From contig OY253680.1 in NCBI GenBank assembly GCA_958009085.1, forward strand, positions 868,001 to 932,000: a stretch of DNA of 64,000 nucleotides. The letters are read 5' to 3'. The translations under genes and the position numbers were made by a program. Positions within the stretch are counted from its first letter, which is position 1. Each line of letters begins with the position of its first letter. Of the stretch, positions 1 to 64,000 are shown in pieces. A model generated the notes under the pieces. It was given only the letters and a program-made list of their open reading frames with translations. It was not told the DNA's origin and ran no database searches. The stretch comes from Protoeuglena noctilucae (lineage: Eukaryota).

Positions 1-161
1 ACGTGTGAGGTGTTTTGTTCTGAAGACGTATGGGGAAGGTGGTGATGGCGACGCAAGGATGGGTGGCATTGGTACCGACACTGCCACCCCACTCGCTGCC
101 CACCCATCCACCCCGTCCCTCCTTCCACCCCCCACTCTGCCCATCTCATAATACCCCTCAC

Positions 162-2399
162 CCCGAACTTGTTCCACACTCCGTTCTCGTCCTGGAAGTG
201 GGCGCACCGGTGGTTGATCACCGCATCCCCGATGGCCTTGATGCCATGGTCGTGCATCGTCCTGTAAGAGAGGGAGATGGGGATGTGTGGTGAGATGCTG
301 AGATGGGGATTTGGTGAGTCGCGGAATGGTACGGTATGGCTAGGGTAGCTGCTGTGGCACAGAGGGCACTGAGAGGGTACCCAGAGGGCAGCGGCGCAGC
401 GAACATGTGGATATGGGACGCCCCACCACCCCCGCTCATGCACACTCCCACACTCGCACCACCCCTGCTCATGATCAGTAACACCACCCCTCTGCACTAC
501 TCCACTCACTCGATGAGTTCCTTCAGCTCCTCCATCGACCCGTACTTGCTGTTGAGGTCGTACAGGTCACGGGGCATGTACCCCTCGGGGGACACCGAGT
601 CCGTGAAGGGGGGGAGCCACATGAGGGAGAAACCCAGGCGCTGGAGCTCGGGGACCTGGGGGACGAGAGGTGAGGGGTGGGGGTGAGGCACGGGTGAGGG
701 TTGCATGTGTGGTGAGGGTGACAGTGGGGAGGGTGGGTGACGGCGGAGGCGGAACACGTTTTTTACAGTAAAAAAGCACAGGGCGGGGATCCATGCAAGC
801 ACCGCACACCCATCACTCGCACCACCCGCGCCCTGTTATCTACCTCCCCCACCCCCGTCCCGCACCCCCCGCCCCGCCCCTCGCCTGCGCGGCCAGCTTG
901 CGGTAGTGTCCCTTCTTCCAGCTCTCCCAGTTGAACCCCTGCAGCATGATCTCGCGGCCGTTGCCCGTGGCAGGGTGAACGTCGGAGGCCACCTCGGGCA
1001 CCACGCTGAAGGGGGCTGCCTCGCGGCCCAGGGCGGGGTCATCCAGGGCGGAGCGGCCCGCGATGCCGCCGGGGAGCCACGTGGGGGGCTTGGGGAGGCA
1101 CAGGGGGCTACTGCGGGGGTGGGAGGGGTGGGGTGGGGTGGTTCAGGTGACGAGGTGCCTGGCTGGGTGAGGAGGTGCTAAGGGAGGTGGGCACGTGAAA
1201 AGGGTGTGTGAAGAGAAGGCAAAGGGACAGCGGAGGTGCTGGGAACAGTGCCATGGTCGGCGACACGCTCGCACCCCGCCCGCACCTCCACCCCGGCCCC
1301 GACACTGCATCGAACCCCACCGGCATCTCCACCCCTATTTGGCAGCCCCTCCTCACCCCTTGAGCAGCTCGAGGTTGTCGACGACCTTCTCGGCCCGGGC
1401 CCCCCGCTCCTCCAGGGCCGCCATCGTCGCCTCGGCCTCCTCCATCTGACGTAAGAACCCCTGAATGTCAGACTCTGCGTCCTCCACGCGCTGCGCCGTG
1501 GCCTCGGCCGCCTGGGCGCCGAAGTGCACCGCCTCGAGGCCGCAGCGGGACGTGCGCAGGAGCAGCATCTGCCCCGACGGACCCCGCGCCTCGACCCACA
1601 GCGGCGCTCCTGCGCGGTGGGCCTGCCACCTGCGACGAGGAGGGCGGGGGTGAGAGGGTGAGGTGGGCAAGGGTGAGCGGGAGTGCATGGGGGTGAGCTG
1701 GGGCCGAGCTCCCACCCCTGCCCCTCACCTCTCCTCCTCCCAGTCAACGCGACTCTTCCCACGTCCCTGCCGCTCCCCGTCCCCGCCGCCCGTTGAATCC
1801 GAAGCCTTGCCGGCGTCCCTCGCCCCGCTCTGCCCGAAGGCCCACCCCCATGCGCTCCCGTTCCCGTTGCCCTTACCCTCGGCGTGGCCGTTCGCACGCC
1901 CCTGCTCCTTTGTGGGACCCTCCGCCTCCTCGCCCTCCTTCTCGCGCACGCCCGCGCGCCCGTTGGAGTGACCGTTCGAGTGACCGTTGGAGTGGCCGTT
2001 GGAGTGGCCGTTCGAGTGGCCGTTGGACCGACGCTTGCCCGTCGCCTCCTCGACGCCGCCTAAAGCCTCCGCGGCCTCGCGCCCGAAGGCGACGGGGCGC
2101 AGCCAGGGCAGGGACGGCATTAACCCTTTGTTGGAGGAGCCGCCCTGGGGACCGCCTGCGGGATCGCGGAGGGGGAGGGCCGGCGGTTGCAGGGTGGCAG
2201 CGGAGGGGCGGCGGGGGCGCGCGCGGGGGACCGATACGATAAAGAACGACGCGGCGGACTCTGGAAACAACTCAGACGCGCAAAGGGACGGAGAGGGCGG
2301 CGGGTGGGGACCGCGCGGCGCGGCCGCAAAGCCCAGAGCGGCATGCGCGGGAGTTTGAGACCGACCGTGCGGCCGGGTCCGCGCCGGGGGATTTCCCAT
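162..2399 (-). CDS. Plant-type alpha-amylase (GH13, AMY3-like), spliced, 3' part runs off the window start
   Basis: Exons read GREIMLQGFNWESW (~885-970), WLPPFTDSVSPEGYMPRDLYDLNSKYGS (~511-655) and GDAVINHRCAHFQDENG (~162-262). Long low-complexity N-terminus; start codon uncertain. Confidence 0.9.
1959..2026 (-). repeat. 12-nt coding tandem repeat (NGHS)x5 in the amylase N-terminus
   Basis: Repeats of cgtt(g/c)gagtg(a/g)c translate to SNGHSNGHSNGHSNGHSNGHSNG. Confidence 0.85.
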
Positions 2400-3057
2400 G
2401 CGCCAATAGCGCTATCAGTGACGGAAGAAAACAGCGGAACCAAAAAGCGCATTCCGGAGCGGCGCGCGCGGCGGGGAAAGGCGTCCCTGATGCAGCCAAC
2501 CGGCGACACCTTGCCACCCCGCAAGGGCGGACGGGGGACCCCGATCGCCCGGAAACGGCGTCGCAAAAGGTGGGCACGAAAAACGAGATGCCGTCTTTTA
2601 TGCGGGCGCGGTCCCGGGCAGTCCCGGCGGGGAGAACATTGCCGCGCGGGGCTGGCCCCGTTCCCGGGGGGGGGGGGGGGGCCCGCAGTCCGGGCGCCAG
2701 GGGCGAGATCTCGCACATCCATGAACGAAATACAAGGTAACGTCATCAGACACGGCTGCCGAGGCAGCGGGGGGGCCGCGGGAGCGCCGTGCGGGGCGCA
2801 CGAGCGCCTGGGATGCAGGCGCACTCGTTCGTATTGAGGACGGGGCGCGGGCTCCGCTGAGCAACACTCTCGGCCCGGCGGGGCGTGATAGCGGCGAAAC
2901 GGGCGCAGGAAACCGCCGAGATCCCATCCGCGCGGTCGCGAGGCGTCCCGCGGGCGCGCGGGCGCAACATGGGGCGCACCCCCGGTGCCGCATGCACGGG
3001 CGAGCCTCACCCTTGTCCAGGACGGCCCCCTCGCGGCCCTCGACACCGTGGTTGTCA

Positions 3058-3261
3058 TTGAAATCAGCTCGGGCGGCAACCCGCCGAGCCGGCCTCCGCC
3101 GCAGTCCCGACGCGTGGGACTGCCTACAAGCAGGGGGCCCCGGTCGAGTCCGCGCCGCGGGGCGAGGCGAGACGTGAAGGGACGCCACGCGCGCTTTCAT
3201 CATCGTTCCACCGGACGCGTGGATTCGAGCCCGGCCGACTTGATCGCGATCGCGGTGGCTT
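3058..3261 (-). ncRNA. Candidate independently transcribed box C/D snoRNA (U8/U3-like architecture)
   Basis: Minus strand: box C ATGATGA at 3203-3197, box D CTGA at 3067-3064, flanked by GAA/TTC. Internal hairpins GCAGTCCC/GGGACTGC and CTCGGCGG/CCGCCCGAG. Lies directly downstream of a USE+TATA promoter. Confidence 0.5.
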
Positions 3262-3285
3262 CAGGCCCTCCCTCGCAGGGTTTGC

Positions 3286-3325
3286 TCTATACTCGGGCCA
3301 CCTGCGAGCCAAGTTCGATGTGGTC
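3286..3325 (-). promoter_or_regulatory. snRNA-type (type-3 Pol III-like) promoter: USE plus TATA
   Basis: CCACATCG (3323-3316) matches the core of the plant USE RTCCCACATCG; TATAGA starts at 3291, 24 nt further on, the spacing known for plant Pol III snRNA-type genes. Confidence 0.55.
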
Positions 3326-3685
3326 GAGACGCGGGTCGTGCCGCGCCAGGACGGAGCTGCCCCGCCGCGCGCGAAAGATGCGGGGGGGCTCTCGAGGACG
3401 GCGGGCGCGAATAGAGGGGTTGCAGGACCACTACGCTACTCCCGCGGTCCGGACACATCGAAATGACGCTGCCTCGGTCCGCCCAGGACGCGCAGAGGAG
3501 GCGCGCGGACCCTGACTGACACTGGAATGTCGGAAGCACTTTTGACCGGAAAGCGGTCCGCGGTGCTCGCGCGAGATCTGAGTTATCCTCGCGTTCAAGC
3601 AGCGCGCTGTTTGGACCCTTTCCCCGACAACCCAGCGTCGAGATCCGCAAGGCGCAGCACGTGAGCGATGCACCGCAGATGCAGT

Positions 3686-6379
3686 CTACATGAAGCCGCC
3701 CGGCCCGAATCCACCCGGCCCGAACCCACCAGGACCACCCATTCCGCCAGGCCCGGGCCGGCGGAAACCGAGCTCTCGCAGCGGGTCGCCGCGCCCCCGC
3801 CCTCGCAGCCCGGGAGGCTGGTCCGGGTACAGCCCGGCCTCCCCACCCGGGTCGCCCCCCATGTGCGGGAACCACCCCGGCGGACGGATGCCCCCTGCGA
3901 CCGCGACGGGGAGGGCAGGGCGTCCCGTCGGCGCAAGCGTGTGTTGGGCGACGAGAGAAGGGCAGAGCAGCACCGGCCTGCCCACTGCTCACCAGGCATT
4001 GCGAGGCCGTCCAACCCGGGCGGGATGGCCGTTCCGGGCCCGTGCGGCCCGCCGCCGGGGAACACCGGGCCGGGGAAGGGGGCTGGGTACGGTTGCGGCG
4101 CCTGCGAGCGAGGGCCACGGGGTAACCATCTGTTTGAGATGCAAGCAGCCGCTTGACAAGCGCGCATGAGCATGATAGCGCGCAGATGCATGTCATGCAC
4201 CCCCATATCATGTTCCCCGCGCGTGCCTGCAAGCCTAGCGCACACCAGCAGTAGCTGTCCCGTTCTAAGACCAAAGCAGAGAATGCTCACCACGGGCAAG
4301 CCCCCTGGGATCCGATCGTAGTCGCCGCCGATGATGGCGGACGAGGGCGGGGGTCCCACGGGGAACTGCGGCGCGCCTGGGATGCCGGGCACGGCCGGGC
4401 CCCACGGCACGGGCTGAGGCCCCAGCGCTCGAAAGGCAGACGCCCGCTCCCTCTCCTGGCGAGCCTGCGCGGAGGGACGGGCACGGCGATGTCGAGCGAC
4501 GCGAGATGAAGCAGCGGTAGCCTCTCGTTGCATCGCTACATATGCGGATCGCTGCTGACGGCAACAACTTTGCACGCCTGCACTGGTGCTGTCTCGTTCG
4601 ACTCCCGCCGCCTCCTCACCTGCTCCCTCTCCCTCTGCAGCCGCACCTCCATCCGGAACGCTGCCTTCCACCCGACCTGCGCCGGGTCCACCACCCCACC
4701 CACGTCGGCAAAGAAGCGCTGGTAGAGGGGCTGCCAGAACTCGGCGCTGTCGGCCAAGTGACGCAGCTCCCAACACGTGCAGGCCACGCTGCACAGGTCC
4801 CTGCGCCACAGGGATGGGAATGTCACAGATCGTGACATTGGGAGTGCGTGGTGGGGCTCTGGAGGAAGCAACAGTCAACGACGTGTTCCCCGCTGATACT
4901 CACTTGAAATCGAGGGACTTGAGAACCTCGAGCTTCATCTCCACGGGCAGCAGGGCCCATCCCAGGGGCGCGTCCCGGCCCGCGATGGAGTAGGCGGACC
5001 TGGGGAGGGCAACAAGTGCGACACACCGCTCACAAACGATATAAACCGCAGAGACGACATGACCAACAGAATGAATGACGGCAGATAGCCCAATAAGCCA
5101 ACTCTCAATATCCGGCAGGCCCTGCTCACCGCAGCAGGGGGATGGCGATGGCCTCCTTCACTTCCCGCCACGTCCGCGCCGCGTCGACGAGCGGGTGCGC
5201 GTGGTTTGCGTGCGCCTGCGTGGGCCGAGGACAGCCGTGTTAACATGGCCCAATACAGCCCAGCACAGCCAGCCGGCGGTCATCCTCACACCCACACAGC
5301 GTGCCCTGCCCCGTTCCGCACTCACCCCGCCGCTGCCCCCCACCTCCGCCCCCGAGGCGCGCCTCGACATCACACGCCCCTCGAATGCCCCTCCCACGTG
5401 GCCCGATGCGTCGCACTCCCACCGCACCATGGTGTCCTGGGCGTGGCTCCTGCTGCCGCCCGCGTGCACGAATCCCACGACGACGGCGTGGCTGCCCGCG
5501 AACAGCACGCGCACCACCGCCTCCATCGGGATGGGCTCGGCCACGTCACCCCTGCGAGAGGCGGGAGCGCTACGAGCTGGGTAGAATGTGGCGACGCCTG
5601 TGCCTGCCGTTGCTTTCCAAACGTGGCGACGAAAAGAAGCATCACCACACAAAGGGGGCTACTCGCCTGGCCTCGTGCACCTCGATGGCGACGGCGATGT
5701 TGTACATGCCGGGGGCCAGGCGAACCTCCCCGGCGTCCGGGGCCCGGTGCCGCGGCGCGAAGCCAATGTCCGTGAGTGCCGCAAACATGACCGACGCGAA
5801 AACGTCCTCGGGCGTGGCGCGGTCCGCACCGAAGATGGACTGCGAGGTAGAATAGCCGCATAGAAATCCACGGGATGCCATTCCGGCCCAGCGGTGTTGA
5901 GGCGCGCGGAGGAAACGGCCATTCACCTGCACGGCGTGGTGGACCTTGCCCCTGACCAGCTCCTCCAGCGCCTGGCCCGGCCGGGCCGCCTGGGCTGGAG
6001 GGTGCGATTGCGCGGGGCCGGACATGGGCGGACTCGGCGTGGGGAGCGCGGGGCCTTCCGCGACTTCGCCCACGACCCAGACCGTGTCCCCCGAGGCTAC
6101 GCCCGAATCCCGCAGCAGCGCGGAGCCGCTCGGGCCAAGAGGATCCTTCTTGTTGAGAGTCAGGACGATGTCCGTCGCCGGATGCAGCAAGAGTGCGTTC
6201 CGCGCGACGCTCCTGTGCCAAAGGAGGATGCGAAAGGTTGTTGACCCCTGCCGCGCCACAGCGGAACGCGGCCCTCCCCATGATCCGCGCTGCCGTCACC
6301 GCAGCTGGTCCACGGTGCAGTCGTCCGGGACCTCGACCCTCTGCGCCTCGCGTCCCGCCAGCCGGAGCCGAAGTTTCAT
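3686..6379 (-). CDS. F-box protein of the FBXO7/SKIP22 type (Ubl + FP/PI31-like + F-box + Pro/Gly-rich tail)
   Basis: Starts MKLRLRLAGREAQRVEV; Ubl-like LTLNKKDPL...DSGVASGDTVWV; F-box DLCSVACTCWELRHLADSAEFW; IIGGDYDRIPG motif; GPGGF tail ending at stop 3686. Confidence 0.8.
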
Positions 6380-6675
6380 GGACACGCGTCCCTCTCACCC
6401 GCGGGGCCTACGACGTAGGCAGATCCCTTGGCATGACCAGTCTGCCGTACTGCAGGTAGTCGCGTGCGCTTTGTGCCGCTTTCGTTGCTCCGGCCAGGAT
6501 GACTGACGGCGACTTCGCCAGGAAAATCGCATCGTGAGGCCGCTGTTGAATCGCCGCCTACCCAGCGATGGTGCCAGTGAAATGATAGTGGTGAGGTCTA
6601 GCACAGTGCAAAAGCTGGCTGGCTCTCGACTGCAGGGGAAGCAGCCAAGCGACCCCGAGCGCTATAGCGCCCCCC

Positions 6676-8272
6676 ATGGCGGCCAATCCTGCTCGCTCGG
6701 GGCGTGCGGCGGTGTCCACTCGCACACATGTCGAGCCCTCATCCATCGCGCCCGCCGCGAGCGCATCGTCGGCCTTTCTGGGGAAGAGCGGGGTGCCGCG
6801 GATAGGGCTGGGCCTCGCCGCGCTTGGGAGGCCCGGATACATCAATCTGGGTCACGGGTGCGTGCATACGAATCGCAACGTTTCAGTAAGCTACCGCCTC
6901 GCGATCCCACGCCTCTCCGCGACTTCATTGAGACCCCCTTCCCCGCAGGGAGGACCTGCAGGGCCGCCAGCAGAGCGTGGATGCGATGCGCGACCACTGC
7001 CACGAGGTCTTGGACGCCGCTTATGCTGCGGGGATCCGTTATTTCGACGCGGCGCGGTCGTACGGGCTCGCGGAGTCGTTCTTGTCCGAGTGGCTGCGGG
7101 CAAGGGGCCTGCAGCCTTCTCAGGTGGCCGTGGGGAGCAAGTGGGGATACGCATACACCGCCGACTGGCGGATTGACACGGGTGAGCGGGTGGCGTTCGC
7201 ATCAGAGCGACGGAGTCTCGGTGTCGTGTCGACCGTCGCAAATGATGCCTTGCTGTGTTTGCAGGTGGGGAGCCGCACGAGGTGAAGGAGCATTCGCTGC
7301 AGAGACTGGAGGAGCAATCTGCAGAGTCGGCTGCGCTGTTGGGAGACTACATGGACGTGTACCAGGCGAGAGGCAGTACTGTTGACACTTTGCAAATCGT
7401 GTCCCCTCTGAACTATCGATGCGGATCCACCCTGTCAGCTCACAGGTGCACTCGGCGACGGTGGACTCGGGTGCGCTGTCGGAGGAAGTGACACGGGGGC
7501 TGTGGGAGTTGCGGCACAAGCGGGGGTGGCGCATCGGCCTCTCGCTGTCGGGGACGGGGCAGGCAGAGACCCTGAGGTGGGTGGCCACGTGTTGGCGCAT
7601 CGACCGTGGGGCTACGCAGCACAAGCATTGCATAGCATGACTGAGGGGCTTTGTGGGACACATCCACTTGCACACCCTCGCAGGGCCGCCATGCGCATCC
7701 GAGACCCGGAGACAGGCGCTATGCTCTTCCAGTGCGTGCAAGTGAGGACAGGAGCATGTCGATGTGATGGGCAACTGCCCTCGCATCTCACGATTCAACC
7801 CACCCAGGACACCTGGAACTCTCTCCAGCCATTAATAGACCACTAACAAGCATCAATCCCTCATCCACCCACGCAGGCCACCTGGAACCCCCTGGAGCAG
7901 TCAGCGGGGGAGGCACTAATCGAGGCCCGGGAAGCAGGCATGGACGTCATCGTCAAGGAAGCCATGGCGAACGGGAGACTGACAGCGCGCAACACCGCAG
8001 CGGGGGCGGCGGGGGCCGTGGCAGCGCTGCGGCGGGTGGCGGACCAGGCGGGGGTCGGGGTGGATGCGGTGGTGTTGGCGTGCGCGCTGCGGCAGCCTTT
8101 CGCACCCGTGGTGCTGTCGGGTGCCTCCACGCCCGCCACGGTGCGCTCGAACGTGGAGGCCATTGCCCTGGCGGCACGCATGACGGACGAGGAGGTGGAG
8201 GGCCTGCTGAGGGAGACGAGGCAGCCGAGCGAGGCAAACTGGCGGGACCGGGCGCAGCTGGCGTGGAACTGA
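6676..8272 (+). CDS. Aldo/keto reductase (bacterial-like subfamily), spliced
   Basis: IGLGLAALGRPGYINLGH, GIRYFDAARSYGLAE, VGSKWGYAYTADW, YQ|VHSAT, VKEAMANGRLT, VVLSGAST. Confidence 0.9.
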
Positions 8273-8416
8273 CGCACGCATAGAAGCGGTAATCAGGATG
8301 CGTGGCGGCGCATTTGGCAGCACACAGCAGAGACTCGATGGTACCCCTTTTAAAATTTTGGGAGGCAACAAGCCAGCACTGTGATGATGAAATCAAAGAA
8401 TGCACGCTATCCCTCG

Positions 8417-9967
8417 CTAGCTCACAGACGCCACGGCAGGCCGAGAGTCCCCTGCCGCGCTTGCTTCCCCGCTCCCCACCCCGCTCCCTGCCCCACTCCC
8501 GCCCCCGCTCTTCGTCCCCTCTCCAACTCCCTTCGTGCCCACCCCAGCCCCCTGGCCCTTCTGTTCTGCCAGGATCGCCTGCTGTTCGGGCGTGGCCAGC
8601 CCTCGGTCCGCCAGCTGCTGCAAACCCTGGCCCTCTTGCTCCACCTGGGAGGTGGCACAGAGGTAGCAGAGAGGTGGCAGAGATGGCTGCTTCTGACGCA
8701 TGACACGCCTGTCGCGAGGCCTAACAGCCAACGTGCACATGTGTGACTCAGATCGCAGAAGGAGCAGCATTAGCCCTCGCTCGCACGCATGTGCATGGAC
8801 TCGCCTTGTAGAAGGTGTAGGACAGCACCAGCTCCCGCACGTCCGCCATCCGTGGGTCCACGGCGAACTCCTTGTCGACATAAAAGAAGACCGGCATGTC
8901 GATGGACTCGCGGGCACGGAGCTTCTGCTCCTCGAAGCTGCGAGGCAGGGGCGTGGGGTGACGGTGGGGTGGGGTGCGATGGGTTGGGTTGGTGCTGCAG
9001 AGCCACAACAACGCGCCTGTAACCCTTGCATAAGGCCCTGCCCTGCAGACCATACAGTGCACTGCGCTTACGGCCCTTCTGGTCAACAGATGCAGTGAAC
9101 AATGGCTGCCATCTCTCCTTCTGTTTCCCATAATCACCCCCTTGCCATCGCTGGTTGCCCTCACCAGAAGCACTGGACCTTGTTGAAGTAGGGCCCCGCC
9201 TTGAAGGGCACCACGTTGTAGGTGCTGACGCCAATCACGTCCTCATCCGTGTCGTTGGTGACCGTGTAAAAGGCCAGGACGCTCTCCCCAGGGCGGATGG
9301 ACATCGAACGCTGGCAGGGGCGGAACTTCCACCGCAGATTGTCCGACACGTTGCAGTCGAAGCGGATGCGGAGGGGCCTGGGGGTAGGGGACTACCGCAG
9401 ACATCACCACAGCACATGCGAAGGACTTGAGAGAGAGGCCATCGCTCTGCTACGTGACCATCACTGGCTGCCTGCCTGCGCCCAGCCTCGCCTGTTCCTC
9501 GCCGCCTCATCCAGCGCCTCCTGGCCCTCCTTCTTTGCTAAGAGCTTGGCCTCTAGCGTCCGCGGCTCCCCCGCCTCCGCCCCGCCCGACCCGTGCCCCC
9601 CTCTCTGCACCGTGCCGCCGTAGCCCGTCGCCGCGCAGAACATTCGGTAGAGAGGCACTGCTACATAAGACAGTCCCAGCATGAAAGTGGCCCCGGCCAG
9701 GGCGTACAGAGCCACGGCGCGGTTACGCGAGGAGGCGTCCCGGCCTGGCCCGCCCCGGCCCGCGGACGTCGACATCGCCCGGCAGCAAGGCGCGTGCATC
9801 GACGACAGACCACGGACAGAGTCCCATGCGAGGTCGGCCGGGCGAGGCGGGGCAGAGGCGCGCGAGAGGGACGTCGCGAAACACCGCCACGGTGCCGGCC
9901 GGGCTGCCTCCCCCGCCGCCGACTTATGTAGCGCCCGAGCGCCGTTCACGCACGCTCCTGCAGCCAT
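8417..9967 (-). CDS. COX11: Cytochrome c oxidase assembly protein COX11
   Basis: YVAVPLYRMFCAATGYGGT, GVSTYNVVPFKAGPYFNKVQCF(C), FEEQKL, DMPVFFYVD, LSYTFYK. Final exon 8644-8417 inferred via a GC-AG intron. Confidence 0.93.
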
Positions 9968-10333
9968 GTCAGCGATGAAGCATATCGCTTTGCGGGATGG
10001 AGCACCGGAGCCATTGCGGGTGACCTCCAGACTGCCTGTGCTTCTGCGGGCCTCCCTCACCGCCCCAACCGACAGCTGCAGCATCCCATCCCGCTGTCCA
10101 CGCGGGCATCAAGCCGCGGAGACGCCGGAACCCCCTCATCGCGTCGCCAAGCGCATGCTAGCAGCCTCGGTAGCTAGTCACCGCGGGGCCGAGCGCTGGC
10201 GAATTGCGGGCACACAGAGGGCCGATGCGTTGCGCACGTCACGTGTGACACGAGGTATTCAAGCAGCGCCATGACGAAGCAAAACAAACGCGCACATCAT
10301 GTGCCAGAACTCTCTAAAGCTCCCTCTGCAGCG

Positions 10334-11093
10334 CTATCGCGATGTCTTGCGCGGGCCCCGCTCCTGGCCCACGCTCAGCTTCTCCCGCAACTCCCTCCGC
10401 GCGTTATCGAGCCTCCTGCGCGGAAAAGCGACGGCACGGCTCGTTGCAGATCCTGCCGGGCGGGAACCACAGCTTGCAGCGTCCCCCGGCGCCCGTCATT
10501 ACCTCATCTCCAGCCTCCGCTGACGCTCGACCCCCTGTTCGCGCGTGTACTGCAGCTGTCGATAGGGCATGCCCATGACAGCCCCCAAAACCACGTGCGT
10601 CTCGCCCCACGCGGGCGCGAAGAACACCTGAGGCGGGGCAAGGCGGAAGCATGCTTTGCAATAGACGTCTTGGCACGCACGGCTTCCCGAGGGCAATGCG
10701 ATTGCGCGGCAGGGCACTCACCGACGTGTGCACTCGCTGAGCGTTCTTCCACGCCTCCCTCTGCACCTTGGCGGGCGTGTCCAGGGGCTCCGGGGGATTG
10801 ACGCGAACCGGAATCTTCCGGAGTTGCTGCAACTCGCTCACGGCGGCCATCACGCGCTTGAGGAAATCCCTGCACGACGCGGTGGCGGAGGCCGGGGCTG
10901 TGAGGCTCCCACAGCCTCGGCGGCGGCGCGGACGCGGACGCGATGAATCGCTCGCTCACTCCTTGGACTCATTGGATGGGGCAGGGGCAGAGAAGGCCCG
11001 CGCATTGCGGGCAATGGTGGCGAAGGCGTCGCGGCCCGAGAAGCCGCTCCCCGCGGACGAGAGGACCCGCGCCGCCCTCCCAGCTGAGCTCAT
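10334..11093 (-). CDS. Hypothetical protein, 4 exons, possible mitochondrial presequence
   Basis: MSSAGRAARVLSS... joined by GT-AG introns to DFLKRVMAAVSELQQLRK, VFFAPAWGETHVV and RRLDNARRELREK*. No family recognised. Confidence 0.55.
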
Positions 11094-11493
11094 GGGTCCG
11101 TTGTTAGCAAGCTACGAGCACGGATTCCCGCCTGGCTTCTGCGCAGGGAAGTCCTGCCCTCCTCAGCCTCAGATTCAGCGAACTGTTGAACAAGCGCGCT
11201 CCAGTCGAAGAGTGAAGCTGAGGCGAGCAACCGGGGAAACGATTTCTGGTCCACGCGCCCACAGTGAGTCGGAATCAAGGGCGCGCGCTGTGCTAGAGCG
11301 CCGTGTCAGCCCAATTGTGCCCCTCTTATGGCTTTCTCCATTCGCGTGGGATGTACTCGTCCGTCGCCTTTCGCCGCGCCCTCCCGCGGTGGCGCGAGAA
11401 TTCGCAATTTTGTGCTGGGGTCCTGCGGGCGACATTGCGACCTGCGTCCTGCAGCAGGGCTTAGTTTTCCACCTCGAGGCACCCGCGGGCCTC

Positions 11494-14400
11494 ATGATGG
11501 CCGAGGCTGGCATGAGCGAGCGGAGCCTGACGCTCACTCTCGACCTTCCCGTCGCCCAGGCGACACCCTCGCCCCCTCTCCCCGACTTCGACCCCAAGGC
11601 ACGCGACCGCTATGAATGCGCGCGCGCGTGCGCCCGAACAGATGTATCGAAGCTACCGGAGTCACATGAGCGACTGACGTCACGAATATCCTCGTCCCTT
11701 CTCGCTGCAGAAGCCCTTTGCGTTTTCCGCGCTGCAGGCGCTCAGCATCGAGCTCAAGGCGGACCTGCGAGGTGAGAGTCGCGTGCGTCAAAGATAACAT
11801 AATCGATGGCAACCGGTAAACCTGGCCTGCGATGGCGCTCGCGGCGCAACGGGCATGCCCGCACTCGGTTGTCACACGCAGAGCCCAAATGGGACCTCTT
11901 GGCCTTCACCGGGGGCCCCGTGGGATGCGTGGACTGGTGCCCGCGTCGCTTCGGAGGCACGGCGTTCGTGGCAGTGGGGGCGAATCCCCCACGCGTGGCC
12001 AAGACACGGGGCGGCGTGCTGCTGTCAGGGCCTTGCGCCATTCAGGTGAGCCCCATTTGAAAGATGACTGGCCCGGGCTGCTGCTTCCCATGGCCCACAG
12101 AGTTATACCCACTTCATCCTCCACCCCCCACCCTCGCCGCCCCTCTAATCTTGCCCACAACGAACGCCTGCGACACTGCCCAGTCAGTTCTTACTCTCTC
12201 ATCCCTGTCATCGATGCTTAGATCTGGGCCCTGGCCGAGTCGATCGCCCAAGGCAACAATGCCGCGGGTGCCGTCCAGCGCGCGCCTGCCCGGCTGTTGT
12301 TGGCGACGACTCTGGCACACGAGGGGGGCAAGACGTGGGCTGTCAAATGGGAGCCGGGGGAGGGAGTGGCCGAGGTGGAGGATGGGCGAGTCAAGGTGAG
12401 GGATGGGGTGGGGGTGCGTGGAGAGTGGCTGGGTGGACAGATGAGCGATGCTAAGTCCGTGTCACTCACTACCAGTGGTCTGCTTACGAAGGCAACTGTG
12501 AGCTTGCCCGTGCTCCTATCATTACCCGGCAGAGACTTCTCATCTCCCGACGCGTTCCCGCAGTTGGGTCGGCTGGCCGCGGCGCTGGGCGACGGTCGGG
12601 TGGCGGTGGTGGACGTGTCTCTGCCTGAGGCGGACTGCCTGGCCCCGGCGTCGCTGAGTCAGGCCCAGGGGCGACGGGCGGAGGCGGAGGTGGTGTCCGA
12701 GTGCGTCATGCCCACCGGTGAGGGGCGGGGATGGTCATTGGATGGTGGGCTCGCGACAGTGGTCATGCATGGGTCAATGCAACCGCACCACCCAGCGTGC
12801 AGACGCGATCGAACGCATGCCAGCCACCACCCTCCTCACCCCCGCAGACGCAGCCACGTTGTTCAGTGGCGTGGACCCCAGCGTCGGCCCCGACGTGGCA
12901 TCCTGCATTGACTGGGCCAACGTCAATGCCGGTAGCGATGACCGAGCTGGTCGCGAGGGAGGGAACGCGAGGAAGGGCGGTGTATCGCGATCGGTGCTGG
13001 CGGTGGGGACGTTCGGGGGGTGCTGTCACTTGTTTGCATGGGAGGGCGGTCAGGGTGAGGGGGCGGGTACGGATGAAGCGAGGGGTGCAGGTGCAAGTGA
13101 AGCTGGCACGAGTGGTGCGGATGCGGGTGCGGGTCATGCAAGGGCGCCTCGCCTGCGCCGCGTGGCCACGTTGCCTGGCAAGGAGCGCCCCGTGGCGAGC
13201 GTGGAAATCGTGGGGACGAAGCGGGAGTGGGGATGGGGGGTCGATGTCGACGAGGGGGTGGCCGTGGGCGGGGAGCGGGACTTGGGCGGGGCTGGCAATG
13301 GGGCGGGAGCGGGCGTGCCCAGACCGCGTGCCGGCAACGCGTGGGTCGCGGACGTGACGGTGTGCGTGTGTGCGGGGACGGGCGGCATGGAGGTGTGGGA
13401 GGCGGGGGACCCCTTTCTGCCGCGCCTGGTGGTGGGGGAGGGGCGCATGAGGATCACGGCGGGGGCGCTGGTGCGCAAGCCATTCCTGTGCGCGGGTGAG
13501 GGACGAGGGCGGCGGTGGGGATGGCAGAGTGCGCCATTCTTTTCGATTTAATGCCCGTCACTCTCACCCCTTATTATGGAGCCATCTTCCCCATCTGTCC
13601 CACGCCCGCTCTCCTCCCTCCCCCCAGCCGTGTGCCGCGCGGCCTGGGGTCTCCGGCTGCACCCCCTCAACCCCCGCATCGTGGCCTCCCCCGACTTCTA
13701 CCTGGGCAAGTGCCCCCGGAGCCACCTGTACGAGCCCGGCTCCATGGGGGCGCTGATGGCGGTGGACGTGGCGGGGGGGACGTCCCTGGTGGCGACGGCG
13801 GGGGAGGACGGGGAGGTGGTGGCGCTGGATGCGTACGAGTGAGTGACGCGGATGGGGGGGTGGGACAGTGGTGGTTGCAGTGGTAGTGGTAGCGATGGTA
13901 GGAGTGGTGGTGAGTGGTACCCAGGCGCTCTCCCTGTGTCACATTGTCGCACCTCACAGCCAGCCATCCCACCCGCATCCCCAACCAGTGCACGTACCCC
14001 TCTCTCGTCCCATCCCAGGGCCATGCGCCCCGACAAGAAGCGCAAGTCCCGGGACTACAAGGGCGCGAGGGTGGTGGCGTCCTTCTACGTGAGCGGTCGG
14101 CACGTGGCGGTGGGGAGCGTGGGGAGGGGACTGGGGCTCACGACGGGGATCAAGCGGCAGGCGGGGGGCAAGGCGCAGGCGGGGTGAGGGAGAGGAGTGC
14201 TCGCGGGGGTGGCAGTGGGCGTAGGCGTGATGGCGTCGTGTAGCATGCGCTGGGGATGAGGGATTGACTCTCGTCTGCCCTCTTACATCATGCCCCGCAT
14301 GGCCCTTTGGCTCCCATCTGTACCCCACCGTCACCCACCCCGCCCTCTCATGACCCTGCAGTGCTGACGCCGTGGCGCTGCTGCCCGTGGACGACTGCTG

Positions 14401-14527
14401 CGTGAGCGTGGTGCGGTGGGGGCCCGGCAGCGCCACGGCCCCGCGGGTGCGGTGGCTGGCGGTCGGGTGCGGGTCGGGGCTGCTGCGGGTGCTGGAGGTG
14501 GGCGTCCCGGACAGCGCGGTGTGGTGA
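11494..14527 (+). CDS. WD40 protein resembling the TFIIIC subunit GTF3C2/Tfc6
   Basis: FTGGPVGCVDWCP...FVAVG, AIQ|IWAL, LAHEGGKTWAVKWEP, LGRLAAALGDGRVAV, WLAVGCGSGLLRV. Confidence 0.65.
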
Positions 14528-14942
14528 GGGGGATGCTGGCGGTGTGGAGATAGAAGCAGGCTGTCTGGTGGACGGACAGGGGGGAACATGGGGCAGCGGG
14601 GGGTATGGCAGCGGGGGAGAGAGCCCGCGAGTGTTCCCCTTGTCTGTTTCCGTTTCTGACTGGTTTGGCATTGCGACGCGTGAGCGTCCCCTTGAACCAG
14701 CGGCGACAGAAGACGATCTGGGAGCATTAACGAGGCTTTCGAGCCTGTGAAATCTGCATTTCGTCAGCGCGAGCGGTCGGGAAGGGCAGTTCAGCACAGT
14801 GGCGTTGGCGGCGAGGGCTCCGAGCGCCGCGCGCGAGTCCGGGCCTCGCTCCTGATCCGGTGAGTTTATTGATGCCTGCAGCCATCGTCGCATTGCCCCG
14901 ATCGCGTTCCGGCAGGCGCAGCAAGGGCCGCTTGCCGCAGTC

Positions 14943-17900
14943 ATGTCGGGCCCCGGGGCGGCGAGCGGGGAGGGCGGAGGCGTCCCAGCGCTGGTCGACG
15001 CGGATGATCTGGAGCTCGGAGCGCCTTTCAGTGGTGGCGACAGCGAGACGGTCGAGGTGCTGAGAGCGCGCTGGGTCTCGAAGGATCGGGATTTGGCGGT
15101 GAAGCGGGTGGACATGGACCTGCGCGGCACGGCTCCGAGGTCGAGGAGGGAAATGGTCCAAAGGAAGGCCGCGGATCTGGTGGAGATCGCAGCCGCGACG
15201 AGGAGTGCGACTGGCTTGTGTCCGTGAGTCGATGCTGCGGGTTGTAGGGCTGGGAACGAGATCGCCGATGATTAGTATAAACCTGGAACATGTCCTCGCT
15301 CTCCTGCAGGGTCCTGGGCGTGGCCGTCCGCGACCGGAGCCTGCTGGTGGTGATGCCGGTGTGCGCGCGTGGGTCGCTGGCGCAGCGCCTGGCAGAGGGG
15401 CCTGCCCTTTCGGCGCTGGAGGTAGTGGACGCGGCGGTGCAGGTGCTGGAGGGCCTGTGCGCCCTGCACGAGCGGGGCATCGTGCACGGCACGATCAAGC
15501 CCAGCAACGTGCTGGTGGACGACGAGGGGCGGCTCCTGCTGACAGACTACGGGCTGGCGGGGATAGCGGCGACAGCCGATGTCCAGGTGGGGCCGGGGCG
15601 CAGGAGGAGCGCTTGCCAAGCACTCTTGTCAACATCTGCCTGTGTGTCGTGGCAGATGCATACACTGGCAGTGCCCTCTCGGTCCGCCTCCGCAGCTGGA
15701 GCCAAGGAGGGTCGGCGAGGAAGCGAGGGTCGGCGCTGGGGTGTACGCGGCCCCGGAATGCAGGGGCGAGGGTCGACGTGTCGCGAGTCTCGCGTCGGAT
15801 GCGTACGCATTGGCAGCCGTGCTGTGTCACGCGGCGTCGGGTCAGGGGGCGCCCGCCGATGGCAGGCCCCCTGAAGTGCCGGATACGGTGCCGGAGCCAC
15901 TGCGGTCGGCGTTGCGGGGGGCGCTGCGTGAAGTGGCGGAGGAGAGGATGGGCGTGGCGGACATGCTGGTGGCCGCAAATGAGTCCAGGAGGTGAGTGCC
16001 TGGGTGGGCGAGGAGGAGGGCGTGGCACGCCAGGCGCATGTGGATGGGCTTGTGCGTGTGCAGCATCTCACTCCTGCGACGTGAATGCCCTCGCAGGGTG
16101 TTGCTGCAAACGTGCTGCATCTGCCGATGCGAGGAAGAGGAGGAGGCACTGACGGCGTGCTCGGCAGGGGCGCACCGCATCTGCAAAGAGTGCCTGGGGA
16201 GCCTGGTGGGGACGCTGGCGGACAATACGCGGGCACTGACTGCGGATGGGGACGTGGTGTGCAAAGAGAGCACGAAGCAAGAGTGCGGGGGCGCCTTTCG
16301 GTGCAACGAAATGGTGGAGGCGCTGGTGCAGACGCGGGCGGCAGCGGCGTGTGCGGGGTTTGTGCACGCCGTCCGAAGGCAAGCGTCGGCGGCCGCGGAC
16401 GCCAGGGCGGAGGCCCTGCGGGTGCGGGTGTTGGAGCTGGAGGCGGCAGGCATGGGTGCGGTGGAGGCGACCCTGGAAGCCCATCGGCGGGCGATGGAGG
16501 ATCTGCTGGTCGTGATTCGGTGCCCCGGTTGCCGACGCCCGGGGGACGTCGACGTCCAGAACTGCATGGCGCTATACTGCGCTCCGGATGTTGGCGGGTG
16601 CGGTAGCCACTTCTGCGCGTGGTGCATGGAGGCCTGCCCCGACTCGGACGCGGCCCATGCGCACGTGAGCGAATGCGGGCTGAACCCCAACCGACCGCAT
16701 CTGTACGCGTCAGAGAGGGACCATCAGGACAACGTCCGATGGGAGCAGCGGCTGCGGGTGGTGGCGCGTCTGCGGGACTACTTCACGAGGTGCCACATGG
16801 AGGTGGGGTGGGCGACTGAGTTCGCGACGCTGCCGGCGATCCGGGACCTGGGGTTGCGGTGGGAGGACGTGCGCGCTCACATGGACGGGGTGGTGGTGGT
16901 GCGGACCGGGGACGAGCTGGTGGAGGCGGCCAAGAGGGGCGGGGTGGTGGAGCTGGGCGGGGGCGAGGTGGTGCTGAGGAGGGCGGTGCGCGTGCGGGGC
17001 ACGAGCGTGACGGTGCGCAACGGGACGGTGCGGGTAATAGACGAGGAGATAGTGAACGACGGGTACGGCGTTCAAGTGGAGATGGGCGGGAGGTTGACGG
17101 TCGAAAATGTTCGGGTGGTGGGCACAGGGCTGAGTTGCGAAGACGGCGGGCAGGCAGAGCTTCAGGGCGTGGAGATCGCCGACTGCAGAGAAAACGGCGT
17201 GTTCTGCCGTGACCAAGGATCTAAGATCGTGGTGCAGGGAGGGCGCATTATGGGGTCCAAGGACTCAGACGGGGTGGCATGCGAAGAGGGCGGGCAGGTG
17301 GAGCTGCGGGGCGTGGAGATTGCTGACTGCAGAGAAAATGGCGTCGTGTGCACCGGCCACGGGTCCACGGTCGTGGTGCAGGGGGGGCGCATCACGGGGT
17401 CCAAGGACGGGGCCGGGGTGGCATGTGGACCGTGGGCAGGCAGAGGTGCGGGGCGTGGAGATTGCCGACTGCGAACGCAGTGGCGTGCTCTGCACCGGCC
17501 ACGGGTCCACGGTCGTGGTGCAGGGGGGGCGCATCACGGGGTCCAAGGGCGGGGCCGGGGTGGCATGCCTCGACGGTGGCCATGCGGAGGTGCGGGACGT
17601 GGAGATCGCCGACTGCAATGAGAATGGCGTGTCCTCCCGTGGCCAGGGGTCCAACGTCGTGGTGCAAGGGGGGCGCATCACGGGGTCGGTGGGTGAAAAT
17701 GGGGTGGCTTGTGAGGACGGTGGGCATGCAGAGGTCCGGGGCGTGGAGATCGCCAACAGCAATGACAGCGGCGTGTTCTGCGATGGCCCAGGGTCCAAGG
17801 TCGTGGTGCAGGGGGGTCGCATCACGGGGTCCGTGGAGCACAACGGGGTGGCGTGTCATGAGGGGGGGCAGGCGGAGGTGCGGGGCGTGGAGATCGCCGA

Positions 17901-18345
17901 CTGCAAGGAGTGTGGCGTGTTTTGCACTGACCAGGGGTCCAAGGTCGTGGTGCAGGGGGGGCGCATTACGGGGTCCAAGAACTTTGACGGGGTAGAATGC
18001 CAATTTGGCGGGCAGGTGGAGGTGCGGGACGTGCAGATCAGTGACTGCCGTCGGTACGGCTTGTCCAGCGACGGTCGTGGCAGCAGGATTAGCGGGGCCA
18101 ACATTCAGGTCGCCAGATGCCCCAAAGCGGTGTTTGTGACCAGGGGGGGGGAAGGTAGATGTGGGCCTCTGACGACGGGTGGGTGCTTGTTGGCAGGCGG
18201 ACAGGACTGGTCCACCCATGATCCTTCCAAAGCACCAATGCGCTGCAGCGTAACGGGGGAGAGTGCGATGGAGTGTGGGTACGGTGGAGTGAGTAGCCTG
18301 TCCGCCAACGGTTGCTTCGAATTGAATTTGAAGTGTAAGATGTAA
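14943..18345 (+). CDS. Pseudokinase + RING + IBR/Rcat-type Zn finger + right-handed beta-helix protein; 2-nt frameshift near 17428 (pseudogene, allele or assembly error)
   Basis: [73 protein letters not shown]; repeats GVEIADC..GV.C...[10 protein letters not shown]. Exons ~14943-15223, 15310-15586, 15698-15992, 16097-18345. Confidence 0.8.
17140..18060 (+). repeat. Seven tandem 144-nt (48-aa) beta-helix repeats
   Basis: The gtg(g/c)agat anchor falls at 17169, 17313, 17455, 17599, 17743, 17887 and 18031; all spacings are 144 except one of 142. Confidence 0.95.
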
Positions 18346-18427
18346 CGATAGGCAGCTGATGCAACTGCCAGCACTTGCATGTGTGTCACCTAAGAGGCTT
18401 CGGAGCGCTATCAAGTCCAGTCATCCT

Positions 18428-19638
18428 TCACTGTCGCATTGGTGGGCCAACCTCCACGTCCTTGCCCTTCACCCCACCGCCTCCCCTAGCCACGTCCACC
18501 GATGCGCCTTCCACAACACCCGCCTCGCTCGCAGCACTTGACGCTGCCGCATATGCCGACACCCCGCCCTCGACCAGCAGCCACGCGCCCATGAAGACGC
18601 CGTACACGAACTTGAGCGAAGGCAAATGGAATGGGCTTGGACGGTCACTGAAACAGAACACAATGTCAGCAACGCCCACCAGGATGGCTGCACGGCGTCG
18701 ATGCTGTCAATCCCAGCGCTCACCAGAGTGGCTCCATGGTGTCGATTTCGGCGCGGAAGCGGGAGACGTACGTGGTGATGCCCAGCACCACGGTGACGGA
18801 GGAGGAGAGGAGCAGAGCCATGGCGAGGGTTTGGAAGAGGACGAGGAACTGCGGGAGTGGGGCAGCGAGGGATGTGTGAATGGGCAGGATGGGAGGTTGC
18901 AGATGCGCAGGCAAGACGGGACGTGATGTGCAGGAATGGCTGCGCGTGCGAGAACACAGGCATGCCAATGAGTGCTTCGGGTGCCCAGGCCCTGCACCCC
19001 AGGTGGCCTGGCAGGCGATGCTCACCATCGAGTACCACGCAGGCTTTCGTTTCTTGAGCACGTGCATGAAGGGGCCCAGGAAGAGCCCCGTCGCGACGAT
19101 GAGGCACATGAGCGAGAAGGTCAGCCATCCAAAGCCCTTGTGCACATCTGCAGGAGTGGGTAGCTCATCTCATCGCAACCATCCTGCGCAGGTCATTCTC
19201 CTATCCGCGGCGTGCGCTGCGACATGCGACACCCCTGCTCACCTCCCAGTGACCCCTGCAACGCCTTGTACGCTGTGGCGCTCGCGGGACCGCTGTCAGC
19301 ACGGACGGCGACGGTGATCCCGGCCACGGCGAGAGCGAAGGACCCTAGGATGCACACGATGTGAGCCCACAGCCACGGCCTGGGCACCGCTTGGTAGACG
19401 CGCTTGGGCAAGGGCATCATTCTCTCGCGATGCCGGACGAGGAGCAGCGCGGCGGGGAGGAGGACGACGAAACCCGTGACCATCAGCGATCTGTGAGTCC
19501 AGAACTGATCGCTCGTGGAGGCCGCCAGGTGCTGGGTGGCGCCTGCGAGACAAATGGTCCCGGGACCCTCGCACTGCTGTCGCTGGGCCCGCACAAGCCG
19601 CTTGTCCACGCTGCCTCGCCTCTGTCTGTAACGTCCAT
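18428..19638 (-). CDS. Cytochrome b561-domain-like membrane protein
   Basis: Transmembrane helices with WTHRSLM, WLWAHIVC and VHKGFGW, His spacing typical of b561 domains. Confidence 0.6.
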
Positions 19639-20245
19639 GACGTTCCTCCTATACGCCTAGTTCAGCTCCCAGAGCGGCGTCCAGAGCAGCGCAGTCACAA
19701 CGCGCAGGCACGGTGAGAAGGTGCCGCGGACAAGGGAAGGACGCTCGCTCTTTCAGGACTTTATAAACTATGGAGCATGGCTGAGCGGCCACAAAAGTTG
19801 ATAAAGTTGCTACGACAGCAGCGACGTGGCTCAAAGCTCGATGATTCGCCAGGTGTCCGTTGGCATCTCCTGAAAGAAACTGTGTCGCCAGCACCCGGCT
19901 CGGCAACCCCCCGCATACGTCACCCGGTGCACTCCTGTGTTGTTCCAAGCCATTTTGTAAGAGCAGATCTTGCAGCCAGGGCGCCCCGAGAAACGGTGCC
20001 TGAGCTGTCACGGACGCTGACCGGCGCCGCTCGCGGTCGCGCAGGCGAGTGCGCTTGCTTGTTCTACCGATGGCGGCTGCCCGCCTGCCCGCCTGGCCGA
20101 CTCGTGCGGCTGCGGCACACCCATTTATCACTCCCAGGCTCTGCGTGGCCCTCGGATGACGCGGGCGCCCTCTCCCTCCCCCGCAGGCTCTGCAGGAGCT
20201 TGCAGCGAACTCTTCTTGCTATGTGGACTAGGGTAGCGTGACAAG

Positions 20246-23200
20246 ATGTCGCTCGCGCCCAGGTGAGGCTCGGACATGGCGCGCACCATGCGCTGCTGCG
20301 CGCCCGTGCCTCTCGCGCAGCGTGGGCCACCAGACGGCGCTCTCGCACTCTGTTATTCACTGCATTGCGAGAGGGGCAACCGGCCGGGGCCCGAGCGCAA
20401 CCCATCCGCCCGTGTCTGCAGGTGGGGATTCGGGCTCTCCAGCCCACAGGTCCTGTGGGCGGACGCCAACACGCTTGTATATCTTTCCGGTAACAGCGTG
20501 ATTGCGCACAACATCGCCTCGAGGGGTGAGAGCCGCTCCCCGCGCCGGAGCCACCCCGCCATGCGCCGCCCCCATTAAACGCGCCCGCGACCGGCGCTCC
20601 CGAACCGGGACCTCCCCGCACCTCGCGCTTTCGATTGACATTCACTTCGTGCTCCATCAAAGCCCCCCGTCGCGCCTCACGCCCCCCGCAGTGCAACACA
20701 TTGCCAAGTCCCTGGGCCTGGGCATCACGTGCTTCACGCTCAACCGCAAGTACGGCCTGGTGGCTTTCAGCGAGCGCGGGGAGGGCTATCACCCGCACAT
20801 TCGCGTGTGCCGGCTGCCCGAGTTCGGCGGCCAGGAGTTCCGGCGCCTGGCGACGGTCGACGCCACCCACGGGGACGCCGAAGTGCTGGTGGACTACTCG
20901 GCCCTGGCCTTCTCCTCCGACGGCCGCCTCCTCGCGGCGTGCGGGGGCGCGCCGGCCCCGGCCGTGACGGTCTGGGACTGGACCGACCACCGCCCGGTGG
21001 CCACGGTGCGCCTGGACGCCCCGGCCACCTTCGCGTCCTTCGACCCCTTCCAGCGCTCCCTCCTGTGCGTCTCCACGCCGCGCGGCTCCACGCTCGTGCG
21101 CGTGGACGCCGAGGGGGACGCGGCGGGCGGGCACCAGTCGGCCGCCCTCGACTCGGGGCACGGGGCGGCGGTGGCCCACGCCTGGGCGGGGCGCGGCCTG
21201 CTGCTGTGCGGGACCGACCGGGGCCGGCTGGTCTACACGCGCGTGGAGGAGGCCGCCGGGCGCCTCTCGCAGTCGCACTTCAGCCCCCCCGACGTGGCCG
21301 CCAGCGGCCCCATCACGCGCCTGGACCTCAACGCGGCCTTTGCCTTTTGCTCCGTGGAGGGGTCGGCGCAGGTGCACGTGCTGCGGAGAACGAGGCTGTC
21401 CGAGTCTGACGAAGAGTCGGACGCTGGGGAGAATGACCTCATGAGGGGCGGCATGCGGACGAGCGGCAGGGCGGGGGCGGGGGAGGGGGTGGCGTTTGAG
21501 GAGACGCTAGAGCCGGCCGGCGCGGGCACGGCGCCCTCCGGCGTGCGGCACCTGGCTGTGGGTGGCCCCGACCACGCCGTGCTCCTGGCGGTGTGCAGGG
21601 GCGGGCACATGCTGACGGGCGTGACGGTGAGCGGCGGGCGGGAGTAAACAGCGCTTTCGCAATTCCACGCTCCCTATGCAGAAAGCCAACACTTCAGTGA
21701 TGTTCAATGCCCATAGCAAATGCCCATAGCAAGCCCCCGCTGTCCCCTTCCCCCGCTCGCAGGGCAAGGACGGCTCCCTGTCCCTCCACCCCCTCCTCGA
21801 CTTCCACACCGGCCCCATCCGCGCCGTGTGCCCCCTCTCGGACTCCGTGGTGGCCACGGTCGACGCCAACGGACGCGTCGCCAGATGGGAGACCGACACC
21901 TTTGCGCCCCTCTCGTCCGCCCAGGCCGGCGGCGGCGTCACGTGCGTCGCGCACTCGCCCGCCACCCGCACCATCGCCGTTGGCGCATCGTCCGGGGTCC
22001 TGCGCCTCTACCGCGCGGACGCGGGGGGTGGCCTCACCCTGTCCGCCCGCTTCAAGCTGCACCCGGAGGCGGTCGCGCGCGTGTGCCTGTCCCCCGCGGG
22101 GGACTGCGCCGCGTCCGTGTCCTCGGACAGCAAGCTCTACTTCACGCAGGCGGCCGCCGACGGCACCTGGCGCGCCATGGGCTACGCGACACCCCCTGAT
22201 CCAGTCCTAAGCATGTGCTGGCCGGACGCAGGCGCCGTGCCCGCGCCGCTGCTGCTGATGACGGCGGCGGGGGAGGTGGTGTGGGTGCAGACGCCCCCCC
22301 GCGACGCCCAGGCCGGCCGCGACCACCGCCTCCCCACCAAGCACGCCCCCATGAAGCGCATGCGCATCGACCACCTCGTCGTGGCCGCCGCGGGGGTACC
22401 CGGGAAGGACATGCCGTCTATTCTGGGCCTGACGGGCGACCGACACCTGCAGATGTACGCGGTGCCCAAGGAGCTCCAGTCATGGTCCACCAGTGAGCGA
22501 CATGGGTGGTGTTAGTGTGGATGATGATGTGTCTTGTATGGCTGCTATGCAACGCTTTGTGGCACTGCTGCTCTTCCCTCTGTCCCTGCTTGCCATGACC
22601 TGCACCCTCACACCGTCACACGTCTCTTCCCTCACTCCCCTCACCTGTTGCTCTCCACCCCCGCAGCTGGCGCGAGGGGCGGTCGCTTGCACGCCCCCGA
22701 GCGGTCGGTGGTGGCGCATGACAGGGCAGCCACGAGCATCGCGGTGGCGCCTGACCGCGACCACCTCCTAACCACCTGCGAGGACGGGTCGGTGCGCATA
22801 TGGGGGCCAGGGCTCACCGGTGAGCGAGGGCGGTGCTGGGAGGTGTAGTGGGATGGACTGGGCTGGCAGCAAGCGATGGCACTGTGCCGCCTCCCTTGCT
22901 CTGCGCAACCCCTCCCGCGGAATGCCTCGCACATCTCCACATGCGATGTCTGTTCAACCTCCCCTCTCTGCAGTGACTCTTCCCGTGTCTGAGGGCCACC
23001 ACCTGCACAGCCAGTTCACGGGGGGGTGCACGGCGGCTGCCTTTGCCCGCCGGGGGACATTGGTCGTCACCGGTGGTCAGGACGGCACTGTGCTGGTCTC
23101 TGTGCTGCACGGCATACAGGTGACGATGCGCGGAGGCAGGCACCGTGCTGGTGGAGTGTCTGTCTGTGACTCTTTATACGCATTTACGCCCGCCCTTTCA

Positions 23201-26200
23201 CCGCATCCCAGCCACCGCGTCCCTCCCGTCACCGCCTCTCAATCACCGCCTGTCACTGACCCCTTCTCTCACTAACCCCTTCTTTCACTAACCCCTCCCC
23301 TCACCCCTCATCCCCCCAGATGCACATCCCCCCCGACGCCGACATGTCCACTCCCCTGCCCATCCCTGCTCCCATCGACGATGTGGAGGACACTGAGGGC
23401 GAGAAGGACGCGGCAGAGCTTTTCGCGGCTCAGATGGACGCGACTGCGAAGGCCAGGGCGGAGCCAGCCACGCGGAAGGTGCTGGAGAGGGTGGAGGAGC
23501 TGAGGAGGCAACTGGCGTCGTGCATCGAGAGGTGAGGGGGTGGGTGTATAGGGTTAGATAGGGATGGGTAGGAGAGGTGCTGGAGAGGAGTACAATAACA
23601 TAGCACTAGCCTGCAAATGCTATCGTCTCTTGTACAGAGACTCCCTGCATACAGAGGCATGACGAGCACGGCGTGCATTCATCCCTTACCTGCACCCACA
23701 CCCTATCCCCATCCCGGATCGCAGGAACAAGCTGGCGGACGCCTCGGAGCGTCTCACGGAGGACGAGCTGGTGGTGAATCGCTCCCTGCTGGCGCGGCTG
23801 GAGGCGGAGGCGGCGGAGGAGGTGGGGGATGTGAAGCGTCGCATCGAGCGGCGCGACATGGAGAGGGAGGTGGTGCGGGCGCGCATCCTGCGGCGGTGCT
23901 GGGACGCCATGGCCACCAAGCCCGCCACGGTGTGCGCGGTGCGGTCGAGCGCCCGCGTCCACAACTTCCCCATCACGCACGCCAGCCGCATGACGCGAGT
24001 GGCCGCCAAGCTGCTGCTCTTGCGCAAGGCAGAGGCGGCGCAGCGCAAGCATTTGGGTCTGGATGACTGGAGCGCCAAGCTGCGGACGGCGGAGGTGCCG
24101 CCGGACATCGCGGGGGCGACGGCAGCGACGGGCCCGGCTGCCCCCATGCAGCCGGCGCCGAGCCTGGCATCGGCTATCACCGCCGTGGGTCTGCCCAACG
24201 GCCCCGCGCACGCGCACTCGGGCGTGGAGCTGCCGGCCGCTGCCGTGGCGGCGAGCGGGTCATCCGAGGGAGAGGGGGACGACGACCGTGCGGTGGTGAA
24301 GGGGAGCGAGGACTGCATGGCGGGGATGAGGGACGAGGGCGACGGGATGCAGGGCATCATGTACGCTCCCATGGACTTGCTCGCTCGCTCCCGGCGCGTC
24401 ATCCAGGTGTACCTGCTGGCGTTGAGGGTGGTGGGGGTCAAGGCAGAGTTCAACCGGAGATTCGAACAGGTGACCTGAGGGGGTGGGGGTGTTAGTGGAT
24501 GGGGGTGGCGAGCAGTCGCAAAGGGGCTCAGCGTAAGTTGTTTTGTAGTTAGTAACAACCATCTGGAGGCATCACGCCATCACGTAGTAGTATACCACAC
24601 CTTCATGTGCCGCACCACTCCCCACCCCACCCCTCCCTTGCCCCCCCTAGGTGGTCTCTGAGAAGCACGCGGAGTTGGAGCGCGTGGCGGAGGTGAATGC
24701 GCGCATCCGCGACGTGGTGGCGGACCTGGCGCGGCTGTCCGGGGGGGCGGCGAGGGCGGACGCGGACGCGGGGGCAACGCCGGCCATGGACCCGGAAGAG
24801 GTGAGGGGCGGTGAATGGGTGTGTATTTATATGTGTATATTTAACATGGTAATAAGTTGGTAACGATGGACCCAGAAGAGGTGAGGGGCACAGCAGATGT
24901 GGGTGCCACGATAGCAGACATGCACCCTTCCGTCTCTCATCTTCCCTGTGTATACACTTCTACCACAGATACACACTTTCTCCTTCATCCCACGTCTCAC
25001 CTCCCCACCTCTCTCACCCCCAGGACCCCTCGTGGATGCTCCGCGTTTCTGACACCGAGGTGCAAGTGGAGCGTTTCCTGACGCGGGAGGAGAGGGAGAG
25101 GGTCGAGGCGCAGAGGGCCGAGGAGGAGGCCAGGAGGGCGGCGCTGGCCAGGGACAACGGTGAGGGGAGGGTGGATGCTGAAGAGGGGTGGGGAGTGTTT
25201 TGTACTGAGTGTGGTGGTGAGGCCAGGAGGGCGGCGCTGGCAAGGGACAACGGTGAGGGTGCTGGTGGATGATGGGGAGGGGTGGGGGAGTGTTGTGATG
25301 AGTGTTGGGGTGAGACAGGAGGGCGGCGCTGGCAAGGGACAACGGTGAGGGTGCTGCTAGGGAGGGGTGGGGGAGTGCGATTGTTGCAGTTAGTGAGACA
25401 TAAGGGTGGTGAGAGCGTCGTGATGAGTGTTGTGATGAGACATTGGGAGGTGACAGTGTTGTAGTGAGTGTTGTGATAAGCCACGATCTCACCGTCGCCA
25501 CACCACCCACCACGCTCACCCCTCACCTCCCCTCCCTCCCCCCAGCCGCCGAGCGTGCCCTGAAGGAGATGATGGGCGGCACCCTGGACCGCGCCGAAAG
25601 CGAGGACGAGAGCCTTGCCTTGGTGCGCCCCGCATTCATGGACATGGACCCAGCCAAGTGGACAGACGAGCAGAAGAAGGCAGCACAGGAGTACAAGGCG
25701 CGGGAGGTGGCGGTGAAGGAGGAGAGGGACAAGAGGGTCATGGGGCTGGAGACGGAGGTGAGGGGCTGGGGGGTGAGAGTGATATGGGCAGTGAGTGAGG
25801 AGGTGGAGAGGAGTGAATGAAGGTTGGTGCTTGATATACCTGGCTCTGACATTTGCATGGACACGTTTGTTCACTCACCGTCACCCACACCCACACCCAA
25901 ACCCACCCCCACACTTGCACCCACACCCCCAACCCCGCTCCCCCTCCCCCTCCCCCAGCTCCGTGGCGCCAAGTCGATGATCGAGGAGATCCTGTTAAAA
26001 GTGGACAAGTCCGTGGAGACGCTGCGATCCGAGCGCGTGCGTGCCGAGTTCGCGGTGGCGGTGCTGGAGCGCCGCATGGTGCGGGTGGCGGAGGCGGCGG
26101 ATGCGTTGTTGGAGCTGAGCGCGCAGAGGGAGCAGGAGCTGGTGGCCGAGGTGGCCAGGGCGGACACGGCCAGGACCAAGAAGAGCACCGAAGTCATCGA

Positions 26201-28137
26201 GGTGAGGGGGAGGGGACACTCAGTTCCACTTCCATTGCCACCCTTAACACCACCCCCACTGCCACCCTCCCTGCCACCCCACATCTCACCCTCAAGCCCC
26301 CACTCATCCCACTCACACCCCCCACCCCCCTTACTCCCCCCCAGGCCCGCGAGGACGCGGCGGCCCACGCCCGCCTGGCCGACCAGGCCCAGGCAGAGGA
26401 CCGCCAGCAGGAGAAGCAGTTCCGCAGGGACTTCCAGGAGGTGTCCGACTACCTCCCCGCCCTCACCGCCCTCTACCGCAAGCGTGTGTACCTCGCCCAC
26501 CCCGCCCCCGACCGCGGACCCCAGCGCGGCCTCTCCCGCCGCCTGTCCCGCCGCGCTTCATTGGCCAGCCACCACGGCGGCGCGTCCAAGCGGGCCTCGT
26601 CTCGCGGGCTCAGCCGCGGCCCGTCGCACGGCCGGGCGTCTCGCATCTCCGAAGACTCTGAGGCGGGGTCGCCGGGCGCTCACGCGTTCGAGTCTGTGGT
26701 GGGGGGGTACGCCAATGCAGAGGACCCCGCTCCCTCGATGGGAGCGCTTGACCCGCACCCGGGCGCCGGGGCTGAGCCGGTGACGGCGGAGCACGTGGCG
26801 CCCCTGGGGGTTGAGGAGTGCCCGCCTGGGCTGGAGTCCGCGTGGTGGGAGCGGCTGCTGGCGGCGAGGGAGGCGAAGATCGAGACGGAGAAGCGGCTGA
26901 GGAGGGCGCAGGAGGTGAGGGGTGGGAGAGGATGAGGACGAGGAAGGGTTGGGGTGGTAGGGCAGTGCGGTGGAGCATGTCAATGCTACTAACATGTCGA
27001 CAGTTTGTCACACTTATGCAACCTCTTACTCAATCGCTGACTCACCCGCTCCCCCACTCACCCCTCCCACCCCCTCCCCCACCCCCAGGTCCTCTCCTCC
27101 AAGCAGTCCCGCCTGGCGCGCCTGGTGGCCCAGGAGGCGGCGCTGTCAGAATCGGTGTCACGGGCGTCAGAAACCCTCGACGAGTTCCGTGCCAGGCGCG
27201 AGGCGCTTCTTTACGACTTCGAGATTCCCCTGCTGCTGAAGCAGGGGCAGGTCGAGGCGCGGCCGGCCGAGGGCGAGGACGTGCTCAGGGACGGGGAGCT
27301 CATCCACGCCGGGAACGTGCAGGCGGTGAACAGGGAGATACGGTGAGTGACTGGTGATGTGTGGGTGATTGCGCTGGTGCTGGTGTGAGTTCTTGGCTTG
27401 TGCCGTGCACTTAGCTCGAGCCAGCTCCCTCGCTTGCTTGCCTTTATCCATCGCTTGCTCGCCCTTGCATCGCTCTCTCTCACAGTTGCTGTTGCCCCCC
27501 TGTGCCTCACCGGGCCCCGCCCACCCCCACCGCCCTCCGCAGGGAGCAGGGCCAGCGCAAGATCGACATCTTGGTGGACATCAAGGAATTTAAGCGGGGC
27601 ATCTACGAACTTGAATGGGAGAACCGTCGTTTAGCCATGGAGGCGGAGGACATGAAGGAGCGAACACGGGAGCTGCAGCTCTTGCGCGTTACCAAGGAGC
27701 TCCAAGAGGCGCTCAAGTCCAACGGGGGCGACGCGGGGGGCGGGCAGGTGACCAATCTCGAGAAGCTCACCAAGCACTCGGCCCGGCTGCACGCCAAGCG
27801 CATGGACGAGAAGCGGCGGCAGATGGGGGCGCTGGAGCGGGCCGTGGCGGAGCGGCAGGGGCAGAACGAGGACCTGGAGGAGAGGCTGCGGAAGATGGAG
27901 CAGCTGGTGGGCAAGGAGGGCCGCATCCTGCAGTCCAAGACGCTGCGGCACAACGCGGGGGGTGCGAGCCTCATCAGCCGCCGGATGCGGTCGCTGGTGA
28001 CCAAGGCGCGACTGCGGGACATCTCGCGGCAACAGGCGGAGGAAATCGAGATGCTCGTCGCAGAGGTCGACCGGCTGCGGTCCAGGACCTTCCCTACTTT
28101 TGTGACTGTCGTCCACGACAGTGCAACGGGGGTGTGA
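20246..28137 (+). CDS. CFAP43: Cilia- and flagella-associated protein 43 (WD40 + coiled coil)
   Basis: MSLAPR|WGFG...WADANTLVYLSGN N-terminus, WD40 exons, long coiled coil, LLLKQGQVE, C-terminal EVDRLRSRTFPTF. Confidence 0.85.
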
Positions 28138-28431
28138 GGGGTCACCCTTCACGGGGGGGGCTTGTGTGGGGGCGTGATGCATAGCAGCGTGATATGCATT
28201 GACGCATGATGCGTGGGATAAGCGGCGCGGACATGTTCACAGGTGCCATTATGTTACCGATCGGTCAATGCGACTGTGCAAAGCAAAACTGGGAAACTGG
28301 AGCAACAGAAGCGCGCATGGCAGACGCGGTCACACCGACGCCTCGGCAGACCGACTACGGGGTGGCCATGCAGCAAGCTATCATTCATGTAAGCAGCATA
28401 TCATGGTGTCCTTCTCCCAGCTCGACCACTG

Positions 28432-31400
28432 TCACTCGGACTCGGCCCTCTCCTCGCCCACCCGGGGCCTCTTGCCCTGCGGCGTCCCAGCCCCATCCGC
28501 CCTCGCCCGCTTGGTGCCCTTCCCCTTCGCAGGCGTCGCGCCGTCCGCCTCCCCCGCCGCCCCCTCCGTCACCGGCCCCTCCGCCTCGCCACCCCCGCAC
28601 CCGCTGACCGTCACCCCCCTCCGCACGATGCTGCTCGTGCTCTGATCGTCGGCACGCATGGCCACGCCCCCGCAATCAGCAATCACCACGCCCCGCAGCT
28701 CCGCCTTCCCGCCCTTCCAGCAGTGCACGGCGTCGCCCTTGGCCCCCGCCACGCCCCCGCTCACCATCTTGAGCATCGCCCCGCTCTGCACCCCCACCCC
28801 TGCACCCCTCAGCCACACGTGCTCCAGCGTCACGTGCCGGCCCCGGGCGGGCGCGTGCACCATCCACTCCTCCAGCCCCTCCGCAGCCACGAGCGTGCCG
28901 TTTGACAGCGTGATCTTGCCCCGCGAGACGCGCAGCGTTGACCGCAGCGTCACTTCCGCACCACCCAGGTCAGCCTCAAAGCCTTTTGCGTCTGCCGCCA
29001 ACACCGACTCGACCAGGAGAGCCTCGGTCCAGGGCCCAGAAAACGCCTCGTCCTGCACGCGTGTACGCGCGGCACATGTCAAGCTGGGAGGCGTGCATGG
29101 GCACGGCCGGGGTGCATACACACGGGCGGTATCTACATCCAGTTGCCGTCGCATTTCACCTTGCAGAACGACAGCATGACGTCCCTCTTGGCCAGGATGC
29201 CGCCCTTCTTCTGCTCGACGCCCGGCCCGACGCACTCCACCACCTCCACGCCCTCCATCGTCAGCGCCCCCTTGTCCCCGCACGCCGCCCCGCCCCACAC
29301 GCACCGCGCGATGCGGCCCCCGCGCACCGTAGCCACGCTCTTGTCGTGCGACACCCACACCCCGCGGCCCCCGCACCCGTCCACGTCGCAGTGCTCCACC
29401 TTGACCACGCCACCCCCCACGCACAGCACCCCGCTGCCGCGGCACCGCATCAAGCGTACGTTGCGCACCGCGGCCTCGCCTTCCGCTGGCTTGCCCCCCT
29501 CCACGTGCACTCCCGTGCGGCAGTCCTCGATCGCCGCCCCCTCCACCTCGACCTTCGCTCCCGGCCCTGAGAACACACCAGGTCCCTCTGCCGCCGACAC
29601 CGTCCCGCCCCGCACCAGCACTGCCGACCCCTCGCCCTCCCCGAACACCCCGCCAACCTTGCACTCTGAAATCGCGACGCCGTCCGCCTCCACCTTCCCG
29701 CCCTTCGCGCACCGCACGCCGTGGCCGGTAGCCTTGGCGATGCGTCCATTCCGGACGCTCGCGCTCGCATTACTTCCCTCCACGACTACCCCGTCCCCGC
29801 ACCCCTCGATCGCCGCCCCCTCCACCTCCGCCTTGCCTCCCACGCATGCCACCCCAGCCTCCTTGCAGCCCTCGATGCGACCCCCGCGCACCATCGCCTG
29901 CGCGCCCGACCGCGCCCGCACCCCCGCACCCACGCACGATGCCACGGCGGTGTCATGGAGCTCCACGGCGCCGCTCTGCATCTCCACCCCGTCCTGGCGG
30001 CACTCGTCGATGCGCCCGCCCCGCACCACCAGCCTCCCGCCGCCCGTTGCCACGATGCCTGACTCGCATTCGCGGATCTTGACACCCTCAACCGTCACAC
30101 TGCCGGCGGTGAACTGCAGTCCTTCCCCGGAGCACCCGGCCACCGTGCAGTCACGCACCGTGGCCCCGCCCACCGTCCCAATCGACATCCCCGGACCCCA
30201 TGCGCCCGTCACGGATGCCCTCTCCACCTCCACCCTCTCTGCGCCCTGGCATGTGATGCCCCCGCGCTCCACCCCACCCCCCTCCATCCGCAGCGACGCA
30301 CGGTTGAGTTCCATCCCCCCGCCGCGCAGCCACAGGTCGACGAAGGTGACACGCGTGCCCTTACCGTCCGCCAGAACCAGGGGCCCGCGCAGACCCTTTT
30401 CGGCCGTGAGAGTGCCGTTCCGCACGGTCACCCTCCCCCCCGTCACGCACAGCCCCATGCGCATCGCCACCTCCTCTCCACCCAAGTCGACCTCGAGAAA
30501 ACCCTCCGGGCCCAGAGCCTGGGCAGCCTCCCACAGCACAGGGCCTGTCCACGGCCCCGCAAAGGCGACATCCTGCACGAAGAAGGAACGAGATGTAAAG
30601 GTGAAGTCACGGTGCTTCGCAAGCATCGGCCACCAGCGCCAGCGAGCTTGCGGTATCCATATCACCCCCGCACCTTGCAGCCCTGGACCTGGACGTCTTT
30701 CTTAGTCACCACGCCGCCACGCCTCTCGCTGACGCCGGCCCCCCCGTACCCGGACACCTGCAGCCTCTCGGCCGTAACTCTGGCCCCGTCGCTGCACAGC
30801 AGGCCCCCGAAGGCGCAGTCAGAAACCCGACCGCCCCGCACCGTCGCCCGGCTGCTCGTGTGCGACACCCACAAGCCGTGGCCCTTGCACCCCTCGATGT
30901 CCGCATCGTCGGCATCCACGGCGCCCCCCTGGACGCACGGGATGCCGCTGCCGGAGCACAGCTGCACCGCCACCCGCCGTAGGGTGACCTCCCCGCCCTT
31001 CGTGCACAAAACTCCTGTCCCCGGGCAACCCCGAACGACGACCCCATCGCTCAGGTCCACCTGAGCGCCACCCGATACGTCCACGCCGGTGCCGCACAGC
31101 TCCACGACGAGGCCCTTGGTCCCCTCGACGCGGCCCTTGTCAGCAGCGACCACGCCGGCGTGGCCGCACTCGGCGACCTTGCCGCCGTGAACGGCAGCCT
31201 TGGACCCGGCTCCCTCGACCCGCAGTCCCTCTCTGCACTGCGACACGTGCACCCCCTCCACCTCCGCTCTGCCGCCCTCGCTGACCAGCACGGCAGCCCC
31301 GCTCTTGCAGTTGACCACACTGCCCCCCCGTAGCGTCAGGCACGCCGACTCTCCTTGCGCAGTTACTCCGTCCCAGTTGCACCCACCCACGGTCGCCCCG

Positions 31401-33720
31401 TCCACAAAGACGTTGTCAGTCTCGCACAGCAGCCCGCCTTTCCCGCAGTCCGACATCGTGACCGAGCGCAGGACCACCTTCCCGCTTGCCTTGCCCTCCT
31501 CGCCGCCCAGGATGTGAACTCCGTAAGCATTTCGGATGTCTGTGACCCGCAGACCCTCCAGCTGCGCTCCCCCAACGTCCTTCAGGCTCACCCCTCCCTC
31601 CCGGCACTCTGCAAAGGTCCCCTCACGCACCACCAGGCGCGTCTCAGGGCCCTCCGCCGCCAGCGCCACGCCCTGGCACCCGTTAACCGTCGCCGAGGTC
31701 ACCTCGCATGCCAGGGCGCCGCCGAGCCTCACGCCGTCGGCCTTGCATCCCATGATGCGGCACCCTCGGATGACGACGTTGCCGGGGCTGCCCTCTCCCT
31801 CGCCACTGAGGCGCACTCCGCACTCAGCCGCATCGTGGATCTCCACCCTGTCCAGATGTACTGTTCCGCAGCGATTGGAGAACACACCATTAGTGGCGGC
31901 ACCGATGATCGCCCCACGGGTCATCCGGATGGACGCCCTGTTGCCTGCCTGCAGCCCTTTTCCGTGCAGCCGGACGCTCGATAGCTGCAGCTCCGTCCCA
32001 CTGCCGTATGCGAACAGCAGGTACTTTCCTCCCATGTCATCAACGGCTTTGAGAGTCCCGTTGCGAATGGTGAGCCTCTTGAGCCCGCCCACCGACAATG
32101 GCGTCCTGACCCGCACGGTGCCGCCGTGGAGGTCGATCGTTGCCTCGTTTTCACATGCCGCAGCGATGGCCTCGGTCATCAGTGCCTCGGTCCACGGACC
32201 CTGGAAGGACCGGCTCTGCGGACTCGAAGCATCACAGCATGGTCGCGAGCTGACGTGCATGAGGTCAGTGCAGCAATCCTGCCTAAACCGTAACGCAGAG
32301 CATCCCATGCATCACCACAGGCAGACACGGTTCCAAACCCCACGTAGCTAAACCACCAAAACGGCAGCTATCAGTTACACACCTGGCACCCGCCAACGAC
32401 GACGTCCTTGTGCTTGAGCAGCCCCCCGTCCCTCTCCTCCAGGGCGACTCCGAAGCACTCGAGGACCTCCGCGCCATCCACCTCGGCCGTTGCGCTCCAG
32501 CTGCACAACAGCCCTGCCATCCCGCAGCGCCGGAGGCGTGCGCCACGCACGGCGGCCTGGCTGCCTTTGCCGCTGACCCACAGGCCTTGGCCCGCGCAGT
32601 CAGCCACATGAAGGTGCTCCGCCGTCAGTCGGGCGCCGAGGATGCACAGCACACCGCTTCCGGCGCACCCCGCAACCATGAGCCCACCCAGCGTCGCCTC
32701 GCTATTCTCGCCCTCCACCCACAGCCCTGTCCGCCCGCACGCAGTGACTTCCGTCCCCGGCCCTTCCACACGGAGCTTACCCCCGTCTGTGCATCGGAAG
32801 CCACTCTTTTTGCATGCTGTGACCCGGACTCGCTTAACTTGAACGACCCCATTCCAGGAGGACTCCACCCCAGAGTCGCATGCGACAACCTCCAGGTCCT
32901 CCAGAGAGATGGCGGCGTTGGAGCTGACCACACCACTGCCCGCGCATTCCAGAGTCCTGCCGCCGCGGATGCTCAACACCGTGTGGTTGACGGATTGGTT
33001 GCCCTCACCCTCATCCTCTTGGGCCACCGACGCGTATATGCCGTAACCTCGGCAGTTCCTGATATCGATGCCCTCCACCTCCACCTGTGCCGCCTCCGCC
33101 GGCCCTTGGCACTCGACCGACAAACCCTCGAAGCACCCGGAGGTTGTGACGCCCGACAGCACCATCTTGCTCAGGTCGCGGCCAGTCTTCACTGAAATGC
33201 CCGTGCCATGGGTCGCAGCGACCTCGACGCCGGTCAGCTGGACGGACGCGGCGTCCTCGCAGAGCATGCCGACGCCGCAAGCCTGAGAGACGCCCCCGCC
33301 CTCCATGTTCAGGGTTGCCCTCTCGCGCACCTCGACACCCGCCCCTCGCAGCCGCACCATCTCGAGCTCGACGAAAGTCTTCTCGCCTTGGATCACCATG
33401 GCTTGCGCGACTCCGTATCCTGCCACGAGCGTGCCGTTGCGCAGGCTGACCCGGCCTTGCAGGGGCAGTGGGGCGCCGAGCAGGACCTCGCTGCCGTCGA
33501 GGTCGATCCGCGCTCCGTCCTTCTCCGCGGACTGCAGCGCCAGTCGCAGTCGCTCCTCCGTCCATGGCTGCGCCTGCGGCGGGGGCTGGATCTGGGGCAC
33601 GCGCCGGTTGGGCTCAGCGGTTGGCATTTTGCCGCTACCGCGCTCTACGATGCTCGCGGCTCCGTCTGCGCCTGCTCGCCCCGCCGCGCCCCACCTAATC
33701 GACCATGACGTCATCAACGA
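28432..33720 (-). CDS. Large protein of four tandem right-handed beta-helix modules, one per exon, with a basic NLS-like tail
   Basis: Phase-0 introns 32382-32216, 30673-30573 and 29159-29053 join four ORFs in frame. Each module begins (F.G)PWT followed by (I/V/A)DL.G..V....L.......NGTL. 5' end uncertain. Confidence 0.8.
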
Positions 33721-34119
33721 CAACCACGGAGGTTTTCTTCTCCTCGGACGGCTCCATCGCTGCGAAATCGCTTCCGAGGTGCACCTGCATGCCGCGGGGC
33801 GATGGGGCGCGTTACAGGAGGTTCATATCCTCAAGCTGCACCGCTCATTATCACCAACTGAATCACAGCAAATTGCATTAGACCAACGATTCGCGCGGGG
33901 CTCACACCTTGAGGCGCTGTGGCGACTGAGCGATCAAGTGCGTTTCCGACAGAGAGCAGCGCGACTGGATCGAGATGTTCGACAAATACTCAGGGAAAGC
34001 GGCCGTGGACCTCTTCATGCGGATGGCGCAGTCGGACAGGCCCACCCGTCTGACTAGGGCAGAGGACATCTAAATCAAAACGCTCATTAAGGCGTACCCT
34101 CGGCGCAATGCATCCATGT

Positions 34120-37098
34120 CTAGCGCGCCCCGACCGCGACCTTGCTCGCGGCCCCCTGCGCGATGCGGTCCGCAAACTCCCCGTAGCTGTACTCGACCAC
34201 CTTGCCGAGCGCCACCCCGGACACGTAGTTGCCCCCGAGCACGACCCCCTCGAGCCCCGCCTCGTCCAGGGCGCGCCGGGCGGCCGCCAGCGTCTCGTCG
34301 TGGCCCACGTTGAACTGCGGGCGCCAAATTGACGCGGCCCATTCGTCGATACGTGGCCAACTTCCCACCCTGCATGGTTATTTCAATCACACGATGCCTG
34401 AGTTAGCGCACTGCGCCCGCTGCTCGCCTGGGGGATGGCCCTGGGCCACACACGGATGCCGACCTTGATGGCCGGGGGCGCGTCCTCCTTGATGAGCATC
34501 TGCCTCACGTCCCTGTCCACCTGCGCCAGGATCTGGTCCTCGGTCTGGTCGACGATGGCCCGGTTGGTCGCACCGCCGATGTAGCTGAGGTGACGAGAGG
34601 GGGCGGGGGGTGAGAATCGCTGGGAGAGCACCCCACTACCTCAGCTCCCCACTCTCTCATCACCACAGCAGCAGCAGCAGCACGCATGACCGCACCCTCT
34701 CTGCACTGCCCCGTCACCCCTCCTCACCACAGCAGCAGCATGCAGCACCCCACCCTCCCTGCATGGCGCACCACCCCTCCCTCACCACAGCAGCAGCATC
34801 ATCTCCTCCTCCGCCCTCCCCGGGAAGAGAGACGAGGAGTAGATGGTCCCCAGCGTGACGATGCCCTGTGAGCGAGGGTGCAGCTGGCCGAACCCAGGCA
34901 CGGCCCCGCTGGCGTCCCGCCGGTCGTCACGCACGGCGCTCTTGGGGTACGCCACCGTCACGGCAGCCACGGGGGGATAGTCTGCGAGGGAAGGAGACGG
35001 GTGGGTGATGGGCCACAGTCACGGCAGTCAAGAGAGGAGGGTGTGCCGCCTAGTACTAAGGACGGGGATGACGATGACACGGGACTGTTCCCATGTTCCA
35101 GCCCAGCCCCTCATGCCACACGGGTGCATGGCCTGGTCTCACCAAACGCCCTCAGCGCCTCGGCTGCCTTGGGTGCCAGAGACTCCACGACGCTCGCCAC
35201 GGCGTACGAAGGAGTGGTCATGGCCACACGGCGAGCCTTGACCGTCTGCTTGCCGTCAGGGGTGCTGCAGAGAACACGGGGAACTGTGTATGCTGCTGAA
35301 CATGGCACAGCAAGCGCTGACAGGCTTTAACGACGGTCGATGCACTGCCATCAATCGCCCACATCCCTGCTCGCCATGGCCTCACCTGTAGGTCAGCTCG
35401 AACGTGCCGTCGGCCGCCTTGGCCAGGCTCTGCAGCGTCCACCCCGTGCGGATCTGCTCCTTCATCGTGCCCGCCAGAGCCTTGGGCAGCATCTGCAGGC
35501 CCTTGCTGCAAGGGAAAGGCGAGGGGGGGTAGCACATCAAATGGACAGACCTCCTAGCCCCTTCCGTCAACTCTCTCCCAAACACGCCCCACTCCCTCAC
35601 CTGCCCCCACACCCATATGTGCCCCGCGCACCCTCACCAGAACGATCCCACCGTCTGCCCCTTGGGCTTGGGCGGCAGGCGCGGGTCCCGGGGCGGCGGC
35701 GGGTTCTTCTTTCTGTCCTGAATGAGCTTGATGGCCCCACCGACCAGGGAGCCCCCCTCGGCCTCGAGGGAGTGGATGCGCCCAAACGCGGCCTTCATGG
35801 AGAGCTTGGACGGGTCCCCCGCGTACACCCCGGAGCAGAAGGGCTCGATGAGGCGGTAGAACACCTCGTCGCCCAGGTTGCGCTGCGGGGGACACGGGTG
35901 CAGGGCATTGAGCAGGGCAGGCACGAGATGGTGGGGTGCGTGACCATAGCAAGGGCTGCGTGACCAGCACACTGTCAACACATGCCCAATTCCTCACAAC
36001 ACACTCAACCTCACGTTTCCCATCACTTCACGTCTCCCTTCTCCCACCCAGCCCCCGCAGCCACATCCCATCACATCCCATCACGCATCTACATCCCAAC
36101 CCATCAGGCATCATTGCTCACCCGGATGAACTGCTCCACCGTCTCCTCGAACGATGGCATCGGCCCCGCCTTGTAGAGACCCACGGCGCCCAGCCCCGCC
36201 CGGATCTTGCCCCACAGGGACAGCAGGTCGAACGTGAGCACGTCGGGGCCCGAGGGCGTGGCGCGGAGCTTCTTCTCCCAGAAAACGAAGCGGGGGGCCT
36301 TGGGGTCGCCCAGCACCAAGTCCTTCTCGATGCCTGCAGTTGGTGCGAAAGAAGGGGTCAGACTGCTCCAGGTGGGGATGCGCACGGCCTGGGGAGCAGT
36401 AGGTGGGCGACGAGTGTGTTAGGGCGTGGCACGCGCACCGGCGTCGACGGCGATCTGCAGCATGGAGTCGTTGGGCTGGAAAGAGTTGGGGCCCTCCTCC
36501 CAGACGTAGTGCCGTCCCTCGACGTCGCCCTCCATGGAAGTGATGTTGCCGCCCACGCGGTCGCGCGCCTCCGTGATGAGGAAGGAGGTGCCCTTGTGGC
36601 GGGTCTGAAGGGCCTGACCGGCGCAGAGGCCGGAAAGGCCGCCTCCGACGATCACCACATCCACGGAAGTCGCCGCGGCGCGCGCCCGCTGCGGAGGGGC
36701 GGGAGGGCAAGGGAGTGTCTCCAGTAGCGCGCGCGGCTCCCGGGATCGCGGGCAAGCAAGCTAAGCATTGCGAGGCAAACATCGACATCGATGCGCGCAG
36801 TCCAGGCGCGAAAGAATCGGCGCGCTTCGCGCACGCTCGGATGAGATAAGTCGGCTGCAGTGGGCGATGCAGTGCCGCCGGGAGGCTCCGCATCGACGCG
36901 CGGGAGGGGCGCGAGCCGCGATGCAAACGTCAAAGGGCACACAGAACTCGCGGGTGCTCCATCCGCGGCCGCATCGACCAAGTCAGAGCAGAGATACACG
37001 GCGACCCCTCGGGCAGTCACCAGGCTCCGGGATCGCAGCGCCCGCCCCCTGGCAGGGCAGCGCGTCAGCGACGACGACTGGGAGGACGCGGAGATCAT
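34120..37098 (-). CDS. PPOX: Plastid protoporphyrinogen oxidase
   Basis: [74 protein letters not shown]; transit-peptide-like first exon at 37098. Confidence 0.95.
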
Positions 37099-37404
37099 GA
37101 TAGAGCCGATGTATGCAGGTCTAGAACGTGAGTAAGCGCACAGCAGGTCAATCTAATGGCGAAGAGCCGGCGAATGGCTGCCGGCGCAGAGGTGGCAGGC
37201 TAGCAATTGTGCACTTCTGGCCTGGGAGACGCGCTGAGGACCACAGAGGGCCACGGTCGAAGAGCTGACGAACGTCGTTCAGAAACAGCGCGCCAGATGC
37301 ATCGAAATGTAACCGACATCCGCCGTTGCCTTCCACAACTGCATGACATTGCGCATCTCGAGGCGTGGGGGTGTGTGGCTGCAGAAATCGCTGGAAATCC
37401 GACC

Positions 37405-38469
37405 ATGCTCACGGCGAACTCGCTCTCGGCACCGCGACGCCCGGTTCTCTCGAGGTGGGTGGTGGATCCTTCCTCAGATGGACGCGATGGTTTGAAACGT
37501 CAAAGGAGGTGGGTGTGGTGCTGTATTTACCATAACAAGAGCTCCTGCTCGCAGGACGGCCAACGCGCGTGTGGTCCGCGTGTTTGCCAGCCCTGCCGAT
37601 CGAGCCGAGGCAAAGGCGAAGCTCCTCTCCCTCATAGAAGGCACGGACAGGGGTGCACGTGCCGACGAAGCCAAGCAGAAGGAGATTGAGGTAAGGGTCA
37701 CCGCACGACCGCACCGCCACCGCCAGGGTCACCGTGTCCTGCTAGTGTGACGCTCGCGCGCTCGGTGCGCCTCTCGCAGGCGGCCATCGCCCGATGCGAG
37801 CGCCTGAACCCCAACCCCAAGGCCCTCTCGTCGCCCCTGGTTAGCGGCAAGTGGCGCCTGGTCTACACTACGTCCTCGAGCATCCTCGGCACCAATCGCC
37901 CGGCCATCCTGCGCCCCCAGGCGAGTGGCTCCCGCGCTGACTCCCTCGCGCTGCAGTCGGGCTGCATGCACGGCGCCTGGACGCACTACTCCCGGCGCCC
38001 TCTGCAGGGCCCCATTTTTCAACTGATTGACGCCGACAACTTGCGTGCCAAGAACTGGGAGGCGGGGTGGCCATTCAGCCAGGTGTTTGCGGAACTGACG
38101 CCCGAGTCGAGTTCCCAAGTGCGCGTCGACTTTGTGCAGTTCCGCATCTTCTCCCTCATCCCCATCTCCGGTGAGGGCGTGTCTGGGCCGCAAGTGGCAA
38201 CGTTATGCTGTAGCAGGGGCGCTGTTTAGGCACACAACCAGTGACTGAGTGTGTGAGCCAGAGGCAAGCTCAGCAGTGCTGTTTGCTGCACCAACCACCC
38301 TTGCCATCGAGACACCCCCGCAGCACGGCGTGGGGACAACCCCGCGCGTGGTTTCCTGGATGTGACGTATGTGGACGAGGAGATTCGCATTTCAAGGGGG
38401 GACAAGGGCAACCTGTTTGTGCTGCTCCAGGAGGACAACAAGGCGCGACTGCAGCGCATCGGGTGGTGA
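37405..38469 (+). CDS. Plastid fibrillin / PAP-domain protein
   Basis: [45 protein letters not shown]. Confidence 0.9.
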
Positions 38470-38597
38470 CGGCTGCGACAACCTAACGCCCATCGATCAT
38501 GCGCACATACGACCATGCAGACACGGATCCAAGATACCCAGGGCTGACAGCTACCCAGCGTGCGCTGCGCCGGCCGTAGCAGCCCGCAGCCCTTGCG

Positions 38598-40067
38598 TCA
38601 CGCATCCACGGCCTCCTTCTCCCGCACGCTTGCCTCTTGACCCTTGGGGGTCTCCGTTGATGCTGGGGCAGCCTTGCTGGCATTGCTGGCCGGCTGAGGG
38701 GCCTCGGGTACCTGCGGCGACAGCCACCCTCCTCCGTTGCCTGTAATGCACGCTCCTCGCCCCAAAGCTGACCTATGGTGCAAACCCCCCGCACGTCTCC
38801 ATCCCTACCCACTCCCCCCTCGCCTGTGGCTTGAAGTTGATTTCCCTCTCGAAGGCCGGGTCGACCGCCATGCGCCCGCCCATCAGCATCAGCCCCGCCC
38901 CGTTCGCCATGAACATGAAGGTGAGGAGGTAGGACCCACCCTGGACCATCGTCTTGAGCGCCACAACGACGGTGCGCAGGGGGCCCTCCTCGGGGAGGCT
39001 GTAGCCATCGAGGGCGATGTCGAGGATGCCACACAGCTGGTACAGCGCCGTAGCGATGCCCAGGGCCAGGGCGCCGGAGAGCACCGCCTCGTGCGGGCGC
39101 ACGGGCTCAGTCCGCTCGGTTTTCCTGCGAGATGGGCGGAGTGGGGATGGGCTGTGCGGGCGGCTGGAGGGGCGCGCGCGTTGGGGATAGGCTGCACAGT
39201 TCGCCGTGCTGCGCTCACCACCACCGGCCCTGGAGGGCGTCCGTGTCGATCTTCCCGGTCCTCAAACTCGCCAGCCGCGTGCTCGTCGCGAACTTGGCCC
39301 TCTGCCGAAGGCAACGGGAGGCAGCGCAGTGAGGGCGCTGCAGCAACCGGCAGCCAGGGCCGCCCACAGCCTCCCCGGCGGCACAAATGCACCTTGTTGA
39401 ACAAACGGGCAAAGAAAACGATGATGAGCACCGTGTACAGCACGCCACCGAGCGTCTCGAAGATCTGGGCACCGTTCTCTGCGGGAAGGGAAGCCGGCTG
39501 GTACCCTGCGCATCCTCCAGACCCTTGTTTGGCAGAAAGCATGGCGTTATAAGTCCTGCTAACGGCATCAAACGCTCTGGCTCCTCACCGTTGTTGTACG
39601 GCACGGCTTCCTCCGCCGCCCGCGCCATGGGGCTGGAAAGCAGGGCTGCCGCGACCGCGAGAGCCGCGCCCTCGACCGCGCGCACCGCGTGTGCGATGTC
39701 TCCATCTGCTGGCAAGGCGTGAGCGCAATCTTTCCTCGCCGCTCTCCGAAAGTGGGATAACGCGCAAGCGGCAGGGCAAGCCCTCACCCGTCGGCCGCAC
39801 GGGCCCATGCTGCTCCCTCAGAGCACGTGAGCGAATGAGCCTGCGTCCGGGAGTCCCCGCTCCTCCAGCACAGCGTCCCGACGTCTCGCCCGCGGGGTTC
39901 CGCGGAAGCGCTGCGATTGGAGCCGCGCGCCGCCTGCGAGCCGGACCCGACGCATCCGCGGGAGGTGCTTGCGTCAGAGCATGCGAATGCTTCACTGCGG
40001 CACGAGTGTGCGGCAGTCCATGGAACCCCAGGACCACCCTCGATGCCCGCGCGGCCGTGGCAGACAT
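38598..40067 (-). CDS. Plastid DUF3082-like membrane protein
   Basis: LSGALALGIATALYQL...LRTVVVALKTMVQGGSYLLTFMFMANGAGL with a transit-peptide-like N-terminus; ends approximate. Confidence 0.65.
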
Positions 40068-40346
40068 CACAAGCAACGATTGGAGCGTGAGGGGCCAAGG
40101 GCTGAGGCACGAATGGAAGCAATGCTGGAGAGCCAATGGAACGCAACTGCTTTCTCAGTTTCGGAAGCTGACGTTCCTGGCAGCTTTTGTGCTGCACACC
40201 ACTGTGTGGTGCTTTTGGCCCGAGCCTTGCCGGACCATACGGCAGGTGCGCCGCGAGGCGGCTTGCCCACGCGGACCTCCTCCTCGACTCCTCGTCGTGG
40301 TCCTTTGCTCCACGCTGTGCCTGCTGCGCTTTCACACGCGCAGCGC

Positions 40347-41246
40347 ATGGCCTCCGCGGCACGCAGGGAGCTTCTCTGCGACGCCTTCTGCGAGTACCTG
40401 GAGGCAGCGGTCCACCAGCTGCTATATGCCAGGGGAGTCTATCCCCGCGAGCTCTTCGCCTCGTTCGGCCTCTACGGCGCCGAAGTCTTCAAGGCGCGTC
40501 CTTCCGCACCCTGTGCGCGCTTCCACGAAGGTTCTTGGCTCCCTCACCGTGTCCGCGCTTACATCGGCCCGCTGTGCGCGCAGTGCCGGCATCCGGAGGT
40601 GGCCTTCTACATCCACGACACCGTCGCGTCCCTGCGGGAGGCCATCGCGAGCGGAGAGGTGCCTCGCGTGGCCGTTGTCATTCATTCTGGGGAATCCGGC
40701 GAACAAGAGGGCCTCAACGCGCTCGAGCGACACGTCTTTGAGGTGCAGCTGGGCTCTCCCGGTGAGGGCCGCGCACCCGGTTCGCGGAAGTACGGAGCGT
40801 CTCATGACCACGCTCAGCACGTCGTTCATTGCTTGCTGCAGGTCAGGGCGCCGTCCGCGAGCCGGCGCTGGCGGTGGAGGCTCTGGAACGCCACCTGCGG
40901 GCGTCCCTCGTCCGGCTGCAGAGCCTCAACTTGCCGTCCCTTCCAGCGGACGCCACGTTCCAAATCGTGGCGTATGCCAGGAGAGAAGAGCAGTCCCGCA
41001 CCGTCCTCTCCTCAACAGGTCAGGGCTGCTCAGCCAGTGGCATGCGTTCAAGCTCACATTGCAGAAATGCAGCTTTCCTCCCTTTCAATCCCCGCTCCCC
41101 GGCCCTCCCCCGCAGCGTGGATCGAAGAGGATCCTGAGCTCGGGGGCACCGAGCTTGCCGCGCCCGCCGCTCTGCACGAGCCCCGCACGTTTGCTGCTGC
41201 CGGCCTTTGGCTCCAGACCTTTTCCGAAGTCCCCCGCCCCGATTGA
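40347..41246 (+). CDS. REV7: REV7/MAD2L2 HORMA-domain protein
   Basis: CEYLEAAVHQLLYARGVYPRELF, CRHPEVAFYI, LERHVFEV. Confidence 0.85.
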   Translation: MASAARRELLCDAFCEYLEAAVHQLLYARGVYPRELFASFGLYGAEVFKARPSAPCARFHEGSWLPHRVRAYIGPLCAQCRHPEVAFYIHDTVASLREAIASGEVPRVAVVIHSGESGEQEGLNALERHVFEVQLGSPGEGRAPGSRKYGASHDHAQHVVHCLLQVRAPSASRRWRWRLWNATCGRPSSGCRASTCRPFQRTPRSKSWRMPGEKSSPAPSSPQQVRAAQPVACVQAHIAEMQLSSLSIPAPRPSPAAWIEEDPELGGTELAAPAALHEPRTFAAAGLWLQTFSEVPRPD

Positions 41247-41303
41247 ATGCAGTGGATAGCATGGAGACAGAGCAGGCCCGTTTGCACCACACCTCTCTCG
41301 CCC

Positions 41304-42956
41304 TCACAGCTGGTCGTCGTATGCCTCGTCCCCCGCAACATCCTTACCCTCCAGAATGTCCCTCAGCCTTGGGAGGTCCCGGCCGCCCTCGATCTGCGCA
41401 AGCCAATTAAGCTTACTGCTCGCACCGCGCGTCCTCGCCAGCCGCACTGCCCGTCATCTCTCATGCCGCGCACCCCCGCACCCCCGTCATCCGCTCCCTC
41501 ACCTTCTTCCCGTTGATAACCCAGGTGGGGTATCCCCGGATGCCAGCCTCCTTGCACGCGGGCGCCTGCTCCATGCCCTTCTTCCACCCATCCGGGAAGC
41601 ACTCGACATAGGGGAAGGCGCCCATCGCCTCCGCCCCAAACGCCTCCTTCTGTTCCAGGCAATGAGGGCACCAGAAGGCCCCGTACATTCTGGCACCGGA
41701 GGCGTTGAGGTCACGTGCCAAGTCGAGCGCGCCGGGGGGGCTGGACGTGGCCACCAGGGGCTCCTGGTACGGGACCTGCGGGGGGGCGAGGAACGCGAAC
41801 CGTCACGACTCACGGATGCGGCAGTCACTGCAAAACGATGGAGTGGGAACATCGGACCAGACTGCTGGTGTAGGGACAGGGCAGCGGATATGGGAATGTG
41901 AGAAGCTATGGGGCCACATCTAACAAGGGTGCCCACCACGCCTAGTCGCGCCATCCAAGAAATCAGCCTTGAGTTGAGTCCTCGTCACCTCGGTCACGGC
42001 CGCGTCGCTGGGCCCGCCGAGGAGCAGCGCCCCGATCGTGACCGCCATCCCCGCCGCAGCGCTGCCCCCGCTCCTCAAAGCGTCGCCCTCTTTCGCCGCC
42101 ACCGGGGCCGCCGCCACCAGCATGCCCGCCGACAGACCCGCGGACAGGAGACACCACGTGCAGAGGTCGCCTTGGAACTGCGGGCGAGGAGCCCCGGATG
42201 CGGGCTCAAGAACAACGGCACCTCATGTGACACCATCAACAGGCTATCCCACGCCCCCACGCCGCCATCGCAATCACCTCGGTGAAGAGCACCCACATGA
42301 GGTACGCGCTGGTCGTGGCCAGAGCTGCGACCCCCGCCACGAGGCCCTGGTCCAGCAGGCGGCCGGGGCCAGGCTCCGGGTTTCGGGAGGCCTGGGCGCG
42401 TGCGAGGGACAGGGCCAGCACAGCGCCGTAGGCCCCCATGCCGTACAGCGACAGCGGCTGGCCGAACAGCTCGGCATACTCCGACGTGAGGACCGTCTCG
42501 CACGTCCCGGTCGCGGGGCAGAAGACGGAGACGTCCAGGAGCTTGCTGACGGTCAAGTAGGCCGTCTGCGGGAGGCGTGTGGGGAATCGGATGGGCTCAA
42601 CTAATGGCTTACGGTACGTTTCAGCCATGCACATCGAGAATGGGTGGATGCGGGCGCGAACGACGCCTCCGGGAGCGGGTTGGGCCCGTCACCTCCGCGA
42701 AACCCAGTCCGGAGAGCACGGCGAGAGGGACGTGCGGGGCAAAACCCCCGCGATCGCTCGCACGTGCATCGATGCGCCTAGCGCGACGGCCCACGGGGAG
42801 ACGGAGCCCAGGGCAAGTTTGCGTGCGCTGGATGTCTCCCAGGGCGTACCGGCCAGACACCGACGCGCGCAGCGTGTCAGCCCGTCGGAGAGGTGAAGCG
42901 TGGACGCAGCCGGCTCCGGCGGTGTGACCGGAGAGAGCAGCCGGGTGGAGGCTCAT
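41304..42956 (-). CDS. LTO1: Thylakoid VKOR-thioredoxin fusion (LTO1-like)
   Basis: TAYLT..KL, CPATGTCETVLTSEYA.LFG.PL, CTWC motif, MYGAFWCPHCLEQK, YVECFPDG, GYPTWVING. Confidence 0.9.
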
Positions 42957-43186
42957 TGCGTTTGCTTGCGACCGACCTCTTGCTCAGAAGAATGTTATTC
43001 AAGGAGCTGGCCGTGCCCGCGACAGTAAAAACGAATGGCACACCGTCGCTGCGGAAGTTTGCAACAGGCGAGCTCTCTGAGGGCCAGAAACGACACGCCA
43101 CTGGCGTGCATGTGAGTCAGGTACATACATGGTGCCATGCAAGTGATGTTGGGCTTGTAGATGGACGGCCGACCGTGGGCACAGGC

Positions 43187-44712
43187 TCACGTCCGCGGCT
43201 TGGCCTTGTTCTCCCACGCGTCGAGCGCGCGCACGTCGTTCATGTTTCCCTGCCTCACGATCAGGCGCTGGCGCTCCATGCCAATGGCGCGGCGCTGGTG
43301 GCAGGAAATCTGCGGGTGTTAAACGACATGCAGGATGTCGCAGGGTGTGCAAGCGCAGCGCTGCGGCGTGTCTGCACAGGCACCCAGGCGCACCACCCCC
43401 CGCTCGCCTCGGGTGGCGGGAGGAGGGTTTTGAGGAACCGCGAGTACGTCGGCGAGTCAATGTGCTGCTGCCAGATCCCCGCCGCCAGCTCCACGTGCAT
43501 CGGCGCCCCCAGCGCGCCCGTCATGTCCCCCGCCGCCCCCTGCCCCTGCAAATGACAGACCCCATTGGGAGCGATCGTCACGTCACCAAACAGCGTCGCA
43601 TCTCACAAGCACCTGCATGCTCTCTACACCCATGCATCTTTTGTGCCAACATTTGCACTCCCCAGATTGTGCCCCACGCCCTGCCGCCTCGCCTTGAGTG
43701 CCCCTGAGTCGACCTTTCGCAGGCGACTGAAGGTGTCCTCCAATTGCATCTCCGTCGTCGATCGGTCCGTGCCGTGCTTGCCCGACTGCCGCCCCAAACG
43801 CGGGACACCCGGCAAGACCCCCTCCAGCGTGTCTTCCATCTTGCTGCGGCACGAAAGGGTGTCACGATCACACTCCGCATCCAATGCCGCTCCCGAGTCG
43901 TCCCCAGGCACCCCATGCAGCTGGGGCCCTTGTCCCAACAGGTCCATGTGCTCAACATCAACCAGCCGTCGCCTCGCTGCAAGGCCGAGCACGCACTCAC
44001 CGGGGGGGTGGCGACACACGGCGGACGCCCTCCGGCCGCGGCGGGCGGTAGGGCTGCGGCGCGATAAACCTCCTCCCGCCAGGGCGGGCCTCGTGCTCTA
44101 CGGGCTCCAGGTGCCTCAGATGCCGCCTGTATCCCGCGTCCGCGGCCATTTGGTCTGCAGGCGGGGGCGCGGCGGGCGTGTCACGAACGCCACGTGCCGT
44201 GACTGTCCCGTCAAGCCAGGGCGGCGCTCACCCGCGCTCATGGTCCTCCGGTACATGTACGGATCGAGCGTGTCCCCCCGCGTATGCTGCGACATGATGT
44301 GGGGCTCCACAATGACACCCGACGTGGTGGCGTGCAAGTGCCGCCGGCCTCGGAAGGGCGTCTCGGGGGGCAGCTGGTACCACGCATCGAACCCCGTTCG
44401 CGACAGCTGCGCCGTGGGGGCGCTCGACACCTCCCGCCGGTGCTCGCCGAGGCGGAAATTGGGACGTGCCCCAGCGCCCAGGTCGGGGTCCGGCTCGTGC
44501 GCCCCGTACGCCCGGCTGGTGGTCAGCCAGCGGTTGTCGCTCCTCCTCTCCCTATTAGGCAGGTCCGCCACAATGTCACGCACCCCGCCTGTCCCCCGGA
44601 GCGTCGCCGCGGGCGGGGGATGCGCGGGGCCCGCCAGGTACACGGCAGGGATGGTGGCGCCCTGCCTGCCCGTGGAGACCCCGTGCGCGTGGAGTTCCTG
44701 ACCCTCCGGCAT
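43187..44712 (-). CDS. Hypothetical Arg/Pro/His-rich multi-exon protein (possibly flagellar-associated)
   Basis: MPEGQELHAHG... open exon with canonical splice sites, last exon ...NDVRALDAWENKAKPRT*. Functional guess is from composition only. Confidence 0.45.
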
Positions 44713-45331
44713 CCTCGAGCCCCGGCGTGTCTGCGGGCGGCCGCGCGGATGCGAGATACGGCCGACGGCACCTATTAACCCAACATGTGCGGCGCCGAGT
44801 CCTCGCAGGGCGCGCGGGAGCCGTCCAAGCGACGCCAACGCGATATAATCTGTCTCAAGCTTCGCGCACAGGCCCGCCACGGCCATGTACGCCACCGAGG
44901 AGTCGGTGCAGCTCCAGCCATGTGACCCGTGCTCACCTGCCGCGAGCGCGGCCCGGTGTCTCAGCAGCAGCCTGCTGACGATGGCATGCGATAGACGGAC
45001 GATGTAGCTACACAGAACTGTGCGCTGGGGGCCAGTTGCGACGCGCTGTGTTTGTGCCCAGGTCAGACGCCGGTGACTGGCGCACGCAAGCGTCTTTTGA
45101 ACGCGCTGCGAGGCGAGCTCCTTCGCACACGTGTTGTCCTGAGCAATCATTGTGATAATCGAAGATCGGGTGGCCCAGCGAGACCAGGGAATCGCGCATT
45201 ACGTTCAACGGGATCGGCGCGGCAGGAAGGTAGTCAGTGTGCGCGGTAAGAGTTTCAGGCGACGCTGTCATGGCTGCGGAAGGTAGCGCGACGCCAGCGG
45301 AGTCGCACGGGCGAGCTGGTGCGCGCAGGCG

Positions 45332-46037
45332 ATGAACGGGCGGCTCGACCGCCTCTGCGTGTTCTGCGGGTCGAGCTCGGGGGCCTCTCCGCGGTATGCG
45401 GAGGCGGCGAGGAGCCTCGCGGCGGAGATGGTGAAGCGGAACGTCAAGCTCGTGTATGGCGGCGGGAACGTCGGGCTGATGGGGGCCGTGGCCCACGCGG
45501 TGCACGATGGCTTAGGGGAGGGGAGCGTCCTCGGGGTCATCCCCGAGCACCTGCTGCCGCGCGAGGTGTCCGGCGAGACGGTCGGGGAGATACGCGTGAC
45601 GAAGGACATGCACTCGCGCAAGGCGACGATGGCGACCGCGGCGCAGGGGTTCGTGGCCCTGCCCGGGGGATTCGGGACGCTCGAGGAGCTGATGGAGGTC
45701 GTGACGTGGCATCATCTGGGATACCACGCGAAGCCCATCGGACTGCTCAACGTGGAGGGCTTCTTCGACCACCTGCTATCCCTGTTTGACCACATGACCA
45801 AGGAGGGCTTCCTGCGCAAGGCCAGCAGAGACATTGTGCTCGTGGCGGACGACCCTGCCGAGGTGGGCCGGGGCGGAGAGCAGGCATCAGCATGGCAGGC
45901 ATCCGCACCACAACAGCTGCCCCTGACAGCGGCGCCTGTGCTCGCAGCTGCTGGACAAGATGGAGCGCTATGAGGCGCCGCCCAGCCTCGTGGAGCTCGC
46001 CAAGTCGGGAAAACTCGACGTCCACACGCGCGGATAG
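45332..46037 (+). CDS. LOG: LOG-family (lonely guy) nucleotide phosphoribohydrolase
   Basis: CVFCGSSSG, LVYGGGNVGLMG, DMHSRK, LPGGFGTLEE, KPIGLLNVEGFF. A short extra 5' exon at 45270 is possible. Confidence 0.92.
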
Positions 46038-46337
46038 ATCAGATCGACTTGCTTTTGGCTGCCCCTGGCGCCAGTGACCCACACGCCAGCCTAGCCATGC
46101 AGTCCTAGCCCTGCGAATCGGGTCAAGCTGGTTGAAATCCACGTCAAGTATCTGCGTGTCGCCGCTCTCGACGCATGGCAGCGCCACCATGACCAGCAGG
46201 CGTGAGGACCCTGCTGTGCGTGCCCTGGCCGCTGGCCGCCTCTCCGGCGCTGAGCTGATCACGTTCGGCGGTCTAGGCGATCCAACTCGTCGTGGGTCCT
46301 GTCGCTGAGCCCCTCGCGCGGCCCCAGGGCACCGCAA

Positions 46338-49300
46338 ATGGCCACCAACCCCGATCCCCTGCGGGCGCTGGAAGAAGAGGCGAACGCGCAACGTCAGAGA
46401 GCCCACGGAGCACGTCAACCTGAAGCTCCCTGGCTCAGCGCCTTTTCCGACGCGCAGCGGCCCTACGGTGAGCCATGGGTGGCCGGTTGCTCTCGCCAAG
46501 GCAATGCGAAGAGCTCGCCATCCCCGCAATGCAGCTGGTATCGCAAGCTGAGACGCTGGGAGGTGCTTGAGCGGGAGCTGCGGCGCCGTGTCTTGCAGGG
46601 GGCCTCAGCACGGTCGCGTGGGGACCTCGGAATCCAGGCCCAGCGAGCGGCGGGAGGATGGGGACGCCGGGCGGGGTTTCTGACCCTCCCTGGCTGCAAG
46701 ACCTGCTGCGGCGTGGGGATCGCCCTGAGAGCTACGAAGACCGCAGTTCAGTGAGCTGGCCGCTGTGGAACGCCATCCCCAGGCGCTTCTGGGATTCCGC
46801 CGAGTTCAAGAAGTACCTGGTGAGCCGAATAGTCGTGCGTTCTGCTTAGGTCGCCCTGCGCTGAACGAAGGAGCCACACGGGAGTGCTCCGACCTTCACT
46901 GCGCTTTCCCCGCCCAGATCGCATCGTATGAAGCGCACCAGAACTCGACGGACACGAGGATAGACTTGGTAAAAAAGGTGCGTGCCGCGCCTTCCGGCTG
47001 CGCGCCATGCACGCGGAGAGGAGCTGCAGGGTGGGACCGCTCACGCGCTCGCAACGCAGGCGAACGGTCTGAAGCTTGTCCTCAAGCGCATCTCCGAAAC
47101 CGTAAGCGCCAAGGATACGGAATTCGAGGACCAGGTTCACGAATCCTCCACGATGGACAAGCACTACAGGAACTGCGCCGAAGCAGCGGTCCTCCTCTAT
47201 CTCTGCATGTGAGGCCGCCCCGCGCCGCACGTACCGCGGCGATATCGCGGCTTTCGCCGCCGCACGCCATCCCGCATCGGAGCCCCCGCAGGACACGCCC
47301 AGACCCCACGACCGTTCCGCCCCGGCCCACGCCAGCAGCCACTGCCTCCCCAGCGGTGGGTCTGGGTGCGTTCGGCGTGCTCATGCATGGCCGCGCATCC
47401 CCCGCGCCCAGCCACCGGGAGTCGTCGCCTTTGCATGGGCCCTTCTCGGACTATGCCCTCAAGGCCCCGGCTGCCAGGGAGCAGTCGGGGTCGCCGGTCG
47501 CTGCGGCCCCGCCCCGCGCGAAGGGCCGGGGCGGCGCGAAGGCGCAGGGCGGCCGGGGGGCGGGAGGGGCCAAGGGAGGTGTGGAGAAGCGAGGTGAGGG
47601 ATGCTGGGCTGTCGCGATGTATGCGCGTGCATCGTCGACGCGACCCTCAGCTGGCGCGAACTCAGTCAACACTGCCCTAGTAACAAACGACACGAACACA
47701 CCCTCGCTCGTCGCCTTTCCTTCGACTCCCTCGCTGCCCTCTCCCCTCCCCTGTAGGGCGCGGCAAGGGCCGTGCCGCATCGGCCTCCTCCTACCGTTGC
47801 TTCTGCTGCTGCGAGGACCAGGACTTCGAGACGGCGACGCAGCTCAAGAGCGCGTACAGGCTCATGCACAAGCCGCCCCATTGGCAGAAGTGGCTGGCGA
47901 GCCACGCCAGCGACTGGCTGTGCCACCCCTGCACGGACAAGCTCGCGGAGGCGCAGGACCCGCCCACCGCGGGGATGGCGGACCAGTATTTCGCGAGCGT
48001 GGGCCGGGGGCAGAAGCTGGGGAGGGCGGCGCAGGTGCGGGCGGGGCGGGCGGGGCGGGCGCGGGGGAGCCCGGCGGGGCATGGGGATGGGGCGCGTGAG
48101 GGTGGCGTCTTGTCGGTGGTGGATATGACGGAGGAGGCGGGGTCGCCGGAAGGGTCGCCTCCGCGGAGTGCGGCGGGGCGGGGGGGGCCAGCCACGCGGT
48201 CGGGGGCCGCCAAGCCCACCAAGCCGTCCCAGGCGAGATGGGGAGGGGTGGGGTGTGCGTTATATGGGGTGGTTTGCATGGCTGTGGTGTTTGTGTTGAG
48301 CCCACCGAGCCGTAGGCGAGGGGTGGGGGGTGGGGTGGGGTGCGTGGTTGTGGTGTTGGTGTAGAGTCAGGCCAGCAGTCCGTGTCACCCTCTTAATCTC
48401 AATGACTGTATGTGTACGGTATCATGTACCATCTAACGCTTTCTCTCAACCACACCCCGCAGGTCCTCCCCCCCGACATCTCGACCAGCTTCCCCACCCG
48501 TGGCCCCGGGAACGTCTACCTGACTGCCAAGGACCTGGACTACCTGCTGGACGAGGAGTTCATCCACGACCAGGCGAGTCATGATGTGATGGATTGTGGA
48601 TGGTGTATGTGAGACCAGCATGGCTTGACTGAGACCAGACGTCGATACACGACCAGGCGAAAGAGAGGTGGCGAGGTAGTGGCGGTGGGCAGCTAGTCCA
48701 CGCTATGGATACCTGTGCCTCACTCCATGCATCTCACACATGTCACGCAGATCGTCCTGTTCCTCTTCAAGAAGACTAATTATCACTTTCGAACAACCAC
48801 CCATACATTGCAGATCATCCTGTTCTTCTTCAAGAAGATCCACGCCGACATGCCCCCGCGCGACCGCCCCCGCGTCCACTTCTTCGACCCCCACTTCTTC
48901 AGCCGGCTGGCGGGGGCAAGGGCGCAGGGGGGGGCGGCGCGCGTTAAGGCGGCCACGGGCATCAACTACGAGGCGGTGAGTGGCATGGGGTGCAGTGCAG
49001 TGGTGGTGGTAGTGTGGTGGTGGTAGAGGGGAAGCCATGGGCATCAACTACGAGGCGGTGATCAGGGGTGTGATGCTCAAGCTTCTTGTTCACTACCACC
49101 CTCGCCTCACAAGGCCACTCCACCATGCCACCCCAGCACACCACCTCTCCCTCACTGCACCTTCCCACCCCACCTCAACCATACCACTCCATCCCACCCA
49201 ACCCCCCCCTATCTCCCAGGTGTCCAAGTGGACCAAGGGCGTCGACATCTTCTCCAAACACTTCCTCCTCATCCCCATCAACAGCGCACTCCACTGGTCC

Positions 49301-52300
49301 CTCGCCATCGTGTGCTTCCCGGGACACGCCAAGCTCACGGGGCCAAGGCCGCAGGGAGGGAGTGGGGCTGGGGAGGGAGCGGGTGGGGCAAGTGGTGGTG
49401 CGGGTGCGGGTTCGGGTGCGGGTGGTGGTGCCAATGTGGGTGCGGGTGCCGACGTGGTGCTGGAGGTGGACGACGACGGTGACGGCGACGGTGGCGGGAG
49501 TGACGGCATCCTCGCTGCCAATGGACCTTCCCCCAGTGCATCTCCCAACCACCGTGTTTCTTCGCTCAGTTGGTTCCGTGACCCCAGCCACGCGTCGCAG
49601 TGCCCGATGGTGCTGACGTTAGACTCATTGGGGGAGACCCACAAGGGACTCAGCATACACTCCGCGGGTGAGGGATGAGGGAGACGAGGGATGGGAGGGA
49701 CTGAGCAAACGGCTTGTGGGGGAGTGGGTGCGGGTGGTGGTGCGGTTGCACGGAGCGGTGCTTCACTGACGCAGTGGCGAGAGTGGGTTAATACCATCAA
49801 GTGACGCTGCCCATCTCTCACCCCCCCTTCTGTCTCCCTCCCAGTTCGCATGTACTTGGAGAAGGAGTGGGATCGCCTGGCTGTCAGTGACCCGGACTCC
49901 GTGCCAGCCACGGTGCAGGCGGAGCACCCGGGATGCAAGGTGGGACACGTGCGGGGGGGCTTGCATTTGCGATTTGTTTATATTGCATACCATGATATGA
50001 TTGCTTGGATTGCTGGCAACGAAATGGCACTGGCAGGACGGTCGCTTTGCTTGCCTCTCCAACACCCTACACGCTCACCCACTCACACGCACACTCACCC
50101 CACTACCCTCCCCCCCGTCCTGTACCCCCGCAGCCCGACTTCTCCCGATGCTTCCCGGCCCGCAACCTCCCCAGCCCCAGGCAGACCAACTACTACGACT
50201 GCGGACTCTTCGTCCTCACCACCGCCGCCTACTTCTGCCTGAAACTGCCAGAGTCCGTGCCGGAGGCCCTCGGGCAGCCCAACTCGAGGGTCGCGAGGGC
50301 TTTCGAGAGGGGCCGCGCATCTTCTCCAAAGGACGCGCGCCCGCGACACTCTGGCAGCTGGCACGACATACTGGCGGACCCCGCGGGGGACTTTGGCTTC
50401 CTGCCCTACGCCCGCTGGCTGAGCGCCCGTTGGTACACTCCCGAAATGGCATCGTCCATGCGATTCCGCATCGCCCTCTTCATCCTCAGCCTCTTCCGGT
50501 GAGCGTGGGCGTGGAGGGGGGGTGCGCGAGACGTGCTGTGGGGTGCATGGCGGTTCGTGCTGTGCCACTTGTGCTGTGTGTGAGACTGGTCTTGTTGCAG
50601 TAGTCTCTCACAATGCAATTGTTAGTTGTTGTAACGCGGCACCCGCACCCTCGCGCACCCACGCACCCGTGCCTCACCACTCCCATCACTCACCCCCACA
50701 TCTCTCCCCCTATCTCCCATCTCGCAGCCGCGAGATCGAGTCCAATTCCGGCTCCCTCCCCGACCACCACGCCCGCCTGGCCCAGATCGATGAGTTTGCG
50801 GGCGTGTTTGCCGCCACGCTGCGGGACAAGTTCGGTGCCACGGAGGGGGACCCGGTCGAGGAGATCAGGAGGGACATCCAGGGGCAGGTGGCGGAGACGG
50901 AGGTGAGTGGGGTGGGTGATGGGGCGTGTGTGTGTGTGATGTATGAGCAGAGAGGGACATCCAGGGGCAGGTGGCGGAGACGGAGGTGAGTGGGTGGTGT
51001 GTGTGTGTGACTGGCACAGAGGGACAGGTGGCAGAGACGGCGGTGAGTGGGTGGGGAGATGTGATGCGGGGTGTGTTGGTGGTGGAGGGGACCGCAGCGA
51101 GGGGATGGTGGGTGGGTGTGACATGAGCAGAGAGGGGCAGGTGGCAGAGACGACGGTGAGTGGGTGGGGGATGTGTGAGTAGTAGAGAGGGGCTCGTAGT
51201 GTCGGGGGCGGGCAGTGAGACGCGTTCGCACCCTTCCCTCCCAACCACTCCTGTCCTCACCCTTTCACCCCCCCTACCCATCCCATGTACCACTCCCCAC
51301 CCCTCATCCCTCCCTCCCCCATGCCCCCAGGCTGAGCGTGCCGCCTGCCGCACCAACACCTGCCGCCACGCCTCCACTCCCACCAAGACATCCCAGGGCA
51401 TGATAGGCACTATGTTTGGCATGCTGACGGGGGTTGGCAAGAGGGGCAAGAAGGGGGAGGGTGTGAGGGAGGCGATTGAAGTGGATGAGGGGGACGAGGG
51501 GGGCAGGGAGGGGCTGTGGAGGGTGGGGGAGGTGAGGGTGGGTAGTGGGGTGTGACAGAGGGGCGGCGGGGCGTGGGGGAGGTGAGGGTGGGTGGTGGGG
51601 TGTGACAGGGGGTTGGTGAAGTGGCTGCTTGGGGAGGTGAGGGTGTTTAGCGGGTGCGTTCTAGGGTAACATGCATTGGGTGTAGGGTCCTTGGGGCGAG
51701 AGGATGTAGGATGGCCATGAGCGACTGATACATAGAGAGACATAGAGAGCTGGCCTATATATCACTTAAACCCCATTCTTGTCTCTCCCTTCACGCAGAA
51801 AGGCGCATGGGATATGGCAGCCGTGCCTGACAGCCAGGCGTCTGACAGGGACGGTGGGGAAAACCTGGACGCCGTCCCTGGCCCTCCCCTGCGATTGAGG
51901 GGCCTCGCCCTCCCAAACGACGCGCCGCTGATGAGGAGCGGGGGTGGGGTGGGTGGTATGGGGAGTGCAGTTGGTATGAGTGGTGCGGTTGGCGTGGGTG
52001 GTACGGGGAGTGCGGTTGGGATGGGTGATGTGCGTGGTATGGGTGGTGCGGTTGGTATGGGTGGTGTGGGTGGTATGGGGAGTGCCGTTGGTATGGGTGG
52101 TCTGGGGAGTGGTGTGGGGAGTGGGGCGGTGGGCGGGAGGGGAGGGAGTGCGCCGTCAGCTGGAATGGGGGAGTCGCTGTGGCGCAGGAAGTCTCGAGTT
52201 GTCGATGACGATGACATCAACGATCCAATCGAGACGGTATCTGACCATGGCAGCGGTGGTAATGGTAATGGTGGTAATGGTGGTGGGGTTGAGGGCGATG

Positions 52301-54238
52301 GCATTGTGGACAGCCCAGGGGGTAGTAGGGGCACTGCGCATGCGGAGAGAGCGGTGGGGTCGAGAGGGGCAGGAGCGGTGCCGGTGTCGCTGCCAGCCAC
52401 GCCCGTGAGCCAACACGGCGTGGCGCACGATGGGCCTGGCAATGGGAGCGTGCAGGGCAATGGGAGCATGGATGGCAAGTCCATCCACAGATCCATCGAC
52501 AGGTCGATTGACAGGTCGATGGATAGACCAACACCGAGTAGGCTGGACGTCCTTGCTCCCTCGCTGACCCCCGCATTGACGGCGTCCCGCGAAGACGCCC
52601 CGCGGCTGGGTGGGGCGGTGGGGGCCGCCACGCCTCAGATGGCCCTGGGTGGTGGCACCCCACATGCCACGAGCGCTGGGAATGGGAGCAGTGGGGGTGG
52701 CACTGTGGGTGGCGGTGGTGTGGGTGGGAGTGCTGTGGGTGGCAGTGCGGTGGGTGGTAGCGCTATCGGTGGCAGTTGTGGGGGTGGCAGTGGTGTGGGT
52801 GGTAGCGCTGGGCTCAGCGGTGCCCTTGGCGGTGCGGTGGGTTCCATAGCCCCCGTCTCTTCCTCAGCAGTGGCAGTGGCAGTGGCGAGCAGCCCCGCTC
52901 CTAAGCTGGGCGTGTCGGAAGAGCCATTGGTGGCGTTTGTGCTGCGGGAGTCGGGCAGAGGGGTGAGGCATGGGGAAGGGTGGGATGAAAACATGGAGTG
53001 ATTTGTTGTGACGTGATGTGACCTGTTGCCACGCCACAGCGCATGTGCTGCAGTTGTCTCAACACACCACGCATCGCAGTGCAGTGCAGCAGTTGCCTCG
53101 CCCCTTCGCCCACCCCCCGCAGTCGATCCGCAGCGCCGGCACTGCCGGCACTGCCTTGGATATCGGATCGAATCCGGCCTCGTCCCTCCCGCGACCGGCC
53201 CTGGACGCCACCCTGCGCCCGCCCCCGGGGTCACCAGAGCGGTCGGGGGATGGGGAGGGGAGGGGCATGGGGAATGGGGAGGGGAGGGGCTGGGATGATG
53301 GGAATGGGGAAGGGAGGGGCTGGGGGTCGCAGCGGAGCGTGGGACAGCCCCACAACGCTGCCGAGAGTCGAAGCCCTGTTGCGAGAAGGCCTGTGGGTAC
53401 TGGGCCAATAGCAGGGCCAACAGCCGGGGTGTCAACAGCGAGGCCAATAGCACGGGCAACAGCTGGGCCAACAGCGGTGGGGCTGTCAAGGAGGGATGTC
53501 GACGCTTCCCTCCTCGCGTTGCCTCGGATGGCGGTGCCCCGGGTGTCCCTGGGGGTGGAGGAATCGGACGGGTTCCATTACCGCCGATTAACGGGGATAG
53601 GGCAGGTGCCCTTCGAGGGGAAGCACACGGTGTTCGTCGACACGCCAGAGAAGACGCCAGAGAGGGGTGTCGCGGGGGCGGTGGGGAGGGCAGACGCGGC
53701 TGCTGCGCTGTTGGTGGAAGTCGATTCGATGCGGGGAAAGTGCGACAGCGACGGGGGTGGGAGCGTGGAGCTGGTGGTGGATGGTGGGGCACAGAGCGCA
53801 CCACAGTCGGGGCGTGCGGGGACGGGTGCGAGGGGTGCGAGTAGGGGCAGGGGGACAGGCAGGGGCGGGTCTGGGCCTGGCAAGCACGGGGGTGGGCGGG
53901 GCGGGTCTGGGTCCCAGTTGCGTGAAATGCAGCGGCGTCGGCAGCGGTTGCGGGCGCGTCGGCAGGCGCAGGAGAGCGACAGCGAGTGGGGCAGCGAGGG
54001 GGGCGGCGGCAGTGACAGCGATGGGGAGTACGTGCCATCGACAGCCAGCCGGGGGCAACGGGTGCAGAAGCGGGGGCGCGAGAGCGGTGACAGCGATGGG
54101 GAGTACGTGCCATCGACCGCCAGGGGCAGGCAGCGGGTGCAGAAGCGGGACCGCGGCGGTGAGGGGGCGTGGGATGCGGAGAGGAGAGGCGGGGGGCGGC
54201 GCGCGGTTGCGGTGGTGGGGGGGCGTGGCGACACATGA
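46338..54238 (+). CDS. Ulp2/SENP-like SUMO protease (peptidase C48) with an N-terminal Cys-rich motif and a long low-complexity C-terminus
   Basis: DLDYLLDEEFIHDQ, HFFDPHFF, KWTKGVDIFSK, PINSALHWSL (His), LDSL (Asp), RQTNYYDCGLFV (Gln, Cys). Whether 46338-47200 and the far C-terminal exons belong to the same gene is inferred. Confidence 0.8.
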
Positions 54239-54405
54239 GGGAGGAGTGGTGTGGCTCTGTGGGTGGGTGCGTGTCGTGGGTCTGGTTTGTGCGGCGAGCA
54301 TCGGTGCTAGGTTAGAACAGAGCTGAGTGGTCTGCGGAGATGAGAGCACATGCATGGCGTATGTTGAGTCATTGTTGAACAAAGCGCTAGCACTCTCATA
54401 TGCCT

Positions 54406-54722
54406 GTCTCATATGCCTGGGGTGGCAGCCCCAGGCAAGCTGTATGCTGAGCGTCTCCCAGTCACGCGGCACATATCGACACATAGTGGCACACAGTCAA
54501 GCGACCCGTTGCTTCAACTCTACTAGTATGCACGTGTACCCTTGCACCGTGCCTGAGGGTGGATATCGATGGCTGCATAGTACTAACAACGCCATTGCAG
54601 TCGGGCATGCATGTGGTAGGGGCCCACCCATGCCTTACAGGGCGGTGGAGCACGCGTGGACCCAGCAACGACGCCCGCCCCGCCACACAGCCGCGAATCC
54701 GACGCGGGGAGGGTGGGGCTCA
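54406..54722 (+). repeat. Direct repeat, copy 1 (homologous to 58638-58934)
   Basis: Shared blocks gtctcat.tgcctggggtggcagcccc.ggcaagctgt, cgacccgttgcttcaactcta, attgcagtcgggcatgcatg, cgccacacagccgcgaatccga, ggagggtggggctca. Confidence 0.9.
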
Positions 54723-55103
54723 GTACTGTCATGGGACATGTTGACATGCGCAGCGCTACATGCAAAGCGAACCCGTCATACCGACGCCCATGGCCAGCCC
54801 ATCAGCTGACCTCGCAGCTGTTTTTGCCTCGTGCCCGGCTCGGGTCACTGCTTGTCGTCGGGCACGGTGCCGGGAGTCCTCTGTGTCTTCTTACTCTGCG
54901 AACGCAGCACGGGCGAGGGGCTCACGTGGATGTCGACATGTCATCAGATCACAGCACGTTACCCAGGAGCATTCTCTCGCAATCAGCCAGCATCTCTCAA
55001 CCGCACTGACAAGCCCACTCACGGGTGCGCCTTGCAGGGGCGTCCGTGGCGGCGAAGTCATGACGGCCGGCTGCAGCGCCTGCATGCGCAGGGGTGTGGA
55101 GAG

Positions 55104-57843
55104 TTAGTTGCTGCAAGATACGAACCATGAGCAGCTGCATAAAATATAGGCAAGCTCACGCAGTGCATATCGCACCTGGGTGGGCACGGGAGGGAAGGCC
55201 CAAAGGAACGAACCGTGTACCTTGTGGTTTGCCACCTTGGGCTCCCCCTGAAACGTGATCAGGTTACCGTTCTTCCCCAGGAATACCTGGTCTTTCGGCG
55301 GACAATTTTTATTTTGTTGTGTGAAGATTCTGTAAATTTCGCTGGGGTCTTTGGGAACGTAAATGACAGAGCCCTTCTTACCGCCACCAGTGGTCGTCTT
55401 CTCAAGCTGCACGTTCACACCGATTGCGTGCTCGAACGGGACACCCTGTGTATAAAGAGATTGTCGGCATATTAATACTAATATTGGTATAAAAATATGA
55501 CAACATTATGTTTCGCCTTCATGCGCACCACTTACCAGGGAGATCAGCCGTGCCTGGAGTCCTGTGACGGTTTCCAACATGCCATTGTTCTCGTAGCACA
55601 CACTTTTGTACAAGTCGTCCAAATCTTTTCGAGCACTGAGGAAACCGTTTTGGTCTGACGAACACTTGATGTAAAACTTCGTCTCGATTGACGTTCCACA
55701 TGCCTTTACAAAGACCACAGCCGCTTTTGGCTCTATGCCCTGCGTACAAAGCAAATGTTACATATCTGTTTAAGACCCCCCATGGAATAAAAAATGAAAT
55801 ATGGACAAAACATATTTTAGTAGGAGAATGTTTTACATCCCCCTAAAATGGAACTTACCATTAAGACGAGTTTTGCGACGTTGCGAGCACGCTCTGCATT
55901 CCCCTTTTTTCTCCCATTAGTTTGGGCTGCTACCAAGTCAATCAGTTTTTGTGCGCCATTGAATGCAACTGCGGGAGAGCGGAAGCTAATAAAAAAATTT
56001 AGACAGACATGTTAATAGTACTTACATGTCTAACATGTCAGTACACTAACATTTGTTTTATTTAAAGAATATTATAGGAATATTATTATAATAATAATAT
56101 TATAATAATTATATTATATTATATTATATTATATTATATTATATTATATTATATTATATTATATTATATTATATTATATTATATTATATTATATTATATT
56201 ATATTATATTATATTATTATAAGAATATTAAAGAATTTAAAGAATATTATTCCTTTTTGTTTATATAATATTTTCAAAAAGCATATCGTGCAATTTCTCT
56301 TACTCACTTGTTGTGGTATAAACACCACCAGAGTCTTCGTCACCATTGAGAATTCTGCCCACGTCTGCGTTGTGCTCCCAGATGTCGTAGCCCTTGACCT
56401 CGGCAAAGACCGGCTTGGTGGGCTTCTCGTCGAGCGACGTCCACAGCAGCTCACAGCGCTTGTCGTGTTTGCTCCATATCTCCGTCATGCGCACAGTCGC
56501 GACGATGGGGTCATGGTCGAAAATCTCATTGATCTCGTCCACCCCTACGGTGTTGCCCTTGCTGTCCACGAGATCCACCACGTGCTTGCACAGACTTACG
56601 TCGGTGAACCCAACGCCAAGCCTCCCCTGGGGAGAAGGCTCGACGGTGCCGACAAAGTCGATGACACCCACCGCCTTCCGAGTCTTGAGCCTCTCCAGGA
56701 GGAGGGAGTAGTCGGGTGTGAACCTCCTGCCGGGCTTGCACTCATACACGGGGACTTGGACCCTCAGCCAAGAAGAATAAACGCCTCGACACACCATCTC
56801 CTCCTCGAGCCGGAAATTGGCGTCGCACCCAAACAGGACGGGCAACTGGTATGCATCCGCCAGCAGCGTCAAGATCTTGCATGCTGCCGACCACTGGCTG
56901 CGGGCAATGATATTTATGTAAATAACCAGTATAAGAAAAACACATGTCTGAAGTAGTAAGAACACAATCTACGGCATGCAAACTTACCAATATTTCTGCT
57001 TCTTCATATATGCACAATTATTGTTGCCGTGATAGCTGACTGCTATGATATCCTGTCCCCCACTTTCCGACTTGCACAATGCGACGAGCATTCTGTCGTT
57101 ATACAAGCAGGTTAGGTAGTTGGTTAATGATGCCTGTTCCCCATCTTCCAGCCCCGGACACAGCTTAATCTCTTCAAGCTCGTCCCAGTCCACTGCAAAC
57201 AAGAATGCAGAGCGAATGAGTGGAGTCCTACTTTGAGCGTGCAAGTACATTAACTGCATTCCAGCGACTCACGTCCTGCCTCTCTGAGCTTGCGCTTGAA
57301 GGCGTGCTGGGAAATCCGCTCTGCTTTATAGTTGCTCTTCTTTACCACGATTCCCAGCCGAACAGCTTTTGTATTCTCCTTCATTGGGGAGAATAGGAAG
57401 ACGTACTCGAGGCTGGTGTTTTTGTCCGGCCGCATGGCGTCGCACAGGTAGTCGTCCGAGTTGCTTGGCACCTCCTGGAGCATGGCAATGTCGGGCTTCT
57501 CATCAGCAAGCAGCTCCTTGACCATCTCGTACCGGAAAGAAATTTGACTTGGTTCGGTGCCGTCCGGCTTGGTTCTCTCTTTTATTTTGTCCATCACGTA
57601 TTGCATGCAGCCGCCATTTGCATCTTTGCGCGGCCCCATGTTGGCCGAAAAGAGCTTCATGTCGACGGCGGCTTGTGAAGTCGGCGGCTTCGCGTCAGGG
57701 GGAGCCTGCGGGCCATGGGCGCGGGTGTGGGAGAAACACGTCATTTTTTGTTGGCCCGCAAACGAGGCCTCTTTCGGCCTCATTACTCTCCGTCCAACCA
57801 CCATACATTATTCTTTAATAGAGCTTACCTTTTTGGGTGCCAT
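55104..57843 (-). CDS. Endonuclease/exonuclease/phosphatase (EEP, DNase I-like fold) protein with a C-terminal extension, at least 7 exons
   Basis: Exons 57843-57829, 57705-57273, 57192-56988, 56897-56308, 55968-55859, 55739-55536, 55445-~55176/55104 splice in frame. Motifs KLFSAN, PDIAMLQE, VSYHG, GCDANF, VIDF, FDHDPI. Confidence 0.8.
56083..56222. repeat. (TATAT)n microsatellite inside an EEP-gene intron
   Basis: About 140 nt of A/T only, mostly perfect ATATT units. Confidence 0.97.
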
Positions 57844-58595
57844 CCTGGCAAGCACCTCCGAGGAGCTCGCGGATTACGCGCGTGCCCGAGAGCCAGCACA
57901 ATACGTGGCCCGAAATGCAGGGAGAGCACCTGGACTTTTGTGCCTGTGATTTGCAAAGCGTAGGTTTGTCAAATGCGTCTTATGGTTAAAATGCCCCGTA
58001 ACACCACGGGGCCGCTGGGCAAGGCGGGGTCAACAGGAGGCAGGTTAGCTGAAGGCTCTGAGCGCTGCAGGCCCTTCCAGCCCCTATCCGTGGCGTAGCC
58101 ATCGACAAACCCACCCGTAAAGCAAGTGGAGCGGGCGTTTCGGCATAAATTTACAGCGGCAGGACGCAGGAAGCTTGCAAAGTGTCGACGAACTCTCACA
58201 GCGCGAACTAGTGGCACGAGCCGAAGGTACCGCGCGGCTTGAGCGAAACATTTCCCTCGCTTGTCCCGGTGGAGCCGATACAACCTCTGTAGCGGCCATG
58301 AGCTGCCAAACAGAGAACACACCCAAAACGACCGACCAAAACGACCAAATCCACCGCCTCCCTGCACTCCGCGTGCAAAATAGCCTCTTTTATAGCTGGA
58401 CCTAACCTTGTTTGGCAGCCCTGCTATTCTCTCTTCCAACCTAAAACGACCTGCCAACCTTCTCAGCCGCGAGGGTGGATGTACCTGCTAATGACCAGGT
58501 CTTGCAAATAGAGGCTGAATCTGGGCCTACTGGCAGAAACGCACCACGGCAGAAACACTAGCGAGGGCGCCAGAGAGGGGTGCATGTCGAGGGGA

Positions 58596-58618
58596 GGGTT
58601 TAGGGTTTAGGGTTTAGG
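58596..58618 (+). repeat. Interstitial telomere-type repeat (TTTAGGG)3
   Basis: agggtttagggtttagggtttagg. Confidence 0.85.
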
Positions 58619-58637
58619 CGTGACCCGAGCACGTCAC

Positions 58638-58934
58638 GTCTCATGTGCCTGGGGTGGCAGCCCCGGGCAAGCTGTCTGCTGAGCTGCTCCCAGCCACACG
58701 GCAAGTAGCGACACACAGTCATGCGACCCGTTGCTTCAACTCTAGTATGCACGTGCACCCTTGCACCATGCCTGAGGGGTCGATGGCTACATAGTACTAA
58801 CAACGTCATTGCAGTCGGGCATGCATGCGAGAGGGCCCACCCATGCCCTGGAGGGCGGGAGAGCAATCGTGGATCCAGCAACGACGCCTGCACCGCCACA
58901 CAGCCGCGAATCCGAGGCGGGGAGGGTGGGGCTC
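58638..58934 (+). repeat. Direct repeat, copy 2 (homologous to 54406-54722)
   Basis: Same conserved blocks as copy 1 with scattered substitutions and small indels. Confidence 0.9.
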
Positions 58935-58992
58935 ATTGCTGCACGTATCTCAGTTGTCCGCTTGTTCTGCGTACACAACACGTGTGAAGGGC

Positions 58993-60294
58993 TCACCGAG
59001 CTGCGCGGATGTCACCGTAGTGCCAGTCGCTGCCCTCGACGTCCGCGCCCAGCTCCACCAGGTCGCGGAAAGCGTCGAGGCGATCGTTCGTGACGGCCAT
59101 ATGGAGCGCGGGCAGGCACACATGCAAAGCCTGCACGCTCAGCCCCCGCGCCGCCAGCCACCGCACCACCTCGCCGTTCGCCGCGAAGCGCATAGCATGC
59201 CGATTGTGCATATCGGCGACGGCAATTCCCAGCTCCACCAGGAGCCCCATCATGGCCACATCGCCCCGATCCGCGGCATGACTGAGGGCTGTGATGCCTT
59301 CATCAGAAGGATACTCAGGGTCACCGGGAGCATTGACATCTGCCCCCGCCTCCGCCAGCCGCCTCACGATGCTCAACGTCGTGTGTCCCTCGCACACGGT
59401 CGCCAACGTGCGATCCTCGCCGCCCGGCCCGACCTTAGCTGACGCCCCCGCCTCCAGCAGCGCCTCCACCACTGCCTCATGCCCCCGGTATGCGGCAAAC
59501 ACCAACGCCGTCCACCAGTAGCGATCACCGTACCATCCAACCCAATGCCCTTTACTCTCCAAATCCACCTCCGCCCCCGCTGCCAGGCACGCCTTGACCG
59601 CCTCCAAGCAGCCCCGCCCCGCGCAGTACGTCATCAGCGGCCATGCTCCCTGCAGCCGCCGCTTGACGTCCACTCCCATCGCCAGCGCCCCTCGCACCGC
59701 CCGCGCCACCTCCGCGTTCCCCAGCGCATACGCCCACTCCACCTTGCCATCCGCCCCGCGCCCCACCGGCCGCCGAGCCAGCACTGCCACCGTCAGCGGA
59801 GACTGCTGGAAAGAGACCTTGCGCCATGACATACCGTGCAGGTCCGGCGCCTCCGCCACCAGCACAGCCAGCCACCACAGCCCCAAGCTCGCCAGGTGGT
59901 GCGCGTGGGACCCGCCAAACACATGCACTGCCACCGGACCGCAGTCGAGCTCCATGTCGCGTATGCGTCCCTTAAAGTACTCGCGGAGGTCGTTTCCAGT
60001 GTCCTCCACCGTCGCCCGGATGCCCCACGCCCTCCACACCTCGTCCACCTCGCCGCGCATCTCTCGCGACACCACCCGCGCCGCCGTCGCGTCGCGCAGG
60101 GGCACCAGCCGCAGGATCTCGCAATGCAGCTCCCCGGGCAGGTCGTCCACCCTGCGCGCGCGATCGGGTCGCGCGGAACGCTGTAATGAGCTGAGCACAG
60201 CGCGCACAGCAGTTGCATCCCCGAGCCCCCTCTGCGCGACTCTCCGACGCGCGGGGCCCCCGGCGTGGCCTCGGGCGCCTGCTTGGTCTTCCAC
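58993..60294 (-). CDS. F-box + ankyrin-repeat protein, single long ORF
   Basis: DDLPGELHCEILRLVP...VVSREM F-box; ankyrin units TALVFAAYRGHEAVVEALLEAGA, TALSHAADRGD, PALHMAVTND. Confidence 0.85.
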   Translation of the reverse strand: MEDQAGARGHAGGPARRRVAQRGLGDATAVRAVLSSLQRSARPDRARRVDDLPGELHCEILRLVPLRDATAARVVSREMRGEVDEVWRAWGIRATVEDTGNDLREYFKGRIRDMELDCGPVAVHVFGGSHAHHLASLGLWWLAVLVAEAPDLHGMSWRKVSFQQSPLTVAVLARRPVGRGADGKVEWAYALGNAEVARAVRGALAMGVDVKRRLQGAWPLMTYCAGRGCLEAVKACLAAGAEVDLESKGHWVGWYGDRYWWTALVFAAYRGHEAVVEALLEAGASAKVGPGGEDRTLATVCEGHTTLSIVRRLAEAGADVNAPGDPEYPSDEGITALSHAADRGDVAMMGLLVELGIAVADMHNRHAMRFAANGEVVRWLAARGLSVQALHVCLPALHMAVTNDRLDAFRDLVELGADVEGSDWHYGDIRAAR

Positions 60295-61318
60295 CTACCC
60301 GCCATCGCACACCGACCTGCGGACACGGGCCCCGCGCGCCGTTATGCTGCCGCAGCACGCATCCCAACAGCAGACGGGGCGCCCGCGGCCTCGACGCCTG
60401 CGCCGGTCCCGCCGCATAGCCGCATGTCCCACTCACGCGTCAATCAGACGCCCCGATCGACCTCAGACGCGCCTCGCACGGACCGCGGGCTGGGTGCAAC
60501 TGCCTTGCGTGTTCCGACCAGCGCAGCACTCTCCGATCGCACGCTCGCGGTTCGCGACTCGCACTCGCACTCGCTTGCCTGCTGCGCGATGTGCGCTGCG
60601 CCTCCCCCTGGCCCCGCGGTCGAGCCCGGCAGCCTGGGGAGGACCCCCGCAGGTGACCTGCTGCAAGACGCGACCAGGCAGCCTGCCGCGGGGTCCCACT
60701 TCCTGCGAAGACCTGGCCACCCCGAGGAGACCTCTCGCGACGTGCCGAGCATCCGCAGCTGCCTCTCGGTCGCCAGCCATCACCAGCCATCACCTTGCGC
60801 GGCATCGCCGACCGTGGCTGCGTTAAGCTACCCAAGGCTGGCGGCCCCGCTCAGCTGTCTGACGGCCGAGACGGCCACGCTGCGGCTTGCTATCCCTGCC
60901 CTCATCTGCTGTCTGAGCCATGGCTGCCAACGACACTGTTCAAAAGGCCCTGTGCGCCACTGCTTGCGCTGAGTAACACCTTCCGCACGCAGCTGTGCTT
61001 GACCTGTCGACCATGCGCCACGCATCCCCGTCTGCCCACTGCGCAAACGCCGCGCTGACGGCCACCAGCTGCGTCGCGTGGGCAGCCACCCAGTGCCTCC
61101 GTGCTGCAAGTGCAGGGCAATTGGCTGCAAGTGAGCTCATGCCAGCTACAGCCACTGCTAAGCTGCGGACCAGTCTCAGCCAATGCCGACACAGGCGCTT
61201 CACCGTGCGCCTCGACAGATGGCCAGGTGTATAGGCACGAGAGGGAATCACCCCCGTCTGAAACTCACCATCTCCATTTGACAGACACTTAGTCTTCAGA
61301 GCAATCGCCAGTTCTCGA

Positions 61319-63003
61319 TCATGCCCGGGTAGACCTGGCGAAGCACTCGGTGATTTCGCCGGGCTCTGGCTCAGCGTCGAACGTCCCAATCAACCGGTAC
61401 TCCTCTGACCCTGGCACGTTGACGCGCTTGTACACCTCCCAGTCACCGCCGTAGGTGTAGCGGAGGGCGCCCCTGCGTTAGCCAGCGGGGGTAGGCGTGG
61501 GCGCGATCCCAGGCACTTGCTGAGGATGGGTGCCGCATCCACGCCCACTGCTCTCCCCGGATGTGCTACGTTCGGTGTTCAATTGAATCAAGCGATATTC
61601 TCACCGGATGGGATAGAAGGTCCCCATGGTGTACAAGAGACGGAAGTGCATGGCGGGGACGAAGGACGCGGCAAAGTCGAGGCGCTCGGCACGGCCACGC
61701 ACTGCGGGGGGCATTAAGTGGGGCTGGGGTGGGTGACATGCACTGCGGGGGGCGTGCGGTGGGGGTGGGGTGGCGGCGACTGGCGGGGGAAGGCTGAGAT
61801 AGTCTCAGTGGGCCCACTTAGCGCACCTGACATGACCCCTCCCGAGGACGGTCGGTCGGTGAGGTTGGGGTTGATAAGCACGATCGGTGCCTTGCCTGCC
61901 GCCTCCCTCATGTCCCTCAGGTCCTCGAAGATGGACGCCCCCACGATGTTCTGGGGAGCGATGATCAGATAGACATCCGAGCCATCCACCTGCGAAGGAG
62001 CGAGATGCACAGGATGTGCGGCAAGGGCACGGCGCGAGAGGCAACAAGGACAGGGAAAGAGAACGACAGCATGCAGCAGTGCCGCCCCGTTGCTGCCTGT
62101 CCAGTCGTCTGCCATGCAGGTCTCACCTGTCCTGCCCCCACGGACCCAAACGACACGAACGGCGCCGCGTCGCCCCAATCCATGACCTCCAGAACTCGCC
62201 GCACGCCCGACAGCGCCAGGGGGAGGCCCTGCAGGGTGGAAAAAGAGCGTGTCACAACGCTACCCACAGGCCATCGGTGGCTCGTCACACTCGCCTGGCC
62301 ATAGCCCTCACCTGGAACACGCCCTTGCCCATCGAGCCCTGGATGCAGACCTTGGTGCGCTTGCCGTCCTCGCTCTGTCCACGACCGGCGAGAGTCATTG
62401 CTTTGGTTCGCACCAAGAGAGCATGACAGCGCGGCATGACACAACATTGCAGCGCTCCTCGCGCCCCCCCACCAGCGTCGTGGCGATCTCCCGCACCATC
62501 TCCAGCACCGTCCCGATGCGGTACACGTCCATCTCCGGATTCGTTTCGGGAATGGTGAGGCGGAGCTTTAGGGCCGTCTCGCCCGCACGCACAGCGCGCT
62601 CCACGGCGCTCGCGGCCTCGTCGTAGAAGAAGCGACGCATCTCACGCGGGTGCGGGACCGTGTTCATCCGAATCGGGAGCTGCCACGTCTCACTGCCGGC
62701 GGAGCTCGGCGACGCGCCCTGAGGGAGGGGAGGGAGGACATCAGGGCTCGTCTCACTCGCGCCTTCCAGGCGATGTCCGACATACAATGATGGGAACGAT
62801 ACAACTCGAACAACGCGTCGCATCGGCGAATGCAGTCCAGTTCGAGCGCGACGGACGCGCCGGGGCTCGCCTCGCCATCCTCCGCCCAGACGCGCTTGCC
62901 CCGCGAAGCCGATGGTCGCGCCCGATGGCCGCGATCCGCAACCACGAACGCACGAGGAAGCGGTCGCGCCACAGCGCGCGTCGCGTGAGCCTGTAGCGCG
63001 CAT
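61319..63003 (-). CDS. DUF1995-domain plastid protein (like the C-terminal domain of plastid adenylate kinase 5)
   Basis: IPETNPEMDVYRIGT.LE, KVCIQGSMGKG, LPLALSG.RR.LE.MDWG, APQNIVG, LINPNL.D.PSSGG.M, FRLLY, GALRY. Confidence 0.8.
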
Positions 63004-63394
63004 GGCGCGGGGAGTCCGATGTGGGACGTCATCGCTGGGCCAGGCGACGCTCCCGGCGAGCAAGTGACTCGTGAGAACAGCCAGACAGTACAGGGCACGT
63101 CATACCAGCCTGGCGATGTGCATTTGACTTGAAAAAGCACTTGCTGGAGGAGGTCTGGCAGGTTAAACAGAGCTTCGCGGCAAAAAGACCCTGAAAATGC
63201 GCCCCTGTCTACGTTCCTTGATGCCTTGCGTGTCCCAATTGCAGCTTCTGCTTCCCCAGTCGCCCTTTCCTCGCCCCGCGTGCACGCGACCCTCCACACG
63301 CTGGCTGTCAAGCAACGTATTTTGAAGGCGCGGGGCCCGACCGCCCCGCCGCTCTCCTGTTGCAGTTCCTCGTACTCTACTCTCGTCGCCGGCG

Positions 63395-64000
63395 ATGTCG
63401 CTGTCCGGGGAGGAGCTCGACCTCCTCCTCGCCATGGCCGCGGCCGACGACGCGCAGGCCGCGGCGGCCCCTCCCGCCCGCGCTACGGACCCGGCGGACG
63501 AGTCCAGGCCATTCCTGCTCCCGGCCGACCCGCCCGAGGCCCCGCGTCCCCGGGCGCGCCCAGGCCTGCCCCCAGCGAGCGAAGCAGGCCCACGCCCCTC
63601 CCGGCCCTTCGGCGACGCGGCCGGTCCCCCCGGCAAGCGCCCCGACCGCACCCCGCGCGAGATATTCAGGGGCTTCCGCGTGGTGCATCCCGCGGTGACC
63701 CCGCTCACGGTCGCGGACCTGTTTGACATTCACTCGTACCAGCCGCTCTCCGTCGTCGGGCAGCTCGGCGCGGGCGCGACGGGGCGATGGGGGACGATGG
63801 GCGTGCTCGTCTCCAAATTGCCGCCCAAGCAGACGGGCAGCGGGCGGCCCTTCAGCGTGTGGCGCGTGCAGGGCCCAGCCCCGAAGGAGTCGCCCGTGAC
63901 AGTCATGCTCTTCGCGGACGCGCACCAGGCGCACTGGCAGACGGAGGAGGGCCAGGTTCTGATTCTCCTGGTGAGGCCGGGCGGCGTGGCGCGGCAGCAC
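63395..64000 (+). CDS. MCM10: MCM10 replication initiation factor, 5' part (runs off the window end)
   Basis: Open frame from ATG 63395 (absent from the ORF track): WGTMGVLVSKLPPKQTGSGRPFSVWRV...VMLFADAHQAHW...GQVL matches the MCM10 OB-fold pattern. Confidence 0.75.
   Translation, partial: MSLSGEELDLLLAMAAADDAQAAAAPPARATDPADESRPFLLPADPPEAPRPRARPGLPPASEAGPRPSRPFGDAAGPPGKRPDRTPREIFRGFRVVHPAVTPLTVADLFDIHSYQPLSVVGQLGAGATGRWGTMGVLVSKLPPKQTGSGRPFSVWRVQGPAPKESPVTVMLFADAHQAHWQTEEGQVLILLVRPGGVARQH

Follow-up and report, generated by a model that had tools for sequence, protein, structure and literature searches.

Structure and expression of the gene

Positions 14943-18345 on the forward strand of the window (the whole stretch of 64,000 nucleotides analysed) hold a single spliced gene in which a kinase, a RING, a helical linker, a second finger, and a beta-helix follow one another, all of which had been listed in an earlier note on this DNA and are present where it had placed them. 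The start codon (ATG, 14943) opens coding exon 1 (14943-15223), which encodes a divergent kinase N-lobe and ends at the RNA joint 15223>15310. Coding exon 2 (15310-15586) encodes the catalytic core of the kinase with its DYG motif, exon 3 (15696-15991) encodes the kinase C-lobe (APE, then helices) and is RNA-spliced to exon 4, and exon 4 (16097-18345), characterised by Pfam matches and RNA contigs, encodes a RING1 finger, a helix, an Rcat-like finger, a helical extension, and the beta-helix, with a TAA at 18343-18345 closing its downstream frame. The three coding introns (15224-15309, 15587-15695, and 15992-16096) are of the GT-AG type in the gene model and their removal joins the exons in frame. 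Upstream of the start codon lies a 5'UTR exon (14722-14859), whose start at 14722 is the end of an RNA contig rather than a mapped transcription start, followed by an 81-nt GT..AG intron (14860-14940); contig 17 of RNA run X7 spans 14722-14858 and continues at 14940 (joint 14858>14940, cut +1).

RNA contigs from two metatranscriptome runs (X7 and X8) show four GT..AG introns, including that of the 5'UTR, and the coding-intron joints match the gene model. Contigs of both X7 and X8 contain these coding joints, whereas no contig of the DNA-type runs X1 and X5 does; the 5'UTR joint is likewise absent from X1 and X5 and is carried by a single contig in each of the two RNA runs. The joints 15223>15310 and 15989>16095 have 255 letters on either side in both RNA runs; at the joint between exons 2 and 3 the shorter side of the RNA contig is only 27 letters long, and one X8 contig (15557-15722) is unspliced over the exon 2-intron 2 boundary and all of intron 2. 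Contig 18 of X7 (1133 nt, 0 mismatches) runs from exon 3 through RING1 and the Rcat-like finger to 16930, within the first part of the beta-helix, and an X8 contig of 1072 nt likewise joins exon 3 to exon 4. RNA contigs cover exon 4 at 16095-16930, 16929-17401, 17589-17838, and 17980-18345, and 59-74% of the sampled words are present in RNA runs X7-X10. The gene is expressed, with the kinase C-lobe and both zinc fingers on one RNA, and the fusion proposed in the earlier note is thus borne by a single transcript. An Rfam scan of the window found no RNA family, and a bacterial promoter and terminator scan of 18200-18700 returned nothing, its models being bacterial and not applicable to a eukaryote.

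Pseudokinase, zinc fingers, and the helix between them

The kinase fold is recognised in exon 2 (Pfam Pkinase, PF00069; E=2.3e-16, profile positions 62-148), and the AVK lysine, the DYG motif, and the APE motif are all present. The translated catalytic loop (15485-15508) reads HGTIKPSN and lacks the catalytic Asp of HRD, and the Gly loop reads GAPFSGGDS rather than G-x-G-x-x-G, confirming the earlier description of a kinase with a degenerate Gly loop and no catalytic Asp. H-x-D-x-K-x-x-N is found in 23 of 150 family matches and HGT in 0 of 150; these 23 related kinases are fused ones, and the nearest among the fused kinases read H[CA]D[IV]KP.N. Exon 1 has no Pfam match at E<=1 and no BLAST match to the relatives. 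By BLAST, the window kinase is nearest to kinases fused to the same RING1-helix-Rcat module that follows it here (exon 3 is 67% identical to the start of relative P0002), suggesting that the domain derives from an active-looking subfamily habitually fused to this module. Because the catalytic Asp has been lost, the pseudokinase would not be an enzyme here but would serve in scaffolding, regulation, or binding.

The first zinc finger (16113-16286) is, by family profile and modelled fold, a RING of the RING1 type that characterises RBR E3 ligases, which specifies the RING of the earlier note. Its pattern is C-x2-C-x11-C-x4-H-x2-C-x2-C-x22-C-x7-C, with the ligands C6, C9, C21, H26, C29, C32, C55, and C63 (numbering of the translation of window 16098-16898, used throughout). 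Searched against PDB sequences, the family profile places parkin (5caw_A) at the top with E=3e-8, with further matches to HOIL-1, Cullin-9, ARIH1, and ARIH2; it scores 28.4 bits against parkin RING1 and E=7.5e-4 against HOIL-1 RING1. This finger would recruit E2~ubiquitin.

Between the two fingers, both AlphaFold models predict a single long helix (16329-16511; residues 78-137 in one model and 82-138 in the other, ~57-60 residues), and a 50-row family alignment has zero conserved Cys or His in this stretch. By alignment and modelling, the central BRcat/IBR domain of RBR E3 ligases is absent, as the earlier note had observed in describing a helical linker and no separate IBR. BRcat contributes to ubiquitin binding in solved RBR complexes, and one rigid helix of ~57-60 residues would here substitute for it.

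The second zinc finger (16521-16676) was delimited by conservation, profile, and hhalign alignment and has the pattern CPGC-x10-C-MALY-C-x6-C-x4-C-x2-C...H-x-H-x3-C, in which C142, P143, C145, C156, C161, C168, C173, C176, H187, H189, and C193 are invariant or at least 90% conserved. Cys156 (16563-16565) is the candidate catalytic residue from its conservation and its alignment to the Rcat Cys, and, like each of the finger's eight zinc ligands, it is at least 90% conserved in 35 and 136 sequences. With the family profile, this finger scores 17.7 bits against parkin Rcat versus 7.4 bits against parkin IBR. An hhalign comparison of the family profile with P0164, a canonical RBR reference (RWD, RING1, IBR, and Rcat), gives a probability of 95.3% and E=2.1e-8 over 190 columns, with RING1 on RING1, the IBR of P0164 (Pfam IBR 333-391) opposite the helix stretch, and the second finger on the GCNKMTC finger, Cys on Cys. 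In P0097, the query finger maps to 1531-1619, overlapping an IBR_1 match (1546-1582) and following an IBR (1467-1523). At the level of sequence, the finger is the counterpart of Rcat and carries the non-zinc candidate Cys at the catalytic position, in agreement with the earlier note. The window module itself has no Pfam IBR or RING match at E<=1, and its relatives match Pfam IBR_1 or IBR_2, mostly under the curated cut-offs.

In parkin, HHARI, and HOIP, a His stands two residues after the catalytic Cys (C-x-H). This His is not present in the window gene (C-M-A-L-Y-C) or in the family consensus (C.AL.C), a difference that would suit an ordinary RING E3 ligase, in which ubiquitin passes directly from E2~Ub and the second finger is structural, BRcat-like, or ubiquitin-binding, its extra Cys serving as a zinc or structural residue. 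Two conserved His (H187 and H189) that allow alternative zinc-ligand assignments and the position of the window's second finger under every Pfam threshold point the same way, as does the one common fold shared by BRcat and Rcat, described in the accessible part of PMC3940038. This alternative is nevertheless unlikely given the preference of the finger for parkin Rcat over IBR, the placement of the spare Cys on the GCNKMTC Cys, its conservation in 136 sequences, the RBR type of RING1, and the nine conserved Cys/His beyond the needs of CP.C pairing, whose spacing is collinear to Rcat. Under the preferred reading of an RBR-derived ligase, we infer that ubiquitin would pass from E2 to a thioester on Cys156 and then to the substrate, as in parkin, HHARI, and HOIP. 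Since Ala replaces the triad His and BRcat is absent, transthiolation may work differently.

A conserved helical extension (16713-16883) follows the Rcat-like finger, as helices 206-262 in the AlphaFold models and with conservation across the family alignment. The models have pLDDT values of 86.0 and 89.7. Foldseek searches with both returned nothing at E<=1e-3 (best E 7.5e-3 and 5.5e-3). In the structure comparison, where a Z under 8 may reflect merely a common arrangement, RNF216 (8eb0_A) reaches Z 9.0 over 191 residues, model residues 1-100 superpose on parkin 233-329 with Z 7.5 (rmsd 2.5, 91 residues), model residues 118-257 superpose on RNF216 649-772 with Z 4.6, and Z is at least 5 for 50 of the 118 Foldseek-ranked chains. 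Most of these 50 are RBR ligases, and other RING domains (IRF2BP2, AO7, and Slx1) and the unrelated BusR are also among them.

The beta-helix and its 2-bp deletion

The C-terminal region (16890-18160) encodes a right-handed parallel beta-helix, as the earlier note had proposed, consisting of an N-cap followed by 48-residue double-coil repeats. Pfam PF13229 (Beta_helix) matches at E=3.6e-11 and 2.5e-18, the modelled solenoid has regular strands with pLDDT mostly above 90, and its Foldseek neighbours are beta-helix enzymes (GH87 glucanase, AlgG/AlgE4 epimerases, and pectate lyases; best E=1.6e-2). At the DNA level, the region contains tandem 144-bp units (17130-18135), seven in our register, and TRF reports 6.3 copies of the 144-bp unit at 17136-18039 with 79% matches. 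The frameshift of the earlier note is real in the sequence and can be refined to a 2-bp deletion (at about 17427-17428) within the third repeat unit, which is 142 nt long (17418-17559) versus 144, and in which two placeholder bases restore the pattern. The frame before the deletion, with kinase, RING1, and Rcat, is intact over 728 codons and meets a premature stop (17619-17621) 64 codons past the deletion, and the frame downstream of the deletion is open for 304 codons.

An X1 contig (17378-17520; depth 275, with flanking single-copy sequence at 276-457) is identical to the window over the deletion site, and X1 may underlie the assembly, making the agreement perhaps not independent. Because the deletion matches this read-derived contig, the copy encodes a product of 792 residues versus ~1034 without the deletion, retaining only the cap and ~2.3 repeat units of the beta-helix. 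The remaining product would comprise kinase, RING1, helix, Rcat, and a short beta-helix stub. A protein of ~1034 residues could still be made if the deletion were an assembly or consensus error, or were bypassed by +1 ribosomal frameshifting or RNA correction, and both the open downstream frame, which keeps the repeat pattern to 18345, and the RNA cover that runs on to the same position are compatible with this. The RNA contigs end at 17401 and restart at 17589, with the deletion site inside the gap. Such a full-length product is highly improbable in light of the X1 contig and of the four runs, none of which has an indel row at the site; to our knowledge, the sequence at the site (TGT GGA CCG) is not a recognised shift-prone motif.

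Substitution patterns in the repeats lend no support to the variable sensor that the earlier note had envisaged. Pairwise dN/dS among six repeat units is 0.31-0.99, without an excess of non-synonymous change; omega is ~0.8 even in repeat columns picked as variable, and variation is confined to 11 of the 48 positions, at turns, as in any solenoid. The beta-helix would probably be the substrate- or ligand-recognition part of the protein. The repeats after the deletion have dN/dS values of 0.40-0.57 among themselves, similar to the upstream pair (0.35), which indicates that the deletion is recent.

Since the deletion truncates the protein, this copy appears to be a shortened and perhaps decaying member of a family shaped by birth and death of its genes. 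Frameshifts distinguish close paralogues from one another (e.g., P0002, which is 72% identical and present on 12 contigs, ends in the window's alternative frame at ~16941, implying the loss of 1 nt right where its beta-helix begins, and an X5 contig carries a P0002-type 1-nt deletion at depth 14.2 of 28.4). Together with the stop in the window gene, the loss of the catalytic Asp kept in the 23 related kinases, and a kinase N-lobe too divergent for any Pfam or BLAST match, the deletion in P0002 is what would be expected of a transcribed pseudogene, a decaying paralogue without function whose intact paralogues (P0005/P0154 and P0006) alone do the work. The truncated, pseudokinase-bearing copy may be functionless, although we regard this as a possibility of rather modest weight: four introns are properly spliced, window-identical RNA contigs occur in two samples, all zinc ligands are kept in the intact frame, and the long open frame and dN/dS values past the deletion mark it as recent. 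Moreover, most family members have no beta-helix, and truncated forms without it could therefore be functional.

A RING1-helix-Rcat family and its relation to known systems

The RING1-helix-Rcat module matches 545 library representatives (50% identity) at E<=1e-3 and 27 at E<=1e-10, and with this number of matches to both fingers it is not a chance arrangement. As a member of a diversified multigene family rich in domain fusions, the gene is not the single-copy housekeeping gene that the earlier note had set against its own proposal. Pkinase is fused to the module in 13 of 29 and 17 of 136 scanned family matches, and further fusions involve Ank, WD40, LRR, and UBA domains (e.g., LRR-kinase-module in P0064, WD40-kinase-module in P0070, Ank-module in P0014 and P0022, and module-WD40 in P0048); beta-helix fusions occur in a few closest relatives only (P0005 and P0006). 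The nearest recorded taxa are haptophytes, and cluster members are named just 'serine/threonine protein kinase' or 'hypothetical protein'. A word-indexed protein search found 3 proteins and its profile version 6. A scan of metagenome contigs found one 1525-bp locus (L001) with a finger 42% identical. Pfam has no family of its own for the module, and neither a natural IBR-less RBR nor a haptophyte kinase-RBR fusion was described in the limited set of papers searched; the accessible part of PMC4327156 likewise holds nothing on either.

The pairing of one effector module with interchangeable repeats and kinases, and the frameshift differences between close paralogues, would also fit an innate-immune or antiviral sensor, in which the beta-helix here, and LRR, WD40, or Ank repeats in relatives, would bind a pathogen-derived ligand, the pseudokinase would be a switch or decoy, and ubiquitylation would be the output. 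Look-alikes in a language-model atlas include a Nucleocytoviricota cluster with a score of 0.90, which is a lead only. A role of this kind is quite improbable, considering that Pfam finds no NTPase, death-fold, or TIR domain in the gene, that the repeats lack non-synonymous excess, and that repeat-plus-E3 layouts are common among housekeeping ligases too. On balance we lean towards a nuclear gene of a GC-rich marine alga, probably a haptophyte, encoding an IBR-less, RBR-derived E3 ligase that would act by transthiolation and in which the pseudokinase and beta-helix would serve regulation or recognition, this copy being truncated.

The RING1-BRcat-Rcat triad is present in every characterised RBR ligase, and what BRcat does is still debated, as stated in the accessible part of PMC3940038. 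A conserved, expressed natural family with RING1 and an Rcat-like finger, in which BRcat is replaced by a helix, provides a test of the purpose of BRcat. That the family is large, not in Pfam, and habitually fused to kinases points to an undescribed layer of kinase-ubiquitin signalling in marine algae, which are ecologically important. As a tentative extension, the module could represent a distinct, undescribed class of BRcat-free thioester E3 ligases whose numbers have grown in haptophytes and further marine protists, where they would provide the output of signalling or defence receptors that contain kinases and repeats (LRR, WD40, Ank, and beta-helix); the window gene would be a beta-helix-sensor member that was truncated recently. 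In that case BRcat would not be essential to RBR-type catalysis, and these algae would hold a large receptor-kinase-E3 repertoire without counterpart in model organisms. The window copy itself matters less, as its kinase looks dead, its beta-helix is truncated, and it may be becoming a pseudogene.

Several known systems share parts of this layout. The fold of the C-terminus is common to bacterial and viral beta-helix enzymes (GH87 glucanase, AlgG/AlgE4, pectate lyases, and tailspikes), but the matches are weak (12% identity for the best) and the window domain is cytosolic and Cys-rich with a 48-residue period. FBXO11/FBXO10-type F-box proteins are cullin-RING substrate receptors that carry an F-box but lack a catalytic finger, and their CASH domain (a PbH1 beta-helix) is the presumed substrate-recognition part. 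Like the window gene, they are ubiquitin-ligase components with a right-handed PbH1 beta-helix, but in the window the beta-helix lies in cis with the ligase core, and the Pfam scan of the gene gave no F-box match. The RING-Cys-relay ligase MYCBP2/PHR1 has a RING followed by a zinc-binding domain with a catalytic cysteine and no IBR, an order resembling that of the window gene, whereas its tandem-cysteine domain differs from the Rcat/IBR-fold finger with one candidate Cys seen here; MYCBP2/PHR1 gave no match in the PDB-sequence profile search, in Foldseek, or in the structure comparison. ROCO/LRRK proteins and NLRs also unite repeats, a kinase or kinase-like domain, and an effector on a single chain, and relatives of the window gene carry LRR or WD40 beside the kinase. 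The analogy drawn in the earlier note holds for the layout only, as the window gene has no ROC-COR or STAND NTPase (Pfam found no NTPase family in the five coding segments at E<=1) and its output would be a ubiquitin ligase. The closest likeness in the ligase core is to the RBR ligases themselves (parkin, HHARI/ARIH1, ARIH2, HOIP, HOIL-1, RNF216, and RNF14-like proteins), with which the window gene shares the RING1 type, an Rcat-collinear finger with a spare Cys, and helices flanking the fingers, the helix after Rcat resembling that of RNF216. It differs from them in the helix that stands in place of BRcat/IBR and in Ala for the Cys+2 His, and its family is further set apart by a conserved H-x-H-V-x2-C tail, the helical C-extension, and habitual fusion to a kinase.

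A transcribed gene with four coding exons

The sequence at 14943-18345 reads as a eukaryotic gene on the plus strand, within a window whose G+C content is 62-71% across most of its length. Three coding introns with GT..AG borders (15224-15309, 15587-15695, and 15992-16096, all +) were placed by eye and join the reading frames consistently, and a fourth intron lies in the 5'UTR (14860-14940, +). Public reads matching 14700-18600 come from 13 runs in four studies, and sampled words of this interval are present at 59-74% in four metatranscriptome runs. Contigs from two RNA runs (metatranscriptomes X7 and X8) and two DNA-type runs (X1 and the marine metagenome X5) were aligned to 14000-19500, and the four intron joints were seen in the RNA runs only. 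Because public RNA reads carry the same joints, the introns are confirmed, with 255 letters on either side of 15223>15310 and 15989>16095, a weaker joint at 15583>15693, whose shorter side has only 27 letters, and the 5'UTR joint at 14858>14940.

One X7 contig (contig 17) contains the 5'UTR exon with exons 1 and 2, and another (contig 18; 1133 nt, no mismatch) joins exon 3 to exon 4 and reaches 16930. A single RNA contig thus holds the C-lobe of the kinase, the two zinc fingers, and the beginning of the beta-helix, which supports the single fused gene of the earlier note over separate transcripts, at the level of an assembled contig rather than a single-molecule cDNA of all exons. RNA depth is zero past 18416, and an X7 contig stops at 18345, the final base of the TAA stop (18343-18345), with five letters unplaced; either the gene has a very short 3'UTR or this part was left unassembled. 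The X8 library also contains an unspliced contig (15557-15722, depth 4.6) running from exon 2 through the whole of intron 2 into exon 3, which could be a retained intron, pre-mRNA, or DNA carry-over.

About 200 bp ahead of the 5'UTR exon, a segment covered by RNA in both X7 and X8 (14361-14527, +) resembles the terminal exon of an upstream plus-strand gene (TGA at 14525-14527). Elsewhere in the window, ORFs of exon size from a gene of the flavin amine-oxidase family, possibly protoporphyrinogen-oxidase-like, occur at 34100-36800 (-; Pfam Amino_oxidase, E=6e-13 and 2.7e-6), and an ankyrin-repeat ORF occurs at 58993-60294 (-; Ank_2, E=2.6e-18); these look like ordinary nuclear neighbours. A low-GC island spans 54001-58000 (0.47-0.56 versus 0.62-0.71 in the remaining window), and neither the four ORFs scanned in it nor an ORF at its edge (52635-54311, -) has a Pfam match.

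The beta-helix and its frameshift

Pfam Beta_helix matches both halves of the repeat region (E=3.6e-11 and 2.5e-18), TRF reports a 144-bp unit in 6.3 copies with 79% matches, and an AlphaFold model of the first 443 exon 4 residues contains a regular solenoid at high confidence, in agreement with the repeat beta-helix first read from the sequence. In the register used here, the 48-residue unit corresponds to two coils. Structure comparison places it near right-handed beta-helix enzymes of a generic kind, at weak E-values, so that no ligand can be inferred. A second, far larger stand-alone beta-helix gene is located at 29133-33630 (-); three long ORFs match Pfam Beta_helix (E=2.7e-36, 1.4e-30, and 4.5e-15), its start (MPTAEPNRR...) has an N-cap like that of the beta-helix under study, and it has no RING, Rcat, or kinase.

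Repeat unit 3 (17418-17559) is 142 nt long, and two placeholder bases at ~17428 bring the repeat pattern back. As encoded, the gene reaches a stop at 17619 and yields a 792-residue product with its final 64 residues out of frame; the product would have ~1034 residues were it not for the deletion. The 2-bp deletion is present in reads, as one contig of X1 (17378-17520, depth 275) matches the window sequence exactly, with the reservation that the assembly may have been built from X1. None of the four runs has an indel reported at ~17428, the listed RNA contigs of X7 and X8 missing the site. Pairwise dN/dS is 0.40-0.57 among units after the deletion versus 0.35 for two units before it, and because the later repeats still look coding by this measure, the deletion is recent. 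That this particular locus is a transcribed pseudogene has to be taken seriously. Summed X1 contig depth is 1555-2213 over 17312-18047 versus 276-457 in the flanks, and the DNA runs contain many loose ends and repeat mis-joins over the same interval; this points to numerous beta-helix repeats of almost identical sequence at other places in the genome, summed depth not being equivalent to copy number.

Over all 15 repeat pairs, omega ranges from 0.31 to 0.99. Variation is concentrated in 11 of the 48 columns, which are turn positions, and omega is ~0.8 there, though these columns were chosen for their variability. The 15 intragenic pairs, a poor substrate for such a test, give no support for diversifying selection in the repeat units, and the proposal of a variable sensor gains none from them.

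The kinase and the wider family

Exon 2 matches Pfam Pkinase (E=2.3e-16), and exon 1 is too divergent to have a Pfam or BLAST match. The catalytic loop is HGTIKPSN (15485-15508), the Gly loop is degenerate, and AVK, DYG, and APE are retained, so the reading of a kinase domain lacking its catalytic Asp holds; the label 'pseudokinase' is justified at the motif level, and the domain may bind nucleotide. Amongst the best 150 relatives of the module (the RING1-helix-Rcat part of exon 4), H-x-D-x-K-x-x-N occurs in 23 and an HGT loop in none. The kinases nearest to the gene's own (P0123, P0087, P0070, and P0064; 31-35% identity) are themselves fused to the module and have H[AC]D[IV]KP.N loops. As the closest kinases are the family's own fused HxD kinases, the kinase-module fusion is old within the family, and the missing catalytic Asp is a derived trait of this copy.

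A HMMER scan of 1.84 billion representatives with exon 4 residues 1-267 matched 545 proteins at E<=1e-3, of which 27 pass E<=1e-10 and three pass E<=1e-30. Close relatives (E<=1e-28) are few, and include P0002 (72% identical, on 12 contigs; kinase C-lobe, RING1, Rcat, and beta-helix cap), P0003 (Rcat, tail, and beta-helix), and P0004. In P0005/P0154 and in P0006, likewise close relatives, the module and an uninterrupted beta-helix form a single ORF. At its C-terminus, P0002 follows the alternative reading frame that the window has at ~16941, which indicates a 1-nt deletion in a G run at its beta-helix start; an X5 contig (16860-17000) carries that deletion (depth 14.2 of 28.4) as well as C>G at 16907 and 16931. 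With the 2-bp deletion of the window, the beta-helix is therefore out of frame in no fewer than two copies, and others are intact.

Partner domains in the 29 longer hits comprise Pkinase (13), Beta_helix (2), Ank (2), WD40 (2, one also with a kinase), LRR plus kinase (1), helicases (2), and a canonical RBR (1). The 136 hits of up to 859 residues contain Pkinase (17), IBR_1 (11), IBR (3), LRR (3), UBA (3), WD40 (2), and Ank (2); of the 14 excluded for length, 12 were covered by the 29-hit scan, and P0030 and P0151 are in neither. These shares are lower bounds, because many hits are only pieces of eukaryotic genes on which ORFs were called in the bacterial manner. The many relatives and varied partners are unlike a conserved single-copy housekeeping gene, the alternative that the earlier note had named. 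Its suggestion of an immune sensor, possibly antiviral, finds backing in two points only, the shuffled repeat-kinase-E3 layouts of the family and the frameshift polymorphism, and is countered by the lack of an NTPase switch and of a selection signal.

The module has no family of its own in Pfam (2025 copy), and the gene's own fingers have no Pfam match at E<=1; in relatives, matches to IBR_1, IBR_2, or Rcat_RNF216 lie mostly close to the threshold or under it. In a language-model atlas, the module lies nearest to hypothetical-protein clusters, whose few recorded members are haptophytes, followed by RBR ligases. No IBR-less RBR or haptophyte kinase-RBR fusion was found in the portion of the full-text literature outside subscription journals that was available. 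The interest lies mainly in the family as a whole, the window copy being a degenerate member.

Two zinc fingers and an RBR-like core

According to PMC3940038, RBR ligases have the order RING1-BRcat-Rcat, in which Rcat holds the catalytic Cys and BRcat has the same fold without that Cys. Both fingers are covered by 50 of 151 stored proteins, and their alignment gives finger 1 as C-x2-C...C-x4-5-H-x2-C-x2-C...C-x3-7-C, with no conserved Cys or His in the ~70-residue stretch between the fingers. The consensus of finger 2 is rCP.C...f.dF.gC.Al.C......Cg..FCawCl..c.....aH.HV..C..np, and a helical tail, also conserved, comes after it. In alignments of 35 and of 136 sequences, invariance or a conservation of at least 90% holds for the CP.C pair, C156 (the spare Cys), four more Cys, H187, H189, and C193. 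Against PDB sequences, the family profile best matches parkin (5caw_A, E=3e-8), with 28.4 bits for finger 1 on RING1 and, for finger 2, 17.7 bits on the last finger versus 7.4 bits on the IBR; HOIL-1, Cullin-9, ARIH1, and ARIH2 follow.

Profile-profile alignment with P0164, a canonical RBR with RWD, an IBR (333-391), and, further along, a finger containing GCNKMTC, has a probability of 95.3% (E=2.1e-8, 190 columns). It places RING1 on RING1, matches finger 2 to the GCNKMTC finger and the spare Cys to the Cys of that finger, and sets the IBR of P0164 opposite the family's helix. In P0097, also a canonical RBR, the finger of the query falls past the IBR, on the IBR_1 position. One unbroken helix joins the fingers in both AlphaFold models (residues 78-137 and 82-138; pLDDT 86.0 for the module and 89.7 for the first 443 residues of exon 4). 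Structure comparison returned mostly RBR ligases, including the RNF216 transthiolation complex (Z 9.0, 191 residues), parkin RING1 (Z 7.5, rmsd 2.5, 91 residues), and RNF216 Rcat plus helix (Z 4.6, model residues 118-257), where Z<8 calls for caution and Foldseek E-values are weak (best 7.5e-3 for the module model). Taken together, the conservation, profile, profile-profile, and structure comparisons show the module to be an RBR core without BRcat/IBR. The RING, the helix, and the finger with a Cys at the Rcat catalytic position described from the first reading are recovered consistently by the profile, the P0164 alignment, and the modelled helix.

On these comparisons, an RBR-derived ligase is the best-supported reading: RING1 would bind E2~Ub, Cys156 of the Rcat-like finger would accept ubiquitin, the helix would set the geometry in place of BRcat, and the pseudokinase and beta-helix would supply regulation and recognition. 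The main mechanistic rival is a plain RING ligase whose second finger is structural, to be weighed against the near-invariant spare Cys and with the departures of the module from known ligases. Canonical RBR ligases have BRcat between RING1 and Rcat, whereas the RBR-like module has a single helix there, and canonical Rcat has a His at Cys+2 that the module lacks; both differences are genuine departures from RBR ligases.

Follow-up and report, generated by a model that had tools for sequence, protein, structure and literature searches.

The stretch of Protoeuglena noctilucae DNA analyzed here carries a tandem array of 144-nt units predicted to encode a right-handed parallel β-helix (PF13229, PbH1/CASH type), and most of the codons that vary strongly from unit to unit fall along one side of this helix. 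The window, to which all coordinates below refer, is the 64,000 nt of contig OY253680.1 from position 868,001 to 932,000. The gene is GC-rich. The explanation that we favor, with a probability of about 0.55, is that the array was recently amplified within the gene and has fast-evolving surface loops, with the helix as the likely binding module of a kinase-like and RBR-like protein. The differences between units, which the model places on one side, could mark a binding surface.

Organization of the gene and its repeat array

The features of the gene, in order, are:

14856–15992, forward strand: kinase-like region in three open-frame pieces, with likely introns between them (Pfam PF00069 and motifs; exon boundaries are predictions)
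16098–16403, forward strand: Cys/His-rich finger like RING1 of RBR ubiquitin ligases, with the next helix (AlphaFold, structure search)
16512–16676, forward strand: second Cys/His-rich finger (RCPxC...C.x.C...GGCG...C.WC...C...H...C), IBR/RING2-like by eye
16899–17135, forward strand: N-terminal cap and first irregular turns of the β-helix (VRTGDEL...GGVVELGG...RNGTVRV...; PF13229 match, shared motif)
17136–17279, forward strand: unit 1, 48 codons, equal to two helix turns (Tandem Repeats Finder, both scaffold motifs, translation)
17280–17423, forward strand: unit 2 (translation, pairwise identity, tract test)
17424–17565, forward strand: unit 3, 142 nt, with a 2-nt deletion after base 17427 (142-nt motif spacing)
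17566–17709, forward strand: unit 4 (both motifs, translation)
17710–17853, forward strand: unit 5 (both motifs, translation)
17854–17997, forward strand: unit 6 (both motifs, translation)
17998–18141, forward strand: degenerate unit 7, the C-terminal helix cap (..DCRRYGL..; identity, model, paralogue motif)
18142–18345, forward strand: C-terminal tail to the stop codon, unstructured in the model

Tandem Repeats Finder places the array at 17136–18039, with a period of 144, 6.3 copies, 79% matches and a score of 938. A 29-nt scaffold motif occurs six times at up to three mismatches (0 expected from shuffles), its successive spacings being 144, 142, 144, 144 and 144 nt, and an 18-nt scaffold motif is also found six times (0.09 expected). 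The first-pass annotation had described seven 144-nt units with a near-identical scaffold. Six units are clear, but unit 3 measures 142 nt and the seventh is degenerate, being 49–53% identical to the others overall and 61–69% in its first half, with an unrelated second half and neither scaffold motif within three mismatches. Unit 7 ends the helix with a cap motif, DC..YGL, which is common to the paralogues, and its strands persist to residue 244 of the AlphaFold model. Near-identity holds for the two motif stretches, whereas the six whole units share only 73.6–87.3% of their DNA and 64.6–80.9% of their protein sequence, just 4 of the 15 pairs reaching at least 80% in DNA. The second halves of units 2 and 3 are 98.6% identical and their first halves 75.7%. 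The peptide strings quoted in that annotation were all recovered, at unit positions 18–27, 42–45 and 2–4. On the N-terminal side, the cap motif is shared with the paralogues and with four modules on the minus strand. The C-terminal tail, with a pLDDT below 50 across model residues 248–304, may include an unspliced intron. A search of the window against Rfam gave no match.

The units are predicted to form a β-helix

PF13229 matches each half of the array once, with 41.5 and 66.6 bits against a cut-off of 25.9; in the ORF at 15996–17432 the match begins at residue 331. The AlphaFold model contains 304 residues, 217 of them with a pLDDT of at least 90, and the value is above 90 across residues 1–230. 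Its strands recur regularly every 24 residues, which describes a three-stranded solenoid with two turns per 48-residue unit; long loops and an irregular groove are absent. At E≤0.001 Foldseek gave 20 matches in the PDB, and all of the listed ones, among them AlgE4, GH87, tailspikes, pertactin, pectate lyase and PfbA, are right-handed β-helix proteins, at 9–16% identity and with TM values of 0.2–0.57. The fold proposed in the first-pass annotation is thus borne out by the profile, the model and the structural comparison. The Pfam scan also gave a weak NosD match, and no enzyme-specific family reached the cut-off in the ORF pieces of the gene or in the family members.

Variable residues lie along one side of the helix

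Of the 16 codons that vary most, 13 are located in a single arc of 10 of the 24 positions of a turn (permutation scan, p=0.0015), as assigned from the DSSP string of the AlphaFold model and the regularity of the β-helix. The arc comprises the T2 loop, PB3 and the T3 loop, in both turns of the unit, with variable positions 2, 3, 6, 18, 19 and 20 common to the two turns. Since the arc keeps its angular positions from the first turn of the unit to the second, the residues specific to each unit would form a stripe along one side of the helix. The variation had been claimed to sit at fixed positions and was expected on one face rather than evenly spread, and both expectations hold by this assignment. 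In about 40 paralogue units, variability is highest at these unit positions too (Spearman rho 0.65). Surface positions 8, 13, 32, 34 and 37, on other faces, are invariant in the six units though variable in the family as a whole, which makes the units of this gene unusually homogeneous.

Selection on the units

A PAML-style site test favored a class of sites with ω>1 (M1a versus M2a, 2ΔlnL=22.4, p=1.4e-5; sites 2, 19, 25 and 44), also when unit 3 was left out (p=1.7e-6). Under a shared synonymous rate, ω at the a-priori sites is 2.2–4.4. The dN at these positions is 0.63–0.79 versus a scaffold dS of 0.34–0.35, and dN(variable)/dS(rest) amounts to 1.85–2.24, with a bootstrap fraction at or below 1 of 0.005–0.025. 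The localized diversification proposed earlier agrees with these values, but the signal comes from the second half of the unit only (the first half alone gives an LRT of 1.35, p=0.51) and is carried by a few codons with multi-nucleotide differences. It also disappears with a separate patch rate: patch codons given their own higher rate and ω=1 fit better than a shared rate combined with ω>1 (lnL −588.9 versus −593.2, and −585.5 versus −588.8), and when ω is left free under that rate it drops below 1. The per-codon dN/dS suggested as a check divides, exceeding 1 in the site test and reaching only 0.47–0.69 within the patch codons themselves.

The scaffold has a dN/dS of 0.19, M0 gives an ω of 0.31, and the main class of M1a has an ω of 0.085 for 76% of sites. 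Purely synonymous differences between codons for the same residue make up 16 of 53 pairs (30%) in the patches versus 101 of 448 (22.5%) in the scaffold; this excess is not significant (p=0.23), a result that weakens, but does not refute, the idea of patches differing from the scaffold simply through greater age. Given the M2a result, the test without unit 3 and the a-priori ω of 2.2–4.4, a description of the patches as evolving at a neutral rate or faster may understate diversifying selection. Adaptive diversification of the patches is plausible, though unproven.

Recombination between units and comparison of gene copies

Units 2 and 3 agree at 21 consecutive polymorphic sites (global p=0.0024), a tract that we read from the sequence as a conversion or unequal crossover, the one significant event. 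The scaffold has an identity of 0.83 among the units of the gene and of 0.63 to other genes. No such within-gene excess is present in five of the seven paralogues that carry at least three units, and concerted evolution was therefore rejected as a general rule of the family; of the earlier claim, what stands is the tract and the homogeneity of the array gene itself. The family is a multigene one, its members having 2–7 full units each, and it includes intact paralogues with the same unit.

The sequence of the array gene recurs on 12 and 11 contigs, one variant having a single substitution, and no variation in unit number or in the patches was seen among these 12+11 contigs, which possibly do not represent independent strains. 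In the paralogue clusters P0009 and P0005 (15 and 8 variants) there are 0–1 patch changes and no variation in unit number. The related gene P0012 has 5.4 copies of the unit in L002 and L003 and 4.4 in L001 (metagenome contigs), the extra unit being a hybrid. Repeat number, which the first-pass annotation proposed to compare between strains, differs in P0012, by one unit, and is constant among the copies of the array gene. Regarding more distant relatives, no close orthologue that could serve in a species comparison turned up outside the gene's own clusters, a metagenome scan with the array protein gave 108 pattern matches with no relative among them, and a search of the ESM Atlas gave no usable match.

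Upstream domains

PF00069 matches positions 15290–15874 with 58.5 bits (cut-off 31.7), a partial match covering profile positions 62–148 of 263. Kinase motifs are found at 15093 (LAVKRV), 15485 (HGTIKPSN) and 15545 (DYG). The second of these reads HGT where HRD is expected, so the catalytic aspartate is absent and the kinase-like region may be inactive. The first Cys/His-rich finger, model residues 2–103, was predicted by AlphaFold with mean pLDDT values per block of about 62–88, and in a structure search against 48,161 chains the best 10 were all RBR RING1 domains (parkin, HOIL-1L, ARIH2, HOIP and UIP4), at Z scores of 5.2–6.5, below 8, with 75–93 residues aligned. In the second finger, the Cys/His columns are invariant in all four aligned homologues; its model has a pLDDT below 50, and for that reason its assignment as IBR/RING2-like is a tentative one. 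For the Cys-rich region as a whole, no Pfam family was matched at E values up to 1, and a sequence search of the PDB gave one match at chance level (E=1.5).

No NOD, NACHT or NB-ARC domain was found: the Pfam scans, which took in ORF pieces, the upstream exons being incompletely modelled, returned only kinase and β-helix families for these pieces and 17 family members. No F-box family was reported in the scanned ORFs either, and an F-box suspected by eye at the N-terminus of P0012 had no Pfam match at E≤0.05. The helix probably shares one open frame with the RBR-like region, which is of cytosolic type, and neither a signal peptide nor a membrane segment separates them.

Frame break in unit 3

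Two nucleotides are missing after TGTG at about 17428, where the reading frame changes from 0 to 1 (mod 3), and no one open frame extends over the whole array. This break had been overlooked in the first-pass annotation. Both halves of the gene stay open, over 541 and 403 codons. The frameshifted ORF tail is found in four of four ORF-cluster variants, on 12 contigs, and P0002, the closest N-terminal relative, likewise loses its frame, at GGVVELGG. Removal of the deletion by splicing was considered: there are 270 frame-restoring GT-AG pairs around it, none with the GTGAG donor of the apparent intron of the gene at about 15993–16096, and no candidate was accepted. As assembled, then, the frame is broken and the copy may be a recent pseudogene; any inactivation would have to be recent, since a scaffold ω of 0.1–0.2 reflects long purifying selection. 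The frameshift could also be an assembly error, a known risk for repeat arrays: those of such a kind are prone to misassembly from short reads, according to the available text of PMC12222747.

Interpretation of the array

In the explanation that we favor, the product would be a large multidomain protein, probably cytosolic, with a kinase-like region, an RBR-like zinc-finger region and a C-terminal β-helix, which opens with a cap and a few irregular turns, continues with the six 48-residue units and ends in the degenerate unit that caps it. Recent tandem amplification inside the gene would have produced the six units, followed by at least one conversion or unequal crossover, between units 2 and 3. 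Purifying selection (ω of about 0.1–0.2) would act on the core and on the PB1-T1-PB2 side, while the arc formed by the T2 loop, PB3 and the T3 loop would evolve at a neutral rate or faster. The helix is a putative ligand- or substrate-binding module for the ubiquitin-ligase-like and kinase-like parts, its contact surface being either the variable stripe or the invariant face, in parallel with the CASH β-helix of FBXO11. The copy as assembled is possibly a recent pseudogene.

A more specific reading, which had been put forward in the first-pass annotation and which we hold possible but doubtful, makes the array a β-helix counterpart of the fungal HET/NLR repeats, in which crossover and conversion homogenize the scaffold and shuffle the units while diversifying selection on the patches yields a recognition repertoire. 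In its favor are the contiguity of the variable arc, the site test (p=1.4e-5, or 1.7e-6 without unit 3), the dN(variable)/dS(rest) ratio, the significant tract in units 2 and 3, the five positions invariant here and variable in the family, the extra hybrid unit of P0012 in L002/L003, and the occurrence of the units in a multigene family. The selection signal, however, is absent from the first half of the unit, depends on multi-nucleotide codons and yields to a separate patch rate with ω=1; unit identity, 74–87%, is mostly under the fungal 80–100%; most paralogues are not homogenized within the gene; the 12+11 contigs vary in neither unit number nor patches, and P0009 and P0005 barely in the latter; no NOD domain was found and the frame of the array is broken. 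Broader still, and unlikely in our view, would be a lineage-restricted family of intracellular β-helix "sensors", a non-NLR repertoire for immunity or self/non-self in a flagellated, GC-rich eukaryote. If it existed, arrays on ubiquitin-ligase-like and kinase-like modules would diversify by duplication, unequal crossing-over and localized substitution along the stripe, as the first β-solenoid counterpart of the HET/NLR high-internal-conservation repeats.

The pattern might also have no present function, the gene being a decaying pseudogene or in part an assembly artefact. The deletion in unit 3 with no convincing intron bypass, the loss of frame in P0002 and the known misassembly of such arrays from short reads speak for this explanation, which we consider somewhat unlikely: the scaffold ω of 0.1–0.2 allows recent inactivation at most, both halves are open, the sequence is found again on 12 and 11 contigs, one variant differing by a single substitution, and intact paralogues have the same unit. 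A carbohydrate-active enzyme (a lyase, epimerase or glycosidase), in which the variable loops would just flank an active-site groove, appears very improbable. Its best structural matches are indeed the AlgE4 epimerase, the GH87 glucanase, tailspike depolymerases and pectate lyases, most solved right-handed β-helices being of this kind, and NosD was weakly matched; yet such matches are generic for the fold at their low identity and TM values, the regular 24-residue solenoid offers no long loops or irregular groove, no enzyme-specific family reached the Pfam cut-off, and the apparent fusion to an RBR-like region of cytosolic type, uninterrupted by a signal peptide or membrane segment, argues against it.

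The significance of recent amplification with fast-evolving loops depends on the stripe. Were it a real specificity surface, the right-handed β-helix would be added to the recognition folds, and the gene would point to recognition coupled to an E3 ligase in a protist or alga. Were it mere recent duplication with relaxed loops, the array would represent ordinary repeat amplification and a caution that standard site tests can be falsely strong on short recombining repeats.

Comparison with known systems

Recognition repertoires often combine a fixed scaffold with a few fast-changing surface positions, as in the LRR, WD40, ANK and TPR repeats of NLRs and in the variable lymphocyte receptors of jawless vertebrates. 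Among β-helices, the surfaces and loops of bacterial and phage surface proteins differ between strains. Pertactin, autotransporter passengers and tailspikes have the right-handed β-helix fold in common with the array, but their loops are long and irregular and the proteins are secreted or part of the virion, whereas the array is a regular solenoid in a eukaryotic protein of intracellular type. The literature searched contained no work joining "high internal conservation" with "β-helix", and nothing on point for the domain architecture of the array or for hypervariable β-helix repeats.

The high-internal-conservation (HIC) repeats of fungal NLRs are, in the available text of PMC12222747, 80–100% identical within a gene, with a few codons under diversifying selection, on the interaction surface. 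As far as that text describes the WD40 repeats of HNWD, HET-E and HET-D, they resemble the present array in forming a C-terminal tandem array with a conserved scaffold and a few fixed positions of variation on one surface, in a positive PAML-type site test, in recombination between units, and in variation of unit number, seen here just in the relative P0012. They form a β-propeller instead of a β-helix; the units described here are 73.6–87.3% identical in DNA, Pfam found no NACHT or NB-ARC in the ORF pieces and the 17 family members, no polymorphism was seen in the array gene, and the selection signal is not robust. The brown-algal LRR/TPR candidate receptors, in the available text of PMC3341825, likewise constitute an algal multigene family with repeats proposed to diversify by shuffling, but with LRR/TPR folds in NB-ARC/ROCO contexts, and the units described here are not separate exons.

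Another system for comparison is FBXO11, whose CASH domain is described, in the part of the literature at hand, as the β-helix portion of an E3 substrate receptor thought to recognize the substrate. The resemblance would be one of function only, no F-box having been reported in the scanned ORFs: FBXO11 has an F-box and a UBR box, whereas the protein described here has an RBR-like part, an upstream kinase-like region and recently amplified units. In both, a PF13229-type β-helix appears joined to a ubiquitin-ligase module.

Anatomy of the array and its reading frame

The array was delimited by Tandem Repeats Finder at 17136–18039 (period 144, 6.3 copies, 79% matches, score 938), in a window with a G+C content of 65.5% and an N count of 0. 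Two scaffold motifs, the scaffold being the unit outside its variable patches, occur six times each, against 0.00 and 0.09 expected, and the long one is spaced at 144, 142, 144, 144 and 144 nt. Unit borders were set in codon phase.

Units of the array (all codon-phase cuts)
U1, 17136–17279, plus strand
U2, 17280–17423, plus strand
U3, 17424–17565, plus strand
U4, 17566–17709, plus strand
U5, 17710–17853, plus strand
U6, 17854–17997, plus strand
U7, degenerate, 17998–18141, plus strand

The first-pass annotation had described seven 144-nt units with a near-identical scaffold. All the peptide strings it quoted are found in the array, and the period is retained with six conserved units, but U7 is only 49–53% identical to the others, with an unrelated second half, and U3 breaks the regular spacing. 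Near identity applies to the motif stretches, whereas whole units U1–U6 share 73.6–87.3% of their DNA and 64.6–80.9% of their protein sequence. With U7 taken as degenerate, the units as less alike and U3 as carrying a frame break, the array observation is real.

U3 is short of 2 nt following TGTG at about 17428; beyond the gap the frame is 1 mod 3 instead of 0 mod 3, and it is broken in this copy of the gene. The frameshifted open reading frame (ORF) is found as a called protein on 12 contigs of public assemblies and the downstream ORF on 11, with a single-residue difference in one variant, so that the deletion is reproducible in deposited data, although the assemblies may not be independent. 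The window has a eukaryotic look, from its CFAP43-like and ankyrin genes and from open frames that break off at changes of frame bounded by GT...AG. The apparent intron of the array gene at about 15993–16096 has a GTGAG-type donor; none of the 270 GT–AG pairs that would restore the frame at U3 has one.

Elsewhere in the window, WD40/β-propeller and coiled-coil pieces with weak CFAP43 matches (20502–26932, plus strand) point to a putative cilium or flagellum gene and, through it, to an organism that bears flagella, and an ankyrin-repeat open frame lies at 58996–60294 on the minus strand (PF12796, 66.8 bits). The G+C content falls to 0.47–0.56 at 54001–58000, against 0.62–0.71 over the remaining window, and the sole long ORF of this stretch (56078–56953) matches no Pfam family.

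Fold and upstream domains

Both halves of the array match the right-handed β-helix family PF13229 (41.5 and 66.6 bits, Pfam cut-off 25.9). An AlphaFold model of 17431–18345, built from an alignment of 14 sequences, has a mean pLDDT of 82.8, with 217 of 304 residues at 90 or above, and shows three recurring strands per 24 residues, the last 57 residues being unstructured. The 48-residue unit comprises two helix turns, with strands at positions 4–8, 11–13 and 20–23 in the first and 28–32, 35–37 and 45–48 in the second. Foldseek returned 20 PDB matches at E ≤ 0.001; those listed are β-helix proteins only, among them AlgE4, GH87, tailspikes, pertactin and pectate lyases, and the likeness is only at the level of the fold, since identity is 9–16%.

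Upstream in the gene there is a kinase-like region (PF00069, 58.5 bits). Its catalytic loop (15485–15508, plus strand) reads HGTIKPSN in place of HRD..N, without the catalytic aspartate, and DYG replaces the expected DFG; judged by these residues, the domain may be a pseudokinase. A Cys/His-rich region, also upstream, has no Pfam or PDB sequence match, and the model of its N-terminal part is closest to RING1 of RBR ligases, the best 10 of 48,161 chains all being RBR RING1 at modest Z scores of 5.2–6.5. A second Cys/His finger is conserved among homologues, and no usable model of it was obtained. Judging from the neighbouring domains, the protein may act in recognition or bind a substrate.

Family and paralogues

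HMMER, run exhaustively against 1.84 billion representatives, yielded 136 hits at E ≤ 1e-3, only 11 of them at E ≤ 1e-30. Close relatives have the same unit of 47–48 residues, with 2–7 full units per protein, and 40 full units were taken from 13 of the 16 proteins entered in the unit search. The RBR-like N-terminus is also present in the relatives P0008/P0145, P0011 and P0002, and several family members, which agree in the length of their longest contig, may be paralogues of one genome.

Scaffold identity is 0.83 inside the array gene and 0.63 against other genes, but this within-gene excess is absent in five of the seven paralogues having at least three units, and the nearest neighbour of a unit lies in its own gene for only 9 of 46 units (shuffled labels: mean 3.2, maximum 10). 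The homogeneity therefore reflects recent amplification in the array gene and not a family-wide concerted process.

P0002 is the closest relative of the N-terminal part (71% identity) and goes out of frame exactly at the helix start; its segment there is a +1 reading of the expected sequence, which indicates that it too has a frame break, or else an intron missed in gene calling, beside a G-run. Two members of the P0009 cluster, P0154 and P0156, combine 40–70 N-terminal residues of P0005 type with a P0009-type body. Proteins from a contig of one and the same length occur in both clusters, which suggests that neighbouring paralogues have recombined or that the genes were called in alternative ways. 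A second β-helix gene in the window (28432–33822, minus strand) is much larger and more divergent, with four modules: four successive long open frames, each opening with the cap motif ..PWTE..DL.G.EV...RNGTL.. and continuing in PF13229 turns. This gene is 25–35% identical to the array and contains no high-identity repeats.

Location of the variation and selection

Variation had been claimed to lie at fixed positions, and this was borne out: of the 16 codons that rank highest in nonsynonymous diversity among U1–U6, 13 lie within a single arc of 10 out of 24 angular positions (scan-permutation p = 0.0015), made up of the terminal part of the T2 loop together with PB3 and the T3 loop. Positions 2, 3, 6, 18, 19 and 20 vary in both turns. 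Per-position entropy in the array correlates with that in the 40 units from paralogues (Spearman 0.65, p = 7e-7); across the family, variability is greatest at positions 25, 19, 23, 2, 44, 27, 3, 18, 10, 20, 43 and 6. The outward-facing positions 8, 13, 32, 34 and 37 on the PB1/PB2 side are fixed in U1–U6 and variable family-wide.

By the Nei–Gojobori method, dN/dS among U1–U6 is 0.47 overall and 0.19 in the scaffold. At variable positions chosen a priori (the top 8, 10 or 12 from the paralogues), dN is 0.63–0.79 against a scaffold dS of 0.34–0.35, a ratio of 1.85–2.24 (bootstrap fraction ≤ 1: 0.005–0.025). The apparent dS within these same codons is 1.0–1.7, giving a dN/dS there of 0.47–0.61. 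Site models M0, M1a and M2a of PAML, re-implemented on an IQ-TREE topology, gave 2ΔlnL = 22.4 for M1a versus M2a (p = 1.4e-5; sites 2, 19, 25 and 44), and the signal was kept without U3 (p = 1.7e-6). With separate trees for each half, codons 1–24 carry no signal (p = 0.51), and that of the second half is carried by codons 25, 43 and 44.

In partition models with a shared synonymous rate, ω is 2.2–4.4 at the a-priori sites (p = 0.01 to 1e-4); when these codons have their own overall rate, the fit is better with an equal number of parameters, and ω, left free, is below 1. Against the own-rate alternative, purely synonymous differences between same-residue pairs are not significantly enriched at variable positions (16/53 versus 101/448 elsewhere, p = 0.23). 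Evolution of the arc is at least neutral and possibly adaptive; six short units, subject to recombination and to codon changes of several nucleotides, are too small a data set to decide.

Recombination and copy number

U2 and U3 share a run of 21 concordant sites (Sawyer-type permutation test, 61 polymorphic sites, global p = 0.0024) spanning unit nt 69–144, patch codons included; the identities of their two halves are 98.6% and 75.7%. 

The first-pass annotation had proposed a comparison of repeat number between strains. Neither unit number nor patch residues differ among the available copies of the array gene, and in the P0009 cluster (15 variants) and the P0005 cluster (8 variants) there is no such difference except one change at unit position 30. 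A difference was found in a more distant relative, P0012, with 141-nt units that are 84–92% identical, present on three metagenome contigs: L001 has 4.4 units (2123–2739) and L002 has 5.4 (4179–4939), the contigs being otherwise almost identical, and the truncated L003 has the junction of L002. The extra unit has a hybrid sequence, with one codon inserted at the junction, a product that unequal crossing-over would leave, and the DNA of the other units is identical between contigs. Overall dN/dS in this array is 0.87, with few changes. The P0012 N-terminus (L001 945–1050; L002 3001–3110), ..LWSLPREVLEHAL..LACTCRELRAMV.., is F-box-like by eye; at E ≤ 0.05, Pfam gave no F-box match.

Most likely, a two-turn β-helix unit was amplified recently inside the array gene, with purifying selection acting on the helix core and one side, and a fast-evolving stripe on the other.

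Comparison with known systems

The paper library searched yielded nothing that describes this architecture or β-helix repeats with high internal conservation. The closest functional analogy for a β-helix with a ubiquitin-ligase module is, in the sources used here, the CASH domain of FBXO11, but no F-box was found in the array gene, which is not of FBXO11 type. In fungal HNWD repeats, according to the part of the source used here (PMC12222747), within-gene identity ranges from over 80% to 100%, unequal crossing-over homogenises the units, lengths are polymorphic in populations, and four variable codons map to an interaction surface. Relative to the defining features of that account, identity in the array is mostly below 80%, its gene shows no polymorphism and its selection signal lacks robustness; moreover, no NOD domain was found. 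The proposed HET/NLR-like reading is partly supported. The array has in common with that account a fixed scaffold, variable positions that are themselves fixed and lie on one surface, evidence of recombination, and a site test of the PAML type with a positive outcome.

Follow-up and report, generated by a model that had tools for sequence, protein, structure and literature searches.

Tandem repeats whose first unit lies across an exon-intron boundary have been described in amphioxus under the name "mirages", with Adh3, globin, TnC and PGBD5 as examples (PMC3087553; PMC3902484). In the cases set out there, mirages leave splicing undisturbed (PMC3087553), and allelic or somatic length instability has been shown. 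Boundary-spanning minisatellites are also reported in the human genes F7, IFI6-16, CBS, LMNB2 and PDGF, and in F7 the most upstream of several identical donors is the only one used (PMC1557585). The original prediction for the DNA analyzed here, which noted exon ends and donors recopied inside introns, knew of no named mechanism for them. That statement does not stand, as the kind is already described in amphioxus (PMC3087553; PMC3902484) and in human genes (PMC1557585).

The window, a 64-kb stretch of DNA, contains a CFAP43 gene on the + strand with such echoes in two introns. The exon ending at 24800 has an open frame, and the gene finder chooses intron 24801-25023. The last 15 nt of this exon together with the first 9 nt of the intron (24786..24809) are recopied, as predicted, at 24866..24889, with 23 of 24 positions identical and GT dinucleotides at 24801-2 and 24881-2. 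The sole difference, a G to A change, falls on what is a third codon position in the exon. The two copies are separated by a unique 56-nt spacer (24810..24865; 32% G+C), which is not duplicated anywhere in the window and shows no significant match to either flank, the best being an 8-nt match (p=0.04). If used, the echo donor at 24881-2 would add 80 nt and shift the frame.

The second CFAP43 intron, 25160..25545 (+), is placed by the gene finder, the reading frame and alignment to a homologue, and an RNA contig from run X7 resumes at 25545, starting 44 letters upstream of the CFAP43 exon there. At 25126-25356 TRF identifies an array (score 355) of 2.5 copies of a 93-nt unit, with matches at 89% and indels at 3%. 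Unit 1 (25126..25218) spans the exon end at 25159 and the authentic donor GT at 25160-1, in agreement with the alignment to the homologue L001. Unit 2 (25219..25311) is wholly intronic and carries an echo donor GT at 25253-4, while the partial unit 3 (25312..25356) carries another at 25345-6. The expected triple junction block, with donors at 25160, 25253 and 25345, is present as a 41-nt block at 25131-25171, 25224-25264 and 25316-25356; copies 2 and 3, the cores of their units, do not differ, and copy 1 has 88% identity across these 41 nt. Translation confirmed that use of the donor at 25253-4 would add 93 nt in frame without a stop (+31 aa). Use of the donor at 25345-6 would add 185 nt and shift the frame.

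It had also been proposed that the sequence between copies is much less similar than the copies. Only the 24786 pair has a truly unrelated spacer, of 56 nt; in the 93-nt array, 42 of 54 aligned columns match between the junction blocks and the local alignment scores 51 against a shuffle maximum of 40. Since the spacer is homologous between units, the array is a whole-unit tandem repeat in which the junction part is merely better preserved. The same intron also holds a 41-nt tandem repeat (25394..25477, +; TRF, 2.0 copies, 81%), related to the tail of the 93-nt unit, which is the sole intron-internal array with a period of at least 36 in the window.

As anticipated, PPOX and a Ulp-type protease gene also carry junction echoes. 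In PPOX, on the - strand, a 14-nt exon tail plus donor occurs three times within 34660..34799 (34780-34799, the authentic copy; 34722-34741; 34660-34676), and TRF reports a 58-nt unit in 2.2 copies at 34672. In the Ulp-type gene (+), a 29-nt block of acceptor and exon head is repeated at 48747..48838 (27/29 identical, 63 nt apart, with a unique 34-nt spacer), and Peptidase_C48 lies in the next exon; these 63 nt keep the frame and have no stop (+21 aa). A 24-nt exon tail plus GTGA of the same gene is repeated at 48952..49061 (+; 27/28 identical, 82 nt apart, with a unique 54-nt spacer).

The remaining two loci are arrays in an unnamed gene at 50.7-51.8 kb (+), completing a set that comprises two in CFAP43, one in PPOX and two in the Ulp-type gene. 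The first array, at 50869..51190, has about four copies of a 34-nt exon tail plus donor, on an exon model given by frame and gene finder only. Its first two copies match at 43/43 positions with a spacing of 83 nt, the following spacings being 57 and 113 nt, and TRF places an array of 57 nt x 4.1 at 50963. In the following intron, a 50-nt unit lies across the exon end and donor at 51508..51612 (TRF, 2.1 copies, 89% matches). The echo donor is the same as the authentic one from -3 to +6 in CFAP43, in the first two PPOX copies and in the 50869 and 51508 arrays; it is weaker in the Ulp-type gene (GTGATC versus GTGAGT) and in the third PPOX copy. An AG directly precedes the GT in three of the six donor echoes.

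We compared exon ends plus donors with control probes across the window, a window-scale version of the test that the original prediction had called for. The set of 60 introns consisted of 57 on the dominant strand with well-scoring flanking exons, retained after a first gene-finder pass that over-chained exons across the window, and three entered manually (50903-51330, 51532-51798 and 36334-36438, the last with RNA support). In 6 of 60 introns the 20-mer at the donor junction recurs inside the intron with 2 mismatches or fewer, compared with 0 of 120 exon-internal control probes, and in the other 54 introns the best intronic match had at least 5 mismatches. Acceptors were echoed in 1 of 60. 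Intron tiles with a copy numbered 5 of 351, all within junction arrays, and among the 60 introns no duplication family lacked a junction, with all 7 families including one. Local repeat pairs (20 nt or longer, 25-400 apart) number 47 in the window, compared with 0.1 on average over 20 block-wise first-order Markov randomisations, which excludes chance.

An independent DNA run from a different study, X4, gave the same copy number as the window. Its contig 19 covers 17937-25253 with zero differences, and contigs 20 (25235-25345) and 21 (25327-26262) end exactly at the identical 41-mers, which force a break in a k=31 graph. Contig 20 bridges units 2 and 3 of the 93-nt array, and the depths of the three contigs (132, 121 and 118) imply that the loop was traversed once, giving three copies. 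The echo structure is not an assembly artefact, and the observation itself is confirmed.

To assess splicing, we considered RNA contigs and homology. The PPOX joint 34584/34786, found in runs X7 and X12, shows that the upstream-most of the three donors is in use, and the resulting 201-nt intron runs to a distal acceptor past all copies. Both CFAP43 introns, 223 and 386 nt long, also extend to distal acceptors, which are C-rich. Splicing CFAP43 at 24801 and 25160 gives an alignment to L001 that is gap-free across both junctions (score 423), while the +31 aa form requires a 31-residue gap (score 398). L001 is a single locus from a metagenome scan, a 45%-identical intronless homologue that serves as a ruler for length and has no orthologous intron. 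We therefore infer that CFAP43 uses its upstream donors, which would give a protein of homologue length. Protein searches shed no light on the splice form or the lineage: one returned only an unspliced ORF of the same locus (four cluster members), a further one only generic WD40 matches, and a protein atlas no usable relative.

No joint at an echo donor was found among 15 of the 33 RNA-contig joints, in contigs that drop rare variants. The original prediction held that echoes could generate alternative donors; no echo donor was seen in use, and the PPOX contigs show the upstream-most donor. Taken with the CFAP43 homologue alignment, these contigs suggest that the echo copies are silent.

The echoes are probably neutral, small local duplications that are tolerated in very short introns, with the first unit straddling the exon-intron boundary. 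The duplicated units would be about 50-95 nt, and some may have grown into short minisatellites. When the first unit straddles the boundary, the exon tail and donor become repeated inside the intron. Such duplications could arise as ordinary small tandem duplications through replication slippage, unequal exchange, or fill-in and end-joining of staggered breaks, and later arrays could grow by further duplication of units, as suggested by changes that CFAP43 units 2 and 3 share and unit 1 lacks. The copies would persist because the spliceosome takes the upstream-most donor, as the RNA joint shows for PPOX and the homologue suggests for CFAP43; the extra copies are then removed with the intron, leaving the mRNA unchanged.

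Their frequency would follow from a genome rich in short tandem duplications and introns that are very short, since under these conditions a large share of frame-sparing duplications must overlap a junction. We modeled blind placement of duplications of 50-93 nt that do not disrupt exons, in introns with a median of about 132 nt before duplication, and the donor was spanned in 29-58% of cases. The observed junction spanning of 6/6 gives a nominal p of ~0.008 against this model, a post hoc value from one 64-kb window. A process aimed specifically at junctions, as originally envisaged, is consequently not established by these data.

A junction-focused mutational process is nonetheless the first alternative to weigh, and we regard it as unlikely. 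Under it, exon-intron borders would be favored sites of breaks or paired nicks, one possible setting being the edge of the G-rich 5' intron zone while it is transcribed. Filling in a staggered overhang across the junction, sometimes with filler DNA, would produce junction-filler-junction pairs, and longer staggers would produce whole-unit duplications. This would fit the inclusion of a junction in 7 of 7 duplication families, none being purely internal, and also the pairs at 24786, 48952 and 48747, in each of which direct repeats of 24-29 nt enclose a unique spacer (34-56 nt) and lie on a junction. These pairs, which also count against the neutral reading, are not tandem duplications, and hence not mirages in the strict sense, and a blind duplication of 24-29 nt would rarely land on a junction. 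Besides the 8-nt match described above, the comparisons of the three spacers with both flanks gave p values of 0.3-0.99, and compared with the whole window on both strands the three shared no 11-mer beyond low-complexity words. Intron composition also changes sharply at the borders (41% G in the first 50 nt, 43% C in the last 50 nt), and staggered breaks are a known source of small tandem duplications (PMC8355091).

Against this process, the hypothesis was formed on the same single 64-kb window, and blind placement already has 29-58% of 50-93 nt events span the donor. Constraint on the exon copy halves the decay of junction pairs, and in low-complexity intron interiors repeats fade from detection sooner. 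Exons, too, hold in-frame tandem duplications of about this size, such as that of 75 nt at 54012. The more specific proposal that exon-intron borders are hot spots for staggered breaks, possibly tied to transcription at the limit of the G-rich 5' zone, with fill-in recopying the junction with or without filler, is in our judgment decidedly improbable. If true, the echoes would be traces of mutation linked to transcription or splicing, by which introns lengthen from the 5' end and spare donors are continually seeded.

Preservation within the units bears on a second alternative. Over five unit pairs, 173 of 178 aligned positions match in the junction block against 144 of 221 in the rest of the unit, a comparison with some circularity, since identity itself served to delimit the block. 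The block is much better preserved than the rest in four of five comparisons, even between two purely intronic copies. In CFAP43 units 2 and 3 it matches at 41/41 positions, while in the remainder 35 positions match, 3 mismatch and 26 are gaps; in the 50869 array it matches at 43/43, with 22 matches, 2 mismatches and 17 gaps elsewhere. Such preservation is not predicted by simple neutral decay following a single duplication and needs slippage-prone spacers, gene conversion or another cause.

Preserved blocks with drifting spacers would be accounted for if the echo copies were functional, as extra U1-binding or decoy donors or as regulated alternative donors kept by selection, and the 25253 echo (+31 aa) and the Ulp acceptor echo (+21 aa) are both in frame and open. 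We consider function very unlikely. An open frame of 31 codons is weak evidence in G-rich sequence, where stop codons are rare, and the +31 aa form of CFAP43 has no counterpart in the homologue. The preserved block includes an exon tail of 14-34 nt, which is unneeded for U1 binding, and only the first donor is seen in the PPOX RNA contigs. Two echoes differ from their exon copy only by G or C to A at a third codon position, as fits an unconstrained copy. The frame is kept at the chance rate, with three of nine echo spacings (93, 58, 64, 83, 57, 113, 50, 80 and 82 nt) given as multiples of 3. The tabulated exonic arrays, by comparison, have periods of 144, 279, 75, 45 and 36, all multiples of 3 and in open frames, with TRF giving the 17136 array a period of 286, not a multiple of 3, besides 144. 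The echo copies are not read as coding.

An assembly artefact, or the footprint of a mobile element (an introner, or a transposon with its target-site duplication), is extremely improbable: the assembly is probably metagenome-derived and direct repeats around an insert do look like target-site duplications, but X4 reproduces the sequence without differences at single-copy depth, repeats of 24-43 nt far exceed the usual length of target-site duplications, and each spacer is unique within the window.

Searches for other features in the window returned little. Rfam gave no RNA family and ARAGORN no tRNA gene, and Pfam, applied to ORFs in the AT-rich island and to the product of reading through the Ulp acceptor echo, gave no convincing family, only a sub-threshold match to Ribonuclease_P (E 0.0068). 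An introner-like intron family was tried and rejected, as all-against-all comparison of the 60 introns within the 64 kb gave matches in C-rich tails only. A literature search of limited coverage found no report of the same pattern in algae.

Intron gain has reportedly been modeled by Rogers as tandem duplication of an AGGT-containing segment, in which the GT of copy 1 and the AG of copy 2 become the ends of a new intron. Neutral local duplication resembles this model in that a short genic tandem duplication supplies duplicated splice signals. In contrast to the model, the intron here is pre-existing and continues to a distal acceptor, with RNA support for PPOX. Rogers-type intron gain was rejected, since the PPOX and CFAP43 introns do not have these ends and continue to distal acceptors.

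With this kind already known from amphioxus mirages and human F7-type minisatellites, nothing here is categorically new. The density is notable, at about 1 intron in 10 with a junction echo in a 64-kb stretch, compared with a handful of human genes known. If it is genome-wide, the pattern would offer a natural system for spliceosome choice among identical donors, for growth of short introns at the 5' end, and for a possible supply of alternative splice sites or new introns through small tandem duplication.

Among known kinds, the echoes are closest to boundary-spanning minisatellites, or mirages. Head-to-tail repeats cross the boundary at 25126 (93 nt x 2.5), 34672 (58 x 2.2), 50963 (57 x 4.1) and 51508 (50 x 2.1), and splice-site sequence is reiterated within the intron. 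The outermost authentic site is used in PPOX, as its RNA joint indicates in contigs that could miss minor isoforms. The amphioxus cases (Adh3, the globins BflGb6 and BflGb9, TnC and PGBD5) are also minisatellite-like duplications across a boundary, 5' or 3', with units of tens to ~160 bp and with splice signals reiterated while regular splicing stays intact, and their internal units resemble each other more than the boundary unit. Unlike those, the echoes described here occur in a GC-rich marine unicellular eukaryote with very short introns, their copy numbers are low (1.3-4), and three cases consist of one pair of direct repeats with a unique spacer in between.

The human arrays have 5-25 or more copies and lie in long introns (PMC1557585), and the exon part of the unit is 4 nt in F7 versus 14-34 nt here. 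For the 37-bp VNTR of F7 IVS7, scanning from 5' to 3' was shown by mutagenesis, and here we infer it. The F7 type is otherwise alike, with a first monomer that holds the exon end and donor and with identical pseudo-donors after the authentic one, and in both F7 and PPOX it is the most upstream site that is used (PMC1557585).

The plus-strand exons adjoining the echoes (intronic re-copies of an exon tail plus donor, or of an acceptor plus exon head) match the Cfap43 coiled-coil family PF25828, with E values of 3e-13 (23726-24469) and 1e-34 (27544-28131). Reading frame and splice signals place the plus-strand CFAP43 exons at 24651-24800, 25024-25159, and 25546-25757. A 24-nt block at 24786-24809 (+), comprising the last 15 nt of the exon and the first 9 nt of the intron, recurs with one change at 24866-24889 (+). 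Similarly, the plus-strand block at 25131-25171 is copied at 25224-25264 and 25316-25356, the latter two copies being identical. Tandem Repeats Finder (TRF) describes 25126-25356 (+) as a 93-nt unit in 2.5 copies (89% matches, score 355) and reports a related 41-nt repeat farther down the same intron at 25394-25477 (+). The GT dinucleotides of these echoes lie where the original prediction had placed them. The window contains 47 local repeat pairs, whereas 20 composition-matched randomisations average 0.1, showing that the junction copies are not due to chance.

Twelve public runs from three studies contain the stretch, and four of these were compared with it. In X4, a run from a study other than that of the two possible source runs, contig 19 spans 17937-25253 with zero differences and takes in both copies of the 24786 pair. 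The start and end points of contigs 20 (25235-25345) and 21 (25327-26262) fall precisely 30 nt inside the two identical 41-mers, the position at which a k=31 graph must break. Depths of 132, 121, and 118 for contigs 19, 20, and 21 indicate that the loop is passed once, and thus that there are three copies of the 41-nt block. The CFAP43 junction copies are therefore real, being reproduced without difference in X4, with chance excluded by the randomisations.

An unbiased local direct-repeat scan of the window, followed by reading of the loci, identified five further echo cases beyond the two in CFAP43, including the predicted ones in PPOX and the Ulp-type protease gene. In PPOX, on the minus strand, three copies of a donor with its 14-nt exon tail are spaced 58 and 64 nt apart. 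Of the two echoes in the Ulp-type gene, which has Peptidase_C48 in the exon next to them, one re-copies a donor 82 nt downstream and the other an acceptor plus exon head 63 nt upstream. At 50869, in an unnamed gene, 43 nt of exon tail and donor are followed by a perfect copy 83 nt on and two degraded ones, and the next intron holds a 50-nt unit repeated 2.1 times at 51508. The 23-nt tandem repeat at 1637-1681 reads as a plus-strand donor echo; it was rejected, as it falls in the minus-strand intron 1630-1728, at the C-rich 3' end, and shows that calling echoes on one strand only needs caution. In the minus-strand intron 34982-35142, 16 nt match part of the downstream exon, 61 nt away, at 15/16 positions, which may be either chance or a decayed acceptor-side echo.

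To survey introns across the window, we assembled a set of 60, 13 of them with RNA-contig joints and three added by hand. The remainder came from a gene finder based on codon usage and splice signals and trained on RNA-supported exons, and were kept only when they lay on the dominant strand between exons that scored well. Each donor was represented by its junction 20-mer (-14 to +6), and a copy was defined as a match with at most 2 mismatches farther down the intron. Such a copy was present in 6/60 introns, and the best intronic match had at least 5 mismatches for the other 54. Exon-internal control probes (24-44 and 54-74 nt upstream) yielded 0/120. The acceptor junction probe matched in 1/60, with 4 mismatches. 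Intron-internal 20-nt tiles had a downstream copy in 5/351 cases, all five inside junction-spanning arrays, which means that each duplication family in these introns takes in a junction. The same introns are polarised in composition, with 41% G in the first 50 nt past the donor hexamer and 43% C in the last 50 nt ahead of the acceptor; likeness between different introns is confined to the C-rich tails.

The echoes fall into two structural classes. Four cases (25126, PPOX, 50869, and 51508) are whole-unit repeats with homologous spacers; for 25126, the spacer alignment scores 51 against a shuffle maximum of 40. In the other three (24786, 48952, and 48747), two copies of a 24-29 nt block enclose a 34-56 nt spacer that matches neither flank nor any other site in the window, and two of these unique spacers have 32-35% G+C versus ~66% in the genome. 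The claim that inter-copy sequence is much less similar thus holds for the first echo, with its unmatched spacer, and is overstated for the 93-nt array, where 42/54 aligned columns match. Elsewhere in the window lies an island of 47-55% G+C at 54000-58000, again in a genome of ~66%, which includes a (TATTA)n tract (56084-56217) and whose ORFs have no Pfam match above the cut-off. A telomere-repeat-like interstitial AGGGTTT run of 3.4 perfect copies lies at 58595-58618.

Across five comparisons of units, 173/178 positions match in the junction block and 144/221 in the remaining unit, a contrast that is partly circular as the limits of the block were set by its identity. Exon tail plus donor is the best-kept block in 4/5 arrays. 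Between CFAP43 units 2 and 3, both intronic, the block is identical (41/41), and the remainder has 35 matches, 3 mismatches, and 26 gap positions. This contrast could stem from G/T-rich spacers prone to slippage, from gene conversion in short tracts that renews the echoes from the constrained exon copy, from selection on the echoes, or from error-prone filler synthesis at origin.

The suggestion that echoes supply alternative donors finds no support in the PPOX RNA contigs. Those of two runs connect 34786 with 34584 on the minus strand (GT..AG, 201 nt skipped), which shows that splicing takes the first of three donors and that the echoes lie within the intron. A PPOX GC-AG intron at 34315-34427 (-) is likewise supported by contigs from two RNA runs. 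For CFAP43, a contig from X7, a run with RNA contigs, picks up at 25545 with 44 further letters upstream. As predicted, extension to 25253 adds 93 nt in frame and stop-free. The sole relative found in the metagenome collection, a 45%-identical homologue, is uninterrupted across the echo region. With splicing at 24801 and 25160, the protein aligns with the homologue gap-free over both junctions (score 423), versus a 31-residue gap for the +31 aa form (score 398). This homologue (L001, 1-3763) is apparently intronless, with 1254 codons open, compared with the intron-dense gene of the window.

Donor-echo spacings (93, 58, 64, 83, 57, 113, 50, 80, and 82 nt) ignore reading frame, with 3/9 multiples of three; the acceptor echo spacing, 63 nt, is a multiple of three. 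Two echoes differ from the exon copy by a single change, G or C to A at a third codon position, which fits an unconstrained copy given the ~90% third-position G+C of the gene set. Tabulated exonic arrays have open frames and periods of 144, 279, 75, 45, and 36, all multiples of three, although for the 17136 array TRF also gives 286, which is not.

Several coding repeats were observed. The exonic 75-nt tandem duplication at 54012-54148 (25 codons; 36/37 and 20/21 identical) keeps an open frame and stops just before a donor-like GGTGAGG near 54159, indicating that the same size class survives inside exons when frame is kept. G-rich minisatellites at 51942-52123 (periods 18/27/36/45 nt) and 52703-52810 (15/45 nt) lie within a 421-codon open frame (51736-53001) starting at acceptor 51798. 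Their predicted product is a set of Gly-rich repeats (GGMGSAVGMGG / GGSAVGG), and their third codon positions are rich in T where 90% G+C is the norm. At 17136-18039 (+), the coding sequence contains 144-nt repeats. Three large paralogous exons of 478, 514, and 397 codons lie at 29139-33573 (-); the first two, those scanned, match Beta_helix (PF13229) and NosD, and a 38-nt repeat at 29525 (spacing 279 nt) is part of these protein repeats.

With respect to origin, the shortness of the introns, together with a high background level of small tandem duplication, probably makes echoes frequent. Median intron length, with duplicated material subtracted, is 132 nt. When a 50-93 nt duplication is placed anywhere that keeps exons intact, it spans the donor in 29-58% of events, or 23-37% when events spanning the acceptor are admitted on the same terms, so many junction echoes are expected without targeting. 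Junction pairs decay more slowly because their exon copy is constrained, and recognisable repeats vanish fast where the interior of an intron is G- or C-rich. Donor echoes should outlast acceptor echoes if splicing selects the first donor, as it does in human F7; the counts, six donor echoes to one acceptor echo, are consistent with this, and the one acceptor echo is the in-frame one. A duplication process aimed at junctions is possible but unproven: six donor-spanning families and zero purely internal ones give a nominal probability of ~0.008, for a hypothesis raised on the same data. The strongest hint of border-focused breakage and fill-in is the three junction-centred pairs with unique spacers. 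The Rogers model of intron gain fits poorly with the continuation of the PPOX and CFAP43 introns to distal acceptors, as does an introner or transposon origin with the lack of an intron family and of second spacer copies in the window.

The junction echoes are thus real, recurrent, and well described in the original prediction, and they belong to a known kind, boundary-spanning repeats. The original prediction knew no named mechanism for them; the literature has a name, mirage, for boundary-spanning minisatellites of amphioxus genes. Mirages have units of 10-160 bp at 5' and 3' boundaries, leave splicing undisturbed, and are a proposed source of new introns (PMC3087553, PMC3902484). Human F7 has a 37-bp minisatellite in intron 7 whose first unit lies across the boundary, with only the most upstream of identical donors used, and IFI6-16, CBS, LMNB2, and PDGF are listed as further human cases (PMC1557585). 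In mammalian cells, staggered breaks lead through fill-in and end-joining to small tandem duplications (PMC8355091). A literature search for the junction-echo pattern in algae gave no match. The host here is a GC-rich, intron-dense marine eukaryote, and the interest of the case lies in the density, with about one intron in ten affected in the window, together with the preservation of the junction block and the three junction-centred pairs with unique spacers.

Follow-up and report, generated by a model that had tools for sequence, protein, structure and literature searches.

A minus-strand gene of seven exons, lying in the only low-GC part of the window (the whole stretch of DNA analyzed, 64 kb in length), encodes a protein of 632 amino acids that is, to judge from its sequence, probably an orphan hydrolase of the endonuclease/exonuclease/phosphatase (EEP) fold carried within an old inserted segment. 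The explanation that we favor, with modest confidence, is that this is a nuclear gene with introns, encoding a lineage-restricted protein of ~630 residues, most likely EEP-folded, and that it resides in an old insertion with a duplicated target. According to this scheme, a unique 3.9-kb segment would have entered the intergenic space behind an ankyrin-repeat gene long ago, and the target, duplicated upon insertion, would have given rise to a 323-nt direct repeat that is now 84% identical. By analogy with known repair events, a double-strand break may have been repaired with captured DNA and telomerase, leaving a telomere-type scar at the right junction.

The spliced seven-exon gene is real. 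Its coding sequence comprises 1899 nt including the stop codon, has no internal stops, and stays open across all 632 codons when six introns, each of the GT..AG type, are removed; the original prediction of seven exons splicing in frame, with an estimated length of ~600 amino acids, is therefore upheld. On the minus strand, a tentative exon 1 (57829-57843; MAPKK) in the splice model is followed by intron 1 (57706-57828; 123 nt, phase 0, GTAAGC..CAG, GC 0.52), which is itself tentative because in-frame ATG codons within the exon 2 open reading frame (ORF) are alternative starts. Exon 2 (57273-57705; residues 6-150) encodes the N-terminal portion of the EEP-like domain, including the LFSANMG and PDIAMLQEV motifs, and is separated by intron 2 (57193-57272; 80 nt, phase 1, GTGAGT..CAG, GC 0.47) from exon 3 (56988-57192; residues 150-218), which carries SYHG. 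Beyond intron 3 (56898-56987; 90 nt, phase 2, GTAAGT..CAG, GC 0.36), exon 4 (56308-56897; residues 218-415) supplies the domain's C-terminal half, in which GCDAN, GVIDF, and FDHDP are found. Intron 4 (55969-56307; 339 nt, phase 1, GTGAGT..CAG, GC 0.15) contains a (TATTA)27 array at 56084-56217, and its acceptor, ...CCCGCAG at 55969, keeps exon 5 (55859-55968; residues 415-451, ending in KLVLM) in the reading frame. The gene is completed by intron 5 (55740-55858; 119 nt, phase 0, GTAAGT..CAG, GC 0.34), exon 6 (55536-55739; residues 452-519, from GIEPKAAV to RLISL), intron 6 (55446-55535; 90 nt, phase 0, GTAAGT..CAG, GC 0.33), and exon 7 (55104-55445; residues 520-632 plus the stop codon, with GVPFEHAI at its start). 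Its true 3' end is uncertain, because the final ~40 residues of exon 7 have no counterpart in the homologue described below. Donors are GTAAG in four introns and GTGAG in the other two, and all six acceptors are CAG; the description of the introns as mostly AT-rich with mostly GTAAG donors is accurate overall, but introns 1 and 2 are not AT-rich. A unique 375-nt stretch on the 3' side of the stop codon (54729-55103, minus strand; GC 0.62) is presumably the 3' untranslated region (UTR), and a unique 751-nt region upstream of the gene (57844-58594, minus strand; GC 0.57) presumably holds the promoter and 5' UTR. The sole minus-strand TGTAA downstream of the gene (54639-54635) falls within the left copy of the direct repeat.

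From motifs and profile comparison, the region of residues ~20-355 is most likely an EEP fold of a very divergent kind. The full catalytic set that had been claimed for the protein is present in the canonical order (Asn; Glu; His/Tyr; Asp-x-Asn; Asp; Asp-His), namely N27 (LFSANMG), E83 (MLQEV), H204 (SYHG), D243/N245 (GCDAN), D298 (VIDF), and D345-H346-D347 (FDHDP). Members of the EEP superfamily (PF03372), whether of the exodeoxyribonuclease III/APE1 type or of the CCR4/TDP2/DNase I type, share this order (N; PDIxxLQE; H/Y; G.D.N; D; DH) and have a domain of comparable size. The window domain, of ~335 residues, differs in having long inserts, with 56 residues between N and E as opposed to 27 in E. 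coli XthA. Moreover, the family has GCDAN instead of GDxN, and conserves F-x-H-D rather than the canonical S-D-H; the window protein has F-D-H-D, in which the H-D pair is invariant, and P0003 has Ser in place of the Asp that precedes the His. Across the three family members, D, N, D, H, and D are invariant. The EEP fold is that of a Mg2+-dependent phosphodiester hydrolase, and branches other than the AP endonucleases typically carry a His where SYHG stands. On the model of EEP enzymology, we assume that N27 and E83 would hold the metal, and that water activation and transition-state stabilization would fall to D243/N245 and H346, with help from D345 or D347. A nucleic acid is the probable substrate.

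The similarity to known EEP profiles is weak but rises above that of shuffles, and is centered on PDIxxLQE. Greedy hhalign against a profile built from 35 proteobacterial EEP sequences gave a collinear alignment of 251 columns (query 1-355, template 6-269), in which N, QE, H/Y, D.N, and DH are paired with their template counterparts. The local hhalign score of 29.4 was reached by none of 60 column shuffles (maximum 21.4), with the reversed query scoring 19.6, and the 10.0 bits obtained with the same profile in hmmsearch were reached by none of 1000 shuffles (maximum 4.9). The local hhalign alignment covers 28 columns (P 0.0026, probability only 11.5%), and nearly all of the statistical signal comes from one stretch of ~30 residues. 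When the C-terminal half was used alone, GCDAN was aligned to GDxN, but the score of 18.1 was not significant, since 3 of 60 shuffles attained it. In hhalign with a template of only three E. coli EEPs, the E value was 0.11. The protein falls under every curated cut-off for the superfamily. In Pfam, where exons were scored one by one and not summed across the spliced protein, exon 2 matched Exo_endo_phos with 12.4 bits (E 0.13; curated cut-off, 24.5 bits), and exons 3-7, P0012, P0003, and P0010 had no match. In the PDB, exon 2 had a weak match to exodeoxyribonuclease III (E 1.5), and PDB sequence searches with the A3 profile, the exon 2 ORF, exon 4, and P0012 yielded nothing at E < 0.6; the weak Pfam and PDB matches both fall on the PDIxxLQE stretch. 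In a language-model search of the ESM Atlas, the neighbors of the window protein and of P0012 are EEP clusters: all 30 matches of exon 2 belong to the EEP set (best 0.94), and P0012 matches EEP clusters at 0.86-0.87. AlphaFold2 models of P0012 from a three-row alignment (mean pLDDT 35.0) and of exon 2 alone (mean pLDDT 42.7) were unusable as evidence for the four-layer alpha/beta sandwich that defines the fold.

Residues ~415-600 make up a C-terminal region specific to the family, with two helix-Gly-helix motifs whose role is probably binding rather than catalysis. The splice model agrees with the original prediction that the two motifs, KLVLM/GIEPKAAV and RLISL/GVPFEHAI, are each interrupted by a phase-0 intron (at the slash). 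Each of the two C-terminal segments is conserved between the window protein and P0012 (z 7.0 and 11.5, with 0 of 500 shuffles reaching the score in either case), and a low-confidence AlphaFold2 model of P0012 has a helix-loop-helix at the first motif (pLDDT 54-68). The suggestion that the motifs are reminiscent of UBA-like helices found no statistical support, however, as there were no Pfam UBA matches and the two segments do not resemble each other significantly, either in the window protein (z 2.3; 16 of 500 shuffles reach the score) or in P0012 (z 0.35; 170 of 500). In this connection, TDP2, a 5'-tyrosyl-DNA phosphodiesterase, comprises a UBA-like domain followed by an EEP domain; its Glu motif reads LQEV and its fourth motif contains His, as in the window protein. 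In the window protein, too, a catalytic domain of EEP type is joined to short helix-Gly-helix motifs (L..MG....A), but the order is reversed, the motifs being C-terminal and two in number. A TDP2-like (UBA plus EEP) identity was rejected on account of this reversed order, the missing Pfam UBA match, and the lack of any TDP2 chain among the PDB matches at E <= 10.

Relatives of the protein are very few. Only two other related clusters were found among 1.84 billion protein representatives; one of the two resembles the window protein in C-terminal architecture and in intron positions, and its contigs look spliced. The homologue P0012 is 35% identical (144 of 413 aligned residues) and keeps both C-terminal motifs. 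Word-based protein searches, run with P0012, with exon 2, and with exon 4 (the last against longer proteins), matched only the window's own ORF; a viral contig collection, scanned with the single protein and with the alignment, yielded no relatives; and scans of metagenomes and prokaryote genomes for relatives gave no locus. Literature searches aimed at interstitial telomeric repeats and endogenous viruses likewise returned no mention of the family. Two long contigs of the homologue both begin at MLSSTK, and the N-terminal half with N and E is thus not in frame there. Among the three origins put forward for the gene, a new nuclease family fits best, given the motif set, the lack of a significant match to any curated family, and the two related clusters; a transferred gene and the cargo of an element are both unproven, no donor, viral or prokaryotic relative, or mobility gene having been found.

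The genomic ORF pieces of P0012 indicate that introns 3, 5, and 6 have the same position and phase as in the window gene, and that intron 4 has the same phase and a position within 6 residues; the P0012 sequence is continuous over these junctions, as in a spliced transcript. Since three of the four introns that could be compared have counterparts of the same position and phase in a homologue of 35% identity, they are older than the divergence of the two genes. Intron positions shared at so low an identity point to a long stay in nuclear genomes that bear introns, and speak against a recent arrival.

The same observation is the first point in favor of a gene that never arrived at all, that is, a vertically inherited, fast-evolving, lineage-specific host family, whose low GC would reflect local constraint or weak GC-biased conversion, and whose neighboring repeat and telomere tract would be the scars of unrelated local rearrangements. 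The three family clusters are located on 16, 14, and 14 contigs (the long ones being 0.66-0.91 Mb), a pattern expected of three paralogues in one genome, and no donor lineage turned up in the collections searched. Composition speaks on both sides. In 64 one-kb bins, GC is 0.483, 0.418, 0.524, and 0.590 from 55001 to 59000, compared with 0.610-0.730 in the other 60, so that 55-58 kb is the sole low-GC part of the window, as the original prediction of an AT-richer island had it. GC3 of the gene is 0.67, well above the mean GC of its coding sequence (0.53), but lower than the 0.79-0.84 of five neighboring ORFs. CpG observed/expected (o/e) is host-like (0.90-0.96 in the island, 0.86-1.02 in the host), on which ground methylation or RIP-type decay was rejected as the source of the low GC. 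On the contrary, TpA o/e is 0.7-0.9 in the island and 0.45-0.51 in the host, i.e., ~1.5-2 times the host value, and the amino acid make-up of the protein is far from that of the five neighbors (FYMINK fraction 0.27 versus 0.10-0.12; GARP fraction 0.23 versus 0.36-0.40) and is the same in both homologues. The term "compositionally foreign" is accordingly backed by four measures: GC, GC3, amino acid make-up, and TpA o/e. In addition, the low-GC zone matches the segment that the direct repeat and the telomere-type tract enclose, and this tells against vertical descent. Purely vertical descent is the leading alternative, but an unlikely one.

The segment in question (54729-58637) is unique and is bracketed by a 323-nt direct repeat with 84.2% identity (E 1.7e-98), the left copy being at 54406-54728 and the right copy at 58638-58941. 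This pair is the only repeat of the region within the window, and neither the repeat pair nor the insert has a further copy there. Both copies are as GC-rich as the host. The right copy is just downstream of the stop codon (58993) of a minus-strand ankyrin-repeat ORF and, because of that, is probably the 3' UTR of the ankyrin gene. A known RNA- or tRNA-derived origin of the repeat was rejected, since Rfam gave no match at E <= 0.1 between 53500 and 59500 and the window contains no tRNA. At the right junction, an interstitial telomere-type repeat, (AGGGTTT)3.4, with its G-rich strand on the plus strand, occupies 58595-58618; it is a perfect array of 24 nt, the sole such array in 64 kb (0.00 expected from shuffles), and ends 6-19 nt before the right repeat copy, just ahead of which stands GAGGGGAGGG with (TTTAGGG)3 after it. 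Two studies on mammals report short interstitial telomeric repeats that were inserted during double-strand-break repair (PMC2246262, PMC7215372). In the cases described there, as here, a short perfect array lies exactly at the junction of unrelated sequences, away from a chromosome end. Unlike them, the present array comes with an insert of 3.9 kb and a duplication of 323 nt, in a genome of the TTTAGGG type; a repair origin, as our favored explanation supposes, would be consistent with its position.

The same architecture could be that of an unrecognized mobile element with terminal direct repeats (LTR-like, or LARD/TRIM-like) that is transcribed from the plus strand and carries the nuclease gene as cargo. 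The two 323-nt repeats have the same orientation around 3.9 kb and both end in CA; the gene is antisense to the repeat-to-repeat plus strand, which would allow it to keep its introns; a plus-strand primer or 3' tail might be provided by the tract, purine-rich and telomere-like, that precedes the right repeat; and the family has at least three diverged members. Against this, none of 21 flank ORFs (54327-59090) has a Pfam match at E <= 0.01, be it gag, pol, integrase, or any other domain (the best, E 0.023, is at chance level), which also confirms the earlier remark that no reverse transcriptase, helicase, or transposase is visible. Over 37 x 21 choices of boundary, no target-site duplication longer than 5 nt was found (chance level), and no primer-binding site was recognizable after the left copy when inspected by eye against the consensus. 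The host-like GC of the repeats, the resemblance of the right copy to the ankyrin 3' UTR, and the uniqueness of repeat and insert in the window also weigh against such an element, which we hold to be quite improbable. An LTR retrotransposon or non-autonomous derivative was rejected as a known category, the repeats being present but the target duplication and gag/pol absent. The APE endonucleases of non-LTR (LINE) retrotransposons have in common with this locus an EEP-type nuclease in a repeat-flanked, compositionally odd segment with a telomere-type repeat. However, they have Tyr at the fourth motif, where the window protein has His, and LINEs have a poly(A) tail and a short target duplication, where this locus has 323-nt direct repeats; there is also no reverse transcriptase in 54.3-59.1 kb, and there are six spliceosomal introns. 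The lack of Pfam matches in the flank ORFs, the introns, and the lack of a target duplication > 5 nt together rule against a non-LTR retrotransposon.

Less probable again, the segment could be a fragment of a chromosome end that was captured, or a selfish unit of a new kind, in which at least three diverged copies of an orphan EEP nuclease, each keeping its non-host composition, would spread by break repair or telomere healing without a transposase or reverse transcriptase, and would leave long target duplications and telomere-repeat scars behind. In such a unit, the nuclease itself might make the break into which its segment is then repaired.

We give slightly less credence still to a remnant of an endogenized member of the Nucleocytoviricota, or of another AT-richer parasite, whose one surviving gene would have gained host-type introns later. 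A low-GC island in a GC-rich, alga-like genome would suit such a remnant, and endogenous giant-virus elements of green algae carry spliceosomal introns, according to one report (PMC9693826). One ESM Atlas row, at 0.86, provides a lead only: it is an EEP cluster in which 50% of the few members with recorded taxonomy are viral, most commonly Nucleocytoviricota. On the other hand, the scans of the viral contig collection with single protein and alignment were empty, the only two related clusters among the 1.84 billion representatives are eukaryote-like, the segment is only 3.9 kb long with one gene and no viral hallmark ORF in its flanks, and the shared introns predate the split of the genes; on the empty scans and the lack of hallmark ORFs, an endogenous giant-virus element was rejected as a known category. 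Least credible of all is an assembly chimera or contaminant, that is, a low-GC block of another organism joined by mistake, since the abruptness of the composition change is outweighed by the occurrence of the exon 4 ORF on 16 contigs and of the exon 2 ORF on 17 (the longest being 907,572 nt), by acceptors (..GCAG) that are, like the host, GC-rich, and by a host-like direct repeat on both sides, which means that the block is embedded in host sequence rather than appended to it.

If the EEP reading is true, the protein represents a branch of the superfamily that is invisible to Pfam and PDB sequence searches and that has a C-terminal module of its own; of the 1.84 billion representative proteins, only a handful would belong to it. 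It would also be a candidate enzyme for the processing of DNA or RNA, specific to its lineage, in a GC-rich alga. The locus itself is a clean and datable case of foreign-looking DNA inside a eukaryotic chromosome, marked by a long duplication of the target and by a junctional repeat of telomere type. Given paralogous loci and sister genomes for comparison, it could reveal how such genomes acquire DNA.

The AT-richer block described in the original prediction is real: GC content lies at 0.610-0.730 in 60 of the 64 one-kb bins of the window, whereas the four bins spanning 55001-59000 have values of 0.483, 0.418, 0.524, and 0.590. Resolved to 100 nt, the trough extends from ~55.1 to 57.4 kb, with a minimum of 0.00 inside a (TATTA)27 array (56084-56217). 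The compositional difference extends beyond the introns. The island coding sequence has a GC3 of 0.67 (GC1/GC2, 0.54/0.39), against 0.79-0.84 (GC1, 0.67-0.75; GC2, 0.51-0.55) in five Pfam domain-bearing neighbouring ORFs (one ankyrin and four beta-helix). FYMINK and GARP residues make up 0.27 and 0.23 of the island protein, compared with 0.10-0.12 and 0.36-0.40 in these neighbours, and the two homologues match the island protein (FYMINK, 0.25-0.26; GARP, 0.25). TpA o/e is 0.70-0.90 in the island versus 0.45-0.51 in the host, and CpG o/e is 0.90-0.96 versus 0.86-1.02. As the latter is host-like, the low GC content cannot be explained by deamination decay, which was thus ruled out.

The gene is encoded on the minus strand. 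An exon model derived from stop-to-stop ORFs and splice-site contexts comprises exon 1 (57843-57829), exon 2 (57705-57273), exon 3 (57192-56988), exon 4 (56897-56308), exon 5 (55968-55859, where the acceptor CCCGCAG at 55969 keeps the frame), exon 6 (55739-55536), and exon 7 (55445-55104). Consistent with the seven in-frame exons and ~600 residues originally predicted, these splice into a coding sequence of 1899 nt (632 aa) through six GT..AG introns of 123, 80, 90, 339, 119, and 90 nt. Alternative in-frame ATGs within the exon 2 ORF make exon 1 and the start codon provisional, and the homologue lacks any equivalent of the final ~40 residues. Acceptors are CAG in all six introns; donors are GTAAG in four and GTGAG in two. 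The description of the introns as mostly AT-rich holds for introns 3-6 (GC, 0.15-0.36) but not for introns 1 and 2 (0.52 and 0.47). The (TATTA)n array is also a nearly perfect palindrome of 75 nt (56079-56229), with 76% complementarity between arms separated by 1 nt, and this hairpin-prone AT tract falls within the spliced intron 4.

An exhaustive HMMER search of 1,835,955,588 representatives with exon 4 as the query recovered three proteins at E <= 0.001: P0001 (the window's own ORF), P0002 (E 1.2e-15, 48% identity), and P0003 (E 2.2e-05, 33% identity). None of the three is named, and their sources are Logan, ENA, and JGI. Their clusters are recorded on 16, 14, and 14 contigs (the longest being 907,572, 845,849, and 659,292 nt), and these similar counts hint at paralogues of one organism or close relatives. 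P0003 has FSHDA in place of the FDHDP of other members and may be inactive, since the Asp preceding the catalytic His is missing. No additional relatives emerged from word-based protein searches or from scans of viral, metagenome, and prokaryote collections, and the scanned collections yielded no DNA locus of the relatives.

As originally claimed, the island protein carries a full catalytic set of the endonuclease/exonuclease/phosphatase (EEP) superfamily (PF03372, Exo_endo_phos), in canonical order: N27, E83, H204, D243/N245, D298, and D345-H346-D347. It is nonetheless unrecognised by curated tools. Pfam gave Exo_endo_phos alone on exon 2 (E 0.13; 12.4 bits versus a cut-off of 24.5) and no match in the other exons, P0003, or two ORF pieces of the cluster 2 homologue (P0012 and P0010); in PDB sequence searches, the sole hit was exodeoxyribonuclease III (E 1.5), which aligned to the PDIxxLQE stretch. 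AlphaFold models of P0012 and of exon 2 alone had pLDDT values of 35.0 and 42.7, respectively, too low to be usable. Because curated tools failed, an EEP profile was built from 35 proteins of E. coli K-12 and 61 sampled Pseudomonadota genomes, 51 of which have a PF03372 match. An hhalign comparison of this profile with the family alignment scored 29.4 at the PDIxxLQE element (28 columns; P 0.0026, probability 11.5%), a score reached by none of 60 column shuffles (maximum, 21.4) nor by the reversed query (19.6). Greedy extension was collinear (query 1-355, template 6-269), with every motif paired with its counterpart. The C-terminal half alone aligned GCDAN to GDxN with a nonsignificant score of 18.1 (reached by 3/60 shuffles). 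With hmmsearch, the spliced protein scored 10.0 bits, reached by none of 1000 shuffles (maximum, 4.9). Evidence independent of this profile came from ESM Atlas feature searches, in which all 30 hits of exon 2 were EEP clusters (top, 0.94) and EEP clusters lay near P0012 at 0.86-0.87, on the tool's scale a lead only; P0012 and exon 2 have no residue in common. An EEP fold, formally unproven, is therefore quite likely, with membership in none of the named subfamilies tested.

P0012 (453 aa, on a 2604-nt contig) is unbroken from the SYHG-equivalent strand to the C-terminus and is 35% identical to the island protein (144 of 413 aligned residues). Both C-terminal motifs are kept (KLMLM-GLNMDQARAI and RLIDM-GVLYIEAIKV), and each motif-bearing segment is conserved between the two proteins (z 7.0 and 11.5; 0/500 shuffles). 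The proposed similarity between the two motifs gained no statistical support, the segments being not significantly alike (z 2.3 in the island protein and 0.35 in P0012), and the UBA-like helices found no Pfam match in the C-terminal region. In the P0012 model, pLDDT exceeds 50 only at the helix-loop-helix of the first motif; that this region forms a binding hairpin of UBA-like or HhH-like type is plausible but conjectural.

Features not noted in the original prediction mark the island edges. Two copies of a direct repeat of 323 nt bracket the segment (left, 54406-54728; right, 58638-58941; 84.2% identity, E 1.7e-98), this being the only repeat of the island region within the window. The right copy is probably the 3' UTR of an ankyrin-repeat gene (58993-60294, minus strand; Ank_2, E 2.6e-18), since it lies directly downstream of the ORF stop at 58993. 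A perfect (AGGGTTT)3.4 array (58595-58618), the only telomere-type array in the window (0.00 expected from shuffles), ends just before this copy, with 6-19 nt between them. Downstream of the island gene, TGTAA occurs only once, within the left copy. The simplest reading of these edges is an old insertion, in which 3.9 kb would have entered intergenic space long ago, accompanied by a long target duplication, with a telomere repeat added by telomerase or captured at one junction; its age is suggested by the 16% divergence of the repeat copies. In mammals, the repair of double-strand breaks is described as leaving short interstitial telomeric repeats of this kind as by-products (PMC2246262, PMC7215372). 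That the ORF is still open while the flanking repeat has diverged by 16% suggests that the gene is under selection.

Several other features of the window were observed. A 13-nt unit, TCTCATATGCCTG, is tandemly duplicated at 54394-54419, exactly at the start of the left copy, and another short duplication (CACGT CACGT) occupies the same position in the right copy. A 75-nt tandem duplication (53998-54147) lies immediately left of the left copy, G-rich tandem repeats (GGGGA-type units of 24-30 nt) occur at 53245-53324, and 51000-54300 shows a strong G-over-C skew (0.24-0.38). By eye, a LPGELHCEILRLVP stretch in the N-terminal part of the ankyrin-repeat ORF resembles an F-box. Several long ORFs (15996-17621, plus strand; 28432-33822, minus strand) contain Pfam Beta_helix/NosD domains of the right-handed beta-helix type (E 1e-11 to 3e-36); three of these ORFs follow one another head-to-tail on the minus strand, which would fit either a tandem gene cluster or a single multi-exon gene.

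An ordinary lineage-specific host gene beside coincidental scars is an unlikely alternative to the insertion. Less likely still is the cargo of a terminal-repeat element, its introns kept owing to antisense orientation; no LTR-type target duplication was found at the island edges, and none of 21 flank ORFs has a recognisable protein domain at E <= 0.01, in agreement with the predicted absence of reverse transcriptase, helicase, and transposase. Neither an Rfam family nor a tRNA was found in the flanks. That the island is what remains of an endogenised giant virus, with introns gained later as reported for green-algal endogenous viruses (PMC9693826), is rather improbable. An assembly chimera is very improbable, given that 16-17 contigs carry the ORFs and host-like repeat copies flank the island on both sides.

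Of the interpretation first proposed, what gains partial support is a nuclease-like family, new and very divergent, within an insertion-like segment of foreign composition. The homologue's genomic ORF pieces start or stop exactly at the positions of introns 3, 5, and 6, in equal phases; for intron 4, the phase is equal and the positions differ by no more than 6 residues, in a linker of poor conservation. We infer that P0012 represents a fully spliced transcript and that a 2891-nt JGI contig, whose ORFs P0011 and P0010 span junctions 3, 5, and 6 and are broken at intron 4, represents a transcript retaining that intron. In the homologue's two long transcript-like contigs, the ORF opens at one shared Met (MLSSTK), where the equivalent of exon 3 begins, so the N-terminal catalytic half (Asn and Glu motifs) is not in frame in these contigs, owing either to retention of intron 2 or to truncation of the paralogue. 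Since intron positions and phases are shared, the family consists of intron-bearing nuclear genes whose introns are older than the divergence of the two genes, which makes a recent arrival less likely.
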